Source of the DNA: Hydrolagus colliei
Taxonomy: Eukaryota
Assembly: GCA_035084275.1 (NCBI GenBank)
Contig: CM068746.1
Coordinates: 12,710,001-12,774,000 of the forward strand
Direction of reading: 5' to 3'
Length of the DNA stretch: 64,000 bases
Shown here: one piece after another, positions 1-64,000 of the stretch
Numbering within the stretch: position 1 is the stretch's first letter
Layout: every line of letters starts with the position of its first letter
Program-made: the position numbers and the translations under genes
The notes under the pieces: model-generated
Told to the model about the DNA's origin: nothing
The model's database searches: none
Seen by the model: only the letters and a program-made list of their open reading frames with translations

Positions 1-299
1 TTCTATGATTCTTTTGTGTTTTGATTTTAACTTTCCTGCCTGCTTCCTCATCTGCACCAAACTCCCAAAGCCCAACACCCCAGTCCTTATCAGTCTTCAC
101 AGACTCCACTCTACAAGTAGATTCTCACTCCTCACTCACCTACAAATCTATTCACTCCTTATTTCTTCTACCCCCACACAGCTATCTTGGGCTTTCTGAG
201 CGTCCCCATTGTTGACTGAGCCAGTCCCTTCGTCCCTTATGTCTGGAACTACCTCTCTCTGCCATATAAGAACATGAGAATTTGCTGGGCCATCTACAG

Positions 300-2340
300 C
301 AACAACAACAAAATTACACTTGTATAGCGCCTTTCACATCGGGAGGATGTCCCAAGGCGCTGAACAGTTAGTTCGTGACCCTAGTAGGGGGGTTGGGGTT
401 GGGGTAGGGGGAAGGGGAAAGAGAGTAGGGGAGGGGGAAGAGTTAGAAGGGGAGCCGAAGGTGTGGTTAAAGAAGAAGGTCTTGAGACCGACTTTAAAGG
501 AGGAAAGGGAGGAAGCAAGGTGGAGGGACTGCTGGATGGAGTTCCATATTGTGGGAGCAGAGAGGCAGAAAGTCCGGCCACCAATGGTTGGGTGGTTTGA
601 GCGGCGGAAGTGGAGCAGGCCAGAGTCTGCTGAATGGAAGGGACGGGCAGGCTGACAGGAAGACGGCAGGTTGGAGAGATAGGCAGGGGCAAGGCCGTGA
701 ATGGCCTTGAAAGAGAGGACGAGGATATTGAATTCGATCCTCTGGGGGATGGGGAGCCAATGTAGACGGGCGAGGGTGGGAGAGATGTGGTCGCGGAGCC
801 TGGTACAGGAGAGTACACGAGCTGCAGAATTCTAAATGATCTGCAGCTTGTGAAGGGAGGAGCTAGGAAGGCCGACGAGGAGAGAGTTCCCGTAGTCGAG
901 TCTGGAGGTGATAAAGGCGTGAATGAGAGTTTCGGCGGTATGGGGGGTGAGGTAGTGGCAGAGTCTGGCAATATTGTGGAGGTGGTGGAAGGCTGTGCCG
1001 GTCATGGAGCAGATATAAGGGAGGAAGGACAGTTCGGGGTCAAACAAGATGCCCAGATTCCTGGCTGGCTTTGAGAGGTGGAGAGAGCAGCCTTGAATGC
1101 TGATGTTGTCAGCGCCTGAGGTGCGGATGCGCTGACATGAGCCAATCAGGAGGGCTTCTGTCTTGTTGACATTGAGCTGGAGGAAATTGGCCCTCATCCA
1201 GGACTCAATGTCGGACAGATATACAGTCAGAACGCCAGTAGTCCTGGAGTCGGAGAGGTAGAGTTGGGTATCATCCGCATACAGTTTACTCCATGTCTGC
1301 GGATGATGTCATCCAGGGGGCTAGTGTATAAGGTGAAGAGCAGGGGACCAAGGACAGAACCCTGAGGAATGCCACATGTGACTGTGCGAGGGCTGGAGGA
1401 AAAACCGTTCGAGGGGACGAAGTGAAGGCGGTGGGAGAGATATGACCGGAACCAGTCAAGGACACAGCCTTGAAGGTTGAGGACGGAGGAGCGGTGGTGG
1501 AGGAAGATTGAGTGATCATGGTATCAAAGGTGGTAGATACATCAAGGAGGACGAGGAGGCAGAGGGAGCCCTGGTCACAGATGGCCAGTATACTGTTTGT
1601 GACTTTGACTAGAGCAGTTTCCGTGCTGTGGGAAGCGCGGAAACCCGATTGGAGGGGTTCGAGAAGTAAATGATTTGTGAGGAAAGAGCGGAGCTGGGAG
1701 GCAACCACTTTTTCGAAGACCTTGGAAAGGAAGCGGGGGTTGGAGATAGGCCAGTAGCTTGGTAGCTGAGATGCATCGAGGAAAGGCTTTTTTAGGATTG
1801 AGGTGATGGTGGCGGTTTTGAAGGGAGTGGGAACGGTCCCAGATGAGATGGACAGGTTGATAGTGTCGGTGATTAGAGGGACTAGAAGGTGGAGCTGGGT
1901 GGTGAGGAGAGGGGTGGGGGTGGTATCTAGGGAGTAGATGGTGGGCTTCATGGAGGAGATGGTCTTAATGACGGAGGATGGGGAGATGGGGTCGAAGGTG
2001 TGGAAAGAGGGGTGTGTAGGAGGCAGGCTGTGTGGGGGAGATGGAAAGGGGGTGGAAATTGGGGAGACAGTGACCACAGAGTGGATTCCCTCGATTTGGG
2101 TCTTGAGGAAATCCGACATCTCTTCGCAGTGGGAGTTCGAGGAGAGGATCTGCGAGGCGAGGTGGTGGGGACGGAGGAGCTGGTCGGTGGTAGAGAAGGG
2201 AAGCTGGGGCTATCATTGTAGCATATCACAAATTCAAGGCTCTACACAGCCGGTGCTGGGGGTGGGGGGGCAAATTTCTAAGGAATTCTGGAAACGGATC
2301 ACGTTCCTGTGGGTAATAATCCCTTCAACAAAGTAATAAT
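300..2340 (-). mobile_element. L2-clade LINE, 5'-truncated and frameshifted
   Basis: Minus-strand ORF fragments carry L2/CR1 RT motifs (LQSGFRASHSTETAL, LLVLLDVS, AFITSRLDYGNSLL). The 3' end at ~300-360 reads ...gggacatcctcccgatgtgaaaggcgctatac...(TTG)n, a tail repeated many times in the window. Confidence 0.92.
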
Positions 2341-3589
2341 AACAATTTGGTCACTCAATCCACGACTTGTTTGAGGTGTGGGCAGATGTCTCAAGGTGTC
2401 ATAACCTGACTATGCAGCACCCTCAGGGGCTTGAGCGCTCAGTGTGTTACACTTTCCATTTATCAACAAAGTGATAATTACTACCCACACAACAGGTCGC
2501 AATTTTCACAAGTTGATGTTATATCACAAGCAGGAAACCAAGATTGCAACAGAACTGCACAAAACCCTCTGATCTGATAAGTCAGCCAGAGTGCGGCTCA
2601 CAACCTCCGGTCACAAGCTCCGGTCTCTAGCTTTCTACATGGCCAGGACATGCTTTCAGCTGACTTTTGTCCAAGAGTCCCCACGCACAAGAAACCAAGT
2701 TTCCATGGGTTAGACAAGAGCTAACAATAAATGCTGACATTTCACAGCACAAAAGCTACCAGCGCCCACATCAATGATTTAGAATAGAGTGGTTAATGCA
2801 CGGACACAAACCAATCAGCCCATCTTGGTTTGCTTGTTGGGTTTTGGTACGGAGTGCGTGTTTAACAGGCTGGTCTTTCTAATAATAATAAGTCTGAGAC
2901 ATCGATAAGATGTGAAAAGCGCTATTTCAAATGCAAGGATTATTATTATTATTATTAGTGTTATAATAAAAAATAATAATCCTTGCATTTGACATACCGC
3001 CTGATCACATTTTTGAGATGTCTAAAAGCGCTTCATAGGGTACACTCAAAAGTGAATTGACAGTATATTTTGTGAGCTTAACACAGTAGCCAATTGCTCA
3101 CAGCAATCGGAGATTTTTGGAGGGACTACTGTCCCCAGAAAAATGATCCACCAATCGATTAACAACCAGGTTCCTACTTACCACTAGGTAACAGAGCTAT
3201 GTGTGGAGTAGAGAAACTTGCCTAAGGTTTCACCTGCCCCGGAATCAAACCCAGTTCCTCTCACTTGTGCATGAGCACACAAATCACTACACCACAGTGT
3301 AGCTTTTAAGATATTTTTATGTTGCCAGGATGTTTTCTGGTTTGGTATATTTCTTCCAAAAAGTGGAAAATAAAATCTAACAAATATCACTGACGTATTT
3401 GATACAGAGCCTTGTGACGTGAGCAAACATCAGAAATCGCTTCTTGTAAGTGCCAATAATTAACTGCATTGTAGTTTACAGGAAATAAGCAGGTTTGGCT
3501 GTGGGTTCCTCACATCAGTTCCGTGCTCACTTTCATTTTGCAGGACACATCACCAGTGATCTCCGACAGGTAGACTTATCTTCAGGTGA

Positions 3590-3690
3590 CACAAAAACGA
3601 AGTCACTGGGAACACTCAACAGGTCAGGCAGCATCAATGGAGTGATTCAAGTGATACAACGTTTCAGGTCCACGACCCTTCGTCAGAACT
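3590..3690 (-). mobile_element. Penelope-like/SINE remnant with degenerate minimal hammerhead motif
   Basis: Minus strand reads CTGACGA-AGGGTC-GTG-GACCT-GAAACGTT followed by gatgctgcctgacctg. A second copy lies at 38720-38850 (+). Confidence 0.5.
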
Positions 3691-4315
3691 AGGGCAAGTC
3701 AGGAGGGAGAGGGTTTTAAGGATTAGCAGAGAGTGGGGAGGCAGGGCAAGGAAGACCAAAGAGAAAACGGGATCCCTGCTGAAGAAATTCAAGACTCACA
3801 ATATGCAGGAACCTTCTTCTTAACTGCAAGTACAACAACTTGGATTGATATAGTGCCCATCATGTGGGTGGTATCTGGGAGCGTGTCCGTGTCGGAACTT
3901 TAAAAGAGTGATCCTTGAGTCCCATGGACCTTTCTCCTCTACTGCCCATAATCTTAACAAAACATTGCAGAATATCCATTCTCGATCCCTAAAGTGAATT
4001 GGCTTATGAGGCTATGTGTGTACGGGAGCTTAAACTGAAGAGTCTGATTATTAATGGACCTGTTGTAATAATTTCTCCGACAGGTAGACGTATCTTCGAG
4101 TGAAATGGCCATGTTAATCTGCTTCTACTTGGTGCTGTCACACACAGGTATGGGGCTTGTGAGCAATAACGTGAAGCACTCCGAACTTCTAACTCACGTG
4201 TTTGGGTGCTAGATAAATGCAAAATGTTATTGTTGTTGAACATGGCTGTGAAAAACTGAGATGGAAAAGCACATTGGAGTATGTAAAGTTAAAAGTGACA
4301 ATGGGTCAGTGACTG

Positions 4316-4665
4316 GATGTAGTTGTGGAATTTAGTGGTTAGATTACTTGCCTTGCAAGCGAGAGGACCTGGGTTTGATTACTGGCTCGGGTGAAACGTT
4401 GGGCAAGTTTTTTTTACTTCACACACCTCTGTTTGCCTAGCATTAATTGTTGTTAATCAATTGGTGGATTGCTTTCCGTGAGTAATAATCTCTTCAAAAA
4501 TATACTGTAATAATTTGGTTACTCGATTCACAAATTTGTGGGCACAATTGGCTGCTGTATTTCACCCTCGAATCATAATTCCCTTTACAGTATATTCCAT
4601 GAAGCTTTTTGAGACGTCTTAAAGATGTGATAAGGCGCTATGTCAAATGCAAGGATTATTATTAA
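4316..4665 (+). mobile_element. tRNA-derived Deu-type SINE (representative copy)
   Basis: tRNA-like head with A/B boxes, central aattggctgc core, L2-like tail tcaaatgcaaggattattatt. Further copies or fragments near 2880-3300, 6849-7070, 7120-7460, 9200-9430, 11985-12230, 13100-13330, 28770-29070, 40150-40330, 42480-42735, 46770-47040, 50450-50620 and 62175-62300. Confidence 0.85.
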
Positions 4666-5086
4666 CAAAAGGGTTGATAGGATATGCAATGACCTGCTGG
4701 TTATACTGGGTCAGCCAAGATTTATTAACTTTCCAGAGGAAATGTGATAGATATCTATTGAGGAATAAGTGGGTTAGGGTATTAGATTCCTAACATTCCT
4801 TCCTTCCCTAACATTCCTGCCTTCCCTAACCTGCCTTCTTCTGTGCTGTAAACGTCTATTCAGTGCAGGATGTCGAGTGGGATGAAATGTGGTCCATGAT
4901 AATTTTTGCAGTATAAAATGCACTAACACACTTTTTGTTTCCACCTCTGACAGGCTGAGTTCAATTTGTTTGGTTTGGTTTGAATTCTTGGCTTGTGAGG
5001 CTGCGTGTGTTCAGGAGCTTAAACTGAAGAGTGTGATTATTAATGGACCTGTTGTAATAATTCCTTTCTGAATCACTTCCCTCCAG

Positions 5087-5446
5087 CAAGTCAACTGGCT
5101 CATCAGACTTTGCAGCAGTTTTATGCTCTTACCACATTGAAAGGAGACAATGTGACATTGAGTAGTCTGTACCAAGAACCTTATTTAGAAAGGTTTACAG
5201 TGAAATGGTATTTCCTGTCTGATACCCTGAACTCCACCGAGAACATCGCAACATTATCATCTGAAAGTAGTTTGGTGAACAACTCTCACTATGCTGTCGG
5301 GCACGCTGTCACGAATAAAAGATTTACTCTGCAAATCAAGGATGTTCAAGTCAGTGACAGGGGAGAGTATTACTGTAGGTTGTTGGTAACCCTACCACCT
5401 CCGACAGTTACGAAAATGGGAACAAGAACGAGGCTGAATGTGACCG
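5087..5446 (+). CDS. Exon: Ig V domain with J-like G strand
   Basis: ttccctccag acceptor, phase 1-1. Encodes VTLSSLY...VKWY...FTLQIKDVQVSDRGEYYC...KMGTRTRLNVT; donor gtaatt. Confidence 0.9.
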
Positions 5447-8400
5447 GTAATTACTTCACACATTTGATGAATTAGATTTGTTGCTCCGTGGGTGATGGGT
5501 GCGGGTGGTAGGGGTGAGTGGAGGTAAGAGGGGTCTCCTCGGAGCTGAACTGGCCCCAAGGTGATATGTTTGGCAATGGAATGTCAGAATCAAGCCCACC
5601 CTCTGTGACGGTCTCTAGTCCCGGATCATGAGCCAGACTGAGGTCCGCAGTATATCCAGGGCTTTCTCTCTCTCGCTCGCTGCTGATGACAGCACAGTCC
5701 AGCCTGGCTCATTGGCAGAACTGGAAGGGCAGACCATTCACTGGGGGTCCTGTTAACCCTGCAGCCAAAGCCCAAACGGGTCTGTTGTTCCCAGTGACAA
5801 ACGTAAGCGCTATATCAAATGCAAGGATTATTATTATTCTGATAATAATTTCACTGGTAAGACTCCACCCAACCCTGGCATACAATTTCTTCTTAAGAAA
5901 TACTTTACTTACTTACTGAAATCTATGCCACAAATAGATGAATTTCAAGATCCTCACAATCCTTTTCAAATCTCTTCATGTCATGGCACCTCTCCTACCT
6001 CCCAAACCTAGTTACCCTCCCGCTCCACTCGCCGTGTCTCATCTCGACTGAATCCGGCCTCGTGAGTTCAGTTCTACTATCGGTGGTCGCAAGTTCAGCA
6101 CCAAATCTCTGGAAGTCTATTCCTCCACTTTGCCCTCTTCCTTTCCCATCTAAAGATTGCGCCTGAAGACCTTCCTGTTTGACTGTGCCTAACGTCTGCT
6201 GTCCCCTCCCCCAGCTCCACATCGTGCTCCGCCACTCTCTAGCTCTCTGGGACACTACCCTGCAAGAGGGGAGCTGTGTAATTTCACGTTGTTGTAGTTG
6301 TTGTATGTATTGGCCCAGTGTCCTGTCCACTAGAGCCACACTCATTGTGACACACTCTATCTGCTTCACTTGGATTCACTCTCTTGTAATTTCTCTTCCG
6401 TTTCCTTTTGTAACTAGCTAGGCCTTCCCTTCGGATATTTCCATCTGTTCCTATGGAAAACTCGTCTTCCCGATGGGTCTCGGTCTCATGTTTGGCAAGT
6501 GGCTTCTACCCAGAGTCTATCGAGATGAGATTTCACAGCACCTGCCTTGCCCATCGCCTCACCAAATGGACGCTCTCCACTCCGACCAGAAACTCTGACA
6601 GAACCTACAACATCACAGCCGGTGTCTGTGTCTCCACAGCGACCTGCACTGAGGGAGCCCACATCACGTGCACCGTCCGGCACCCAGCATTGCAGTCGGA
6701 GATAAACCGGACTGAGTTCATAATCCCACCACACAAGGGTATGTTACCCCTTACTCAATACAATATTTCCATTTTGTGTCGCTGTTGGTGTCACTGTTGA
6801 CTTCTGGTCTTGATTTTGTGAAATTCCCATCAATTGATTAATCTGTGGAGTCCTGTAGCTCAATGATTAGAGCCCACGCCTTACATGCAGGAGTCCTGGG
6901 TTCAATTCCAGGCAGGCTGAAACGTTGGGCAAGTTTCCTTACCTCACATGCCTAATAATCCCACAAAAAAATAATAATCAATTGGTCATTTCAATCCATG
7001 ACTGTTTGTGGGACATTGTTGTGTGCGATCGGCTGCTGCGTTTCGCCCACAAATATACAGTCAATTCACTTTACAGTCATCAAATCAAAAACAGTCTCAG
7101 AGTGCTTCTCTGACGTTTTATAATAATAATAATTCTTGCATTTGATATAGCATCTTCTAGAGCAAAGCGCTTCACAGAATATACTGCAAAGTGAATCGAC
7201 TGTAGACTTTATGGTTGAAATGAAGCAGCCAATTGCACACAGCAGTGTCCAACAAACAGATGGTGATTGAATTACAGCATTTATAAAATATATATTTATT
7301 AATCGTTCAATTAGGAAAGCAATCCGCCAATCGTCTAACAGCCGGGTTCCTACTGATTGCTAGGTATACAGAGGGGTATGGAGTAAGGAAACTTGTCTAA
7401 TCTTTCACTCTGCACGGGAATTGAACCTGTTGTTTGTGAAGCTCTCACCACTATGCTACTCCATGAAGCAGTTCCTCCTAAACTACCTGTTAGATCTTTT
7501 CGTCGTGAAAGGTGCTATACAAATGTAATTTTTTTGTGGTTGTTGTTATTGTTGCTGCTGCCTCGCTTGTATATTTGTGCGCCCTCATTTCTGAAATATT
7601 GTTAGCTTTTGGTTTCCGCGAAATGCTAACGTGTAAAGGTCACACGGGAAGCAACAGCTCCACAATGAGAGTACAGTGCAGCCCGAGACAGCGCTACTCT
7701 AACCTGCGCACGTCTCAGTGTTTCCATTGATCAGTGCAGCAAGCGGAGAGCAGCCTGAAGCTCTGTGGCGTGAACTCTTAATGTTGCACCTTCGGTAGCT
7801 CAGGCAACCCATACTCCACCTTATGCCATTTCAGGCGTCCTGTGGTTAGATGAATTTATATATACGCACACAGCGAGGCACCTGTATAGAACCACACGGA
7901 GACTCAGGGAGTAGATACCCGAAGTTGGGTGGCGAACGTGCAAATATGTCCAGGCTGTTTAGCAACAGGTTTGAGCCACCTCCCCCCCATCTTACCTCAA
8001 CACATTGGTAGGACCAGAAGCAGTTGATGGCTGCCATTGTAGGTGTCAAGTGTGGCATTTTGTGCTGTGGCGGGACTGGACTCAACTCAACCAAACGATT
8101 GGAGGCTAGACAACAGCAAACGATAATAATCCCTCCAAAAAAACCTATAATACAGGTAAATTGGTATTTTCAATCCACGACCGTTTGTGGGACACTGCTG
8201 TGCACAATTGGCTGCCGTGTTTCACCCACATAAAATGTGTATAGCTGTGTACAGTTAATTCAGCAGATTCTGTGAAGTGCTTTGAGATGTCTACAAGACA
8301 CTATAACAAATAGAAGGATTATTCTTTACTACTATTATTATGTGCAAACCAACCTTCACGTCAGGAGGATGTCCTAAGGTGCTGGACTGTCTGGGGTTTG

Positions 8401-11400
8401 GACCCGACCTGAGGATTGGGATCAGGAGGTGTTAAGGAGAGTGGGTGTAGGAGGGTGACTGAAAGTACAGTTGAAGAAGAGTCGGACCTTGAAGGAGGAA
8501 AGGAAGTGGGTGAGGTGAAGGGACTGTGGGATGGAGTTTCAAAGGGTTGAAGCAGAGAGGCTAAAGGCCCGACTGTTGATGGTGGGATTGGCTGGAACAG
8601 GCTGGAGCCTGTTGAAAGGAGGTAGAGGACAGGTCGATATGGCAAGACAGTTAGACAGTATCTGTCTTCCCTTTGACTCCTTTAGTTGAGTTGAGTGCAA
8701 GCCATGCCCTGGGGACTATTGTAATAGTGGACACTGTTTTGCTGAAGCTGGGGTGGAGGGGAGCTGGGGTTGTGGGGAGGGTAAGAGAGGAGTTACATCT
8801 ATAGGTGGGGAATAATTGCCCACTTACCTGGACGGTGGATTTCAATGATGGGATAATCATCTCAAAAGTTCCATCTCAAATCATTTCCTAACGGGATCCC
8901 TGCTGAAGAAATTCAAGACTCACAATATGCCAGAACCTTCTTCTTAACTGAGAATACAACAACTTGGATTGATATAGTGCCCATCATCTGGGAGCGCTCA
9001 GACTCCCTATACTTCTGACATGTTCCTGCAGGTGGAAGGGAATTCTGAATATACTTGTGGCTGTGGGAAGAGCGGTGCAGATGGGGTTCGGTTCAATTTG
9101 CATCATTTAGGTGTAAGTCTGGCATTGTTGAGTGCACTGTTTTTCAGAGAAGATATAAACTCGGGTTCCAAAGGCTTGCTTGGGTGGCCGTTAAAAATAT
9201 AATTCGGGCAAGTTTCCTTACTCCACACACCTGACAATAATCCCTCCAAAATTTTAAAAATAATTTGGTCACTCGATTCACGACTGTTTGTGGGACCCTG
9301 CTGTGTACAATTTGCTGCCGCCTTTCGCGCATAAATATACTGTCAATTCACTTTACAGTATATTCTGAGAAGCGCTTTGTGACGTCTAGATGGCATGAAA
9401 AGCGTAATATCAAATGCAAGGATTATTATTATCAAGGCTCTATTTAAAATGAGAATGGAGTTCAAGATGGTCCCAGTCTCCTGATGTACAATCCCCTAGA
9501 AAAATTAATCAAAGCCATATGTGGGACATTGCTGCTGGCAGTTTTCCTGCCAATGTTTGCCCACAAAATATACAGTCATTACACTTTAAGTAGATCCTTT
9601 GAAGAGCTTTGAGATATCTCAGTGATGTGATAAAATGTTGGAAATGCAAGGTTTATTATTATGTGACTGTATGTAATAGAGTTTCAGTACTGCATAAACT
9701 GTCTCTTATTGTCCCTGATCTACAGACAACAACAGATACCTCTGGATTTATATTTGGATCTCAGTCAGCATACTTGTTGGATGTGGTGTAACAGGCTTTG
9801 TTGTTTTGGTGGTAAAACACAGACGTGGTAAGTAGCTTCTCAACTCATGCATGATAGCAATAAACTCCATTAAGATGATGCACTTTTGTCCATCTCTCTG
9901 CCAAACCCTAGACCAACCCTACATTGGTACAACAACAACAACAAAATTACATTTATAGAGCGCTTTTCACATCAGGAGGACGTCCCAAGGCGCTGGTACA
10001 ATGGTCGACTAGCTATATTGGGGCTTTTTCTGTTGGAGTGGGGATAAATAATCTTTAAGATATTGAAGGCAAAGCCTCCTCTAGAAAGCTTATAAGGATT
10101 GTGGCTTGACCACGGTACCCAACAAGGCATTCCACATCATGTGTAATCCATCTCTGTGTGGAGCAAACCTCTTAAAGTCTCACTTTTCTAACTCTTATAT
10201 TGATGTCTGTAGACCAACTAGTGGAAATAACTGCTCTGTACTGAGCAATAACTTTCACAGGTTTATGTCAAGCCATAGGTTTTTTGGAAGATTTTTGAAA
10301 GCATAGAGGACCAAGTGCAAGACGGAGGCATTTAGGGATAGTTCCAGAGCGAGGAACAAAAGCGCTGTGTAAATGCAAGCTGCTGTTTAGAGACTTTCTA
10401 TTTCCTGATATTTCCAGCCCAGAGACAGCCTGGGGGGATTAATCGCAACCTGGAGGATGATTGGGTGAGTGCAATATGAAAATGTTGATAAGGAAATAAT
10501 GTCAATTTTTATCAACTTTTTTACTTGGATGATTTAGTTCTGGTGAAGATGTTAGAAATGGATAACATATCTGGGGTCGGAATGGCAATATTCTGTAATT
10601 ATTCATGTTGCAAGGTCATAAAATGGGTTGGGATGAAGAAGGCTCTTCAGCTCACGTGATCTGATCCCTCCAGGATATCCGTCATTCTGTCTTTCCCCAT
10701 CACAGCATCAAGCTGTTTATTAAATGAGTCTGGGTTTCAACCAAGTTTATTAATAACCAAGTCTGTTCTAGTTATGACTTGCCCTCTGGATAAAGAAATA
10801 TTTCCTCGTGTCTGTCCTGAAATTGTCCTTCACATCCCACTGACCCTGTGCTGTTTCAACATTGATGAACCATAGCTTTGTTCCTCACAGCTTATTCCTT
10901 TAACACTGGCGATCATTCCTATTGCTTTCCTTTGCACCTCATGTCACTGTGACCGGAGCTGTCTGCAGATACTCCAGGTGTGATCTGGCTCAGATCACTG
11001 TCCAACCTGAGCATGAAATCTAGAGATCTTAACACAACTGATTTGGATGTAGCCCAGCATCTTGTTTGCTGCTTTCCTGTTGTTGCACCATTTGATTATG
11101 ATGAGCAATGAAGCAACGAACACCCCAGGGTGTTTCAACTCCTATTGGAAACCCACGTCTCCTATTCTTCCTAAATTCAGTCATTTGCATTTATCTGTGT
11201 TGAACATCATTTGCCACACGTCAGCCCATTTAAGAAAGGAAATGCTTCAACTTCTGTAGGATAGAACCACAAAACATTTCAACAACAACAAAATTACATT
11301 TGTATAGCGCCTTTCACGTCAGGAGGACGTCCCAAGGCACTGGACAGTTACTGCTTCAGACCCGAGCTGAGGAAGGTAGTGGGGGGGTGGGGGGGAAGGA

Positions 11401-11798
11401 GTTGCTGATGGGTCCATCGAAGAAGAGAGTCTTGAGGTGAGATGGACGGACTGCAGCATGGAGTTCCAGAGTTTGGGGACAGAGTGGCTGAAGGTTTACC
11501 CGCCATTAGTTGGGCGGGTGTATCAAGGGACGTGGAGCAGGCCAGAGCCTGCTGAAGGGAGGGGGCAGGCAGGTTGGTAAGGGATAGGAGTGCTATACAT
11601 GGGTGTTAGCTAGCAGATCACAAGTAATCACAAAATTGACCATTTGTTCTGTATTCCCCCTCCCGCCTACCATGCTCCCCACCCCATACTGTTTGTGTTG
11701 CTCAGGAGAACATCTGCTATGCACAGCTGGATCTGCAGAACTTCAGTCGAATAAAGAGAAGAGAAGAGGAGATTGTGTACAGCCAAGTGTTGCGATGA
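5087..11798 (+). CDS. Ig-superfamily inhibitory receptor, VJ-C1-TM-ITIM-ITIM (SIRP-like / non-rearranging VJ-C1 type); leader exon not located
   Basis: Five phase-compatible GT-AG exons: 5087-5446 (V+J), 6418-6738 (C1), 9726-9827 (TM), 10418-10464, 11706-11798 (ITIMs, TGA). No internal stops in my translation. Confidence 0.85.
6418..6738 (+). CDS. Exon: Ig C1-set domain
   Basis: Phase 1-1. Encodes RPSLRIFP...VSCLASGFYPESI...RNSDRTYNIT...ITCTVRHPAL; donor gtatgt. Confidence 0.9.
9726..9827 (+). CDS. Exon: transmembrane helix of the VJ-C1 receptor
   Basis: ctacag acceptor. Encodes NNRYLWIYIWISVSILVGCGVTGFVVLVVKHRR (hydrophobic run, basic stop-transfer, no charged TM residue); donor gtaagt. 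Confidence 0.88.
10418..10464 (+). CDS. Exon: short cytoplasmic spacer
   Basis: atttccag acceptor, gtgagt donor. 47 nt converts phase 1 to phase 0, as the next exon requires (AQRQPGGINRNLEDDW). Confidence 0.75.
11706..11798 (+). CDS. Terminal exon with two ITIMs
   Basis: ENICYAQLDLQNFSRIKRREEEIVYSQVLR*. ICYAQL and IVYSQV both fit (I/V/L/S)xYxx(L/V). Confidence 0.88.
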   Translation, partial: ENICYAQLDLQNFSRIKRREEEIVYSQVLR

Positions 11799-12225
11799 AC
11801 CCTGGACAGTGGACACAATGTCTCCAATGTAACCCTTCATGTGCTGATATGATGACTATACTTGTATCTTATGTAGCATCTAAAACTTCTCAAAATGTTT
11901 CATACATTGAGTTACTTTGAACTGTAATGACTCTTCTGTGGGCTATTGACAGTACATCATTGACACGAAATGCCACAGGCTGCAGCAATAATAATAATAA
12001 TCCTCTTGAAGTAATCTCAAAGTACTTTACTGAACATGCTATCAAGTGAATTAACTGTACATTTTGGGGTGAAACACAAGTCAATTGCACACAGCAGTGT
12101 CCCACAAACAGTCATGGATTGAGTGACCATATATTATTATTTTAAAATTATTTTCCTTTGGAGGAATTATTAGGAATCGCCTGGAAAAGCAATTCACCAA
12201 TCAACTGACAATTGTGTTGCTACTT

Positions 12226-12610
12226 CATAGAATCATAGAATGTTACGGCACAGAAGGAGGCCATTCGGCCCATCGAGTCTGTGCCGGCTCTTTGACCGAA
12301 CAAGTCACTTTCATAACCCCAATCACCAGCTTTCTCCACATAACCCTGCAAACCCGTCTTCCCCAGATACCTATCTAGTTCTCTCTTAAAAGCTGCTATC
12401 GAATCGGACCTCACTACCCTTTCAGGCAGATCATTCCAAATTCGAACAACTCGCTGAGTAAAAAAATTTCTTCTAACCTCCCCTCTGCTTCTTTTGGTAG
12501 ATATCTTAAGACTGTGACCACGGGTCACAGACACACCTACCAGCGGAAACAGCTTTTCCCTAGCTAGCCTGTCGAAACCATTCAAGACCTCTATCAGGTC
12601 CCCGCGTAAC
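12226..12610 (-). mobile_element. CR1 LINE 3' fragment
   Basis: Encodes the CR1 RT C-terminus (RRLRGDLIEV...TRGHSLK...RNFFTQRVVRIWNDLP) and ends in a (GATTCTAT)-type tail. Other CR1 pieces near 10020-10370, 31005-31250, 31900-32290 and 61620-61760. Confidence 0.9.
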
Positions 12611-13329
12611 CTTCTCTGCTCACCTACTGCTGGGTAAACAGAGGCATGTGGAGTAAGGAAACTTGCCCAATGTTGTGCCCTTCTCCGGAATTGAACCCAA
12701 ATCCTCTCACTTACAGGATGCCACAACAAATTGTATGGCCAATTTACATCAGTATTTTTTGAAGACCCGAGCTGATGGAGTAACACGTGCTTAGACACTG
12801 TGAGAAACTCTGGGTTCAATGTTTCCTCACAGGCCAATAATTGACACTTTTCCTGTTTCATCTCGTATTTTCGACAGTTTATGTTTGATTTGTACATCTT
12901 CAGACATGTTCTGTTTGCCTTTCGTGTGTTTTTAGTATGTTTTATGTACATGTTGCAGTTGTCTTAGATTTTAGAATAATGTAAGTTACAGAAACGATTT
13001 ACAGATTTGCATCTAGAATCACTGTAGTGATCAGGGCAGCACATCTCAGATGCCTTGTCCATCAATCTGCTCACTTGGGCTGTACTTTTACTGTGATAGT
13101 ACTAATCGTTGCATTTGATATGGAGCCTATTGATGTCTTCGAGACATTTCAAAGTGCGTCACAGAATGTACTGTAAAGTGAATTGATTGTATATTGTGTT
13201 GGTGAAACGTGGCAGCTAATTTCACACAGTGGTGTCCAACAAACAGTCAGGGATTGAGTGACCACATTATTCTTTGCAAGAATCAGTTGATAGTCGATTG
13301 GCTGATTGATTTTGCATGGGTAATAATCA

Positions 13330-13915
13330 CTTCCAAAACAATAATAATAATTTGACAGTATACTACAACGAAGAGGAGGGTCATGAGATGGGACTTGAGG
13401 AGACTAGGGAGAGGGTGAGATGGAGGGACTGCATGATGGAATTCCAGAGGTTGGGGGCAGAGTGACTGAAGGCTCACACGTTGATGGCGGGGGACATGGA
13501 ACAGGCTGGAGCCAGCTGAGCGGAGGAGGCAGGCAGGTTGGTAGGGGGTTAGGAGGTCACAGAGGTAGGGTGGGGCGAGGCCATGTAGGGCTTTGATAGT
13601 GAGGACCAGCACCTTGAATTGGATCCTCTGGATGATGGGGAGCCAATGGAGTTGGGCGAGAATGGAGTTGATGGGGTCATGGAGCTTGGAGCGGTAGAGG
13701 ACATGGGCCACAGAGTTCTGGATTATCTGCAGCCTATGGAGGGAGGAATTGGGAAAGCCAACATGCAGGGAGTTGGTGTATTAGAGGCTGGATGTGATGA
13801 AGGCATGAATGAGGATTTCATCGGCCTGAGGGGTAAGGTAGTGGGTGAGACCGGCAATATTGTGGAGGTGAGAGGAGGCAGAGCGGGTCATGGCTTGGAT
13901 GTGGGGGAGAACACA
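13330..13915 (-). mobile_element. L2 LINE 3' fragment
   Basis: LHWLPIIQRIQFKVLVL and HAFITSS motifs. Similar fragments at ~5890-6200, 8350-8650, 11275-11600, 26760-27100, 38970-39310, 40700-41400, 45895-46190, 49325-49560, 52790-53050 and 60840-61060. Confidence 0.85.
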
Positions 13916-14179
13916 CTTAACAAACAGAGAAAATATATTCAACAAACTGCAAATGAAAAATTGAACTGTTACAGTTATAATAATAATCCTTGCATTTGAT
14001 ATACTGTTGTACGTAACATTCTTGATACATCTCAAAACGCTTCACATTTTTCTATTAAAAAAAGTACAATGTATCTAAAGTGAGTGACAGTGTATTTTGT
14101 GGTTGAAATGCGGCAGCCAATTGCACAAAACAACGTCCCACAAACAGTCATGGAGAGAGTGACCAATGCTACTCAGAGG

Positions 14180-14480
14180 AGTGTTGGTCAGGACACCAGG
14201 AAAACACTTCATTTTTCAAATAGCTCCGCAGGATCTTTAACATCGACCTGAATATTAAGACGTGACCTTGGTGTAACATCCCATCCAAAGGACGGCACCT
14301 CCGACAATGCAACACACCCCCAGCACTGCATTGGAGCATCAACTTAGACTATGGGTCTCCAAGTCCCAACCTGGGGGCTTGAACCCACAACCTTCTGATG
14401 GGAGAAAGTTGACAGTGAGAGAGCATGAGAGAGAGAGAGAGAGAGAGAGTGCTACCACTAAGCCAGGCTGTTGCACAATC
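14180..14480 (-). mobile_element. Second SINE family (different tRNA-like head, SacSINE1-like)
   Basis: Shared head ...tcagaa(g/a)gttgtgggttcaa.... Related copies at ~18940-19200 (-), 34580-34985 (+) and 56520-56770 (-). Confidence 0.65.
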
Positions 14481-15222
14481 AGAAATCGAACCCAAAACAA
14501 TTTGGTTTGACTCTTAATCATTCAGTTTCACCGCACCCTGTGTCTTCTGACAATGATCTTGAATTACCCCAAGTTATTAATCACAATATAGATCAGAAAA
14601 ACTTTTTTTAATTCAACCTGCACCTAAAGCGACAAAATAATAAAACGAGTGTGCCTTACCCATCAAGTCACACCCGCTGCCAGGCTCTGTAATAGAAGTT
14701 ATGCCAACGTTAAGCAGAGTATTGAGCTACGGTGCGGGTGTGTTCTATCTGGGAATTCCCCGCTTTACATTGTGTTCTTTCTGGGAAACGCAACATAATA
14801 GGAGCAAGAAATCACACGTTCCCAAGATGAGCATCAATTATAATAATAATATTAATAATCCTTACATTTGAAACTGCTTTATTAGATCTTCAAGACATCT
14901 CAAAGCACTTCACAGAATATAGTGTAATGTGAATTGACTACTGTATGTATTTTGTGGGAAAAGCGCCACAGCCAGTTGCACACAGCAGTGTTCCACAAAT
15001 GGTCGTGGATTAAGTGACCAAATTATTGAATGGAAAAATCTTTGAAGGCTGAATGGACTTCTCTGTGTTGTAGTTTCAATGATTATAGGTTTTGAATATG
15101 ATTTAAAGAAATTATTGTTGCATAATTTTAAATTAGATTGTAATATACAGTAATATGATGTTCTTATTTTTGTCAATCTAAATTTATTTATTAATGAATC
15201 TCCTGTAACGTATTGATTCTAG

Positions 15223-15427
15223 CAGTGGTTTCCAAACTGTGGGGCACGCTTCCATTGGGTGGCTCGTAAGGTTGGTTTGGGGGTCCCGAGCCCCCGAGTG
15301 TGTGTGGAACCCAGGACTCGAGTGTGTGGAGACAAGGACCCGAGTGTGTGGACCTGAGTGTGAAGGAAGGGGGCGCAACAAAAACTTGGCTGAGTTAGGT
15401 GGGGTATTTAAAGTTTGGAAGCCACTG
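15223..15427. mobile_element. hAT-Charlie-like MITE with internal tandem repeats
   Basis: TIRs cagtggtttccaaact / agtttggaagccactg. Four internal copies of a (c)gagtgtgtgg-type unit. TSD degenerate. Confidence 0.7.
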
Positions 15428-16154
15428 GGTTAGAGCATTAATCCATGACTATGTGGTACACTGGCTCCCTATCCCAGAGAGTACACCCGTATAAATTATA
15501 CATTAATTTATACATTAATACATTTATTTCAATGCTCAATAGTAATTGACATGAATTGTCTCCTAATAAATCAGGTCTTTCAGTCAAGCTGCTATTGGGG
15601 TCCTCCTGAAGCACATACATTGTAATCCCTCCAAAAACAATAATAAAAATTGTTCATTTTCAAACCACGACTGTTTGTGGGACACTGCTGTGTGCAATTT
15701 GCTGTCGATAAGATGTGAAAAGCGTTATATCAAATGCAAGGATTATTATTATTATGTATCCCATAGGGAACGGCGATGTATCGGTTTTTCGATTAAACCC
15801 GATATGATTTTCAGATCGTTATGCCGATATGGTGATTCTAAAAAAAACGTTATATCGAGAGATTCGATTTAAAAAATATACATCGTTATATTTTTAATAT
15901 CGTTCCTGGCAATATATCAATATTGTTGGTATTATCAGTGTAATGCGATCTTTTCCAGCTTACCTTGTCGCCGGCATTGCGACCTCCTAGACCTAGAGCA
16001 TGGAATGCGCGTACATTCGGTGCGCGCGCACAATTAACGGGCGCGCACATCCGATGCGCGCGCACACTTTACTGTGTATACTCGACGTGAGTCGTGGCAT
16101 CTTAACAAAGTCGCATCGCTGAAAATTGTAGTTTGAAAATTTACCTTTCTCATC

Positions 16155-16510
16155 ATGGGGAAAAGAAGCCCCGTATGGGACTACTTTGAAAACAATGCAA
16201 TCAGTAATGGTGTGTATAGATGTACAGTTTGCAAGGTCTTGGTTAAGACATCTGATTCGAGCACGAGCAACCTGCGACATCACATTAAGCAGCACCACCC
16301 CGCCCAGCACGCTGCCCTCAGAGCGAAATCATTGTCAACAACAGCAGGAAGTCGAACCAGCGCTTCGGAGAAAGCGACAGGTAGTGGGGCCAGTGCAGCT
16401 CAAACAATTTCTGCTTTATTTAAGAGGAGAACATTGTACCAGAGCGGGGACAAAAAGTGGCAAAGTATCACGAACGCTGTCACTTTTTGCATAGCAAAGG
16501 AGAGCTTGCC
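16155..16510 (+). pseudogene. hAT/ZBED1-like transposase N-terminus (BED zinc finger), internally deleted
   Basis: MGKRSPVWDYF...CTVCKVLVKTSDSSTSNLRHHIKQHHP...ITNAVTFCIAKESLPM; similarity is lost after this. Confidence 0.85.
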
Positions 16511-16814
16511 AATGGCGAAGGACATTAATTCAGACTTCAGACTACATAAAAATAAGTGGCATTTTGTGGCTGTAAGTGTTATTTTTGTGTGTGAGAGAGT
16601 TAGAAGCCAGATTATCACTGCTTCTATAATTATCACAGCAGTGATAATCTGGCTTCTAACTAACAGTCAGACTGTCTGTCTCTCTCTTTTCTATTGTAAT
16701 AGATCTCATTTACAAGTGGACATCACATGCTACTTTCAAGCAAGAAATGGAGGAGAATAAATCTCTAGATTTTGTTTTTGGTGTGTGTGTGTGTTCTATT
16801 TTGTGTTTAGAGAT

Positions 16815-17310
16815 GGAGGGAGAGAAGGAGAGGGGGAAAGTTGCGAGAGGAGGAGAGGGAGGGAGAGAATGAGAGGGGGAAAGGAGGAAGAGAAGGAGAG
16901 AGGGAAGGGAGGGAGGGAGGGAGAGAAGGAGATGGTGAAAGGAGGGAGAGAAGAAGTGAGGAGAGGGAGGGAGGGAGAGAAGGAGAGGGGGAAAGGAGGG
17001 AGAGAAGGAGAGAGGAAGAGAGGAGAGGGAGGGAGAGAAGGAGAGGGGGAAAGGAGGGAGAGAAGGAGCGAGGGGAAAGGAGGGAGAGAAGGAGAGAGGG
17101 GAGGGAGGGAGGGAGAGAAGGAGAGAGGGGAGAGAGGGACGGAGGGAGGGAGAGAGGGGAGGGAGGGAGAGACGGAGAGGGGGAAAGGAGGGAGAGGAGA
17201 CAGGGAGGAGGGGGAGGAGAAAGGGAGAGTGGAGGGGGAGGGAGAGAAGGAGAGGGGAAAGGAGGGAGAGAAGGAGAGAGGAGAGGAGGGAGAGAAGGAG
17301 AGGGGGAGGT
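16815..17310. repeat. GA-rich low-complexity tandem repeat inside the hAT element
   Basis: Recurrent gggagagaaggagagggg-type units; source of several spurious E/G/R- and P/S/L-rich ORFs. Confidence 0.95.
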
Positions 17311-17615
17311 AGAGAGCAAACAACATCGTATAATTCAACAGACCTTGACACCAACATTACAAACTTTCTGGACCTAGAGCACGCATTTCGAAATGTGCGT
17401 GCACCGCGACTGCGCGCGCATCGTCAGTGCGGACGCATCGTCAATGCGCGCGCACCGCGACTGAGCGCGCACCATGAATGCACGCGCACTTCGAATGCAC
17501 GCGCATGCGCAGTATAAAAACTCGATAGATCGGTTTAAGCAGGTATGAGCAAACCGATATATCCATATCCGGAAAAATCCCATATCGCCGTTCCCTAGTA
17601 TCCCATATCTCTGGA

Positions 17616-17940
17616 TTATTTAGCTATGGCAAGCCAGTCAAGCTTGCGTTGCACAATCTGAATCCTTTGTTTTATTTTATCAATCTTTCTCTCTGTTGTT
17701 TGATTGGTTATGGAGATCGTCTCATCTTCAAGATCTTTCAAGATGGCTTGCAGAATATTTGTCAGCCATTCCCTGTCATACTGCCCATAATCGGAGACCA
17801 GCTGGGTGACTTGTTTTTCAACCTGATCGACAAGATCTTCATCATCTGCAATCTTCACAATGATCTTCAAGTCGGTTCGAAGCTCTTTCACTCGCTGGAT
17901 TTTTCTCCGGCCATTTTCACTGAAATTGTTCCCACATAAA
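17616..17940 (-). CDS. Terminal exon: last LRR plus ~85-aa helical extension
   Basis: tttctcag acceptor, phase 2. Encodes LCGNNFSENGRRKIQRVKELRTDLKII...RKLDWLAIAK*. Confidence 0.85.
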
Positions 17941-20900
17941 CTGAGAAACACATTAAAAGGGACAGGCTTAAGAAATGAAAAGTCAACGGTGACCTTAGCT
18001 CCAATATAAGGCATAGATACTCAATGTGAAGTGTATTTGCTAGATTTACTGTTTGTGACAGGCAAAGTATGGAAATTAGAGGTCTACTTAACATTGCTTG
18101 ATGGTTGCTAATAATAAAGGAATAATTTAGTATAGTGCCTTTCATGTCAGGAGGAAGACCCAAAGAATATATATAGGATTTACAGTAAAAGCCTGTTTAT
18201 CCGGCACCCTTGGGACCGGCCAATACTGGTTAAAGTGCCTGCTGGATATTCGGGCGGCCTGCGGCCGAAAACCCAACACAAGAAAATTAAAATTATTTTA
18301 ACACACACCATACAGATCAGACTAAATAATAACAGATCATAGAATATTGTATGGGTACGTATTGTTAAAACTTCTCACCTTTACTGATTGAGGTTTACAG
18401 TCCAGCAATTCTTTTTTAAATGGAGGACTCCAAGCGGGTGATTTTAAAGTCACGCAACATTACTAGCGGCAAGCCGATAGCCCTAGACTCTACTAGCGGC
18501 AAACCGAAATACTGCGCGACAATGTGGGTTATCGGCTAGCGTTATCGGCTTGTCGTTAGGATGACTTTAAAGTCGCACTCCATTTTTTTCACCCACTTGG
18601 TGAGCTCCATTTTAAAAAGAATCACTGGACTATAAGCCTCAACCGCAGCATCATGGCTTCAAGTGCAGCATCTACCAGCAAAGGTGAAAAGCGCAAGAGA
18701 GTAGTTTTAACAATAAGTACCAATACAATATTGTTATTATGTTATTATTTATGCATTTACAAATGCTCACCGCTATTGTTCTGGATAAATTCCGGTTTAT
18801 CGAATGGGGACTTTTTTTTTGGCGTGACGGTTATATGGAAGTGCCGGTTCATCGAGTCAAGGATAAACGGGCTTCTACTGTACTGTGAAGTGGAGTGACT
18901 ATTTGTCGGCAAATGCAGCAGGCCATTTGAGTACACCAGCCTCCCAGACACAGCCAGGGAGTGAATGATCAATTTTATTTGGGAGATTCTTGGCCAGGAC
19001 ACAGGGAGAAACTGCTTTTCTTTTTTCAAATAGCCCAATGGGAATTTATCATTCACCAGAGCAGAGAGACCTTGGTTTAAGGTCTCATCTGAAGAATGGT
19101 ATCTCCGTAATACAACACACCCCAGCTCTGCATTGGAATGGTATCTTGAACACAAACCTTCTGACTCAGACGAGAGTACTATCAACTTCAGGCTGGCAAG
19201 CTTGCAATTATATCTGGGATTTCGCTAACATTTAGAAAATTGATTGCAGACTTACTGTAGTATTTCAAGAGTCTTGTTGTGCTTCAGACATGCGGGCATT
19301 GTCTCTAACACTTCATCTGTAATCCCGTTGTCATACAAATAAAGGATCTTCAGACTCTGGTTTATCTTAAGTGCTTTCAATATTATCTGAGCCCCGCTGG
19401 ATTGAAGGTTATTTGTTCCAATTCTATAAAGAATGAATGAACAAACAGGGATGATATAAACAACAAACAAACAAAACTTACATTTATATAGCGCCTTTCA
19501 CGTCGAGAGGACGTCCCAAGGCGCTGTACAGTCAGGTAGGACAAGAGCAGGGTGGGAAGGATCAGGGCAGGATGAAGAATAGTAGGAAAAGTAACTGTAT
19601 ATTAGTGGGCGAAACGTGGCAGCCAAATTGCGCACAGCAGTGTCCCACAATCAGTCACGGAAGTGGGACTAGGGGCAAAAGGGGGTAAAGAAGCAAAAGG
19701 GGAGGGGTCGAGGCAGGGGGAAGAAAAGCAGGACAGTCGACTGTATACTTGTGGGCGAAACGCGGCAGCCAAATTGCGCACAGCAGTGTCCCCACAAACA
19801 ATCGCGAAAATGGGGCCAGGGGAGAAAGGGGGAAAAGAGGGTAAGGGGGGAGAGGGAGGGAAAGGTGGGATGGGTTAGGGTTAGGGAGGAAGAGGGGGGG
19901 AGAAAGGGGGGTAAGGAAGAGAGGGAGGGAAAGATGGGTGGGGGCAAGATCAGGAAGAGGGAAGAGGGAGGGAAGGGGAAAAGGGAGGAGAGAAAGTGGG
20001 GAAAGGGAGTGAGGGAAGAAGAAGATGGGGGCAGGGGTGGGGGGGAATCAAACAACAATAATAAACAACAAAAGCAATAATATTAACAACAAAAACAGCA
20101 ACAAACAACAACCAACAATCGTCCAGCAACCACTCCTTGTCCTCGCCGTCCGCCAGGATGATCCCTGAGATGGCGGGAAAAAAGGGCCCAGTGTGGTGTC
20201 AGGCCCCAAAACCAACCGGCTCCTCAGTCAGTGAACCCGGGGACTCGGTGATGGCCCTGGCACCTCGGACATGGTGTGTCTGGCCGGCTCGCACAGCAGC
20301 AGCAGCAGCCCGATCGCCGGCTGGATCTCCCGCGACGAGATGATCCGTCGCTTGCAGCACCTGGGCGCTCTCCCCCTCGCGGAAGACGTGCGCCATCCGC
20401 TGCCAGAGGAAAGTGCCGAGGTCGCGGCCTTCCTAGGTCCTGTCGAGGGGCCACTCTTCGCACAGCCGGAGGAAGCGCCGACAGCGAATGGCCGCCATTC
20501 CCTCCGTGATACTCCCCGTCGTCCCAAAAAGATGGCTTCGTTAGCCGGCTGCCCATAGAGGAAGAACCGGCAGCGATGGAAGCCGGCTCCAGCTGGTGGG
20601 CTGAGCGGTGCATAGCGTGAAAGCTCTGTCCCCGCGATCGTTCCAGCCCGAAGATCTCTAGTCTCGGGAGCGGGTGGTCCCGTGTGAAAAAAAATATCAC
20701 TATATATCTAATATCACTATTAGATAAAATAGATGATATAAACTATCATCTATCGCCAGGGAGGTGGGCGAGGTGGAGAGAGTGCAGGTGCAGGTGCTAT
20801 CCTGCACTCTCTCCACCTCACAGCCATCTTGATTTAGAGGGTATTCGACCGGGAGAGTTGAAAAGAGTAATGGGATTGGGGAAAGCTAAGCAAAGTCAAA

Positions 20901-23900
20901 GTGGGAAGGCATGGTAGCCTTTTTTAAAAAAAATTGGTATCTTTCAGAATTTTCCCTTCGTAATTCATAGACATATTGCAAAAGTATTTAGAAACTTACG
21001 ATAATTTTTCAAGAGGACAACTTGATTCTTGAAGAATGTTGCTGATTATCCTGGCGGACTTTACACTCAGCTTGTTGGAACTTACTCTGTAAAATGGAGA
21101 TTAAGAACACTTGAGTAAGTCTGTATTAAATTACCATTTAAAATCACAGGATTATCAAGAGATTTGGTTGAATACTGATATTCCTATTTGTAACATCAAA
21201 CTGATTCTGATATGAGGACATGGCAAAAACCACTATTCCTGGTAACACATCCCAATTGTTGGTTATCCAGTTTTCATTTTGCTGTCTGTCCTTAACTTGT
21301 CCTCCCATAGAGCATAGTCACAAATTGATTGAGTAAACAGCAATAATTTCTGTTTATATAGCGCCACTTATGGAGAGTGGAATCACAGAGCGCTTGACAG
21401 TGGTGGAGCACCTCACTGACCTCAGGTGATAAACTCTTTCTGATATGACAGCCTGTTCTTCATTCTAATCTAATGCATATACATTATCTCACACTGATGT
21501 TTCAATGGAAACCCAAAGAGAACTATTCCATTACCCATGGAGAACGTAATAGCATTACTTACAAGATAGATTTACATTTGGAAATTACTTCCTCGAGTTG
21601 CTGAATGCCTTCATCCTTCAAGTCGCAAAGTCTTAAGTCCATTTCTTGCATGTGGGAATGACTGAGACAATAGCACAGCGCTGCAATGTCCAGGGGGCTC
21701 AGAGAAATGTTGCAAAAGTTTATGCTTGTAATGTGAGGAGACACTTCTTCTGTCACTTTATTATCGTGCAGTTCGAAAAGGCAATGGATTAAATTTAGTT
21801 GCTCAGAATGCTTGATACCTGATTGATACCAGTCTGTAAACCACACGATCAGCGCTTGATAAGTAGAATCACTGAGGGGAGCTGAAGACTTCCAGAGGTT
21901 TCCATCTCGTCCTGCCGTTAAGAAGCCCATGAACATTTTGGTGAAACTGAAGAGTTTCTTCTTGAGCTCAGGCCACTTGACTGCTTCAATACACAACAGG
22001 CTCTTTGGGTTCTGTGGCTTCTTTCCCAGACACCACAGATCCAGGCATTCGATCAGCTCTTCGGGTTTGTCCTTCAGTAAGTCTGCACAATACCAGGCTG
22101 CTATCTGCTCCATCAGTATAGGATGATAGAACTCAAAGCTGCTCTGATTGTCCCATTTCTTTTCCAAGATGAGATTGGACAAGTCACTGAAAAGAAATGT
22201 TGGCCTTATATCAAATTCAATAAGATCTTTCTCTTCCATGTTGTGTTTGCCTGACAAGAGATGATGATAGGAAAGCTTCCCCACTTTTAGGATGGTCGTA
22301 ACAATTTTTTCATGGGGTCTAACCTCACATTTCTCAATATCAGTCACTGACAGTTTGTGTGACTGTGCAGTGCCTGGAGAACCATGACTAAAGAGGCTGT
22401 TAAAGAACAGAGTGAAGAGTTTGCTCTGAGTTATTGGCACAGCTGTTATCTTTTCAGAGTCATGATTGCACATCTTGAGAGCATTGCACAGCATATAGCT
22501 GTTTAAGGGATTGGAGGCCAGGTATGTGATGGTCTCTTTCTCAGTAAAATGTTGATACATTTTGCTTGCTGTTTCCTTATCTTGATAGAACACATCGCAG
22601 TATTGTCGTAGCTGATCAGTAGTAAACCCAGAAATTGCCAGGATGCAATCAAAATATTTCTTGTTTGTTTCTACCTGATCATTATTCCACCGGGAGGTCA
22701 CCAATACGGTTGCAGTAGGAAGCAGTTGCCCAGAAATCAGATTGGACACAAGAACACCGACATTAGCCTCAGTGTCTATGTTGATATGCTTCAATGGAGC
22801 CTTACAATCGATTTGATAGTAGAACTCATCCAGGCCATCCAAAATGATCAACACATCATGGCGATCAAAGAGGAGTTCATTCAGGACTTCTGATAGTGGA
22901 GAGCACTTGCTCTGAAGCAGTTTCCTTAGGGTTGTCTCTTCTTCAACCTTATTTAAATCATGGAATCGTAAAATAATGATGCACTTGAAAGGTTGATTGT
23001 TTGATTCAGATGCCCATTCTTGCCTCATGTAGGTAACTGTCCAGCTCTTGCCCACGCCTGCATCTCCAATCATGAAGATACGTTTTGAAGAGGAATTTTC
23101 TCCCACAGCCATGGAGAGCATTTTAATTGGTTCGATTTCTTTTCTATTATCTGAACCACCTTCATTAATCCCCTCAATAGGTTTTCCTTCCTTCTTTGGG
23201 TAACTGACATTCACTGTCCTCATAAGAGACCTGTAACATTCGGCCATTTTACCACTGATCATATCAGGATACTTTTCTATAAGGCACTGTTTGTAGACTT
23301 GAAGAGCATCTGAAGAGGAAAGAACTAATATTTTATTTTGTGGCTCTTGTATTTTCTGAGCATTTCAGAGTTATGTGCAATTTGGACAATTTTTAAATTC
23401 AATCTTAATTTATAAACTGATTTTCTATAGATTTTTGCGTGAACAATGCATTTAAAAATTGATATTGGATGCTCTGAATTGCTAAGAAAATAGAATAAAT
23501 CTAGAACCAGATGGAATTTCTTCCCTCTGGTCTTCATTTGACCAAAATATTTTGTTATTCCCCAAACCAACATCCTAGAGATTCTCGGAGGCTGCGCCTT
23601 TTAACAACAACAACAGAATTACATTTGTGGGGACTCAAAATATTAAAGAGGTAGGAGGGGGCAGGGCCATGGAGGGCCTTGAAGTTAAGGACAAGTATCT
23701 TGAATTCGATGCTCAGAGGAAAGCGGAGCCAGTGGAGCTGGGCAAGGGTTGGGATGATGGGGTTGCGGAGCCTGGTGTGGGTGCGGTCTGAGGGGTGAGG
23801 CAGTGACGGAGATGGCTGATGTTGCGGAGGTGGTGGAAGGTGGTGCTGGTCATGGCATGGATATGGGGGTAAAAGAATAGCTCAGGGTCAAACAAGATAT

Positions 23901-26900
23901 CCAACTTCCTGACAGGCTTGGTGAGGTGAAGTGTGCATCCGTGGATGCTGATGCTGCCGGCACCTGAGGTGCGGAGGAGCTGGCATGAGTGAATCAGGAT
24001 GGTCTTGGTTTTGCTGATGTTCAGCTGTAGAATGTTTTCTTTCATCCAGGATTTGATGTCTGACAAGGTGGTCTGTCAGTACAGCAGTAGTCCTGGAATT
24101 GAGGGTGGAGGCAGCGAGGTAGAGTTGGGTGTCATCCGCATACATGTGAAAATTTACCGCATGTCTGCGGATGATGCCACCGAGGGGGAGCATGTAGAGG
24201 TACAAGAGGAGGGGAACAAGAGGACAGAGACACGAGAAGGTGAGTTGGCTGGAAAATAAACCATTGATAGAGGCAAAGTGGAGATGGTGCAAGAAGTAGG
24301 ACCTGAACCATTCAAGGACAGAACCTTGAAGGTTGAGGTGAGAGGAGAGGAGGTGAAGGAGGATTAAGTGGTCGAAAGTGTTGACGATGGCAGAGAGATC
24401 GATGAGGATTAGGAGCATTAGTCACAGATGAACAGGATGTAATTTGTGACTTTAACCGGAGCAGTTTCCATGCTGTGAGCAGCAATGAAACCTGATTGAA
24501 GAGGTTCATGGAGGGAGTGGGAGGAGAGGAAAGAGCGAAGCTGCGAAGCAAGAACTCTTTCAAGGACCTTGGAAAGAAAGGGTAGGTTGGAGATGGGCTG
24601 GTAATTGGAGAGCAGGGATGTGTCCAGGGAAAGTTTCTTGAGGATGGGGGTTATTGTGGTTATTGAGGTGGGTGGAAAGGGTACCGGATTAAAGGGAGAG
24701 ATTGATGGTGTCGGAGATTAGGAGGGCGAGGAGATGGAGCTGGGAGGTAAGCAGAAGCGTGGGAATAGGGTCAAGGGAGCAGGTGATGGGCTTCCTGGAG
24801 GATATAGTGTTATGACAGAGGAGGGGAGACAAGTTGGAAAGGAGTTGAAGGAGATGAAGTGGTGATCAGAGATGACCTTGTTGGTGATGACATCCAAGAC
24901 ACCGAGGCCCCGGGTGATCACCTGGTTGAGTGGATGTAGATGGAGAGGTTGAGAAAGAAGGGGAGGGAGGAGACCGAGGAGATAGAGCAAGAGGGGGTGA
25001 AGTGAAAGTTGAGGATGAGGAGGTGATTGGAACAGAGGCAGCGGGAAGAGATATTGGAGATGAAGGTGGGGGAGGTTTTTGCGGGGCGATAAACAGGGAG
25101 AATTTTGAAAGGAAAATTAGAGAGGTGGCAGAGAGAAAGGTGCTCAAATGAGGGGAGTGAGCCAGAAGAGTAGGGGGATAGAGCGAGCGATGTTCTGGAG
25201 ATGATAGTAACACCACTGCCATGGCAGTTGGAGGTGGGTTGATGAGAGGTATAGCCGGGTGTGTGGTCTCAGTGATGGTTTAGGTATCGCCTAGGGTAAT
25301 TCCGGTTTCAGTGAGGGCCACATGTCGGTGTTTTCGTCAAGGATGAGGTTGTGGATGGTCAGAGCCTTGTTGCAGAGGAGGCAGACATTTTGAAGGCCGG
25401 TGCGGAGGGAACGGTTTCCATGGGAACATGAGAAATGAAGGGTTGATGGAGTGGTTCGCAGAGAGGGTGGGGATATGAGTGAGAGAGGACAGGTTAGCCC
25501 CCGGAGTCTGGATCCGGCCGGGCTTGCAGCGGAAGTGGGGCATGGGGCAGCCAGTGTGGCTGATTCTGGACAGCCAATGCTGAGAACCATGGTGAGCCTG
25601 GAGGAGGATTCCCAGACTGGAGCAGAGGGAGGCAGTGGAAGGGTCAAGTGGGGATAGGAGGCGAGGAGGACAGAGAGATAGGAGGACAGAGCGATAGGAG
25701 GACAGAGCAAGAGAGTTGCAGGGAGGGGAGCATTTTGAAGGGGACGGTAGCTCAGGTCGGAGGCAGCAGCCAAAATGCGCAAGCCAAGGCAGCAGTCAGC
25801 CCACAGACCTGAAGGGGCTAGAGGTAGTACAGAGGGGAGAGGGGAGAGGGGGCAGGGCATTCAGTGTGATTATCCACCTGGTTACCCAACCTGGAAGATA
25901 GCACTGAACACCCTGCATGGAGAGTGCAGAAGAAGGGAAGGAGACACAGTGAGCTATACAATACCTGGTACCAGGAATTCAAACCTGGCTGGTGGAACTG
26001 AGGCACAGAGATGTTTGGGCGGGAAAATCTAAAATGGCTCTCCCTGAAGCCGGTAAAAACCAGCACACGTGACCCGTGTCCCCCTCTAGGTACCAGCCAG
26101 CCCGAACCCCAGCCCTGCCTCTAGCTATCTGCCAGTTCAGATCCTGAGAACCCTGCCCTGCCTCTATCTACCTGCTGGTCCCGAACCCCAAAACCCAGCC
26201 TTGCCTCTATTCAACCTGCCGATAGTCCTTAAGGTAGGTTCTGGCTATGTTATTTGCTCTTGTTGAGTTGTGGTGGTTGATTCAGTGGTTTTACCTTTAC
26301 GAGACTTATACGTCCTCCCAGCATCTTGGGACACCCATCTGAGGCTGTTGTTGTTATTGTAAATCGTATAATGGCCTGAGATGTACATCCAGCCGAGCAC
26401 CATTGAGTTTTCTATCAAAACTACTTCATTTCATTGCACTAGTCAAATTAATCATCTCCTAACTCATAAATGGTCCCCTATCCTCCATTACTCTGCTAGC
26501 CTCCATTACTCCTGCACTTACCGTCTGCAGTGTAGATTAATGATTAAATCAGTTGGATACAATTTATACAAGTTTGCCTGCCACGCGGACATTGCGTAAG
26601 TCATATTAAATGCTATGTTCCCGACTGATACAATTATGAGAGTTTTTCTGTATTTAATTGCAAATAAAGCCCCTGACCTTATGCTCCCGCCCAACCACAC
26701 TTGTCTAACCTTATATAGTGTATGCACATGCTGCATCCCACAGCATTGAATGGATAACATCAACATCAACAGCAACAAAATTACATTTCTAGAGCGCCTT
26801 TTACGTTGGAAGAACGTCCCAAGGCCCTGAACAGTCAGGTCGGGACCCGAGCAAGCGGTGGGGGGGCAGGCTAGGGGAGAGGGGAGGGAGAGAGTTGGGA

Positions 26901-29900
26901 GGGGCAGGAGAGATTTAGGAGGGGACAGAGATGGGAGTGCAGCAAAAGGCATGATTGAACAAGAAGGTCTTGAGACCGGCCTTGAAGGAGGTGAGGGAGG
27001 GAGCGAGGCGAAGGGACTGTGGGATGGAGTTCCAGAGTGTGAGGGCAGAGAGGCTGAAAGCCCATTCACTGATGATAGGACGGGTCGGGCGGGGTACACC
27101 TGGCAATAATGCATTAAGTTAGCAAACATTATACATTTTAAAGGCATTCAAAGGGAGGAGCAGAAGCCTAGGGCAGTAATAATTGAGGCAGAAACCAAGG
27201 TGAAGGTGGAAAGCAACAATTGCATTTGATGATACTCGGTGCACAATTCTACAGTAACACAGTCCCAAATCCAAACTGCAGCAACCAGGCAAGTTTAGTT
27301 TGGTTTTCTATTCCTGGGGGAAAACGGGCATCTTTTATTATAATTAGTTGCAGATATTGTCCTGGAATTAATACAGCAATCACTAATCTCAGCTCATTAC
27401 CTGCCATGGTTATGATGCTCATCAAAGTCACTTCTGGAAAAACAAAATACAATATACAAATCAATTAGTGGCGGTTTGTTTTGGTGAACAAACAAGTGAG
27501 GGCAAGTGATATTAGATTGAGTTTGTGCGCAATTGGCTGCCGTGTTTCACCCACAAAATATCCAGTCAATTCACTTTACAGTGTATTCTGTGAAGTGCTT
27601 TAAGAGTCTCGAAGACGTATAATGCGCTATATCAACTGCATTAGTTATTTAGAACTTCCCCAAATGAAATGATTGTGTATGTGTGGTGGGGGTGGGGAGA
27701 GAGAGCAAGGGAATCCAAAAATAGTAGAGATCTCTAAGGGGGGAGCCAGCAGCATAGATATGATGGGCTAATTTCTGCGCTGAAATTTCTATGAAAGTCA
27801 GAGACATAATCAAATAACAATAGCAACTGAGATCAAAATCGAGAAGAATATGGAAAGCAGTAGGAATTGCGGCTGATTTTCTCCTCTTTTCCCAAACCAG
27901 ACTAACTGTAGACCAGAATGGATAACTCAGCATAGACCAATACTGAAATCTAAAAGAGAGGGCAAGTTTGATGGATTGGGGAGAGTTTAAAAGATTCAGG
28001 GCGTAGTGGCTGAAAGTGCAGCTGCTGATGGAGGAGGCAGCAGATGGGGGGAATCTGCGATAGTGTGGTGGTGTGACAAAGTTTAGGGTGGGTGATCGAG
28101 TACTTGTTGATCATATTCAAACTTACTCTCAGGATCCAAATAAAGCTGCTTTTTCATTATTGATTTTCTGAAGACAATCCCCATCCCGATCCCAAACACC
28201 ATAATGGCACCAAATGCTGCAGCAATTCCCAATCTAGTTCTTCTGATATGTAACGCTGAAATCCGATCTTCAGGGTTGTTGATTTCATTGACTTGTGAAG
28301 TATCTGTATTTGGAAGTTTGAATTAACTATAAATCAATGACAGCACGTTTTCTTCCTAAAAGCAGTACCTTGCTTTCCACAATGCAGGTTGTATAAATCA
28401 ATAATCAGCTGAGGAAACGTGTATCTTTTGTAGCATCAAAAGTTTACTTGCACAAGCCTTTTCAACATTCTGTGTTAGAGAGGGCCTCAGATGTGCGAAG
28501 CAGTTGTTTGCAGTTAATTTGTGAGGCTGTTGGCTCCAGGAATGTCAGAAATTACCTGAAAAACCAGCACCTGGCAACACTTAATATTAAGTTCATTTAG
28601 GCTGAAGTCTGTACTTCCACTGTTTTCCGGAGTGGCCGGATAGTGTCTGGACCTGTGTGGGTCCAGAGATGCCTTGCCATTACTATAAAAACAATTAATT
28701 ATTAATTGAACAAGATCACAGGAGAGGTTCATGTGAAGAAAGCGCTTCAAACCATTTGACCTCAGCTTTGTGGAGTCCTGTAGCTCAGTGGTTAGAGTAC
28801 TTGCCTTGCAAGCGAAATATCTAGTTTCAATTTCAGTCAGGGCAAAACCTTGGGCAAGTTTCCTTCCTCTACAGGCCTGATAATAATAACCCCTCAAAAA
28901 AGAAACTACTGTAATTTGGTCACTTCATCCACAATTGTTTGTGGGCTGCTGCTGCATTTCGCCCATAAATATAGTCAATTCAGTTTACAGGATATTCTGT
29001 GAAGTGCTTTGAGACGTCTAGAAGATATGAAAAGTGCTATATCAAATGCAAGGATTATTATTACAGTATTATTAAACTTCCTGACTTGTGATTGCACAGA
29101 TGTGGTGACTACGTGACATGCACTGTGGTACAATTGCTAAATGTCTGGTTTTGTCATACAGAAATATTGACACTGACTTCCTGTGCTGCATCCTGCTGAC
29201 TTACAAGCCACAGAAACCAGAACAGAATCTCTCCAGCATCTGACTTGGGGAGAGCTTGATGCGAATGCAATCTTGGGAGACAAGGCCAACAGTCTTATGG
29301 AATGCTAGCCTGTGGTTTATCTTGATAGCTTGAGAGGGGTCCACTCAATGTGACCTAATGCTTGTGTTTGTTACAGAGAAGCAGAGTATTTGGTTCTGCC
29401 CAACACAGCCCTGTGACTCTGGGTATAATGGGACTAACAATGATTCAATAGCTAACTATATATATATTTATATATATATATTTATAAAACTGTGTATATA
29501 TATGTACACATATATAAATCTCGTAATGTCATAACCAATAGCCCTCCAGCTAACTTAGTCAATCATCTCATGACTGTGTAGGATCATACTGTGCACAAAA
29601 TGGCTGCCACAATTCCCCACAGAAATTACTACACATGACAGTCATTACTGTGACGCACTTAGTGACATATTAGCATGATAGACATAAATTGTTTAAGATA
29701 CTTCTATAAATTGCAAGTTTGTCTTCCAACTAGCCTTGTTTGTAAGGATATGTGTCCTCTCTGACTTGCATGTGTTATGTCTGTATTACGGAGATAATTC
29801 TGTCTTGGGTATTTTACTGCTAATGTACTGGTTCTCTGAAATGGTCACTCTGTACAGTGTGATTCACACATGTGCATCTACATACTACCCACTTATCTTA

Positions 29901-32527
29901 CATCTCATATTTCTTGAATTATTCGCAGAATGTGTTCTGATGTGTTGGACTGGAATTATATTTGTATAGCGTCTTCAAATTTTATCTGTTCTTCCTCAAT
30001 TCTCTACTTCCTCATTTACAGCTGTAATGTGGTAATATTCCACCTCAGTCTAGGTTTAATTTATTGACAAAACTTCTCAGAGTATCTAGAATTGATTAAT
30101 TCAGTCTTAACTTTGGTGCTTTTTCTCGTAGTTCTTAAAAACCCTTTCTATTGTATGACACAACCTTCCTCCCTGTCACATGGAGCAAAAATTCGCATTC
30201 TTGCAAATAACTCACTGGAAACCTACAAAAGGGAATATACCCACTGATTATGTAGGTGCACAAACTACAGCAAATGGCAGACATCTACTCCCAACCCACA
30301 CCGACCCCACCAAAAAAATCAGAATTTTTCAGAGCCTTTTAGTGTTTGCTCCTCTTGACCAGCTCTAGATCCCCAGCCCACCCCACCATCGAGGGTTGGG
30401 CCTTCAGCCTATCTGCTGCCACTCTTTGAAACTCCCTCCCATGGTCCATTTGCCTCGCTCACTCGCTTGATTCCTTGAAGGTTCGTCTCAATACCCTCCT
30501 ATTACTGTTTTTGCTACAAGAATTCTAAATACCTACCAAGTACTTTGAGTTCTACCACAATTTGGACATGATCATAATCATCATGTTGAATGACGTAACA
30601 TGTGTATTTCCCATTATCTGATAAAATCAGCGTCTTCAGCTGAAGAGAAGCATTTCCATTTAGCATAACGCTGGGGAGTAGCTGTGTTCTTCCTCTGAAT
30701 AACTGGTTCTGATACTCTGGATGGTCAACATTATTGTAGAAACTGTGAACAACTGTATCGTCCTCTGTCCTCTGCCAGGTGATGACCAGTTTCTCAGGTT
30801 CGAGATAGGATTCTGGTGTAAAGAGACAGGGTAGCAACACATCTCTGCCGACGACTCCAGATATCATATACAAAGACACCTCCCCTAAAAGAGTTACAAG
30901 TTGATATAGTTAATTACAAAGCTAGAATCATATTTAGTTTACAGCAGTGAAAGATGACATCCACCCACCATGTTTTTGCTCTCCATTGAAGCTGTATTGT
31001 AATAGATGCATAGGAGTAGGAGGAAGCCATTCAGCCCCTCAAGGCCTGTTTCATCATTCTATATGATCATGGCTGATCTGTACCTCAACTCCAATTAACC
31101 CGCTTTTGACCCATATTTCTTGATACCCTTACCTAACAAATATCTATCCACCTCAGTCTTGAGGATGTGAATGGATCCAGCCATAATCAACAACCTTTTG
31201 AGGGAGGAAGAGTTCCAGATTCCCACTAACCTTTGGGTGAAAAATTGCCCAAGAGGAAATCCCATTAATTATTAAGAAATACTGCTATTTAATTACCAAG
31301 TATATTTAAATAGATGTATACTTGGTGTATATTGTTGTAGTTTGGGATTGATATTACAGCAATACAGCTATTCCTACTATACATCATAGCTTAATTACTT
31401 TTACATTCTGGAAAGCACTTTGAGATGACTCAACAACATGTTAAGGCGCTCTATCAAATGCAAGGATTACTATTATTGGTGTTTACTTCCGTATCACGGT
31501 GAATGAAACATTAGTTCCTAATCATGGAACCTAGAATTCCCATAATCACTGGATACTCAGCCGTTAAAGTATTAACTTGCAATTATCAAAACAGAAGGTA
31601 TTTTTCAGATTTGTAACCCCTTATAGAACTGTACTGCAGGGAAATAGGCTGTTTGGCCAAATTAATCCATGCCGATGTACATTCTATATCAATCTCTCAC
31701 TACTCCTTATCCCCTGGCACACCCTTCTGTTCCTTTCTCCCTTATGTGTGTATCTAGCTTCCTCTTCAATGCATTTGTACCATCTGCTTCTACCACTGTT
31801 CATAACTACCATAGTTATACATCTATGCTTCTGTGACTTTTTTTAAAAAGTTGCCATTTTTATTAATCTCACTTTCCCCATATTCCTTAAAATTTACTCC
31901 ACTTACCCCATTCCATAGAATCCATGATTCTATCGGGTTGGCCTGAATAGCTTGTAACTAATCTCACACCCCAAAATCTCTCTCGGTGAAGAAATTCCTT
32001 GTAACTTCTCCCCTGATTTCTCTGTTAACAATCCTGAGACTGTAATCACTAGTCAGTGATTCTTCAACTAAAGGAAATATTTTTCCTATTTATTTTGTCT
32101 TGTTTCATAATTTTAAACAACTCTATTAAATCCTCTCTCAACCTCCTCTGGTCCAATGAGAAAGCTTCAGTTTAATGAGCCTCTCATTATACGTATAGTG
32201 TTCCATATGATCCTGTAAATCTATGCCGCATCCTACACGTCTTCATAATATTCTTCCTGGGATGCTTAAAACTGAACTTGGAGCTTGTAAATACATATGC
32301 TCACCATTCTATGGACAAAACTACATGGAAAATGTTGATTAATGTACTGTTTGGATGGATTTTACTGGTGAAGCATTGATAACAATTATTAACAGTGACA
32401 TGTCTCTGGCTTGCCAGGATATGGCCAGTCAATTAAATAAATAGAAATGGGATATCACACAGACAGACCCACAGTATTAAGGAGCACACTCACCAAACAA
32501 AGGGAACATCAATACTGTGAGTAACAT
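17616..32527 (-). CDS. Predicted type I membrane Ig-NLR receptor: signal peptide - B7-type IgV - TM - NACHT - LRR - helical tail (~961 aa)
   Basis: Exons 32527-32494, 30884-30537, 28303-28127, [optional 27433-27401], 23309-21563, 21086-21000, 19423-19256, 17940-17616. All junctions are GT-AG with matching phases (1,1,1,2,2,2); 2886 nt = 962 codons including the stop. The TM-to-NACHT junction is inferred. Confidence 0.72.
18183..18880 (+). mobile_element. TcMar-Tigger/pogo-like MITE in the last intron of the NLR gene
   Basis: TA-flanked TIRs cagtaaaagcctgtttatcc / ggataaacgggcttctactg. Retains the transposase start MASSAASTSKGEKRKRVVLTI and an internal inverted repeat (~18388-18430 vs ~18604-18645). 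Confidence 0.85.
19256..19423 (-). CDS. LRR exon (two 28-aa RI-type repeats)
   Basis: 168 nt, phase 2-2: IGTNNLQSSGAQIILKALKINQSLKILYLYDNGITDEVLETMPACLKHNKTLEIL. Confidence 0.92.
21000..21086 (-). CDS. LRR exon (one 29-aa repeat)
   Basis: 87 nt, ttttacag acceptor, gtaagt donor, phase 2-2: VSSNKLSVKSARIISNILQESSCPLEKL. Confidence 0.9.
21563..23309 (-). CDS. NACHT exon (NLRC3/NLRP-like): pre-NACHT helix, NBD, HD1, WHD, HD2, first LRRs
   Basis: Walker A GDAGVGKS, Walker B LIILDGLDEF, sensor-1 LVTSR, WHD FEFYH, LNLIHCLFEL. Strong acceptor ttctttcctcttcag in phase 1; the frame is open upstream of the listed Met; donor gtaagt in phase 2. Confidence 0.95.
23603..26240 (-). mobile_element. Long degenerate L2 LINE in the intron before the NACHT exon
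   Basis: Endonuclease-like (LQNVCLLCNKALTIHNLILDEN) and RT ([11 protein letters not shown]) fragments, (TTG)n 3' tail, tandem repeats at ~26090-26220. Confidence 0.9.
28127..28303 (-). CDS. Stalk + transmembrane + juxtamembrane exon
   Basis: ccaaatacag acceptor, gtaagt donor, 177 nt, phase 1-1: DTSQVNEINNPEDRISALHIRRTR-LGIAAAFGAIMVFGIGMGIVF-RKSIMKKQLYLDPE. Not present in the supplied ORF track. Confidence 0.88.
30537..30884 (-). CDS. IgV exon of B7/butyrophilin type (HHLA2/CD276-like)
   Basis: 348 nt, phase 1-1: DVLLPCLF...VITWQR...VVHSFY...FRGRTQL...GNASLQL...SDNGKYTCYV; both canonical Cys and the Trp are present. Confidence 0.93.
32494..32527 (-). CDS. Leader exon (signal peptide)
   Basis: Exon 32562-32494 with ttttctacag acceptor and gtgagt donor. 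ATG at 32527 gives MLLTVLMFPLF+G in phase 1, continuing GEVSLYMISG. Confidence 0.78.
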
Positions 32528-33025
32528 TTTGTTTAAAGGAAATTCCTTCTTTCTTGGGAGTTCTGTAGAAAAGAGGATGAAAAGGGGTTACTAGTATACA
32601 ATGGCTAAATCTGATTTTCATCAAAGAAAATTATGAATATGATGCAGTCAGTGAGTGTGGAATCACACAGCAGTTCTGAAACATACTTGCAGGATGAGCT
32701 GAAGAATCTGAAACAGTAAATCATTACCAATAAATGATGATGGGGATATAAATCTTGATCTGGTCTTGAATTTTTTGATGCAAGGATTATTAATACTATA
32801 TTCACACTATGTTTTGTAGTAACTTAGGTCTAGCAGCCAATCAATGTTTTGAAGAAAGCAATGTTTCACACAAACCTTGTAACAGGAAACCAATGTCAGT
32901 TGAACTTTCTGATACAAACTACCCACAATAACTATCAGCTCTTTGTCTAAACCCACAGTTTGTTTACAACTAGTAGACTGTATGGTGGGCACTCACATTA
33001 GCTGTTGAACACCCTCACATGTATA

Positions 33026-35566
33026 CAGGGCCGTACGCAGGATTTTTTTTGTGGGGGGTGCGAATTGCTAGTGATGGGACCAACAATGGCCGGCGGCTTG
33101 GGGGCTGCCCCCGAGACCCCCTCGAGGCTCCGACGTTTTACACAGTTTGAGGTCTTATTTAATCGGTTCAGAATATCCAATATGAACGGTAAATGTTTCA
33201 TGCCCTTGGTGTTTAAGAGCATCATTATTTATTCAGTGTTTATATTTTCCCCGGTAGTCCGTGTCTAATTGGGAAGGTCGAATGTGTTCGCCGATAAAAG
33301 CCAACACGATTGTTGACTCGATGATGTAAGGAATGCGAACGATAAAGTAAATTACAATCCAATTAACACAGTACAATGACGAATGCTTGATAAATGTATG
33401 CGTATAAAGAAAATGATCATAAACTACAGATTGACGGTAATTAATAAGTTGTTCTGCATTGTTATCCTAAGACTAAATTTCTTTCGGACTGTAATGAACA
33501 ATAATGTAAGAGTAAAGTATGAATTATGTGCTCAGATATTCCAGCAAAGCAAATTTTATAAAAGACAAGAAAATATACAGAAACTGAAAATCAGTGTCAA
33601 ACAGTTAATTCACACGTGTTACAAGCCTGTTATCAGCATTATCCTGAAAATATCGTTGAACTGTGAGCAATAGTGTAGTTAGTTTTTATTTATTTATTTA
33701 GAATCAAAATTAAAGGAAGTGACCCATCAAGCAATACTGATCTGACGAAAAAATACTTGAAAAAATGAGGGAGGGGAAATTAAGTCTTTAATAGCGTTCC
33801 GTATTCGAGACGCCTCGGTCGCTTTGAAGCCAATACATCAACCGCTCTACCAATATCGATTTCCATATTATAATGAATGTGCATTAACGCGAGGGCTGAA
33901 AGTCGCTCCTATACGGAGCAGAATGCTGGACATTTAGGCAAACCCAGGAGATTAGGTGACTCGTGAGGTATATACCAGGCTTCTAAGAGACGCCCTGAAC
34001 GTTTACTGGCGACAGCATCTGACAAATAGTGAGCTATATGGTACACTACCATAACTGGTATCACAGACATTACCGCAGAGGCGTCTTAGGTTTAGTGGAC
34101 ATAGCTGGAGAAGCCGGGAGGAAACTGTCCATAGTGCTACTATCCTATGGGAACCATTGCACGGTCACAGAACACGAGGTAGACCGACCCTAACCTACCT
34201 CGCTACATGAAATGCACGGATTATATTATTATTCAAAGAGAGAAAGAGTGACTTTCAGAGGAGTCACGTTGAAGAGATTTGTGTAGGAAGAGCTGTTGCT
34301 TTGCAGACTCGACTGCACCTGTCCTTTATATCCCGCTGGTGTGAGGCAGCAGTTCTGGGGACCTCAACTCTAACAGGTGCAGGTTAACAATCCTTTAAGT
34401 TATAGCCAATTACGTGACACTGCCCACAAACCCTGAAAATAAATCTCAGTTGTCAATCAGTCAGATATGCAACCTCGACCTTGGGAATGTCTTCAGATTC
34501 AGAGGCACTGAGTAGGAGGGAAAGAAAGTTTCCCACAGGTGATAGAAGACAGCAGCATCACCTGGCGAGTCGCCTGGCACAGTGAATAGCACTCTGGCCT
34601 CTGAGTCAGAAAGTTGTGGGTTCAAACCCCACGTCGGCACTCGGTATCACACAGAGGAAGCTGACACTTCAATGTGGTGCTGTGTGTGTGGGGGGGGGGG
34701 GGGGGGGGGGGGGTTAGAGGCTGTTCTTTTGGTTGAGATGCTGAACCGAGGTCTGATCCGTCTGTTTAGATGGATGTGAAAAGATCCTCTGACGCTACTC
34801 GAAAAGCGGAGGGAAGTCTCCCTCCTGTTGTCCTGGCCAACAAACGCCCCCAAATAAAATCGGTGACTCACTCCATCGGTGTTTGTGGGACAATCCTGGG
34901 CAAAAACTGGCCACTTTACAGTAGGTTCTGTGAAGCCTCTGAGCTGTCTGACAATGTACTAAGGCACTATTATCAATTGCTAACATTACCAGATTAAAAT
35001 ACGATTTCAGCTTCCACAAAGTGGTGCTACCTTTTTATGTAGTGACTGTATACGGGATGATTTCCGATTGACACACCACGTGGAATAGGTGCTAAAGCAT
35101 AGGCCTATGTCCATGAGTATCTTTTTTAAAGATAGGCATTCCCGTCCAGACACATATAACTTTTTTGTTGGGTTCTCAAAAGCTTTAATTTCTCAGAATC
35201 TTGTAAATATGTTGTCATTGTTTGCTAGCATTACAGTCACACCTCTCAAAACTTGAGCAATTTTTACTTACGGTGATCAGATGAAAAGATGATTTTAACT
35301 CCAGAATTGGTGCTGTCCCTTGTGGCTGTTTACGGGATGATTTCCAAACGAGGATTTGAGTCTTGGCGCTTATGTTTATCCAATCACGAGTCACAGACTC
35401 GCCGCGTCATGGACTGGTCTATCGACGCGGTATGTTTTGGAGTAGACGCCGATTCTGGTGCGCGACTCGATAATTTTATATTAATACTAAATCATTCAAA
35501 GATGTGAGTTTATAATTTGGGGGGGTGCGTACGCACCCGTCGCACCCCCCCCTGCGTACGGCCTTG
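33026..35566. mobile_element. TIR-bounded interval, hAT-Tip100-like ends (one element or two half-elements)
   Basis: cagggccgtacgcagg / cctgcgtacggccttg (1 mismatch). Only GTATA is shared on both flanks, so there is no clean 8-bp TSD. CpG-retaining internal sequence at both ends. Confidence 0.6.
34199..34330 (-). promoter_or_regulatory. Candidate TATA box and non-coding first exon of the Ig-NLR gene
   Basis: Minus-strand TATAAAG at 34330-34324, a pyrimidine-rich leader, and GAG|gtaggt donor at 34199/34198. The leader exon downstream has an acceptor, so an upstream exon is needed. Confidence 0.4.
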
Positions 35567-36276
35567 GTATATACAGTATATATACGTGTACAGTATTTAA
35601 TATGTATATTTTATACTGCGTACGTGTATATGAGCCATACCCATCAGTTTCCTTTGGTTTCACTTTGAAAACTAAACAAGAGATCAACATCTTTCCTGGC
35701 AGCTATGACAGAGGGTGATTTCAGACAGTGAAACACACACAAGCACTGCACTCACTGTCCTGCTGCCTGTACAATAAGCATTCACTCAATCTCTGTTATT
35801 TCCCAAAAAAATATCATATTATTGTTTAATCCCCATTAATGTACCTACCATAGTTAAGTTGTCTTCTCCGTTGTGGAGGAAGGAAATTGCTGTGGGGAGG
35901 AACAATAGTCTTTAGCCAATGGGGCAGCCAGATTAGGATTACTGGTGCAATCAAGAGCTCTGGGTTGGTGGGGTGGGAGGAGAAAGAAAAATAAGATTGA
36001 TGCTGTAAACATCATAATGAAACTGAAACATCAGTAACTCAAAGTTTCGAGTTCTCAGTCAGGGTTATAATTCTATAATTAAACGTTCAGCTAAAATTTA
36101 CAGTCACTCTAGCTCAGTGGTTAGAGCACTCACCTTCTAAGTGAAGAGACCTGGGTTCGATTCCCAGCAGGTCCGGACAAAACTTTGAGCAAGTTTCTTT
36201 ACTCCACTCGCATGATAATAAACAAAATGAAGTTCCCAAAATATCATTTTAAAAAAAATTACATTCCTCTGTTGTA

Positions 36277-37560
36277 TTCAACAACAACAACTTTGATTTA
36301 TGTAGCGCCCTCCATGCCGGACGGCGTCTCAGAGCGCTTCACAATAAAGGATCCCGGGCCTGAGCCAGGGGGAGGGGGGAAAAGGTGACCGAAGGCGCGG
36401 TCGAAAAGAAAGGTCTTCAGCTGAGACCTGAAACTAGGAAGAGAGGGGGCGAGGTGAAGGGAGTGAGCAAGGGAATTCAGAGCCTCGGGGCGTAGTGGCT
36501 TAAGGTACTGCTGCCGTTAGTGGAGCGGAGGATTTGGGGGACACGTAGGAGGCCAGACCCGGTGGAGTGAAGGCAACGAGTGAAGGTGCTGTGTTGGGAA
36601 GAAAGGAGGTCAGAGAGGTAGTGGGGTGCAGGGAACTGGAGAAATTTGAAAACAAGAGTGAGCATCTTGAAATTGATCCTCTCCAGGACAGGGAGCCAGT
36701 GAAGTCTGGCAAGGACTGGGGTAATGGGGGAGCAAAGCGTGATGCGGGTGAGAACGCAGACGGCAGAGTTCTGAATGAGCTGGATTTTATGGATTGTGGT
36801 GGAGGGGAGATCGGCGAGGAGGGCATTGGAATAGTCCAGCCGAGAGGTGACAAAGGCATGGACCGCGGTGAGTTTCAGCGGCGTTTGGGGCAAGGTATTG
36901 CCAGAGACGGGCAATACATTGCAGGTGGAAAAAAGCAGTGTTGGTGAGGGACCGGATGTGGGGGAGGAAGGACAGTTGGGGGTTGAACCTGATGTCAAGG
37001 ATGCGTACCGGTTTGGAGAGTTTCAGGGTCAGGTCGGGTAGATGGAGCAGGTGAGAGCCGTGTGACTGAAGACAATGACGAGAGCCAAAGAGTATGGTTT
37101 CCGTCTTATCGACATTCAGCTGCAGGAAATTTGCGCTCATCCAGCTCCTGATGTCTGACAAGCAGGCCGTTAGAACATCAGGGGACTGGGGGTCGCAAAG
37201 TGAGGTGGAAAAATACAGTTAGATGTCATCAGCATACATGTGGAAGTGTGCCCCATGACTGTAGATGTCTGCAAGAGGGAGCATGTAGATGAGGAAGAGG
37301 AGGGGGCCAAGGATGGATCCTTGGGGTACCCCACAGGTAACCAGGTGAGAGTGGGAGGAAAGCCATTTGTGGTGATGCATTGCTGGCTGTTTGTGAGATA
37401 CAACTCGAACCAGGCGAGTGCGGTCCCACTGAAATGAATGACGGAGGATAGGCGGTGGAGGAGGATGGTGTGGTTGACAGTGTTGAACTCGGCTGAGAGG
37501 TCCAGGAGAATATTCCCCCCACCCCACACCCACTGCTTATTTTCCCTCCTCCCCTGGAGG
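36277..37560 (-). mobile_element. L2 LINE, second subfamily tail
   Basis: GVPQGSILGPLLFLIYM, HMYADDI and [11 protein letters not shown] motifs; tail ...ctgagacgccgtccggcatggagggcgctac...(TTG)n. Confidence 0.92.
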
Positions 37561-40016
37561 CAGTAATTCATGCTGAGTTTAGGTTCAGCAGACACGGATC
37601 ATCAGCGAATATATCATCCAAATGGCTATTCTTTATGCCCAATCCCAGTGTGTTCAGACTACACTGAATCTAAGCACTCTGAGACGCCATCCGGCGTGGA
37701 GGGCGCTATATAAATTGTTTTAGCGCCTTGGGACGTCCTCCCGACGTGAAAGGCGCTATATAAATGTAAATTGTTGTTGTTGTTGTTGTTGTTGAATCAT
37801 AAAACACGGAGCATCTCTGCGTATGAACATTTTGCTGGAATAATAAGAAGAGTTGTTCCCCCTTCCACTAACCTGAGAAATTGAGGATAATTTAATTCTT
37901 TCTCACTGTCACTGTAGCCTGATTAAACTGATTCACCACCAGTCGAGAATCAAGCCTAGGGATTTGTGTGTCTGGTCTTCAAAGGATTTGAACAGTAACT
38001 TGAATTGCACTGCAAATTGATCGGGGAAGTGACGTTTGAAGACACCAATGTGTGGACATCTTATTTTGTGGTCAGCCAGGTAACTGACACATGCAGAAAC
38101 CCATTACCGTTGCTTAAGAGTCTCCAAATCAAGCTGTGAATTCCTTGCATTCCACCTACACATGGAAATCCCAGAGAGTGATTGTTGGAATAGAATGCTC
38201 TCTCTCTCCCTTCTTAGAGGGACTTCTGGAAAGTATTAGGTGCGGGTTGGCAAGAGCCAGGGCTTAGGGATCCTAGAGTGTGCGATATGGTAACTGCTGG
38301 TGTCTCAGTGAAAGATATTTGGTATTTGTCTTTTTGTATTCATTTTCCACCGTTGGATTTTTCTTTTTTGGGGGAGCAAAAATACACAGTGTGTACTGCA
38401 CATATAGTCTCACTGTTAATGATCAGCCTCTGTGCCTCTTAAAACTGAGTGAACTGAATTACCTACTGGCTTTGTGCTGTGTAATTAAGATGATGATGTA
38501 AGATCATTACAGTAAATGTGATGAGTTATGATGAGGTTGGTATTTGGAATATTTATTGTTGAAGTTTTAGTGTAATAAATAAGCCTTCTCTTATAATATG
38601 GCATCAAATTTCCAGCAATAATCATTCTCCTAACTCCTTATGTTGGGAATGATAATAATCCTTGTTTTCAATGTAGCAACTTTAAAATCAGGTAGACGTC
38701 TCAAAGCATTTTCCATGTTCTAATGAAGGGTCGTGGACCTGAAATGTTGACTCAATTTTCCTTTCTCCATGGATTATTATTATTGTTATTATTATAGATG
38801 CTGCCTGACCTGCGGAGTGTTCCCAGCGATTTCTCTTTTTGTTTCAGATTTCTGCAGTATTTTGCATATTTTCCTTTGGTTTAGATGATTCCTTTCTCAG
38901 TTTCCGTTTCTCATTCTCTTTGGCAGAAGAGATTTCTTGAAATGTAAGGATAATTGAAAGTGGAAATGTGTTGCCCACAATGATCACCCCTTCCGCTCAG
39001 CAGGCTCTGCCCTGCTCCACGTCCCCTGACCCACCCGCCCCACCATTGGCGGGCGAGCCTTCAGCCACTCTGCCCCCAACCTCTGGAACTCCATCTCGCA
39101 GTCCCTCCGCCTCGCCCCCTCCCTTGCCTCCTTCAAGTCTCATCTCAAGACTCTTCGATGGACACATCGGCAACTTCTAATCACCCCCTTCCCTCCCCCC
39201 ACCCACCCCCAATGTCCTCAGCTCGGGTCTAAAGCAATGACTGTCCAGCGCCTTGGGAGGTCCTCCTAATGTGAAAGGCACTATACAAGTGTAATTTTGT
39301 TGTTTTGGATTCAAGACACTGTACATTTCGTGTAACTCAAAGGGCTTTACATCTATCAGAAGTTCTAACCTTCCTTGTGAATTACTCTCGGTTTTGAATT
39401 ATTTACCACTTTCCTGGAAATAAGGGTTTCGTTATAAAGCCGTCAATACATTGTGTCAGGAATGTTATTCACACGCATCAAAATAACAATGTCTTTGAAT
39501 TTATGAACGAGATGATTTAATCTTCACAGTAATTGACAATTTTTTATGCATTCATTTAAATTGCTTTAACATGTGACATACGCCATGTTTCGCCCACGAG
39601 ATAGACAGTCAATGTACTTTGCAGTATATTTTGTGAAGCACTTTGAGATGTTTTGAAGACGTGATATGATGCAAGATCAACTGCCAAGGATTATTAATAT
39701 ATGAAATGCACAATATGAGTATATTGCAAACTGCAGTCGTTTTTTTTCAGCAAAAAGAAAACAGACATTGCTACTGGCCAAGAGACTAGAAATATTCATT
39801 TGAACTAAACTAGAGAGTTTGGGGTTAATTTTTTACTTAAAACGTTAGCAAACAGTTTGTGACAATGGCATTTTTAATTGTCTTAGCGTTTAGCAATTTG
39901 TTCTGTAAATTTGGTTGACATTTGAGAGGAAGGTGTCTCAGGTGACAGCAGAAGATTGACACTCCTCTCATTCCTCTATCCATTCCATCTATCCAGGCTC
40001 TGTCTCGTTCAATTAA

Positions 40017-43000
40017 TTACTTCCAGCGACCAGCCACCTTAGTCTTCCCACGAGCTCCTTTAGCGGTTCTGTAGATTTGAAAACAGAAATATCAGTTACC
40101 ATGTTGTCGTTTATTTTTTTCCACACAAATATTATTACAGAAACAATAGTAAAATTGGTCATTTCAATCCACGATTGTTTGTGGGACATTGCTGTGCACA
40201 ACAGGCTGCCGCATTTTGCCCACAGGTATACAGTCAATTCACTTTACAATATATTCTGTGGAGCGCTTTGAGACGTCTAGAAGACATGAAAAGAGCTATA
40301 TCAAATGCAAGAATGATTATTATTATTATATCATTTTGATCACCTTTTATTTCATAACTATTGTCAGTGGCTGTGCCAACGTCTGCACATCTGATGAAAG
40401 CAATAGAACCAATATACCCATTTCTATTATCCTGGGAAACACTTTTATATGGAGAAGAATTACATTTTGGGTTTCAATCTTACCACCAGAGATGATCGAG
40501 TAGAACTCGTGAAACTGACCGACGAAATATCACTACAAAAGCGCCACCTTGTGGTTTTATCCTCACATAACCATTTGTTTATAGCACCAAATAATTAAAG
40601 ATGCTTCTTACTGACACCAGCTACAAATAAGGGTCAACTTCCACATGTACATGCAAATCTACTTTTCCACTTCTCTTGATTTCAGTTCACTGATGTTCTG
40701 ATTACCTGCTTACTGGCTATCAAGGCCTGGATAATGCTTAATTTCTTGCAACTCAACACGGACAAGGCAGAAGCCATCCTCTTTGGCTCCGTCTCCTCAC
40801 TTATGACTCACACCTTCTCAACCCTCCTGGTCTAACTTTCAAACTTACCAAAACCGTTGTTTGCGGAGCGCTGCTGCGCACAATTGGCTGTCATTCTTTG
40901 CACACAAAACATACCATCAATGTCATTGTACAATAGATTCTGTGAAGCGCTTTGAGACACCTCAATAGAACAGTTATTATTGATAGCATCTTGTTTGATC
41001 CTCAGCTCTCCTTCCTTCATATTCATGCACTGACCAAGGTCACATTTTCTCACCTGCTCACCTCTGCCCCAAACTCACACAAAATGTTTAAATTCCCCCT
41101 CAAAACCTTCTTCACCTCTCCCCTCCCCTACCTACCTTTAGAACTCCATCCCACAATCCCTTTGCCTTGCTCCCTCCCCTGCCTCCTTCAAAGTCTGACT
41201 CAAGATCTTCCTTTTCGACTGTGCCTTCAGCCTCCCTCCTACTTCTCTACCCTCCCTCATCCCAATCCTGCCCCCTAAATCCCTCTCCCTATTCTTGGGT
41301 CCTGATCCCTGTCTGTTCAGTGCCTTGAGACGTCCTCCCGAAGTGAAAGGTGCTCTTGTGAAAGGCGTTATACAAATGTAATTTTGTTGTTGCTGTTGTT
41401 GCCTTACTCAGGGACAATTCATACAGTGTAAGGATTCATACAGTCCAACATGAATGTTTAAGTGGTGGGAGACACAATGAATTAGCTCCTGCTGAAACAA
41501 GGGGAGAATATTGTCTGTAGAAAGAAAGAAATCTGCGTTGAATAGCGGAAATGAGTGAGTTTTGATTCAATTATCATTGGGGTTTGGAGTATACATGATC
41601 TTGGCAACAGTGTTTGGGTAAATTCCGCAATATACTTGGCTTTGTATGGTCTGTAGAATCAGTAGGGTCAATGGAACAAATCTCATTTAATTTAAGTTTT
41701 AAACTAGATTAATATAACACATCTGCATCACCATAGACACTTTAAAATGGAATGATCTGCCAAAGGTTAAATACTCACAATTTCTGGTGATCTGACACTC
41801 GAGTACGAAGCACATTAATCTGTAAACACACAAGGAGTTTTGTTTAGTAAAAAACAAATAATAGAACAATTATCTATTTCGAGTCCAGTTGATGGACGAA
41901 GATTGAACTTTCGTCTCTTGCCTTTGCCTCCTCAATAGGGTGTTGGTGTTTTCCAATAGAAACCACTGAGAGTGTGTGGGTGAATGAGTGGTCTTTCTTT
42001 TATACCCAAAACCGATTGGGGTTGCCTAGTTAGGAAGCTAAACTCTACTTACTTCATATCTCTGTCTTTTCAGTTTCTCAGACAGGTCAAACTTTTCTCC
42101 TTCCAACTTCAGTAACCAATCTGCAAGCTCCCGGGCTTTATCCCTGTACAAGATGGACAGTATGATTTGTTATGGCTTTTACACCATTTTCTTATACACT
42201 TACAGTTAAACTTAAATCACTATGCAGTGTGGCTCAGTTACTTGCATGAACTTACTTGAGCTTGTCATCACTGAGGTGCTCAATATTGAGAGGTTTATGT
42301 CTGTCTGCAAGAATCTTCCTTTTCTTTTCTCTCTCGGTTTGTTTCTTCCCTCTGCGGTTCTCACTCTGTGAGACAGGAAAATGGACATTGAGTCAAAATC
42401 TGATCAGCTAACAAGATTCAAAGAACCTTCTTTAAAAATTCAAAATAAATCCCTGAAACGAATGGCAAACATATTAAATTGGAGTTCTGGAACTCAGTGG
42501 TTAGGTCACTCTCCTTACAAGCAAGAGACCTGGGTTCAATCCCCAGCGGGGTGAAAGCTTGGCCAAGTTTCTTTACTACACTGGCCTAATAATAATGTGC
42601 TGTGCACAATTGACTGCCGCGTTTCGCCCACAAATACAGTCAATTCACTTTACAGTGTATTCTGTGAAGCGCTTTGAGATGTTTAGAAGACATGTAAAGC
42701 ACTATATCACATGCAAGGAATATTATTATTATTAAATTCTTAACAAAGCATACTATATATAATTGTGTCCTATCCATAACTTCCTAGTCGGACTAGGAAC
42801 TATAAAATCAATACGATTTTTGCCTGCATGACACACAACTAGACAGTATGTTTGTGATAAGGACTTTTAACATTAGTAGCTAGTACCTTCTGCATATAAC
42901 CTCCATAGTGTAGGGACATGTTGGAAAGAACTTTCTTCTTCTTGGCATCTTCTTCGACCTTCTTCCGAACTTCCTCATCTTCCTTTCTCGCTTTTTCCTC

Positions 43001-46000
43001 CTATGGAATATATTTGTGTTTGAAAAGACAATTAGTTATCTCAAATGCTCTTGGGTTATGCAGATCACTAGGTGATGCATTGGTTGAGATGCTTGACTGG
43101 TTGAACCAATTTGTCCTTTTGGATGTCGATGACAACAGTGGAGTTAGTGATGCACAGCAGTTCTGCTGACAGAGGCGGCCTTTGTTAAACAAGCGGAGAT
43201 CCTGCGCATCTCAGACGACACAACTTTCTTCAGGGTTTCAATCCAGTGTTGCATAAACACATCCTCATCCTTCCCTAGTTGTGCAGCTCTCTGCAATTTG
43301 TCTACCAGAAAGCTGCACTCTGCCCATCTTACTGATGATATACCGTGGATTGAATCTTGGATAGTTTAGATGCTGGGTGGGTCCCAACTTTGAGCTGCTG
43401 AGGGTCGGATGTCCTATTTGTGAAACATCCGAGTCCGTACAAGCAGAATTTGTGCGTTTCTCTTTCAGAACCATAACATTTATGGATTCTGGAGGGAGCG
43501 GGTGGGCCAGATGAAATGGAGCGAGCATGGCGGGTGCGGGGAGCGCAGATGAAATGTGGGAGGGGCTGATGAAATGAACTGCAGGCCCCCAGTTGTACAT
43601 CCCCTAGTTTAGGAGGTTCATATGATCTACTAGTTAGTGGCATTTGGTCTCCCTAATAAACCACTGTATTGTCATTGAATATGTATTTTCTCAATTGGTA
43701 GAATCTGCCATCACATCTTTAATTATCTATTAGAGTGAATCTTGCTGTAACCAGCAAATCCAATGATGGTCAGTAAGGTTGTTGTATAATTCTGCTTTTT
43801 GAATACATTATGTACTAATGTGTCATTGTCAACGATGTCCAAATATTTGACATTGTGCTATACTATAAATATGAATTGAATTCCATGACTGTCCAGCGCC
43901 TTGGGATGTCTTCCTGAGGTGAAAGGCGCCGTGCAAATGTAATTTTGTATTTTGTATTGCATCAAAATATGCCGGGGTTTGAACTTGGAATCCTCCAGGT
44001 TTACATGGTTCAGAACTTTATGGATGATGGAGTTATTCGGTGAAGGAGGAATATAAAGATGTACAGTATTTATTTTTAACAAAAATAACTTACGGCCACT
44101 CGATTCAGCCGCTCTTTTTCCTTATCTACTCGAATTCGTTGCTGATCAGATCGTTCCGTTCTACGTTTTTCCTGTAAGCAAATGGCGTTTTTATATTTAA
44201 AATAAATAATTTGTGAAAAATTTAAATCATACATCACATCATACACAGAAATCTAATATCCTATTTGGGGTGAGGGTTAATTTTATTTTAAGCCTTTCCG
44301 TATTTTGTTCTCAATCGAATAGCCTGAGTACATTATATTGCCCTTGCAGCTCCCTTCTTAATCCTTTTTATACATAATAAACACAAAATTTCACCCACAA
44401 AATACACAGTCAATTTACTTTACAGTATGTTCGGCGAAGCACTTTGGGACGTCTCAGCGACGTGATACGGCGCTACATCAAATGCAAAGCTCATTAAGTG
44501 CATCTATTTACAACAATTATTTAAGCCCTTCATTAAGATTTATCTTTTTGGACAATGTTTTAGCCACTTTCTCTCCACACAGAGACACCATCCCATCCCC
44601 CCCGGCCCCCACCCTCCCACCCAAGTTTGGGCTCACAATCAACAACAACAACAACTTCGATTTATATAGCGCCCTCCATGCCGGACGGCGTCTCAGAGTG
44701 CTTTCATCTATCATCTAATCATCTATGTTAAGCACTCTGAGATGTCCTCCTAGCCTGAAATGTAGTATACAAATCTATGTTGTGGTTATCATATAGATTT
44801 CAACAATAGAGACATACAATTCTGTCTTTTAAAGCAACCAGTTCCTCCTCTTCCTTTTTCCTCTTCTCAAAGTGAGCTTCAATCAGGGTCTGGAGCTCAA
44901 GCAAGTCCTTTTCCATACGTTTTCTATGAATGTCCTGGGGGGGGGAACGATACAAAATACACTTTACATTAAGTTTTGTGAAGTGCTTTGATACACCTCA
45001 ACAATGTGATATGGTGTTATATCAATTACAACAATCTATGATTGTTATTATTACGGTCAAAAGAATCAGGATTAATGACAGGTTTCTACATAAATGTACT
45101 GTAGGCAGTTTCTATGTACTGTACCATAAAATTCATTCCTAATTGTACATTCCTCTTCCTAGCTGAAATAGATATACAGTATTTAATCCAACATATATAA
45201 ATTACAGGATGTTTGAAAGAATATGTATGCTTCCATAAGTATAAAATATTGTTTAAAATGCCAACTATTTTATTGTGTCACAAGAAAGGGAGCAACACTT
45301 ACATCAAAATCAACTTTGTCACCATCAGGAATTTTGGGAGCTACAAGGTTTTGCATGAATAACCTGAAAGAACAAGATACAATTAAATCTGAACTCCATT
45401 TCTCTATATAACCAGTATACGGAACGCATGAATAATAGATCAAGGTTATCCAAGTTAGTCTATTTGTATATCCCATCTCACTGTGTGTGAACAGGATACT
45501 CCAGAAATAAAGCATTATGTAGTATCCAGGAAATATTTAACGCACTAAGAATTCCTGGGATTTGTATTTAGCTGAGGTATGTTACCTTTACAAAATAGTT
45601 TAGACAACATACTTTAGCGTAGCTTAATTATAAAAATGCACTTGCTGTTGTTCTCGTTTGAGACTTACTTCTGTTTGGGCTTTGCCTCTTCTGTAAAAGT
45701 TAACAAAATCAAACAATATACTGTATTAATAAACACATGATACCAAAACAATGCTATATACAGTTTTAATGCTTAAAATTGCTACGATATGTAATAATAA
45801 TACAGTACCCCTTGCATTTGATACATGTAGCAAGCTAATGGCTGTTATATTAATTCTAATATTTATTATTACACAAAATCTTGACAATCAGTGCACTGGA
45901 CAATCAGTGTTTCGGCCCTGGGCTGGGGAGGGTGGAAGGAATGGAGGGGAAGGAGGGTGATTGAAAGTACGGTCGAAGAGGAGGGTCTTGAGATGGGTCT

Positions 46001-49000
46001 TGAAAGAGACAGGGAGTGGGTGAGGTGGAGGGATTGCACGATGGAGTTCCAGAATGTGGGGGCAGAGTGGTTGAAGGCCTTTATGCCAATGGTGGAGTGG
46101 GCAAGTCAGGGGACGTGAAGCAAGCCGCTGAGTGAAGGGAGCGGGCATGGAGGGCTTCGAAGCTGAGGACCAGGTTCTTGAACTGTATCCTCTGTGTGGT
46201 GAAAAGATGTTTAGTACATCTTTAGAAAATGTTTAATATGAGCTTTGAGATGTCCTTCCAATGTGAAAGACACTGCTGTACATCAAATGTAAGGATAATT
46301 TCTTTATTTATCTTCCCAACACATACAAATTATTTACAGGTAGGATACAGGTTATCCAAAATATCCACCCAATGGTTATTTAAACAAGGTTAGTATAGTT
46401 TATTTGTTTTCCAGATGTAATATCTTATTTGAATACAGTGTTATGCTAATAAATCTCTTTACCACCAAAATAAACAGATTGGTATCAACATGGCCATTCA
46501 TATTTTAGATTTTAATATCAAATACACATTACAATTCAAATTTCTTGTGTTTATTTAGGATTATCTGTAGATATTTCATTGCAAGGATGCAGTCAAATGT
46601 AAAGGTTATTTCTTTACCCTAGGTGCAATTGTGTTTTTGTTGAGTTGTGCAAGATCAATTTCAGTATCAGGATTATTTATTTGAAATATCATCGGTCACT
46701 AATGGGGAAACATTCTGCTGAGCTTTATGCCAGTGCATTTGGCTCTGTGTGATTATTGCATCAGTGGCTGACATTAAACATAAGGCAAGTTGCCTTACTC
46801 CACACGTCTCCGTTCACCTTGCAGTAAGTAGGAACCCGGTTGTCTGTCAATTGACGGATTGCTTTCTGGGGCTAATAATCCCTCCAAAAATATATTATAA
46901 CAATAACTGCTTGTGCACAATTGGTTGCTGGGTTTCGCCTTTCAAATATATAGTCACTCCACTTTACAATACATTCTGTGAAGCGCTTTGAGACGTCTTG
47001 ATGATGTGCTAAGGCGCTACATCAAATGAAAATATTAGTATCACCATACATGATGTGTGCAACACTAATTGGAATTTTTTCCAAGAGTATTAAGTATTGC
47101 CCAAAGAAGAAACAAACATTCTCAACATACATCCCATGCGATCATAATATTTTAAAAAATGATTACATACCCTCCTCTGTTTCTCCTCCTGAGAGAGGGT
47201 AAAAAACAAATTCAGGGAGTAGATAAGAGCCACACACAGTACATCCAACATCAACAATTATGGAGCTGAAATTTCTCTTTTTGATCCAGTTGATTCAGAA
47301 CTCTGTGGCCTGCATACTGACCCGGATGAAACTCCATACACACATCTCACCAGTTCCAGCCCAGGCTCCCTCCCCATCGACTTCAAAATCCTCACACTAG
47401 TGTTTAAATCCACTCACTCCCTGACACCTCCCTGCCTCACCGTCCTCCTTTGACCATGCTTACAGCCAATTCCCTACAACTCCCCACACTTTCCCACTGT
47501 TAAACGCTCTGAGGCAGTACCTGGCGTGGAGGCCACCATATAAATGAAAGTTGTTGTTGGTGGAAAGTTTGGAATAGAAATGGGTTTTCCAAGATCATGA
47601 AAGAAAAAGCTGTTGAAGTGACACAAGCACCAATGTTGTTAATGGCTGAGCGTGAGAAATAAATATCATCAGTGATGATATTCAGTGATGGTGGCAACTT
47701 CCTGACATTCTGTTGTCGCTAACATAAACTTTTGCGGTAACGCTCACCTCTGTATGGTGCACTTAGAAAAATACCATGCCTTGTTGCAGTAAAATACTTC
47801 ATGGAGTTCTCCGACTCATTCCCTTATTTTCCTCACAACTCAGGATGTACCCGTTTGTCTGTGATTTCGGTCATTCTTCCCGTCCCCTCCTCCCCTCAGC
47901 CCCAACTACCTAGCTAAGCCAGCAGTATTGAGTGCTTTGGGATGTCCTCCAAGTATAAAATGTGTTGCAAGAATGTAAACTGTATTGCATTGTATAAATA
48001 AATTACGCCTTTCTTAAGATACACCTTCAACTTTATGGGAAAATAACTAGAATAAGGCACAGCTATTTCCATAAACACCAGCTAATTGTCAAAATTTCTT
48101 TTTAAGGTTAAGAAACAAGAAAACACTACCTATTGTGAGAATTATGCCAGACTTGGGAATGCAAAAAAACAAAACGAGTTAATGAATTTGCAAAGAAAAT
48201 ATATATTTTTTAAAATTGCCAGGCAGAAACCAATTTAAAATTTAAAACCTTGGAAATTCCAAGGGCTCCCGCATGCACTCAAAGAGAGGCAGCAGATCAG
48301 GAAATGAGAGAGACAGAACTTGCAGAAGCTATTAGCAGGCATTGATCCATTTCACTAATTTCCCAAATATGTTATACCTGTTCTTAATGGCTTGTCCATT
48401 GATGAAGGAATAACAGCTTAGATTTTAACATACGCCTCAATTTGAGTATTCAGAAATAGCCAAGGAAGGGCACAGCATAACGTTTAACTTGATGTGGCAG
48501 ATATATTCGCCCACAAAATACAATAAATTCGATTCACTTTACAGTCTACTCTGTGAAGCGCTTTAAGACATCTCGAAGGCATGATAAGGCACTACATCAA
48601 ATGCAAGGATTATTTATTATTATTTAAGTATATTGGTGAACTCAATCAATTATTTACTGGATTTAGTTGATTTAGGACTGAAGTTTGAAAGACAAAACAG
48701 TGGGTATTACACCCAGGAGTACTGTGCTGAGCAAAATGGATCAATTCCCCAATATTATGACAGCTTCAGTAAATGGATGTCAATGCAGCAATCGTGTTAT
48801 CTGCGGGCTGAATATACCTTCTTGACTTGGTTGATCAGTCTGAAGAGAAGCAGATTCTGCTCATGTCAATCGATTAACAGAGAGAAAAAAATAGTCAGTC
48901 TGGTTTTGGTGTCATAAAACGTCATGTGCACTTTGCCTGCTGTGTTTGTTTTGTCACATTAGGACCACGTTTGTGATACTTTACGGTTGAGAAAAGTGAT

Positions 49001-50707
49001 CGATCACAGGAAAAAACATACTAAATAGCTCAATAATGCTGGTTCTCCAGGGAATAGATAACCAGTGAAGAACTACAAAGCATCTAAAACCAACAAGTCA
49101 ATAGTCCTGGTTGACGTTACTACATTTTTATGGTTTACCAAAAAATAAGTAATCCTTTAGTACGTTATTGCACTGGTTATTTCAAGATTTGGCATATATC
49201 GATAGCCCAGCCTTATTATACTGTCAATATTCAGTGTTTAGAATCATTGCAGTCGGCAAAATTATAGGGCATTCTTTGCAATCGTTCAGTGAAATCAAAC
49301 TCAAGTAGAATTTGATTTAATAAACTGTGCACCCCTTTAGGCCTCCTCTACTTCACTCACTGCCTGCTCGCTGCCTCTGCTCGCCTGACTCTGGCCTCCT
49401 GCTCATCCCTTATGCTCTCCGTTCCACATCGGTGGCTGTGCTTTCAGCCACTTCACTCGAACACTCTTCCTCTATCCCTTCGCCTTTCCCCCTCCTTCTC
49501 CATCTTCAGGTCGCGCCTGAAGACCTTCCTCTTTGGCCATCCCTATAGTCGCCTTTCCCCTCCCCCAATTCAGTATCGTGCTCCCTCCGCCAATAAAATG
49601 GAAACAAAATCTAACAAAGAATAACTTGTAGTAAGTTCAAAATTAGTGACTATGTTAAAATATCTGTTCAAAGTTCAGCATCGTACCTTCTGTCTCAGCT
49701 TCGGGTTCTTCTGCTTTAAAGAATTTCAAATGTAAATGTAAAGGAATAGTTTAAAGCTTTCCTTAAACATGAATCCAAGGGAGAACTAGCATATGATTTT
49801 AAAAACAGAGAAAGGAATAAACAGTGGCTGGAGAAAGAACATTTTCTCAAATACAAAAATACTTCATTATAAACAGAAGCAACAACACAATAAACTTTGG
49901 TATACATATTAACTTGTTGATTGCTGGTTTGCGCAAACGTTTGATGCAGTATCCTGACCCCATTAAATCAATGTTATTAGGATTCAATTCATTTCTGATG
50001 CACTGAAGAGTAGATAGAAAGGAGTTTGGGATATGACGATTTAGGGAAAGAAATTCTGTTATTGAAACCAGGCACACAAAATTGGTTGGATTACTGTAAA
50101 ATAAAATTATCATCATCATCACGTCTTGTTTCCAATCAGCTTTCCAAGTTTCTTACTCCATGTTAAAAATATTAATATGTTAGTAAAAAAAATGTATATT
50201 TTTGTACCTTCTTCCACTGGCGGTTCCTCTGTGAAGAAGAAATAGTGAAGGGAAAATGATGATGAAGAAAAATACAAAATATTTGGCCAGGAATTTGTTT
50301 TAATAACACTTGGAAAATCATCGATAAAGTTTTCTTACCTTCTTGCTCCCTGTAAGCAAAATAAAATATGCGGTTGATGAACAATAATTATTGAACCAAG
50401 GTAGATGAATGAATCGCAGCATCATGCAGCTAATCGCTAAATAATAATATAATAATCTTTGCATTTGATATAGCGCTTTTCCCGTCTTCTAGATGTCTCA
50501 AAGCGCTTCACAGAATGTACTGTGAAGTTAATTGACTGTATATATGTGGGTGAAATGCAGCAGTCAATTGCACACAGCGGCGTCCCCACAAACAGTCTTG
50601 GATTGAAATGACCAATTTATTATTTATTGTTTGTTAAGGTTTGAGAAATGCGCATTGTCAATTAAAACTTACTCTATATCCTCAGTGATCTCTTCAGTAT
50701 CTGCCAT
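40017..50707 (-). CDS. TNNT2-like: Troponin T, cardiac-like (TNNT2-like; possibly TNNT4 given the caldesmon neighbour)
   Basis: Exons: 50707-50673 ([11 protein letters not shown]), 50349-50339, 50228-50208, 49710-49687, [48856-48818], 47188-47171, 45690-45669, 45363-45303 ([20 protein letters not shown]), 44934-44818 ([11 protein letters not shown]...), 44171-44094, 43000-42887 ([10 protein letters not shown]...[12 protein letters not shown]), 42365-42256, 42143-42053, 41819-41779 ([13 protein letters not shown]), 40068-40017 ([16 protein letters not shown]). Confidence 0.95.
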
Positions 50708-51611
50708 TTTTATCCGATGTATGTACCTATTAAAGATAAACGCATCATTTCAATTTGTAATTTGCCTCAACAAAACTATGCAACATGTTTAATGTTAAAA
50801 TATCTCGATTTAAATATTTTAAGCATTCAGATATGGAAATTATTAGAAAAATATTCCCAATGTGGGAAAATCATAATCTTCAATAAGCAATTCAAAGCCC
50901 TGAATGGATTCTCTCACAACCGGCATGATAGAAAATAAGGAGAGATTTCAAAGCAAAAAGGGGGCACAAGGCTGGTTTGATAAGGCCAATTTATTAAGGA
51001 ATGATTCCATTGATTTCTCCTTTGTTCGATAAAAGGGATCGTGACCTCAAAGCAACCCTTTCCCGGGTTGCTTTGAGGTCATTGATTTGGTAACCACATA
51101 AAGTGATTGGTCTATCACTAAATATAGCAGGCTTTTTATTACTTATTTATAATGGGAAATCACTAGTACAGCAAGCTTGACTGGATTTCCATCTATAGCT
51201 ATTGCCGTGTATCAGACACTGCTAGATGGCACACTGCTGACCTTCCCCTCTCTTGCCTGATGAAGGTTTCTGGCTGCTCCATATTCTAATAAGCGTTTCA
51301 ATTGATGGCAATGAGAAGAATGTCTATTTCTTAATATTTTAGGACCAAACAAAACCACCAAGATTCCGACAAGATGGTCACCTCCATTTTCAAAACTACA
51401 ATAACTTATTTCTCCGCGTGACATTTTAATGCGGAGATATTAAAAGTTTCTTCAGGATTTTAATCAATATTTATTTCAACTCAAAAAGGCTTAGAAGCAT
51501 GTCAGGTAAAATTTGAGCTGATTCTAGATGATAATAATAACCCTTACAGTCAGTAAAGTGCCTTTCACTATACCAAGATAGTGGTATAGTGAAATCCGTA
51601 ATTATCTTACC

Positions 51612-52255
51612 CCCCGTGCTGCCGAAACACTTGTGCATGCCTACATCACCTCACGGCTGGACTACGGAAATTCTCTCCTAGTTGGCCTCCCCAGTTCCTC
51701 CATTCATAGGCTGCAGGCCATCCAAAACTCTGCAGCCCGTGTACTATCCCGCACCCGCCTCCGCGACCACATAACCCCCACCCTCGCCCGTCTCCACTGG
51801 CTCCCCATCCTCCAGAGGATCGAGTTTAAGATCCTCGTCCTCACCTACAAGGCCTTACACGGCCTTGCCCCATCCTACTTAACCGATCTACTCTCCCCCT
51901 ACACGCCCACCCGGACCCTCCGTTCAACAGGACTTGGCCTGCTCCAAGCCCCCCGCCCGAACCGCCCCACCATCGGAGGCCGGGCCTTCAGTTTCTCCGC
52001 TCCCACCTTATGGAATGCCATCCCTCAATCCCTCCGTTTCGTCTCTTCCCTTTCCTCTTTCAAGGCCGGTTTGAAGACTTTCCTCTTCGATCGTGCCTTT
52101 TGTTCCACCCCAAACTCTTTTACCTCCCCTTCGTGTTTCACCCCTTCCCAAACACTCCCCTCCCAGCTCGGGTCACACGCCTCCTGTTCAGCGCCTTGGG
52201 ACGTCCTCCCGACGTGAAAGGCGCTCTATAAATGTAAATTGTTGTTGTTGTTGTA
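51612..52255 (+). mobile_element. Well-preserved L2 3' fragment in the troponin T first intron
   Basis: Uninterrupted 194-aa RT C-terminal ORF (HAYITSRLDYGNSLL...LHWLPILQRIEFKIL) plus the standard tail and (TTG)n. Confidence 0.95.
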
Positions 52256-53664
52256 TAGTATAAAGTGGAAGGACTTTGTTTGTGAATGAATTGCTGTATT
52301 TATGTATTTTGTGGGGGTCAGCATATATCAAATTCCCAGCTGCACCCCCCCAAAAACTAATATTAAAGACTGCCTAAAATTCTGCAAATTGTTGAATTCA
52401 ATCTTAACTTCTAAACTGTTGATCTGCCATTCTTAAATCAATTTGCAGAAAAACAGCTTCAAAATTAAGAGTGAATTTAAGAAATGACCAGATTGCTTCT
52501 GTTAATGGAGTAAATCTACGCTGGATAAATTATACTGAGATAAACAGAACAAGGCGCATATTTACCTTATTTGAAAGAAAATTCTCTGAAATGTGCTCAA
52601 CATAAATTATTTTTCACTATCTATACATTTAATGAGCAATAATTTGACACCAACTTATTTAATCAATGCCTCTAATTTCAACCTTATGATTCCCTCTCCT
52701 GTATCCATATTATATCATGTTAGCAAACATTGGTGATAATGGACGTCAGGGACAATAGAGATACCGGATGTGGCTTAGTCCATTAATTGACAAAAACAAC
52801 AACCGCAACAGAATTACCTGAACTGACCTGAATAGTCAGGTCAGGACTCAAGCAAGAGGGAGGGGCATGGTAGTGAGGAGGGGGGCGAGAGAATTAGGAG
52901 GGAAGGGAGAGAGTTAGGAGGGCAGCAGAAGGCACGACCAAAGAGGAGGGTCTTGAGACTGGCCTTGGAGGCGAGATAGAGAGCGAAATGAAGGGACTGA
53001 GGGATGTACTTCCAGAACGTGGGGGCTGCTGATGGTAGAGCAGTCAGGCTGGGGACATCTGTTCCTGTTGTCAGCTAAGTCTTTGTAAATCTTATTTCAG
53101 CACAAGGCGATTGATGTGCACTTTTTGTGACGTGCCGTGAAGTCTATTATATTTGGTCGTAATAAGACTTCAACTTCAATGTTAATTTGGAAGACAAATA
53201 TACAAATTTTGTATGGCACAAAAACCTAAGCATTATTAACCCAGAAGGAGGCGCATTGCTACATGTTTTCAGTCACTAGCTTTAATAATCCTACTTTACA
53301 GTTCTTTTCTAATCCAAATTGCTTGTATCTAAAGGCATTTCAAGTGATACACATCTAAACAGCGATAGACATCTAAACAGGTGTTCTGACTACTGGAACC
53401 AATACAATGTCCCCAGACACCAAGTGATTCATAACAACGTGACATCTATACAATAAGTGCATGTCAATAACTTAAAGAGGGGCTGGAAAAGATAGTTCTG
53501 ACAATAAATGTAAGGATTTTATATTGAATATAAGGATTATTATGTACATTTGCTGAAATAGGCCACACTCAGGTTTTCAAAGACATGTGATATTGTTTCA
53601 TGTATACAAATGAAGGTACTAATATGAATGAAAACAAGAATGGAATAATCACAGACAAATGTAG

Positions 53665-53765
53665 TTGTGAGTGAGTGAGCGAGTGAGCGAGTGAGCGAGT
53701 GAGTGAGAGATTGTGTGAGAGATTGTGTGAGAGATTGTGTGAGATTGTGTGAGAGATTGTGTGGC
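53665..53765. repeat. Compound microsatellite: (GTGA/GCGA)n then 10-mer GAGATTGTGT repeats
   Basis: Seen directly in the sequence. Confidence 0.95.
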
Positions 53766-54636
53766 AGCATTTAATTAATAGATCTCATTCATCCATACTC
53801 TCGAGTATAATACTGTATTAAGTAATGTTGCATTCTCTTATAGTTATCTATTTATATTATCTATATAAATCACCATGGTTTGTCGTCAGGTCCCTGGAAT
53901 ACAAGATAATAAAACATGTCAATTGCACACAAGAATTTGCTGCGTATAAGATCGTGTGTTTTAAGGTGTTGATTCGTGTACATTTAGGAGATCAGTTGGT
54001 TAAATAGGTTAGGAAAAAGACACATTCTGATAGTTTCTTCTCTCATGAAAAGCAACGGAAATGAAATTGTGCGTACATGAATGATGCCTTCTAATAATAA
54101 TGAATGGTAATGTTAATAATGAATGGTAATGAAGTGGGGCTGTGTTAAGGAAAGGCACGTTAACCCAGATATCACTAACAATTGGAAGACATTGATAATG
54201 AACTCCCAGTTCTTTTTTAATTGGAGGAAAAACTACTTAAAAAAGCCATAATCTAATTCTCTTTGGATTCTTTTTTCAGCATACAAATCACAGAAACCCT
54301 GATAAACTATCAAGACCAGAATGATCAACTAAATGAGGATATCTTCAAGCTGTAGGTTTCTAACCATGGATGCTCTCACCCCGACTTTAATAAGCATTTG
54401 AGTGCTAGTAAATAAAGTATTGTATAAAAAAAAGCTTGTTTTTTTTTACAGGGCCATAAAAATATCAATTTGTGTCGTTTGTTTTAAGTCCGTTTTCTTC
54501 CTTGTGCAAGACTCTGACTTGATTATAATTATACTGATAATCAAAAGGATGAAATCAATAAGATGAAAAAAACGGTAAAGAAAGAAAGACATTACGTTTG
54601 GGGTTGTTTTAACAGTGAACTTTGAAGTTGCCTTAC

Positions 54637-55120
54637 CTGGGACTGGGAGTGGGTTAGGAGTTGCAGTGTGTGACTGTTGTGGCTGTCGGTGTCTGCTGTA
54701 CAAGTCCAGCTAACGCTTGACCACATTTAACTTGCCTCGTTTCTCTATTGGCCAAGTGTGTCCTCCTCCTCACCCCCCCCCCCCCCCCCCCCCCTCCCCA
54801 CCTCCCCCCACCCACCCCTCCCTGCCTGGGACCACTTGATAGACAGACAAAAAAAAGCCTTTGTGGTTTTGGAATTTATCAGAATATTTTTCGTGTTATT
54901 AATAATTTAGAGGACAATTCGGCTGAGCAGGCTCCAGTTTATTTATATTACGTGTGAGGTCCCGCTGTTATCTGGAAGGGGGAGGTGAGAGGCAGCAATG
55001 TTGAAATGCATAGGCCGAGATGACAGGTAGCCATGCCGGAACTGTCACCAGCAAGTCAGACAATTTGGCTATCATTCAGACCATTCCACGAGCGTTGTCA
55101 GATACCCAACCTTTAAATAG
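54637..55120 (-). promoter_or_regulatory. Candidate troponin T promoter and non-coding exon 1
   Basis: CAG|gtaagg donor at 54637; TTAAAT at 54730-54725; CCAAT at 54751-54747; G-tract ~54773-54820; MEF2-like TTATTAATAA 54896-54905; GATA 54968-54973; M-CAT-like CATTCCA 55082-55088. Confidence 0.6.
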
Positions 55121-55511
55121 CACCAAAAAAATAGTGTGAAAAGTCCCTCAAACGATAGAATGCGCAACGCAAACAAAAAAAGAATTGACACGAGGGTTAT
55201 GACATTTGTATGTCATTCCCCTTCAAAGTTGAGGAAACATGTTCAGGCAGGGTCATCTGCATTAGTCTTCTGGGTGTCAAAAGACCTTCCAAAGACAGGC
55301 ATTGTGTTTATATATTAACCTCATTAAGTTTGTAAACCATTTCAATAGATTTTTTTTAACATCCACGTCTTTGAATCTTGTAACTTTCTCCGGATTGTCA
55401 GTTTGGCTTGGTTTGACTTCCTGAGTCAAAACTTTTGAGGTCAAATCACCTTCACCTTATAGTCTAGGGCTAACCCTCAACCCAGTACCAAGAGTGCTGC
55501 GTTGTCCTGTA

Positions 55512-55820
55512 GTCCTGTAGCTCAGTGGTTAGAGCATTTGCCTTACAAGCGAGAGACCTGGGTTCAATTCCTGGCAGGTCAGGGCGAAACATTAGGCAAG
55601 TTTCCTTATTCCACATGCCTAACAATAATGCCTAAAATAAACAATGATAAATTAGTCATTTCAATCTACGGCTGTTTGTGGGACGCTGCTGTGCACAATT
55701 GATTGCTGCATTTTGCCCACAAATATACAGTCAATTAACTTTACAATATATTCTGTGAAATGCTTTGAGACGTCTAGAAGATGTGAAAAGCGCCATATCA
55801 AATGCAAGGATTATTATTAT
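55512..55820 (+). mobile_element. Full-length Deu-type tRNA SINE
   Basis: gtcctgtagctcagtggttagagc head, ggttcaattcc B box, aaatgcaaggattattatt tail. Inverted partner at ~56080-56367; two further copies at ~58418-58732 and 59283-59588 (-). Confidence 0.9.
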
Positions 55821-58800
55821 ATAAATCATAAAACATAAATATTCAATCAAGAAACATTTATTTTGCTGGCGGACTCAATGTTGGCCACCATTGCTTCAGT
55901 AGGAAGTTTGTTTGGCGAGATCTGTGTTTGCCAACCATATTTGCTACCAGATGTATCTCAGTTTATTATTGAAATGTGATGGACCATTAGTAATCAGAGA
56001 TCTCTGGTATTGACAACCATGAGATTGTGACAGTGAGGATCTGAGTCCAGTCCAATGTGGACCTTAAACAATAATATATAATAATAATCCTAGCGTTTTG
56101 ATATAACTAGATGTTTCAAAGCACTTCACAGAATATATTGTAAAGTGAATTGACTGTATATTTGTAGGCGAAACGCGGCAGCCAATTACACACAGCAGTG
56201 TCCCACAAGCAGTTGTGGATTGAAATGACCAATTATTATTGTTTATTTTTCTTGAGGGATTATTATCAGGCGTGTGGAGTAAGGAAATTGCCCAAAGTTT
56301 CATCCTGCTGGAAATCGAATCCAGGTCTCTCGCTTGCAAGGTGAATGCTCTAACCCCTGAGCTACAGCATTGCATGATATCCATAAGACTGACACTCTCC
56401 TCCTTGGCTTGCCCATTCTTTGGAACTCCATCCCTCAGCCTAACTGTTTGAGTTGTCCTCCCAATACAAAAGGCATTATATAACTGTTGTTATTGTTATA
56501 CACCATTTTTTTTATTTGGAGAAGCTGTTGCTAGCCAAGACACCAGGAGAAACTCCTGCCTCTTTTTGAATAGTGTCATGGGATCTTTAAAGTCTACCCG
56601 AACAGGCAGGTGGGACCTCAGTATGACATCTCTTCCAAAGGACAGGACCTCCAACAATATAACACCATTGGAGTGTCAGCTGAGATGATCTGAATTCCAA
56701 GTCCTGATGTGTGGCTTGAACCCAGAACCATTTGACTCAGAGGCAAGAGTGCTTCCAACTGAGCCAGACTGACACGCTAATGAATAAACACTTCAATAAG
56801 TCATCTTATAGAAATAATCTATTTATTGTGACGATATCATTTTGATAATACATTGTTTGGAACATTTTTTTGATGCAAAAAGGTGGATATCTGCAACGCA
56901 AACTGTTTGTGGTGTTCACAAAATGGCAGAAAGACAGATAATTCAAGATAAAGGTTGCATAGTTTTATTTTCAGACAGACCTATACAATAATTGAGTGCA
57001 TTTGCATTTCTTGTTATATGTAAACCCCAAAAAAGGTACAAAATGGTTAATGTTTCATAGCGAAGCACATTTTTGGGTTGATTTCCACCTTTATTTAACT
57101 TTGCATATAGGTAACTAAGATATACATGGAGTGGTAAAAGCCTATTTTTTTTGTCTATTTGGCCTCTCAGAATTCAACTCCCTCCAGGTCTATCATATAT
57201 ATTTCAGTGTCATATACCTTCCAAATTCCCTCGGAACTAAGGCCTTTGAATGGTCTTGTCTTTGCAACGTATACAGGCTAAAATATGAATAAAAGTGTGA
57301 TACATCAAAAAAGGTACTCGGTACAAGTCTTGTGACATGCATAGTGGAAGTTCAGTGTTTTGGAGAAGTCTTACCCTTTTTGCCTTCCAATTCCCCTAGT
57401 CTTTCCATTGTCCTATCTCCTTGCGGATATACAGAAACGAACACACACGCACACATACACTCACTCACATAACCTACTTTGCGCCTTAAAATATATTGTG
57501 TTACTTTTTTTTTAACTGAGGCAGCTTTGACTTTTTTTGGTTTGTCTGCTTGAGAACTTGCTTCGAACATCTAAGGCCAGTTATTATGGTTCTATATTTA
57601 ACAAAAACAAATTGTGAACGTTTCAAATAAGCTGTGACTTAGGCTACTATCTGGTTTATTACTGAATACATGATCTAGCACTTTAAGCCAGTTAAAAGCT
57701 CTCTACACAACACTACAAAGCTAGAACTTATGAAAGTTATCTCTGATGAGTCAACCATTACTCAATGTTCCACCATTCAGAGCAAAATCAACCAGTCCTT
57801 AATCAGTACCACTATCGGAGATCGAATTTTAAACCCATTTAAACATTACATTTAATAGAAAAGTAAAAAATAGGACATATTAGGCAGAGCTCAACTTTTT
57901 TTTGTCTCAAGGAGAAATCTTATCTGAAATCTTGATAAGTCTTTAACATTGAATTTATCAATCAATTCGAGATCAAATGTTCTTTTTGCCATATTTTACT
58001 TTATAGGTGTACGTGTAATAAAAAAAGAATTATTTGTAGTTTTATTCATCAATATTCTAACTGCTCAGATTTCACAGCACATCTCTTTGTTTTTAACCAC
58101 ATTTCGCAATGATGTGTGCAAAGGCAGATTACCGGTAAAGGTCAAATGTGATTGTGGATTTTAAATACAGTGCTAATTTACATGGCTTTGACTGGGATAT
58201 TGTGAAACAATTTGTTAATAAAATATTACATAAATATAAAAAGCTGGCCTAGTCCTTTTCAATAACTTGTGGACCAAATCTTCAAGGCCTCTTTAGGATT
58301 CGTTTTCACAGTGTGCCATTCCTGCTGAAAAAGACAGAAATAGTCATGGCGATGAACAAATCTGGATATGTAATCATAACAATCCGTACATTACTTATAG
58401 TGCCTGTTCACTTTATAATAATAATCCTGGCATTTGATATAGTGCTTTTCACATCTTCTAGACGTCTCAAAGCGCTTCACAGAATATACTGTAAAGTGAA
58501 TTGATTGTATATTTGTGGGTGAAACACGGCAGCCAATAGCTCACAGCAGTGGTCCACTAACTGTCGTGGATTGAAATGATCAATTCTATTGTTTTTTGTT
58601 GGACGGATTATTACTAGGCGTGTGTGTGGAGTAAGGAAACTTGTCCAAGATTTCGCCCTGACCTGCCTGGATTCGATTCGAACACAGGTCTCATGCTTGT
58701 AAGGCGAGTGCTCTAACCACTGAGCTACAGGAAGATGATGTGGAATGCACTATCCAAGTTGAAAGCAATTTTTTGTCAGCGAATTCAGGAATTTATGAAT

Positions 58801-60286
58801 AATTATTTGTTGAATAAAATCATTAGAGATTGGAATATTGTACGGATTCTGTGTGATTTTAGAACTGAACCATGTACCTATTTTAAACTCCTGTATGTAT
58901 CTGTTCACATAGCACGGTATCATTATCATACTTAATAATATTACGACAAGTATTCTGTGAATAGTGTGAACAGCAGGAGACCACTCTTGCGCTTTGACAG
59001 GCACCGTCGCATGCAAGGAATGGCAAGTTTAGACCTTAGATACAGTAATTCCATCCAAGTTCACTCCTTGAACAGCATCCAGTTAATTTGGATTATTCTG
59101 AAGAGGGAATTGCTCAATTTCATTACAGAACCACAATCAACTATGTAGCCTGGGTTAGAGCCTGGATGTGACCGATGGGCAAATTTGAGGCCGAAACCTG
59201 TGACTTGATCAGAAAGCAAGTGCAGGATTGATAACATCGCTTGGGTGTCTGCAGCCTACAATTATCTATACAATAAAAAAAAACTTGCATTCTGATATAG
59301 CGCTTTTCACGTCTTCTAGACGTCTCAAAGCGCTTCACAGAATATACTGTAAAGTGAATTGACTGTATATGTGTGGGTGAAACACAGCAGCCAATTGCGC
59401 ACAGCAGCGTCCCCACAAACAGTCATGCATTGAAATGACCAATTTTAATATTGTGGTCTTTTTCGGGGACATATTATCAGGCATGTGGAGTAAGGAAACT
59501 TGCCCAAAGTTTGGCCCTGACTTGCCTGGATTTGAACACAGGTCTCATGCTTGCAAGGCAAGTGTTCTAACTGCTGAGCTACAGGACGCAACAAATGAAG
59601 TGATACAGTATTAACCCTCCCAAGATATGTTATTTACTGAAATATAACCCAATCCACTTTCAAATTGCTACTGTTATACTCTTTTATCAGCAGATTTTGT
59701 GTATGCTGTACTCTTAACCCTTGATACTGATCCCAGTCCAATTATCATACATTAGAGTAGGCTGCTAATCTCAGCTCGGATACTGCAATAATCAGGCAAT
59801 AATACTCAGCTGTTGTGAGGTACAGTGATCTGATTCCTGTGCCTCCTCACTTTCCTTTCATAGGCACATTTAAATCTCCAAGGCAGCAAACAAATGATTT
59901 ATAGTCAAAACCCACATGTCTCTCATTCTAACACACACTGGCCACACGCAATGCAGTAAACATGATTCGCATTCCTTTCGTCATTTAAATTTAGACAATG
60001 CAGTGAACAGCTGACAGGCTGACATTCTCACACGTTCCCAGCAAGGAACAAAGTTATGAATTATTCATTGTCTGAACCCAACAATTTGCCATCCAGCAAT
60101 GGTCATTCTTCTGTGGAAAAGTAGCCGCAGCCATTGATTCAGTGGAGTGTCCGTTGATTGCCCTAGTTGTCCCCAACACTGCCCCTGAGTTCTTTTGCGA
60201 TTGTCCCAAGCTTTTTGATGATGGGGCATTGACTTTATTGAGGATACGATGAAGAAAATCTCACGTTCAGCTGCTGGGAGCCATTA

Positions 60287-62528
60287 TTAATACCTGTCAG
60301 TGGAGCCTGAAATAGTGCGGTGAAAAATATGACAAACAGTTGGCTCTGACCGCGATTTTCCACTTCCAAGTGTTTACGAAAGTCACTTACCATTAGAGTA
60401 ACCGCGCTGATTCTCATCTGAACCTAACTTGAATTTACTCCCAGCTGTAATCTGGGGATAACAAACAATAAAACACAATGCTCATTATTTGTATGTTGTT
60501 GCATTCAATTATCAGACACATCCCCTCCTCAAACGGCCTATTCTATTCCCCTTTTGACCAGCATGATTCTCTCTGTTATGTTTTGTCATTGTGGTGCTTT
60601 GATTCACACCTGAACACGAGGTTCAAAGCATACGGGATGTCAAGATTTGCGAGATTCACAAAGGCATTTATGAATCGTGAGTATTCAAATGTGCCTTCAG
60701 ACAACCCGCTCACAACCAACTTTAGTTGCTAGATTATATCAAGTCAGATTGTGGCCAAAAATGTCAGTGACTATAGGAGCACACTGGTATATCGTGATTA
60801 TTATGCACTAATACAATACAATACAATACAATACAGTATGCATTTACATTGCTACTGTACTGTGCCTATCAGCAGGACATTCCGAGGTGCTTAACATTCC
60901 TGCTTGATTTGGGGGGGTGAGCCGAGGTGGGATGGACAAGGGGAAAAGTGACCCACCAAAACAGCGGTCAAAAGAGTAGGTTGTGAGATGGATCTTAAAA
61001 GAGGCAAGGGAGGTAGCAATTCTTTGGGATTTGAGGTGAGAGTGGAGGCAGATAAACTGAAAGCAATGATCACTGATTCTGTGAAATGTACTTGAACCAA
61101 TGAAACAACAATTTATAAAATAACAAGAGTCTCATTATTGATTTATCAGTGAATCAGCTGGGATTGAAACATCTAAAGCTTCTTGCTAAATTCATTCTGG
61201 CTGCAAACCGCAGTGAACCCATTATTAAATTAAACAGTTTGAAATGGTCTACAGGAATCTCCAAACCTTCCAAATAAAGTAATTTCCTCTGACAGCAATT
61301 GCCCCTTCTTTGTTACTCTTTATTCTCCATTTGCTCCTTTTTGTTTCGCACAATTCACTATTCCCTCTTCACAATAAACACATTGTAATATTGATGCAGA
61401 TTTAACAATGGTATAGCAGTCTCAAAAAAATAGGTTGTGATGTAGACTTTGAAAGAGACTAGTGTGGTTGCAATTCAGAGGACTCCAGGACAATTGGATG
61501 TAGTCGAGCATATCTACACTGAATTAGTCCACAATATGAAGATATACCTGTGTGTGTACTCACCTTCAAATAGTTTCGACCACTTAAATCATAGGTCCAC
61601 CATGGAGAACTAAAGACTCATAGAATCATCGAATCATAGCACAAAAGGAGGCCATTTGGCTCATCTAGTCTGTGCCGGCTCTTTGAAAAGAGCAACTCAA
61701 TCCCACTGCCCAGCTCTCTTCCTATAACCTAACAGACCTGCTCTCCCTAAATAAAGATCTAATTCTCTGTTTTTTATTCTCTATTTTTTTATTATTTAAA
61801 CATAATTGGGAGTGAGTTATTCCCTCTAGTATGTCATTCTGGAATCCACACAGCTATATATGGACTGGACAGGAAGACAGCTAAACTCTTGTCTTCCAAA
61901 GATGCAAATGAATGATTAGCAAGAGCATGCAGCAGAGGCGAATAAAGCTGTGAATTCTAAACCTGTTCTCTGGATCAGGGTAAATATGATCGAAACTAAA
62001 ACACTATCCTAGGTTATTTGAAGGTTTTAAAATTTGTTCTTATACTGCGTTCCACCTTCCTGTTGACCCCTGATACCGGCTCTTACTCATTCACATCATA
62101 TCTTTCAAACAAGAGTCAGAAGTTTATTATGTTTGAGCGGTTACCGATTGTGTTTACTATTCCAGTGTTAATAACAATAATCCTTGCATTTTGATATAGC
62201 GCTTTTCACGTCTTCTGACTTCTTTCTCCCTGACCTGCCTGGATTCAAACACAGGTCTCACGCTTGTAAGGCGAGTGCTCTACCAACTGAGCTACAGGAG
62301 CTCCATGTGTTAATACCGGGGTCGATAATATTCAAACAGTGCTCAAGTCTTTCATGCGTTCAACCTGCGGCTTAACTTTTATTAAGACTGCAAAAAAAAA
62401 GTAAGGTTGCACATATCTAACTCCTAGCTGATGTTAACCTTAGATGGAGTGGCTGACTTTTCATTGGGAGAATCTGTTTTATTTTCCCATAGGTTACGTT
62501 TGCTGGATACATCCCCTGGCTTCACATC
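60287..62528 (-). CDS. CALD1: Caldesmon-family gene, last three coding exons (5' part not identified in the window)
   Basis: 62528-62439 encodes DVKPGDVSSKRNLWENKTDSPNEKSATPSK (cf. caldesmon DLRPGDVSSKRNLWE); 60451-60391 ITAGSKFKLGSDENQRGYSN; 60306-60287 GSTDRY*. Phases 0,0,1; AATAAA ~50 nt after the stop. LAD1/LSP1 paralogues not excluded. Confidence 0.72.
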
Positions 62529-64000
62529 CTGAAATCAGAAAGATAAATAAAAAAAATTATGAGTAGTTTTTAATCACATATCGAGGCAAGGAGGGTGTGA
62601 GGCAATACAATGAGTGGCCAATGTAACAAGGACTCTGTGGCATTGAAATAGCGCTGGTGCAAGGTGACCGTGAAAGGGATACAACACAAACTATCAACCT
62701 GCATTTAGTTTGCATGATGAGCAGTGGGCAGAGAACAAAGCCGTGTTCTTGAAGCACACACAGTGCACGTCTGATGGATGGGACGCTATTGTCTCTGAGG
62801 GGATGTTTGGAGAATAAACCAACTTCAATATCCAAATCAGATTTCAATATCGGTAATCTTCAGTTCCATTTTGTTTTAAATGGTGATCGTCGGAACATGA
62901 GTTACTGCGGTAAAGAATGGGCAACAACCACAATAGCAGCTACAACAACAACAAAATTACACACTGCACACTTCACTGCACCACCACAAACAAGGGTTGG
63001 ACAACGTTGGACAATCTTTTGAAGTGTCGGAATTATATAGGTGGTAATTAAATTCCTACAATTCATTAAATTCCTACAATTCTCTCTGAACTATAATAAT
63101 AATTATAATCCTTGCATTTGATATAGTGCTTTTCACGACTTCTAAACATCTCTAAGCGCTTTGCAGAAAACACAGTAAAGTGAATTGGCTGTATATTTAT
63201 AGGCGGAAAAAGAGTGATGGTTTGTGGCTGTGGGCCTGGAGGTGTAGAACAACAAGAAAATAATCAATGCAAGTTTACCTGATAGATTTCTCACAAGAGT
63301 ATCCCTGAGCACCAGGAAGCAGAGGAGAGAAGGACAGAAGGAGACACTATGCCAGCCAGATAGAAATAAATGAGGCATGAAGAAAGGAAGTGGAGGAATC
63401 AACTGGGCAAGAGAACAGGAGAGGTTAACAGTTATTAACGTTGTACGAGATCTTCAGATTAGTGCAACCAAAGTTGAAAAAAGGACAACAGAGATTGTGT
63501 TAAGCCAATACATTCGAAACAACGGGGAGAATGAGTTAAGGATGTGATGGAAACGTTTTTGAAGTGTTTGAATTTGTTATGCTGAATTTGAGAGCGCCCT
63601 CCTGTGGGTACCTCTTGCAACCCACAAAGCGACCAAAATTGTTTTCAAATAGTACTCATTACTGCTTAAATTCACTGAAAAGAAATAAGCGTTTCTAGTT
63701 GCTATTGTTTCCACGATGGACTGAAACATTACATGACGGACTGACTGACCGATAGGTCACTGCTCAGATATATAAACTGCCTTCATCACCACCCCCCCAA
63801 CTATTTATTAACAGCTGGCATGAGTCTAACCGTCTGCCTGTTACTTGTCCAGCCAGGAACAGCCTACACAACAACAACAACAACAATTTACATTTATAAA
63901 GCGCCTTTCACGTCGGGAGGACGTCCCAAGGCGCTGACACGTTAGGGCTTTGAAATAAATAGGAAAACTCTTCATTTAATAAGTCTAAAGGATTGAAGAC

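Follow-up and report, generated by a model that had tools for sequence, protein, structure and literature searches.

Vertebrate NLRs are textbook soluble cytosolic sensors, and the IgV domains of the B7 family are surface ligands. Membrane-bound NACHT proteins have been described in other animals, i.e.: AjNLRC4 of Apostichopus japonicus is an experimentally demonstrated membrane PRR that unites Ig, TM and NACHT (PMC8699970, PMC13133943), binds microbes and acts through actin (PMC8699970), and NACHT-LRR proteins of Nematostella and Acropora are predicted to be membrane-bound via N-terminal TM segments (PMC3879445). Full-text literature searches retrieved no publication describing an Ig-TM-NACHT-LRR vertebrate gene. 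The statement of an earlier note on this DNA, that no characterised vertebrate protein combines Ig and NLR parts, thus agrees with these searches; it needs qualifying in that AjNLRC4 is a characterised invertebrate case (PMC8699970) and that vertebrate gene models have been available in RefSeq from about 2014 onwards, labelled misleadingly as 'NLRC3-like' or 'NLRP1 homolog'. Such names, 'NOD1-like' among them, conceal the Ig-TM-NACHT-LRR architecture.

The window, i.e. the whole 64-kb stretch of Hydrolagus colliei DNA that was analysed, harbours on its minus strand (32527..17616) one intact gene for an NLR-type immune sensor, present there in one copy. A single ORF results when its eight exons, all bounded by canonical AG/GT sites, are spliced in frame, and the leader, IgV, TM and NACHT/LRR exons first claimed were all recovered with the splice sites and phases then given. 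The product consists, in order, of a short leader, a B7-H3-like IgV domain, a stalk of ~25 aa, one TM helix, a basic cluster, an 11-aa piece encoded by a micro-exon, a linker of ~100 aa, the NACHT-WHD-HD2 unit, roughly six LRRs of the RI type and a tail of three helices.

All features given here lie on the minus strand. Exon 1 (32494..32562; acceptor after 32563) starts with 5'UTR (32562-32528) and contributes 34 coding nucleotides (32527-32494) from the ATG at 32527, which encode the leader MLLTVLMFPLF(G) and end in phase 1. A preceding, putatively non-coding exon is represented by its 3' part (32728..32770; donor after 32728, ttg/gtaatg, cut after ttg) and is placed by homology only: this part aligns, within a collinear block, with the first exon annotated in the RefSeq model of Callorhinchus, and would be 5'UTR because it contains in-frame stops and no ATG. 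Exon 2 (30537..30884; 348 nt, phase 1-1) encodes the IgV (V-set) domain, and exon 3 (28127..28303; 177 nt, phase 1-1) the stalk, the TM helix GIAAAFGAIMVFGIGMGIVF (28229-28170; mean KD 2.33 across 19 aa) and the basic stop-transfer cluster RKSIMKK. After the micro-exon (27401..27433; 33 nt, phase 1-1, KVTLMSIITMA), exon 4 (21563..23309; 1747 nt) carries the juxtamembrane linker, NACHT NBD, HD1, WHD, HD2 and the first LRR. One further RI-type LRR is encoded by exon 5 (21000..21086; 29 aa, phase 2-2) and two by exon 6 (19256..19423; 56 aa, phase 2-2), while exon 7 (17616..17940) holds the last LRR and the family-specific three-helix tail (17831-17619), closing with the stop codon TAA (17618-17616).

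Joining 28127 directly to 23309 reproduces exactly the 961-aa protein proposed earlier, including ...LYLDPE-NALQVYKQC...; the better model, however, has 972 aa and includes the micro-exon, which had earlier been given as an option. The latter, with its canonical ag/gt sites conserved, is orthologous to an annotated Callorhinchus exon (L003 16322-16354, RAALIRYPNMA) present in RefSeq isoforms X1 and X2, and its inclusion restores a family-wide DA[IL]xxYK motif, in which the split codon is Asp, not Asn. The 972-aa model aligns end to end with the Callorhinchus milii RefSeq protein 'NLRC3-like' (75 % identity, 7 gap positions, every junction matched; reference, isoform X2), which excludes a chance arrangement of exons, and the window is collinear with the Callorhinchus locus, introns included. 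In this holocephalan, the gene represents the orthologue of 'NLRC3-like' (XP_007907325 / XP_042191490) of Callorhinchus milii, itself a holocephalan.

The 4.8 kb between the TM and NACHT exons had been described as mostly L2 repeat. A LINE share was indeed found, of ~57 % only and with the class L2 unconfirmed, in the form of a lineage-specific LINE-like insertion (23604..26357; weak RVT_1 matches, YADDTQLY motif) that is intronic and outside the gene product. It spans ~2.75 kb in the window versus ~100 bp in Callorhinchus, where the insertion is absent and the intron from micro-exon to NACHT measures 1.29 kb only. As first reported, no CARD, PYD or death-domain exon was found here: the 10 longest gene-strand ORFs (>=90 aa) in or overlapping the gap gave no match to a CARD, PYD, BIR or FISNA, nor to any other death-fold or domain.

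The earlier term 'B7-type' is borne out by the ectodomain, which matches Pfam V-set (1.5e-10) and whose best PDB sequence matches are all of the B7/butyrophilin kind, i.e. CD276/B7-H3 IgV first (per-domain E 2.6e-12), then VTCN1, MOG, BTN3A and PD-L1. Cys31 (30828-30826), the sequon N89-A-S (30654-30646) and the motif D101xGxYxC107 (Cys107, 30600-30598) could be placed. Across 21 family members, C31, W48, N89, D101, G103 and C107 show no variation; G88-N89 is likewise invariant. The N-x-S/T sequon at this position is kept by most of the family, and no member is without a sequon in its ectodomain. In the AF2 model of an orthologue, pLDDT is roughly 77-89 over most of the IgV (10-residue block means), and below 50 in the stalk and TM region. 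Between leader and TM, the window protein contains this one Ig domain only and no IgC (C1/C2-set); one Pleurodeles paralogue has two IgV domains, again with no IgC.

A single hydrophobic segment of 19 aa occupies the TM position in all 21 members, followed by a K/R basic cluster, and the net charge summed over the members is +54 after the TM versus +1 before it. The leader is hydrophobic (mean KD 1.84) and short, i.e. 12 aa with no charged n-region, versus 20-25 aa in orthologues; no in-frame ATG lies further upstream of 32527 in the window, and orthologues start at the equivalent position, with Callorhinchus X2 beginning MEFPLNK... Hydropathy, the positive-inside charge bias and the conserved sequon speak for a type I layout, and the 12-aa leader and the low AF2 confidence for the TM against it. 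The product is probably a type I membrane protein, with a disulfide- and N-glycan-site IgV outside or lumenal and a complete STAND switch in the cytosol directly under the membrane.

The NACHT-LRR had been called intact, and Walker A (GDAGVGKS, 23067-23044), Walker B (LIILDGLDE, 22851-22825), sensor-1 (TSR, 22698-22690) and the WHD His motif (FEFYH, 22137-22123) are all found in exon 4. The Walker A/B residues G279, G282, G284, K285, S286, D355 and D358 are invariant in the 21 members and H593 of the WHD nearly so; ..MEQIAAWYCA follows FEFYH. Pfam recognises NACHT (1e-20), NOD2_WH, NLRC4_HD2 and LRR_6, and the best PDB sequence matches of the cytosolic part are NOD2, NLRP9 and NLRP3, besides RI and NLR LRRs, with ADP-bound NOD2 as the best fold match (E 1e-29). 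The AF2 model shows alternating strands and helices in the LRR region (pLDDT 85-97). In AF2 modelling of exon 7 (pLDDT 80.5), four helices are seen, of which the LRR supplies one and the tail the other three. The tail gave no PDB fold match (best E ~1), and phmmer against 1.84 billion representatives returned only two matches, both family members. Pfam found no CARD, PYD, BIR, FISNA (PF14484) or SPRY/B30.2 match in the product, and Pfam and the fold search no death-fold, TIR or kinase output domain. The three-helix tail could itself be a cytosolic effector, which would favour signalling from outside to inside.

The architecture claimed for this one gene proved widespread: full-length V-set+NACHT+HD2+LRR proteins with 97-100 % query coverage are predicted in ~25 species of Holocephali, sharks, batoids and amphibians, with fragments in the coelacanth. 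Residues 1-262 used as a query returned only V-set+NACHT proteins, and the S. canicula and Ascaphus loci have the same exon layout as the window gene. On two assembled putative transcript contigs, one skate-like and one newt-like (transcript-sized: L001, 3341 nt; L002, 3675 nt), the complete ORF runs without a break, and its ATG is preceded by stops in the same frame; including four further newt-like contigs, all six encode near-full-length proteins (982-1008 aa), of which two were checked for the presence of IgV, TM and NACHT. Several predicted isoforms deviate: Stegostoma X2 and Ascaphus X7 are without the TM exon, Ascaphus X9/X11 without IgV and TM, and Pristiophorus X2 misses the IgV alone, via an alternative first exon.

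With one or two loci per species, 100 % SH-aLRT for the family and a quick ML tree that matches the species tree, the family is, according to these comparisons, low-copy and has been passed on vertically from the ancestor of the jawed vertebrates. An age of about 450 million years appears to apply to the gene. It survives in cartilaginous fish, coelacanth and amphibians; teleosts and amniotes appear to have lost it. Its next-best database relatives are teleost NLRC3 and NLR-C; bit scores of at least 534 within the family versus at most 331 outside leave so large a gap that the family is not orthologous to any named mammalian NLR. Estimated dN/dS ratios (IgV 0.32, NBD 0.28, LRR 0.31; stalk/TM about 0.9) indicate purifying selection on both the IgV and the NACHT halves. 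Between chondrichthyans and amphibians, IgV and LRR are the most conserved (42-45 % identity), followed by the NBD (33-34 %) and the TM/stalk (8-15 %).

In all known NLRs, the effector that becomes clustered has its slot at the N-terminus; BTN3A1 is a protein with inside-out signalling. We prefer a similar inside-out coupling for the present protein, with a probability of roughly 40 %. The LRR and C-terminal tail would keep the NACHT, with ADP bound, in its closed state; once a conserved cue in the cytosol is perceived, nucleotide exchange in the NACHT would lead to an oligomeric ring beneath the membrane. In place of a CARD or PYD, the module clustered by the ring would be the TM helix with its B7-like IgV, and the output a multivalent B7-type surface signal to a conserved receptor on neighbouring leukocytes, much as BTN3A1 passes intracellular B30.2 sensing to its B7-like ectodomain. 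The retention of the LRR, which shares with the IgV the highest conservation, argues for this order of events, as does the fact that AjNLRC4, the sole characterised outside-in Ig-TM-NACHT receptor, is without LRRs (PMC8699970). Counted against it are the IgV standing alone, without the IgC carried by B7 ligands, the predicted isoforms that skip the TM exon or both IgV and TM, and a tail without recognisable fold or homologue.

The opposite direction is possible, though less probable: a ligand, be it a self counter-receptor, a homophilic contact or a microbe, would cluster the IgV, so that the tethered NACHTs are released and oligomerise, and the oligomer would signal via the LRR and the three-helix tail, which as a conserved family-specific element could be the missing cytosolic effector, or via recruited partners. 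Precedents are the extracellular Ig of AjNLRC4, which binds Vibrio while the intracellular domain drives actin-dependent phagocytosis (PMC8699970; PMC13133943), and NLRP3, for which clustering alone activates the membrane-tethered or scaffold-clustered protein (PMC12117088). However, the full autoinhibition apparatus of LRR and WHD is kept and highly conserved, although it would be superfluous in a pure clustering receptor, and AjNLRC4 has no LRR; the product also has no death-fold, TIR or kinase output domain. The IgV is moreover under purifying rather than diversifying selection, which makes a variable pathogen ligand unlikely.

NLRC3 and NLRX1 are regulatory NLRs without effector domain, and the cytosolic part of the window protein resembles them in this respect. 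The leader, IgV and TM might then merely place a regulatory NLR on the plasma membrane, ER/Golgi or endosome/phagosome, with the lumenal IgV as a sorting or stabilising module and no information crossing the bilayer, comparable to NLRX1 at mitochondria or NLRP3 at the TGN. Several NLRs do work at membranes (PMC12117088), and the poor conservation of the TM/stalk and its dN/dS of about 0.9 are as expected of a passive tether. Yet we regard this as unlikely, since an IgV that, alongside the LRR, has changed least of all domains in about 450 million years, and that keeps its B7-H3-like face, is hard to accept as a mere sorting tag.

Still less probable is a soluble NLR as the main product, arising when exons are skipped or another first exon is used, with the IgV-TM form minor or tissue-restricted. 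The N-terminal coding exons are all phase 1-1, so any one can be skipped with the frame kept, and the deviating isoforms listed above are predicted examples. However, the TM-skipped forms retain the signal peptide and would put the NACHT into the ER lumen, so that they look like by-products; the six putative transcript contigs are all near-full-length; and no lineage departs from the conservation and constraint of the IgV and TM exons. That two neighbouring genes (IgV-TM and NLR) were fused only by annotation is highly improbable: automated pipelines do fuse neighbours, as in the Latimeria model P0060, a chimera of the 3' end of one copy and the IgV-TM of the next, and the exon junctions in the window species rest on prediction and homology, but independent predictions arrive at the same join for about 25 species, putative transcript contigs of two distant lineages have it uninterrupted and with upstream stops, neither a stop codon nor a cytoplasmic-tail exon belongs to the IgV-TM part itself, the NACHT exon begins in phase 1 with no in-frame ATG, the corresponding Callorhinchus intron is 1.29 kb, and the search with residues 1-262 yielded V-set+NACHT proteins only.

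Tentatively, our data allow for an ancestral jawed-vertebrate one-chain receptor, in which a B7-H3-like surface domain and a NOD-like ATPase switch are joined across the membrane, linking the B7/butyrophilin and NLR systems. If so, a cell under infection or stress could use this physical link to convert what its NLR senses in the cytosol straight into a clustered surface signal of the co-stimulatory type; alternatively, a signal from cell contact could be converted straight into an NLR oligomer. With such a conserved, low-copy B7-NLR fusion gene, the immune toolkit of ancestral jawed vertebrates would gain one NLR subfamily and one B7-family member that have gone unrecognised. It would also bring within direct experimental reach the general question of whether a STAND oligomerisation switch can send information across a membrane, for which Pleurodeles, catshark and skate are tractable species. 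There is no direct bearing on human biology, since no amniote member was seen in the homologue searches.

Compared with NLRs such as NOD2, NLRC3 and NLRP3, the window protein shares the NACHT NBD, Walker A/B, the WHD with its His, HD2 and C-terminal RI-type LRRs. Unlike vertebrate NLRs, it has only about six LRRs plus the extra three-helix tail, and starts with a signal peptide, IgV and TM instead of a CARD, PYD, BIR or FISNA; the death-fold or BIR N-terminus typical of these NLRs is absent, and the putative transcript contigs have stops upstream of the leader ATG. In contrast to fish NLR-C (FISNA-NACHT, often B30.2, large expansions), the family has neither FISNA nor B30.2 and one or two loci per species. 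The anthozoan TM-NLRs differ in that their TM helices, three to four in number, belong to a gap-junction-like domain, and in lacking an Ig ectodomain and a signal peptide with single-pass layout. AjNLRC4 and AjNLR-new, compared by published description (PMC8699970), are single chains made up of extracellular Ig, membrane anchor and intracellular NACHT, the layout predicted for the window protein; AjNLRC4, however, has two reported TM segments and no LRR or CARD, as opposed to one TM plus LRRs in the window family. No echinoderm protein was among the homologues found for the window protein, so an origin independent of AjNLRC4 is likely.

With the B7/butyrophilins (CD276/B7-H3, VTCN1/B7-H4, MOG, BTN3A1, PD-L1), finally, the protein has in common the B7-H3-like IgV pattern L.WQ..VVHSF...GRT.L....GNASL.L..V...D.G.Y.C.V, the phase 1-1 Ig exon and the predicted type I layout, and differs by the missing membrane-proximal IgC and by an intracellular NACHT-LRR instead of a short tail or B30.2. 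In build it resembles the butyrophilins, in which a B7-like ectodomain and one TM are likewise followed by an intracellular sensor-type domain.

Rebuilt from the window after a string search for splice sites, the coding sequence of the Ig-NLR gene runs on the minus strand (32527..17616) from the ATG and leader in E1 (32527-32494) through the IgV exon E2 (30884-30537) and E3 (28303-28127), which encodes the stalk, the transmembrane (TM) segment and a basic cluster, to E4 (23309-21563) with the linker, NACHT, WHD, HD2 and the first LRR, followed by E5 (21086-21000), E6 (19423-19256) and E7 including the stop (17940-17616); an optional 33-nt micro-exon, E3b (27433-27401), lies between E3 and E4. 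All acceptors end in AG and all donors start with GT, the exons are entered in phases 1, 1, 1, (1), 2, 2 and 2, and the window sequence contains no N. All exons, splice sites and phases described in the earlier note were located on this strand, and joining E3 directly to E4 reproduces its 961-aa protein letter for letter, while inclusion of E3b gives 972 aa. The 972-aa form is to be preferred, since E3b has an annotated counterpart with conserved splice sites in Callorhinchus milii and brings back the Asp of DA[IL]xxYK, a motif found throughout the family. Pfam returned V-set (1.5e-10), NACHT (1e-20), NOD2_WH, NLRC4_HD2 and LRR_6, in line with the IgV and NACHT-LRR domains called earlier; CARD, PYD, BIR and FISNA gave no Pfam match in the protein.

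The 4.8 kb that separate E3 from E4, for which the absence of an effector or alternative-start exon had been claimed, contain E3b and a 2.75-kb LINE-like insertion (26357-23604). This insertion is missing in Callorhinchus, where the intron between the micro-exon and the NACHT exon is 1.29 kb long and therefore offers little space for a hidden effector exon. Neither an alternative 5' exon nor a second Ig-NLR copy was found in the window by tblastn and by Pfam on intron ORFs. The start codon is shifted relative to the Callorhinchus locus (L003, position 10301), i.e. the Callorhinchus Met (M-EFPLNK) is a Lys in the window, whose gene starts at an ATG seven codons downstream (E1, 32527-32494), giving a leader of just 12 aa.

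With the Ig-NLR model as query, a homologue search across 5.8 billion proteins, of the kind the earlier note had proposed for the combination of V-set, TM, NACHT and LRR, recovered full-length relatives (query coverage 97-100 %; precomputed Pfam V-set + NACHT + NLRC4_HD2 + LRR) in Callorhinchus milii (75 % identity), in about 15 sharks and rays (44-51 %) and in salamanders and basal frogs (Lissotriton, Pleurodeles, Pelobates, Ascaphus, Discoglossus and Bombina; 29-33 %); fragmentary coelacanth models were added by profile search. In the latter, family members scored at least 534 bits and the next-best proteins, i.e. teleost NLRC3 and NLR-C, at most 331 bits. When residues 1-262 alone served as the query, the matches were again all V-set + NACHT, with neither new lineages nor IgV-only relatives within the searched length range. 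The window and the Callorhinchus locus are collinear, including the introns, at 72-86 % nucleotide identity, and the window thus carries, for a different holocephalan, the orthologue of the Callorhinchus gene. End-to-end alignment of the 972-aa model with the RefSeq isoform X2 ('NLRC3-like') gives 75 % identity, 7 gap positions and a match at all exon junctions.

Two transcript-sized Logan contigs, i.e. L001 (3341 nt, ORF 267-3215, nearest to skates) and L002 (3675 nt, ORF 134-3160, nearest to newts), carry the entire leader-IgV-TM-NACHT-LRR-tail ORF unbroken, together with UTRs and in-frame stops 5' of the ATG, and four further newt-like contigs of 3.3-4.4 kb share the 90 % cluster. On the chromosomes of Callorhinchus, catshark and Ascaphus the gene extends over 11-53 kb, and leader, stalk/TM and NACHT were mapped to separate exons among these species, as was the IgV in Callorhinchus and Ascaphus, though not in catshark; L001 and L002 should therefore derive from spliced mRNA. 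V9KLB9, a cDNA-derived protein of Callorhinchus, is 3' partial and does not cover the IgV-NACHT junction. Homologues, collinearity and unbroken contig ORFs back the earlier reading of one IgV-TM-NACHT-LRR gene and demonstrate, at the level of sequence, a single conserved gene with the order leader, IgV, TM, NACHT, LRR and tail.

Among PDB sequence matches, the IgV domain is nearest to CD276/B7-H3 (per-domain E 2.6e-12), followed by VTCN1, MOG, BTN3A and PD-L1, and C31, W48, N89, D101, G103 and C107 are invariant across the family. No ectodomain is without an N-glycosylation sequon, and every member harbours one 19-residue segment (mean Kyte-Doolittle 1.7-3.4) between IgV and NACHT; summed over 21 proteins, the net charge is +54 in the 15 residues after this segment versus +1 before it. 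Walker A, Walker B and sensor-1 are kept throughout the family; the WHD motif FxxxH occurs in the window, and H593 is nearly invariant among family members. AF2 models were built for the Callorhinchus orthologue and for the last exon of the window gene. The former reached a mean pLDDT of 73.5 (77-89 over most of the IgV, mostly 70-97 over NACHT-LRR), with ADP-bound NOD2 (E 1e-29) and NLRP3 as top PDB folds; since pLDDT was below 50 over the stalk and TM, the TM call is based on hydropathy and charge. About six LRRs are followed by a three-helix tail (pLDDT 80.5 in the last-exon model). A death fold was rejected for this tail, for which the PDB offers no fold match (best E about 1) and a search of 1.84 billion representatives no homologues beyond the family; a faint similarity to 3un9, the C-terminal fragment of NLRX1, is a lead at most.

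In a quick ML tree, with teleost NLRC3 and NLR-C as the only outgroups, the Ig-NLR family was separated from these with 100 % SH-aLRT. Branching within the family follows the species tree, i.e. Holocephali (window and Callorhinchus) are sister to sharks and batoids within Chondrichthyes, and Sarcopterygii comprise coelacanth and amphibians, with a duplication in frogs. Since it does so, the IgV-NACHT fusion is, on this tree, older than the divergence of cartilaginous and bony vertebrates. Teleost, Xenopus and amniote members were absent from the search matches, an absence that is provisional because of the way in which these searches choose their candidates. Between the window gene and its Callorhinchus orthologue, dS is 0.31 and overall dN/dS 0.43. 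Domain boundaries follow the numbering of the 961-aa model on the 972-aa model, and owing to this 11-aa offset the per-domain dN/dS values of 0.32 (IgV), 0.28 (NBD) and 0.31 (LRR) are approximate, as is the relaxed constraint of stalk and TM, and the 'juxtamembrane+E3b' row is unreliable. Likewise approximate are the identities between chondrichthyans and amphibians in the family-wide alignment A1, which are highest for IgV (42-45 %) and LRR (44-45 %), compared with 33-34 % for the NBD and 8-15 % for TM and stalk. The stronger conservation of IgV and LRR than of the NBD hints at conserved partners on either side of the membrane.

The coelacanth model P0060 (Latimeria chalumnae XP_014348506) is chimeric, running from the HD-LRR-tail of one copy into the IgV-TM of the next, which suggests tandem Ig-NLR copies. 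A paralogue of Pleurodeles waltl (P0022) has two tandem IgV domains, Amblyraja radiata has a second locus on a different chromosome (P0157), and the frog proteins form two clades. Predicted isoforms (P0007, P0009, P0172, P0174, P0156, P0159 and P0180) skip the TM exon or both IgV and TM, drop only the IgV through an alternative first exon, or miss the C-terminal tail.

Tail-to-tail with Ig-NLR lies an IgSF gene on the plus strand (5044-9800), with a V-set exon (5044-5472; Pfam 8.9e-10), a C1-set exon (6414-6797; 2.5e-10) and a TM-like stretch near 9758. Its V domain has Ser in place of the first canonical Cys ('VTLSS') and a J-like end ('GTRTRLNV'), and antibody chains, SIRP and shark UrIg2 rank first among its PDB matches. 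As a donor of the Ig-NLR IgV exon it was rejected, with only 23 % identity, and the 10 kb flanking the Callorhinchus locus lack it. A plus-strand BED zinc finger ORF (16137-16757; Pfam 2.3e-08), 0.9 kb past the Ig-NLR stop, could represent a ZBED gene, a hAT-derived gene or the relic of a transposon. Long simple repeats rich in CT (TCTCCCTCC-like) lie directly downstream of the Ig-NLR stop (16800-17420) and within the E5-E6 intron (19600-20100), and degenerate LINE reverse-transcriptase fragments with the YADDTQLY motif and weak RVT_1 matches occur on the minus strand at 835-2209, 23604-26357 and 36480-37600.

Ig-NLR is probably a type I membrane protein whose IgV faces outwards or into a lumen and whose STAND switch is cytosolic. 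To our knowledge, every NLR senses through its C-terminal repeats and oligomerises through its NACHT, and what gets clustered is the module at the N-terminus. In Ig-NLR, this N-terminal slot is taken by the TM and the B7-like IgV, and it is tempting to speculate that signalling runs inside-out, a reading to which we give a probability of about 0.4. This direction is favoured by the NLR logic itself, by the retention and high conservation of the LRR and autoinhibition apparatus, and by the precedent of butyrophilin BTN3A1, in which a B7-like ectodomain reports an intracellular sensor. It is also favoured because the sole characterised outside-in Ig-TM-NACHT receptor, AjNLRC4 of the sea cucumber, has no LRR (PMC8699970).

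Clustering from the outside in is physically plausible and a possible, if less probable, direction, considering that NLRP3 is active when membrane-tethered or scaffold-clustered (PMC12117088) and that the orphan tail could serve as a cytosolic effector. A role as anchor only is rather unlikely for the IgV-TM part, whose IgV belongs to the most conserved stretches, although the relaxed constraint of stalk and TM would suit a passive tether. It is more doubtful still that the product is mainly soluble through exon skipping, even if the uniform phase 1-1 of the N-terminal coding exons would preserve the frame and predictions for Ascaphus, Stegostoma and Pristiophorus include isoforms of this kind. 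That the fusion is an artefact of annotation or read-through is highly improbable beside the unbroken ORFs of L001 and L002.

Compared with known systems, Ig-NLR shares the NACHT, WHD/HD2 and LRR of NLRs, but not their N-terminal death-fold effector or, given its predicted TM, their soluble cytosolic location, and it does not belong to NLR-C because FISNA is absent. With the B7 family it shares the B7-type IgV, without an IgC domain. The earlier note knew of no characterised vertebrate protein of this kind, and full-text literature searches, in which subscription journals are largely uncovered, likewise brought up no account of the vertebrate family, so that an earlier description is possible; the family goes unmentioned in a whale-shark NLR survey, and its RefSeq proteins carry generic names. 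For a comparative immunologist the family is surprising and its sequence support good, its novelty being tempered by invertebrate precedents, by gene models already in public annotation and by the lack of any amniote member among the search matches. Membrane NLRs are known from anthozoans (PMC3879445) and Ig-TM-NACHT receptors from a sea cucumber (PMC8699970, PMC13133943). No echinoderm or cnidarian protein was among the Ig-NLR search matches and, compared by description, both kinds of receptor differ from Ig-NLR in TM number and LRR content.

What the first reader, a model, noticed from the sequence alone, without database searches (positions are those of the whole stretch)
23100..30884. Possible inside-out danger display: a butyrophilin-like design with an NLR in place of B30.2
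Seen: the TM (LGIAAAFGAIMVFGIGMGIVF) is Gly/Ala-rich with a GxxxG (GIGMG) and is followed by a basic stop-transfer. About 90 residues separate it from Walker A. Walker A/B, sensor-1 and the WHD His are intact. Known: BTN3A1 senses cytosolic phosphoantigen through B30.2 and changes its ectodomain for gamma-delta T cells; NACHT domains form ring oligomers on activation; GxxxG motifs favour helix pairing. Inference: cytosolic ligand sensing could cluster the B7-like IgV into a multivalent surface patch for T/NK cells. The reverse is also possible, with an extracellular ligand nucleating the NACHT ring.
Basis: inference. Interest (0 to 1): 0.7.

Follow-up and report, generated by a model that had tools for sequence, protein, structure and literature searches.

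The report
Membrane-anchored NLR with B7-like ectodomain
The flagged stretch is the front half of an intact gene for an immune sensor (NLR) that, unlike the cytosolic NLRs of mammals, is anchored in a membrane and carries a B7-H3-like immunoglobulin domain on the other side; the family is old, widespread in non-mammalian jawed vertebrates and, as far as I could find, unstudied.

Summary
On the minus strand lies an intact gene of 8 coding exons (32527..17616, 972 aa): leader, B7-H3-like IgV, stalk, one TM helix, basic stop-transfer, 106-residue linker, NACHT with intact Walker A/B, sensor-1 and WHD His, about six LRRs and a 3-helix tail.

The fusion is real. All junctions are GT-AG and phase-compatible. 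Full-length relatives exist in chimaera, sharks, rays, gar, lungfish, all three amphibian orders and alligator. Two intronless RNA-derived contigs carry the whole ORF.

The family is a monophyletic NLR clade outside NOD1/2, NLRC3, NLRC5 and the NLRP-like groups. No member scanned has CARD, PYD, FISNA or B30.2. IgV, NBD and LRR are the constrained parts. The TM sequence is not, and GxxxG occurs in only 8 of 22 members. A conserved acidic dileucine motif after the TM (28 of 35 members) suggests adaptor-driven cycling between surface and endosomes.

The direction of signalling is untested. Inside-out clustering fits NLR domain logic slightly better than an outside-in receptor. I found no paper on this vertebrate family; the nearest precedent is sea-cucumber AjNLRC4.

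The parts
32728..32806 (-). Putative 5' non-coding exon. The donor is ATTG|gtaatg at 32728/32727. The exon start is unknown.
   Evidence: Homologous to the first exon of Callorhinchus isoform X1 (FKTRSRF(I/L)SPSS). In the window it has an in-frame TAG and no ATG, so it cannot start the protein.
32494..32562 (-). Leader exon: acceptor ttctacag|AA, ATG at 32527, MLLTVLMFPLF/G, phase-1 donor TTTG|gtgagt.
   Evidence: It aligns with the leaders of relatives (MEFPLNKTFTILIFSLFG in Callorhinchus). It is the second of only two hydrophobic segments in the protein.
30537..30884 (-). IgV exon (residues 12-127), phase 1-1. It carries Cys31/Cys107, Trp48, the GNASL sequon (N89) and DxGxYxC.
   Evidence: Pfam V-set E 4.5e-12. 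Best PDB relatives are CD276, VTCN1, MOG, BTN3A1 and PD-L1. The Cys residues are invariant in the family. omega is 0.32 against Callorhinchus.
28127..28303 (-). Stalk + TM + stop-transfer exon (residues 128-186), phase 1-1. Stalk DTSQVNEINNPEDRISALHIRRTR; TM helix at 28170..28232; RKSIMKKQ at 28146..28169.
   Evidence: Splice sites. The stalk is homologous to Callorhinchus. Hydropathy. The relative is predicted as a helix in the AF2 model. omega is 1.55.
27401..27433 (-). 33-nt mini-exon (KVTLMSIITMA), phase 1-1. Together with the last codons of the TM exon it encodes the acidic dileucine-type motif EKVTLM (28130..27420).
   Evidence: Same exon and same splice sites as in Callorhinchus. [DE]xxxL[LI] occurs in 28 of 35 family members against 2.1 expected from shuffles. 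Using this exon restores the conserved Asp at the NACHT-exon junction.
21563..23309 (-). Large exon: pre-NACHT helices, NACHT NBD (Walker A 23044..23067, Walker B 22825..22854, sensor-1 22690..22707), HD1-WHD (His motif 22090..22137), HD2 and the first LRRs.
   Evidence: Pfam NACHT 1e-20, NLRC4_HD2 6e-8, NOD2_WH 1.3e-4, LRR_6. PDB sequence hits to NOD2, NLRP9 and NLRP3. Motif coordinates. omega is 0.28 for the NBD.
21000..21086 (-). LRR exon (29 codons), phase 2-2.
   Evidence: tblastn with the Callorhinchus protein.
19256..19423 (-). LRR exon (56 codons), phase 2-2.
17616..17940 (-). Last exon: final LRR, conserved C-terminal three-helix tail (17619..17846) and the TAA stop.
   Evidence: AF2 predicts three helices, with pLDDT about 73-89. 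There is no significant fold match. The tail is conserved across the family.

Best explanation
What it is (high confidence, about 0.95). The region is the 5' half of an intact gene, probably in a chimaera other than Callorhinchus milii. The gene encodes a 972-aa single-pass type I membrane NLR. Its parts run in this order: a short cleavable leader; one B7-H3/B7-H4/BTN-type IgV on the extracellular or luminal side; a 24-residue stalk; a TM helix; a basic stop-transfer; a linker with an acidic dileucine sorting motif; then cytosolic NACHT-WHD-HD2, about six LRRs and a three-helix tail. It belongs to an ancient, monophyletic NLR subfamily of jawed vertebrates in which the IgV-TM module sits where other NLRs carry CARD, PYD or BIR.

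How it most likely works (inferred, about 0.35-0.4). It acts as a membrane-tethered STAND switch that runs inside-out. The conserved cytosolic LRR holds the NACHT closed until a conserved cytosolic cue or partner binds. Nucleotide-dependent oligomerisation then pulls the N-terminal modules to the hub of the ring. That bundles the TM helices and clusters the IgV domains into a multivalent patch on the far side of the membrane, where a conserved counter-receptor reads them. The dileucine motif makes the protein cycle between surface and endosomes through AP adaptors. Oligomerisation could change surface residence as well as valency.

Shown here: gene structure, domain identities, conservation, phylogeny, and the absence of known effector domains. 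Inferred: topology, trafficking, oligomerisation and the direction of signalling.
For: - **Gene model.** Eight coding exons, all GT-AG, phases compatible, no stops.
- **Fusion.** Relatives with the same collinear V-set+TM+NACHT+LRR layout include Callorhinchus (74% identity in the search, 76% in the alignments; full coverage), 15 or more sharks and rays, salamanders and Ascaphus. Gar, lungfish, a caecilian, many frogs, axolotl and alligator follow. Two intronless RNA-derived contigs carry the whole ORF (L001 3341 nt, L003 3675 nt).
- **Shared exon structure.** The 33-nt mini-exon is shared with Callorhinchus.
- **Domain identities.** The IgV is nearest CD276/B7-H3. The NACHT-LRR is nearest ADP-bound NOD2 by sequence and fold.
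- **Phylogeny.** The TM clade of 24 rows has SH-aLRT 100, roughly follows the species tree and lies outside NOD1/2, NLRC3, NLRC5, NLRP-like and FISNA groups. Its sister is a cytosolic CARD-bearing NLR of shad plus a Spea protein.
- **Support for inside-out.** No CARD, PYD, DD, TIR, FISNA or B30.2 occurs in any of 20 members, so the N-terminal module is the only candidate for the effector position. Between chondrichthyans and salamanders the IgV keeps 40-46% identity, against 38-40% for NBD, 47-48% for LRR, 17-29% for HD1-WHD and HD2, and 4-28% for stalk and TM. Against Callorhinchus, omega is 0.32 for IgV, 0.28 for NBD and 0.21 for the N-terminal LRRs. This pattern points to conserved partners on both sides of the membrane.
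- **Trafficking.** [DE]xxxL[LI] lies 9-19 residues after the TM in 28 of 35 members, against 2.1 expected from shuffles.
- **Established knowledge.** NACHT oligomers gather their N-terminal domains at the hub. BTN3A1 signals inside-out. B7-family IgVs are read in trans.
Against: - No experiment or transcript from the window species was available.
- The window leader is short (12 residues), and its Met is shifted relative to other family members. No signal-peptide predictor was run. Both TM flanks are basic (HIRRTR / RKSIMKK), so the topology rests on the leader.
- TM sequence and GxxxG are not conserved, so specific TM packing is unlikely.
- The dileucine motif suggests that much of the protein sits in endosomes or lysosomes, where a display function makes less sense.
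- In the window the motif is the weaker variant, L-M.
- The alligator relative lacks the Walker A lysine. In that lineage any function would be independent of nucleotide binding.
- The one experimentally studied Ig-TM-NACHT protein, AjNLRC4, is reported to work outside-in (PMC8699970).
- The overall omega of 0.44 is moderate.
Confidence: 0.4

Rival explanations
1. Outside-in receptor. The IgV binds an extracellular or luminal ligand, either a counter-receptor or a microbial surface. Ligand-induced clustering raises the local concentration and drives NACHT oligomerisation in the cytosol. The LRR and three-helix tail then act as platforms for downstream partners such as cytoskeleton, NF-kB/IFN adaptors or endocytosis.
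For: This is the usual logic of type I receptors. Sea-cucumber AjNLRC4 (extracellular Ig, TM, intracellular NACHT) is reported to bind Vibrio through its Ig domains, to oligomerise and to drive actin-dependent uptake (PMC8699970; PMC13133943). The conserved dileucine motif fits a receptor that internalises with cargo. The conserved C-terminal tail could be an output domain.
Against: No recognisable signalling domain was found in 20 members, and the tail has no significant fold match. In STAND proteins the C-terminal repeats are the sensor and autoinhibitor, and here they are cytosolic and strongly conserved. A well conserved IgV with one copy found in most species searched (several paralogs in frogs and salamanders), of a type that acts as a ligand, argues against a diversifying microbe sensor. 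AjNLRC4 has two TM segments and no LRR, so it is an analogue, not a relative.
Confidence: 0.3
2. Stationed cytosolic sensor. The IgV-TM module and dileucine motif serve mainly to place a conventional NLR on endosomal or phagosomal membranes. There it surveys ligands crossing, or damage to, that membrane. This would be an integral-membrane version of what palmitoylation does for NOD1/NOD2. The IgV would be a luminal stabilising, sorting or cis-interaction domain.
For: The acidic dileucine motif is conserved from sharks to alligator. The closest solved relative is NOD2, which needs membrane association to signal (established knowledge). The TM sequence is unconstrained, as expected for a pure anchor.
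Against: A mere anchor would not need an IgV kept at 40-53% identity across the chimaera/elasmobranch and chondrichthyan/salamander splits, with omega 0.32, as constrained as the NBD. No CARD is present to recruit a RIPK2-like kinase, so the downstream step is undefined.
Confidence: 0.2
3. Annotation artefact. A B7-like gene (leader, IgV, TM) and a separate downstream NLR gene merely look like one gene.
For: Reading through the TM-exon donor reaches a stop after 15 codons, so a short-tailed IgV-TM protein is conceivable. Automated predictions of other Ig-TM-NLR fusions (Narcine, Cololabis) are unverified.
Against: Two intronless RNA-derived contigs (a skate relative and a salamander) encode the complete IgV-TM-NACHT-LRR ORF. 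Every junction is phase-compatible. The linker mini-exon is conserved. The NACHT exon begins at a strong acceptor, and its first in-frame Met lies 15 codons into the exon. The same layout is predicted independently in more than 30 species.
Confidence: 0.03

Closest known systems
Butyrophilins BTN3A1/BTN2A1 (and the MOG/BTN branch of the B7 superfamily)
   Same: Type I layout with an N-terminal B7-type IgV carrying the (E/D)Y(R/Q)GRT..L and G(N/K)A(S/A)L motifs. One TM. A sizeable cytosolic sensor domain. An established inside-out mode for BTN3A1 (established knowledge).
   Different: No IgC exon between IgV and TM. No B30.2/PRYSPRY. Here the cytosolic part is an oligomerising NTPase with LRRs, so clustering would be nucleotide-driven and of higher order than a BTN dimer.
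CD276 (B7-H3) and VTCN1 (B7-H4)
   Same: They are the best sequence matches to the IgV: E 1.5e-12 per domain with B7-H3, including LVHSF, GNASLRL and the F-strand motif. As in this family, the IgV is well conserved.
   Different: B7-H3 and B7-H4 have IgV-IgC units and short cytoplasmic tails. The protein here has a single IgV and an NLR of about 800 residues.
NOD2/NOD1 (NLRC subfamily)
   Same: They are the closest solved NACHT-WHD-HD2-LRR by sequence (5IRL/5IRM, E 1e-27) and by fold (E 3e-29, TM-score 0.60-0.65 normalised to the target). They act at membranes (established knowledge).
   Different: NOD1/2 are peripheral, lipid-anchored cytosolic proteins with N-terminal CARDs. Here the protein is integral to the membrane and has no CARD. 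In the NACHT tree it lies outside the NOD1/NOD2/NLRC5 group.
Sea-cucumber AjNLRC4 (and AjNLR-new), predicted TM-NLRs of sponges
   Same: Extracellular Ig, TM and intracellular NACHT in one polypeptide. They are experimentally membrane-localised (PMC8699970; PMC13133943). TM-containing NLR models have been noted in sponges (PMC12909245).
   Different: AjNLRC4 has two Ig domains, two TM segments and no LRR. Homology of its Ig-TM module to this family was not tested, and an independent origin is likely. The vertebrate family keeps a full NACHT-LRR and a B7-type IgV.
NLRX1
   Same: It is an NLR whose N-terminus is a targeting signal rather than a death-fold effector. Its LRR is followed by a C-terminal three-helix bundle (established knowledge). 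3UN9 is a weak match to the LRR and ranks 17th, not significantly, for the tail model.
   Different: NLRX1 targets mitochondria and has no Ig or TM. The tail similarity is not significant.

Membership tests
NLR / NACHT-type STAND NTPases | NACHT nucleotide-binding domain with Walker A G-x4-GK[ST] and Walker B hhhhDG-x-DE | tested here: met
   Pfam NACHT E 1e-20, 74.7 bits against a cut-off of 26.7. GDAGVGKS at residues 279-286 and VLIILDGLDE at 350-359. The key residues are invariant in the family.
NLR / NACHT-type STAND NTPases | Sensor-1 Arg, winged-helix His and helical domain HD2 after the NBD | tested here: met
   VLVTSR and FEFYH are present, and His593 is invariant. NLRC4_HD2 scores 33.6 bits against a cut-off of 33.1. 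NOD2_WH scores 22.5 against 23.1, just under the cut-off. The fold match to NOD2 covers these domains.
NLR / NACHT-type STAND NTPases | C-terminal ribonuclease-inhibitor-type leucine-rich repeats | tested here: met
   LRR_6 hits. The PDB alignment extends to the NOD2 and RNase-inhibitor LRRs. The AF2 model has pLDDT above 90 in this region. The exon pattern is 29/56 codons.
NLR subclasses NLRA/B/C/P (as used for vertebrates) | N-terminal AD, BIR, CARD or PYD effector domain; soluble cytosolic protein | tested here: not met
   None of these domains was found in the window protein or in 20 relatives at E<=0.05. The N-terminus is leader + IgV + TM.
NLRC3 proper (the name automated annotation gives many relatives) | Groups with NLRC3 orthologues in a NACHT phylogeny | tested here: not met
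   The clade is separate from the NLRC3 row. The TM clade has SH-aLRT 100 and lies outside the group that holds NLRC3, NOD1/2, NLRC5 and the NLRP-like proteins.
B7 / butyrophilin family | N-terminal IgV of B7 type with canonical Cys-Trp-Cys core | tested here: met
   V-set E 1.5e-10. The top PDB hits are CD276, VTCN1, MOG, BTN3A1 and PD-L1. C31, W48 and C107 are conserved.
B7 / butyrophilin family | Membrane-proximal IgC domain | tested here: not met
   No Ig-like open frame lies between 30537 and 28303 on the minus strand. Relatives also go from the IgV straight to stalk and TM. One Pleurodeles paralog has extra Ig domains.
B7 / butyrophilin family | B30.2/PRYSPRY cytoplasmic domain (butyrophilins) | tested here: not met
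   No SPRY or PRY hit in the window protein or in 20 relatives.
Vertebrate IgV-TM-NACHT-LRR clade (unnamed; database names 'NLRC3-like', 'NLRP1 homolog' and others) | Collinear full-length similarity, placement inside the clade, and shared exon structure including the 33-nt linker mini-exon | tested here: met
   Full-length collinear match to Callorhinchus: 74% identity at 100% coverage in the search and 76% in the alignments. The window protein is sister to Callorhinchus inside a clade with SH-aLRT 99-100. The mini-exon and its splice sites are shared.
Vertebrate IgV-TM-NACHT-LRR clade | Type I membrane topology (IgV outside or luminal, NACHT cytosolic) | not testable with these tools
   The topology is inferred from the leader, a single hydrophobic helix and the conserved N-glycan sequon in the IgV. 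It needs a protease-protection or glycosylation assay.
Echinoderm AjNLRC4-type membrane NLR | Two extracellular Ig domains, two TM segments, NACHT without LRR; sequence relatedness | tested here: not met
   The window protein has one IgV, one TM and LRRs, unlike the description in PMC8699970.

The most novel reading that the evidence does not exclude
Jawed vertebrates ancestrally had an NLR that reports cytosolic danger directly to lymphocytes. Cytosolic ligand binding would drive NACHT oligomerisation and turn a monovalent, endocytosed B7-H3-like IgV into a stable multivalent surface patch. A conserved counter-receptor would read that patch, possibly an inhibitory or costimulatory Ig receptor such as the ITIM-bearing IgV-IgC1 gene that lies 5.8 kb away in this window. 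This would be a one-protein bridge between innate cytosolic sensing and B7-type co-signalling. Mammals would have lost it and partly replaced it with butyrophilins.
Probability: 0.2. Interest if true: 0.9.

Novelty: new variant of a known kind. Interest (0 to 1): 0.72.

Why it matters
Vertebrate NLRs are taught as cytosolic proteins sorted into A/B/C/P/X classes by their N-terminal effector domain; a 2026 paper restates this and notes that TM-bearing NLRs are barely studied (PMC13133943). This gene belongs to a further, membrane-integral class with a B7-H3-like ectodomain. The class predates the split of cartilaginous and bony vertebrates. It survives in chimaeras, sharks, rays, gar, lungfish, amphibians and crocodilians. 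It was not seen in mammals, birds or most teleosts among the hits examined.

The family offers three things. It is a natural test of whether NACHT oligomerisation can be transmitted across a membrane, in either direction. It is a possible ancestral link between innate sensing and B7-type co-signalling. It is also a handle on the poorly understood B7-H3/B7-H4 branch, whose receptors are still debated. Tractable hosts exist (axolotl, Pleurodeles, gar, catshark).

If the protein proves to be only a stationed sensor, it still widens the known ways of placing NLRs on membranes.

Tried and rejected
- **First gene model.** I rejected it once the alignment showed the stalk and a 10-11-residue linker segment missing. 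The acceptor at 28303 and the mini-exon at 27433..27401 replace it.
- **Alternative NACHT acceptor.** An upstream in-frame acceptor for the NACHT exon (caag|ag near 23345) was considered. It was dropped in favour of the conserved mini-exon.
- **IgC exon.** None found.
- **Upstream start codon.** The upstream exon has a stop and no ATG.
- **Tail domain.** It was folded alone and searched against the PDB. Nothing scored below E 1.
- **Effector domains.** FISNA, CARD, PYD, DD, TIR and B30.2 are absent.
- **GxxxG as a conserved packing motif.** Rejected; 8 of 22 members have it.
- **Paralog in the window.** None.
- **Conserved linkage with the neighbouring Ig gene.** The Heterodontus proteins were not on record. 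The 10-kb flanks of the Scyliorhinus locus had no match. Unresolved.
- **Run accessions of the two transcript contigs.** Not found in the literature, so tissue and species are unknown. The skate assignment rests on 81% identity to Rhinoraja.
- **Literature.** Five topical searches found no description of the vertebrate family. The library lacks most subscription journals, so this is not proof.
Full report
**1. What is at the coordinates.** The window is vertebrate DNA with no N runs. It contains LINE/RT fragments and simple repeats. On the minus strand the finding's upper edge, 30884, is exactly the acceptor of an Ig exon (ttttag|GGGAGGTG), which ends at a phase-1 donor at 30537. Its translation is a V-set domain (E 4.5e-12). 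The quoted TM string is encoded at 28232..28170, GIGMG at 28193..28179 and the basic RKSIMKKQ at 28169..28146. A 1.75-kb exon (23309..21563) encodes NACHT (E 4.9e-21), NOD2-type WHD and NLRC4-type HD2. Walker A, Walker B, sensor-1 and the WHD His are all intact.

**2. Gene model.** I read every junction and assembled eight coding exons:
- leader 32527..32494 (exon from 32562)
- IgV 30884..30537
- stalk/TM 28303..28127
- mini-exon 27433..27401
- NACHT exon 23309..21563
- two LRR exons, 21086..21000 and 19423..19256
- last exon 17940..17616

All junctions are GT-AG, all phases agree, and the ORF is 972 aa with no internal stop.

The TM exon begins at 28303, which adds a stalk homologous to Callorhinchus 'DTDTSQVTEDNN...'. 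A 33-nt exon sits between the TM and NACHT exons, with identical splice sites in Callorhinchus. Using it restores the conserved Asp of 'DA(I/L)Q.YK'. The TM-to-Walker A distance is therefore 106 residues.

The exon upstream of the leader has a stop and no ATG, so translation starts at 32527. The leader, MLLTVLMFPLFG, is short. Its Met lies eight residues downstream of the Met used by other family members.

**3. Is the IgV-TM-NLR fusion real?** Yes.
- (a) Phase compatibility holds across all junctions.
- (b) A search of 5.8 billion proteins returned full-length collinear relatives with V-set plus NACHT. These were Callorhinchus milii (74% identity, 100% coverage), 15 or more sharks and rays (44-53%) and salamanders (32%, 99% coverage).
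- (c) A salamander query added Ascaphus.
- (d) A profile search of 1.84 billion representatives, followed by name look-ups, added spotted and alligator gar, African lungfish, a caecilian, many frogs, axolotl and both alligators. Their sequences show IgV, TM and NACHT by eye and by motif scan.
- (e) Two contigs assembled from sequencing runs are intronless and carry the entire ORF. L001 is 3341 nt with ORF 267-3215 and is 81% identical to a skate relative. L003 is 3675 nt with ORF 134-3160 and is salamander-like. The genomic genes have seven or more introns (window; Callorhinchus), so these contigs are spliced mRNAs.

The two-genes artefact is therefore essentially excluded.

**4. Domain identities.**
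- **IgV.** It is nearest CD276/B7-H3 (each of its two IgVs at E about 1.5e-12). VTCN1/B7-H4, MOG, BTN3A1-3 and PD-L1 follow. It shares LVHSF, (F/Y)RGRT and GNASL(R/Q)L. It has one N-glycan sequon (N89), which is conserved.
- **IgC.** No IgC exon exists.
- **NACHT-LRR.** It is nearest NOD2, NLRP9 and NLRP3 by sequence. An AlphaFold2 model of the Callorhinchus relative has mean pLDDT 73, with IgV at 80-89, LRR above 90 and a TM helix at 190-222. Its best fold match is ADP-bound NOD2 (E 2.9e-29).
- **Tail.** About 76 residues after the LRRs form three helices. There is no significant fold match. NLRX1, which also ends in a three-helix bundle (established knowledge), appears only at rank 17.
- **Effector domains.** No CARD, PYD, DD, TIR, BIR, FISNA or B30.2 is found in the window protein or in 20 relatives.

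**5. Phylogeny.** In NACHT-to-HD2 trees the TM-bearing proteins form one clade (14 rows, then 24 rows; SH-aLRT 100). The window protein is sister to Callorhinchus. The branching roughly follows the species tree: chondrichthyans, gar, lungfish, then alligator and amphibians. The clade lies outside NOD1/2, NLRC3, NLRC5, NLRP-like and teleost FISNA groups. Its sister (SH-aLRT 95) is a cytosolic NLR of shad with a CARD-like N-terminus (judged by eye) plus a Spea protein. The IgV-TM module was thus acquired once, before the chondrichthyan/osteichthyan split. The database names (NLRC3-like, NLRP1 homolog, NOD1-like, NLRC5-like) are automated and mutually inconsistent.

**6. Constraint.** Identity between the window protein and salamander relatives, by region:

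| Region | Identity |
|---|---|
| IgV | 40-46% |
| NBD | 38-40% |
| LRR | 47-48% |
| HD1-WHD | 17-21% |
| HD2 | 25-29% |
| Stalk, TM and juxtamembrane | 4-28% |

Codon alignments against Callorhinchus give dS 0.28 and an overall omega of 0.44:

| Region | omega |
|---|---|
| IgV | 0.32 |
| NBD | 0.28 |
| N-terminal LRRs | 0.21 |
| Tail | 0.64 |
| HD2 | 0.72 |
| Stalk-TM exon | 1.55 |

The gene is under purifying selection. The ectodomain is as constrained as the ATPase. The TM is constrained only in hydrophobicity.

**7.
- GxxxG in the TM occurs in 8 of 22 members (chimaeras and most sharks). No ray or amphibian has it.
- A conserved acidic dileucine-type motif [DE]xxxL[LI] lies 9-19 residues after the TM. 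It is encoded across the TM-exon/mini-exon junction. Examples are EKAPLL (sharks), ERAALI (Callorhinchus), EGVPLI (gar), DEVKLL (caecilian), ELAPLL (Ascaphus), DQEALL (salamanders) and DAEKLI (alligator). The window has the variant EKVTLM. The motif occurs in 28 of 35 members, against 2.1 expected from shuffling the same segments. The members are related, so this is not a probability, but the surrounding linker is otherwise poorly conserved.

By established knowledge such motifs bind AP-1, AP-2 and AP-3 and drive endocytosis and endolysosomal sorting. From memory, the shark and Callorhinchus versions closely resemble the tyrosinase and LIMP-II signals. This was not tested here.

**8. Mechanism.**
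- **Shown:** an intact, constrained gene for a protein with a leader, a B7-type IgV, one TM and a complete NACHT-LRR, with no known effector domain.
- **Inferred:** type I topology, nucleotide-dependent oligomerisation and adaptor-dependent trafficking.

For direction I weigh three readings.
- **Inside-out (about 0.35-0.4).** In STAND proteins the C-terminal repeats sense and the N-terminal module is what the ring gathers. Here that module is TM+IgV. The IgV belongs to a ligand-type clade and is strongly conserved. BTN3A1 is a precedent.
- **Outside-in (about 0.3).** This is ordinary receptor logic, and AjNLRC4 is the precedent. It lacks an identifiable output domain and leaves the conserved cytosolic LRR unexplained.
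- **Stationed sensor (about 0.2).** This fits the sorting motif and the NOD1/2 analogy, but not the constraint on the IgV.

The readings are not mutually exclusive. The alligator relative has lost the Walker A lysine (GNTAKIIS). If that gene is functional, part of the role does not need nucleotide binding.

**9. Comparison and novelty.** The protein resembles a butyrophilin in layout, B7-H3 in its ectodomain and NOD2 in its ATPase-LRR. It resembles AjNLRC4 only in the general idea. It fails the defining features of BTN (IgC, B30.2), of NLRC and NLRP (CARD, PYD) and of NLRC3 (phylogeny). It meets those of NLRs in general and of the unnamed vertebrate clade.

Five topical full-text searches found no description of this vertebrate family. 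The whale-shark genome paper surveys NLRs without mentioning it. The sponge and echinoderm papers treat TM-NLRs as an invertebrate curiosity. Subscription literature was not searchable, so prior description cannot be excluded. I rate it a new variant of a known kind, with interest 0.72.

**10. Caveats.**
- No data from the window species beyond the DNA.
- No signal-peptide or TM predictor beyond hydropathy.
- The trees used a quick search with SH-aLRT only and a distant coral root.
- Absence from mammals, birds, most teleosts and jawless fish rests only on the hit lists examined.
- The AF2 models are of the Callorhinchus relative and of the isolated tail.

Noticed in passing
window 5065..11795 (+ strand): IgV exon 5091..5447, IgC1 exon about 6421..6737, last exon about 11709..11795: A convergent neighbouring gene, about 5.8 kb from the NLR 3' end, encodes an IgV-IgC1 protein. 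The IgV is weakly PD-1/CTLA-4/TCR-V-like (E 2e-5) and has an LPPP FG loop. The last exon carries two ITIM-like motifs (NICYAQL, IVYSQV). Relatives exist in Callorhinchus ('Ig heavy chain Mem5-like'), in Heterodontus (on a contig of the same length as the one carrying its NLR relative) and in a transcript contig. It is a candidate inhibitory receptor. Any link to the B7-like NLR is pure speculation.
   Followed up: partly
P0123 (Carettochelys), P0024 (Cololabis), P0022/P0023 (Narcine); Other predicted proteins join a B7-H3-like IgV ectodomain and a TM to different cytosolic immune NTPases. The turtle protein has 2x IgV, a TM and 2x IRG-type GTPase. The saury protein has three Ig-like domains, a TM and PYD-FISNA-NACHT-LRR. 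The electric-ray protein has IgV-IgC1, a TM and (CARD)-NACHT. The ray and saury proteins fall outside the clade studied here. They may be independent fusions or mis-joined neighbouring genes; no transcript check was made.
   Followed up: partly
P0299 Alligator mississippiensis relative: The only amniote members found, in the alligators, keep IgV, TM, the dileucine motif and Walker B. Walker A, however, reads GNTAKIIS, so the lysine and a glycine are lost. This suggests a nucleotide-independent role or a decaying gene.
   Followed up: partly
window 30537..23309 (-); P0007 Stegostoma isoform X2, P0008 Pristiophorus: The IgV, stalk-TM and mini exons are each phase 1-1, so skipping any of them keeps the frame. 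A zebra-shark model lacks the TM exon. A sawshark paralog model lacks the IgV but keeps stalk and TM. Whether such isoforms are real is unknown.
   Followed up: no
window 28251..28233 (-), residues 146-151 HIRRTR: A basic cluster lies just outside the membrane. It is RRTR in the window, RR in Callorhinchus, ERQR/ERKK in rays and RRSWSRR in salamanders. It could be a convertase or shedding site, or merely a lipid-facing charge. It also makes the charge balance across the TM ambiguous.
   Followed up: no
window 16155..16760 (+): An ORF with a BED zinc finger (Pfam zf-BED, E 2.2e-8) lies between the two Ig-related genes. It is probably derived from a hAT-type transposon.
   Followed up: partly
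window 23700..25900 (-), 830..2120 (-), 36480..37600 (-), 51630..52220 (+): These are LINE-type reverse-transcriptase fragments. 1286..2119 matches RVT_1 at E 1.4e-6, just under Pfam's cut-off; the others are recognised by similarity of their tails. One lies inside the long intron between the mini-exon and the NACHT exon. A short SINE-like unit (...CAQ.AAAF.PQ..S..FT.YSV..FE...) recurs many times on both strands.
   Followed up: no
window 16710..17380 and 19660..20080 (both strands): Simple-sequence tracts give long S/P/L-rich and G/E/R-rich open frames in the introns and 3' flank of the NLR gene. They are not coding.
   Followed up: no
P0163/P0308 (Alosa), P0157 (Spea); The closest relatives without a TM are a shad NLR whose N-terminus looks like a CARD by eye (not scanned) and a spadefoot-toad NLR. 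They share the NACHT-LRR and a similar acidic helical tail. They may show what the ancestor looked like before the IgV-TM module was acquired.
   Followed up: partly
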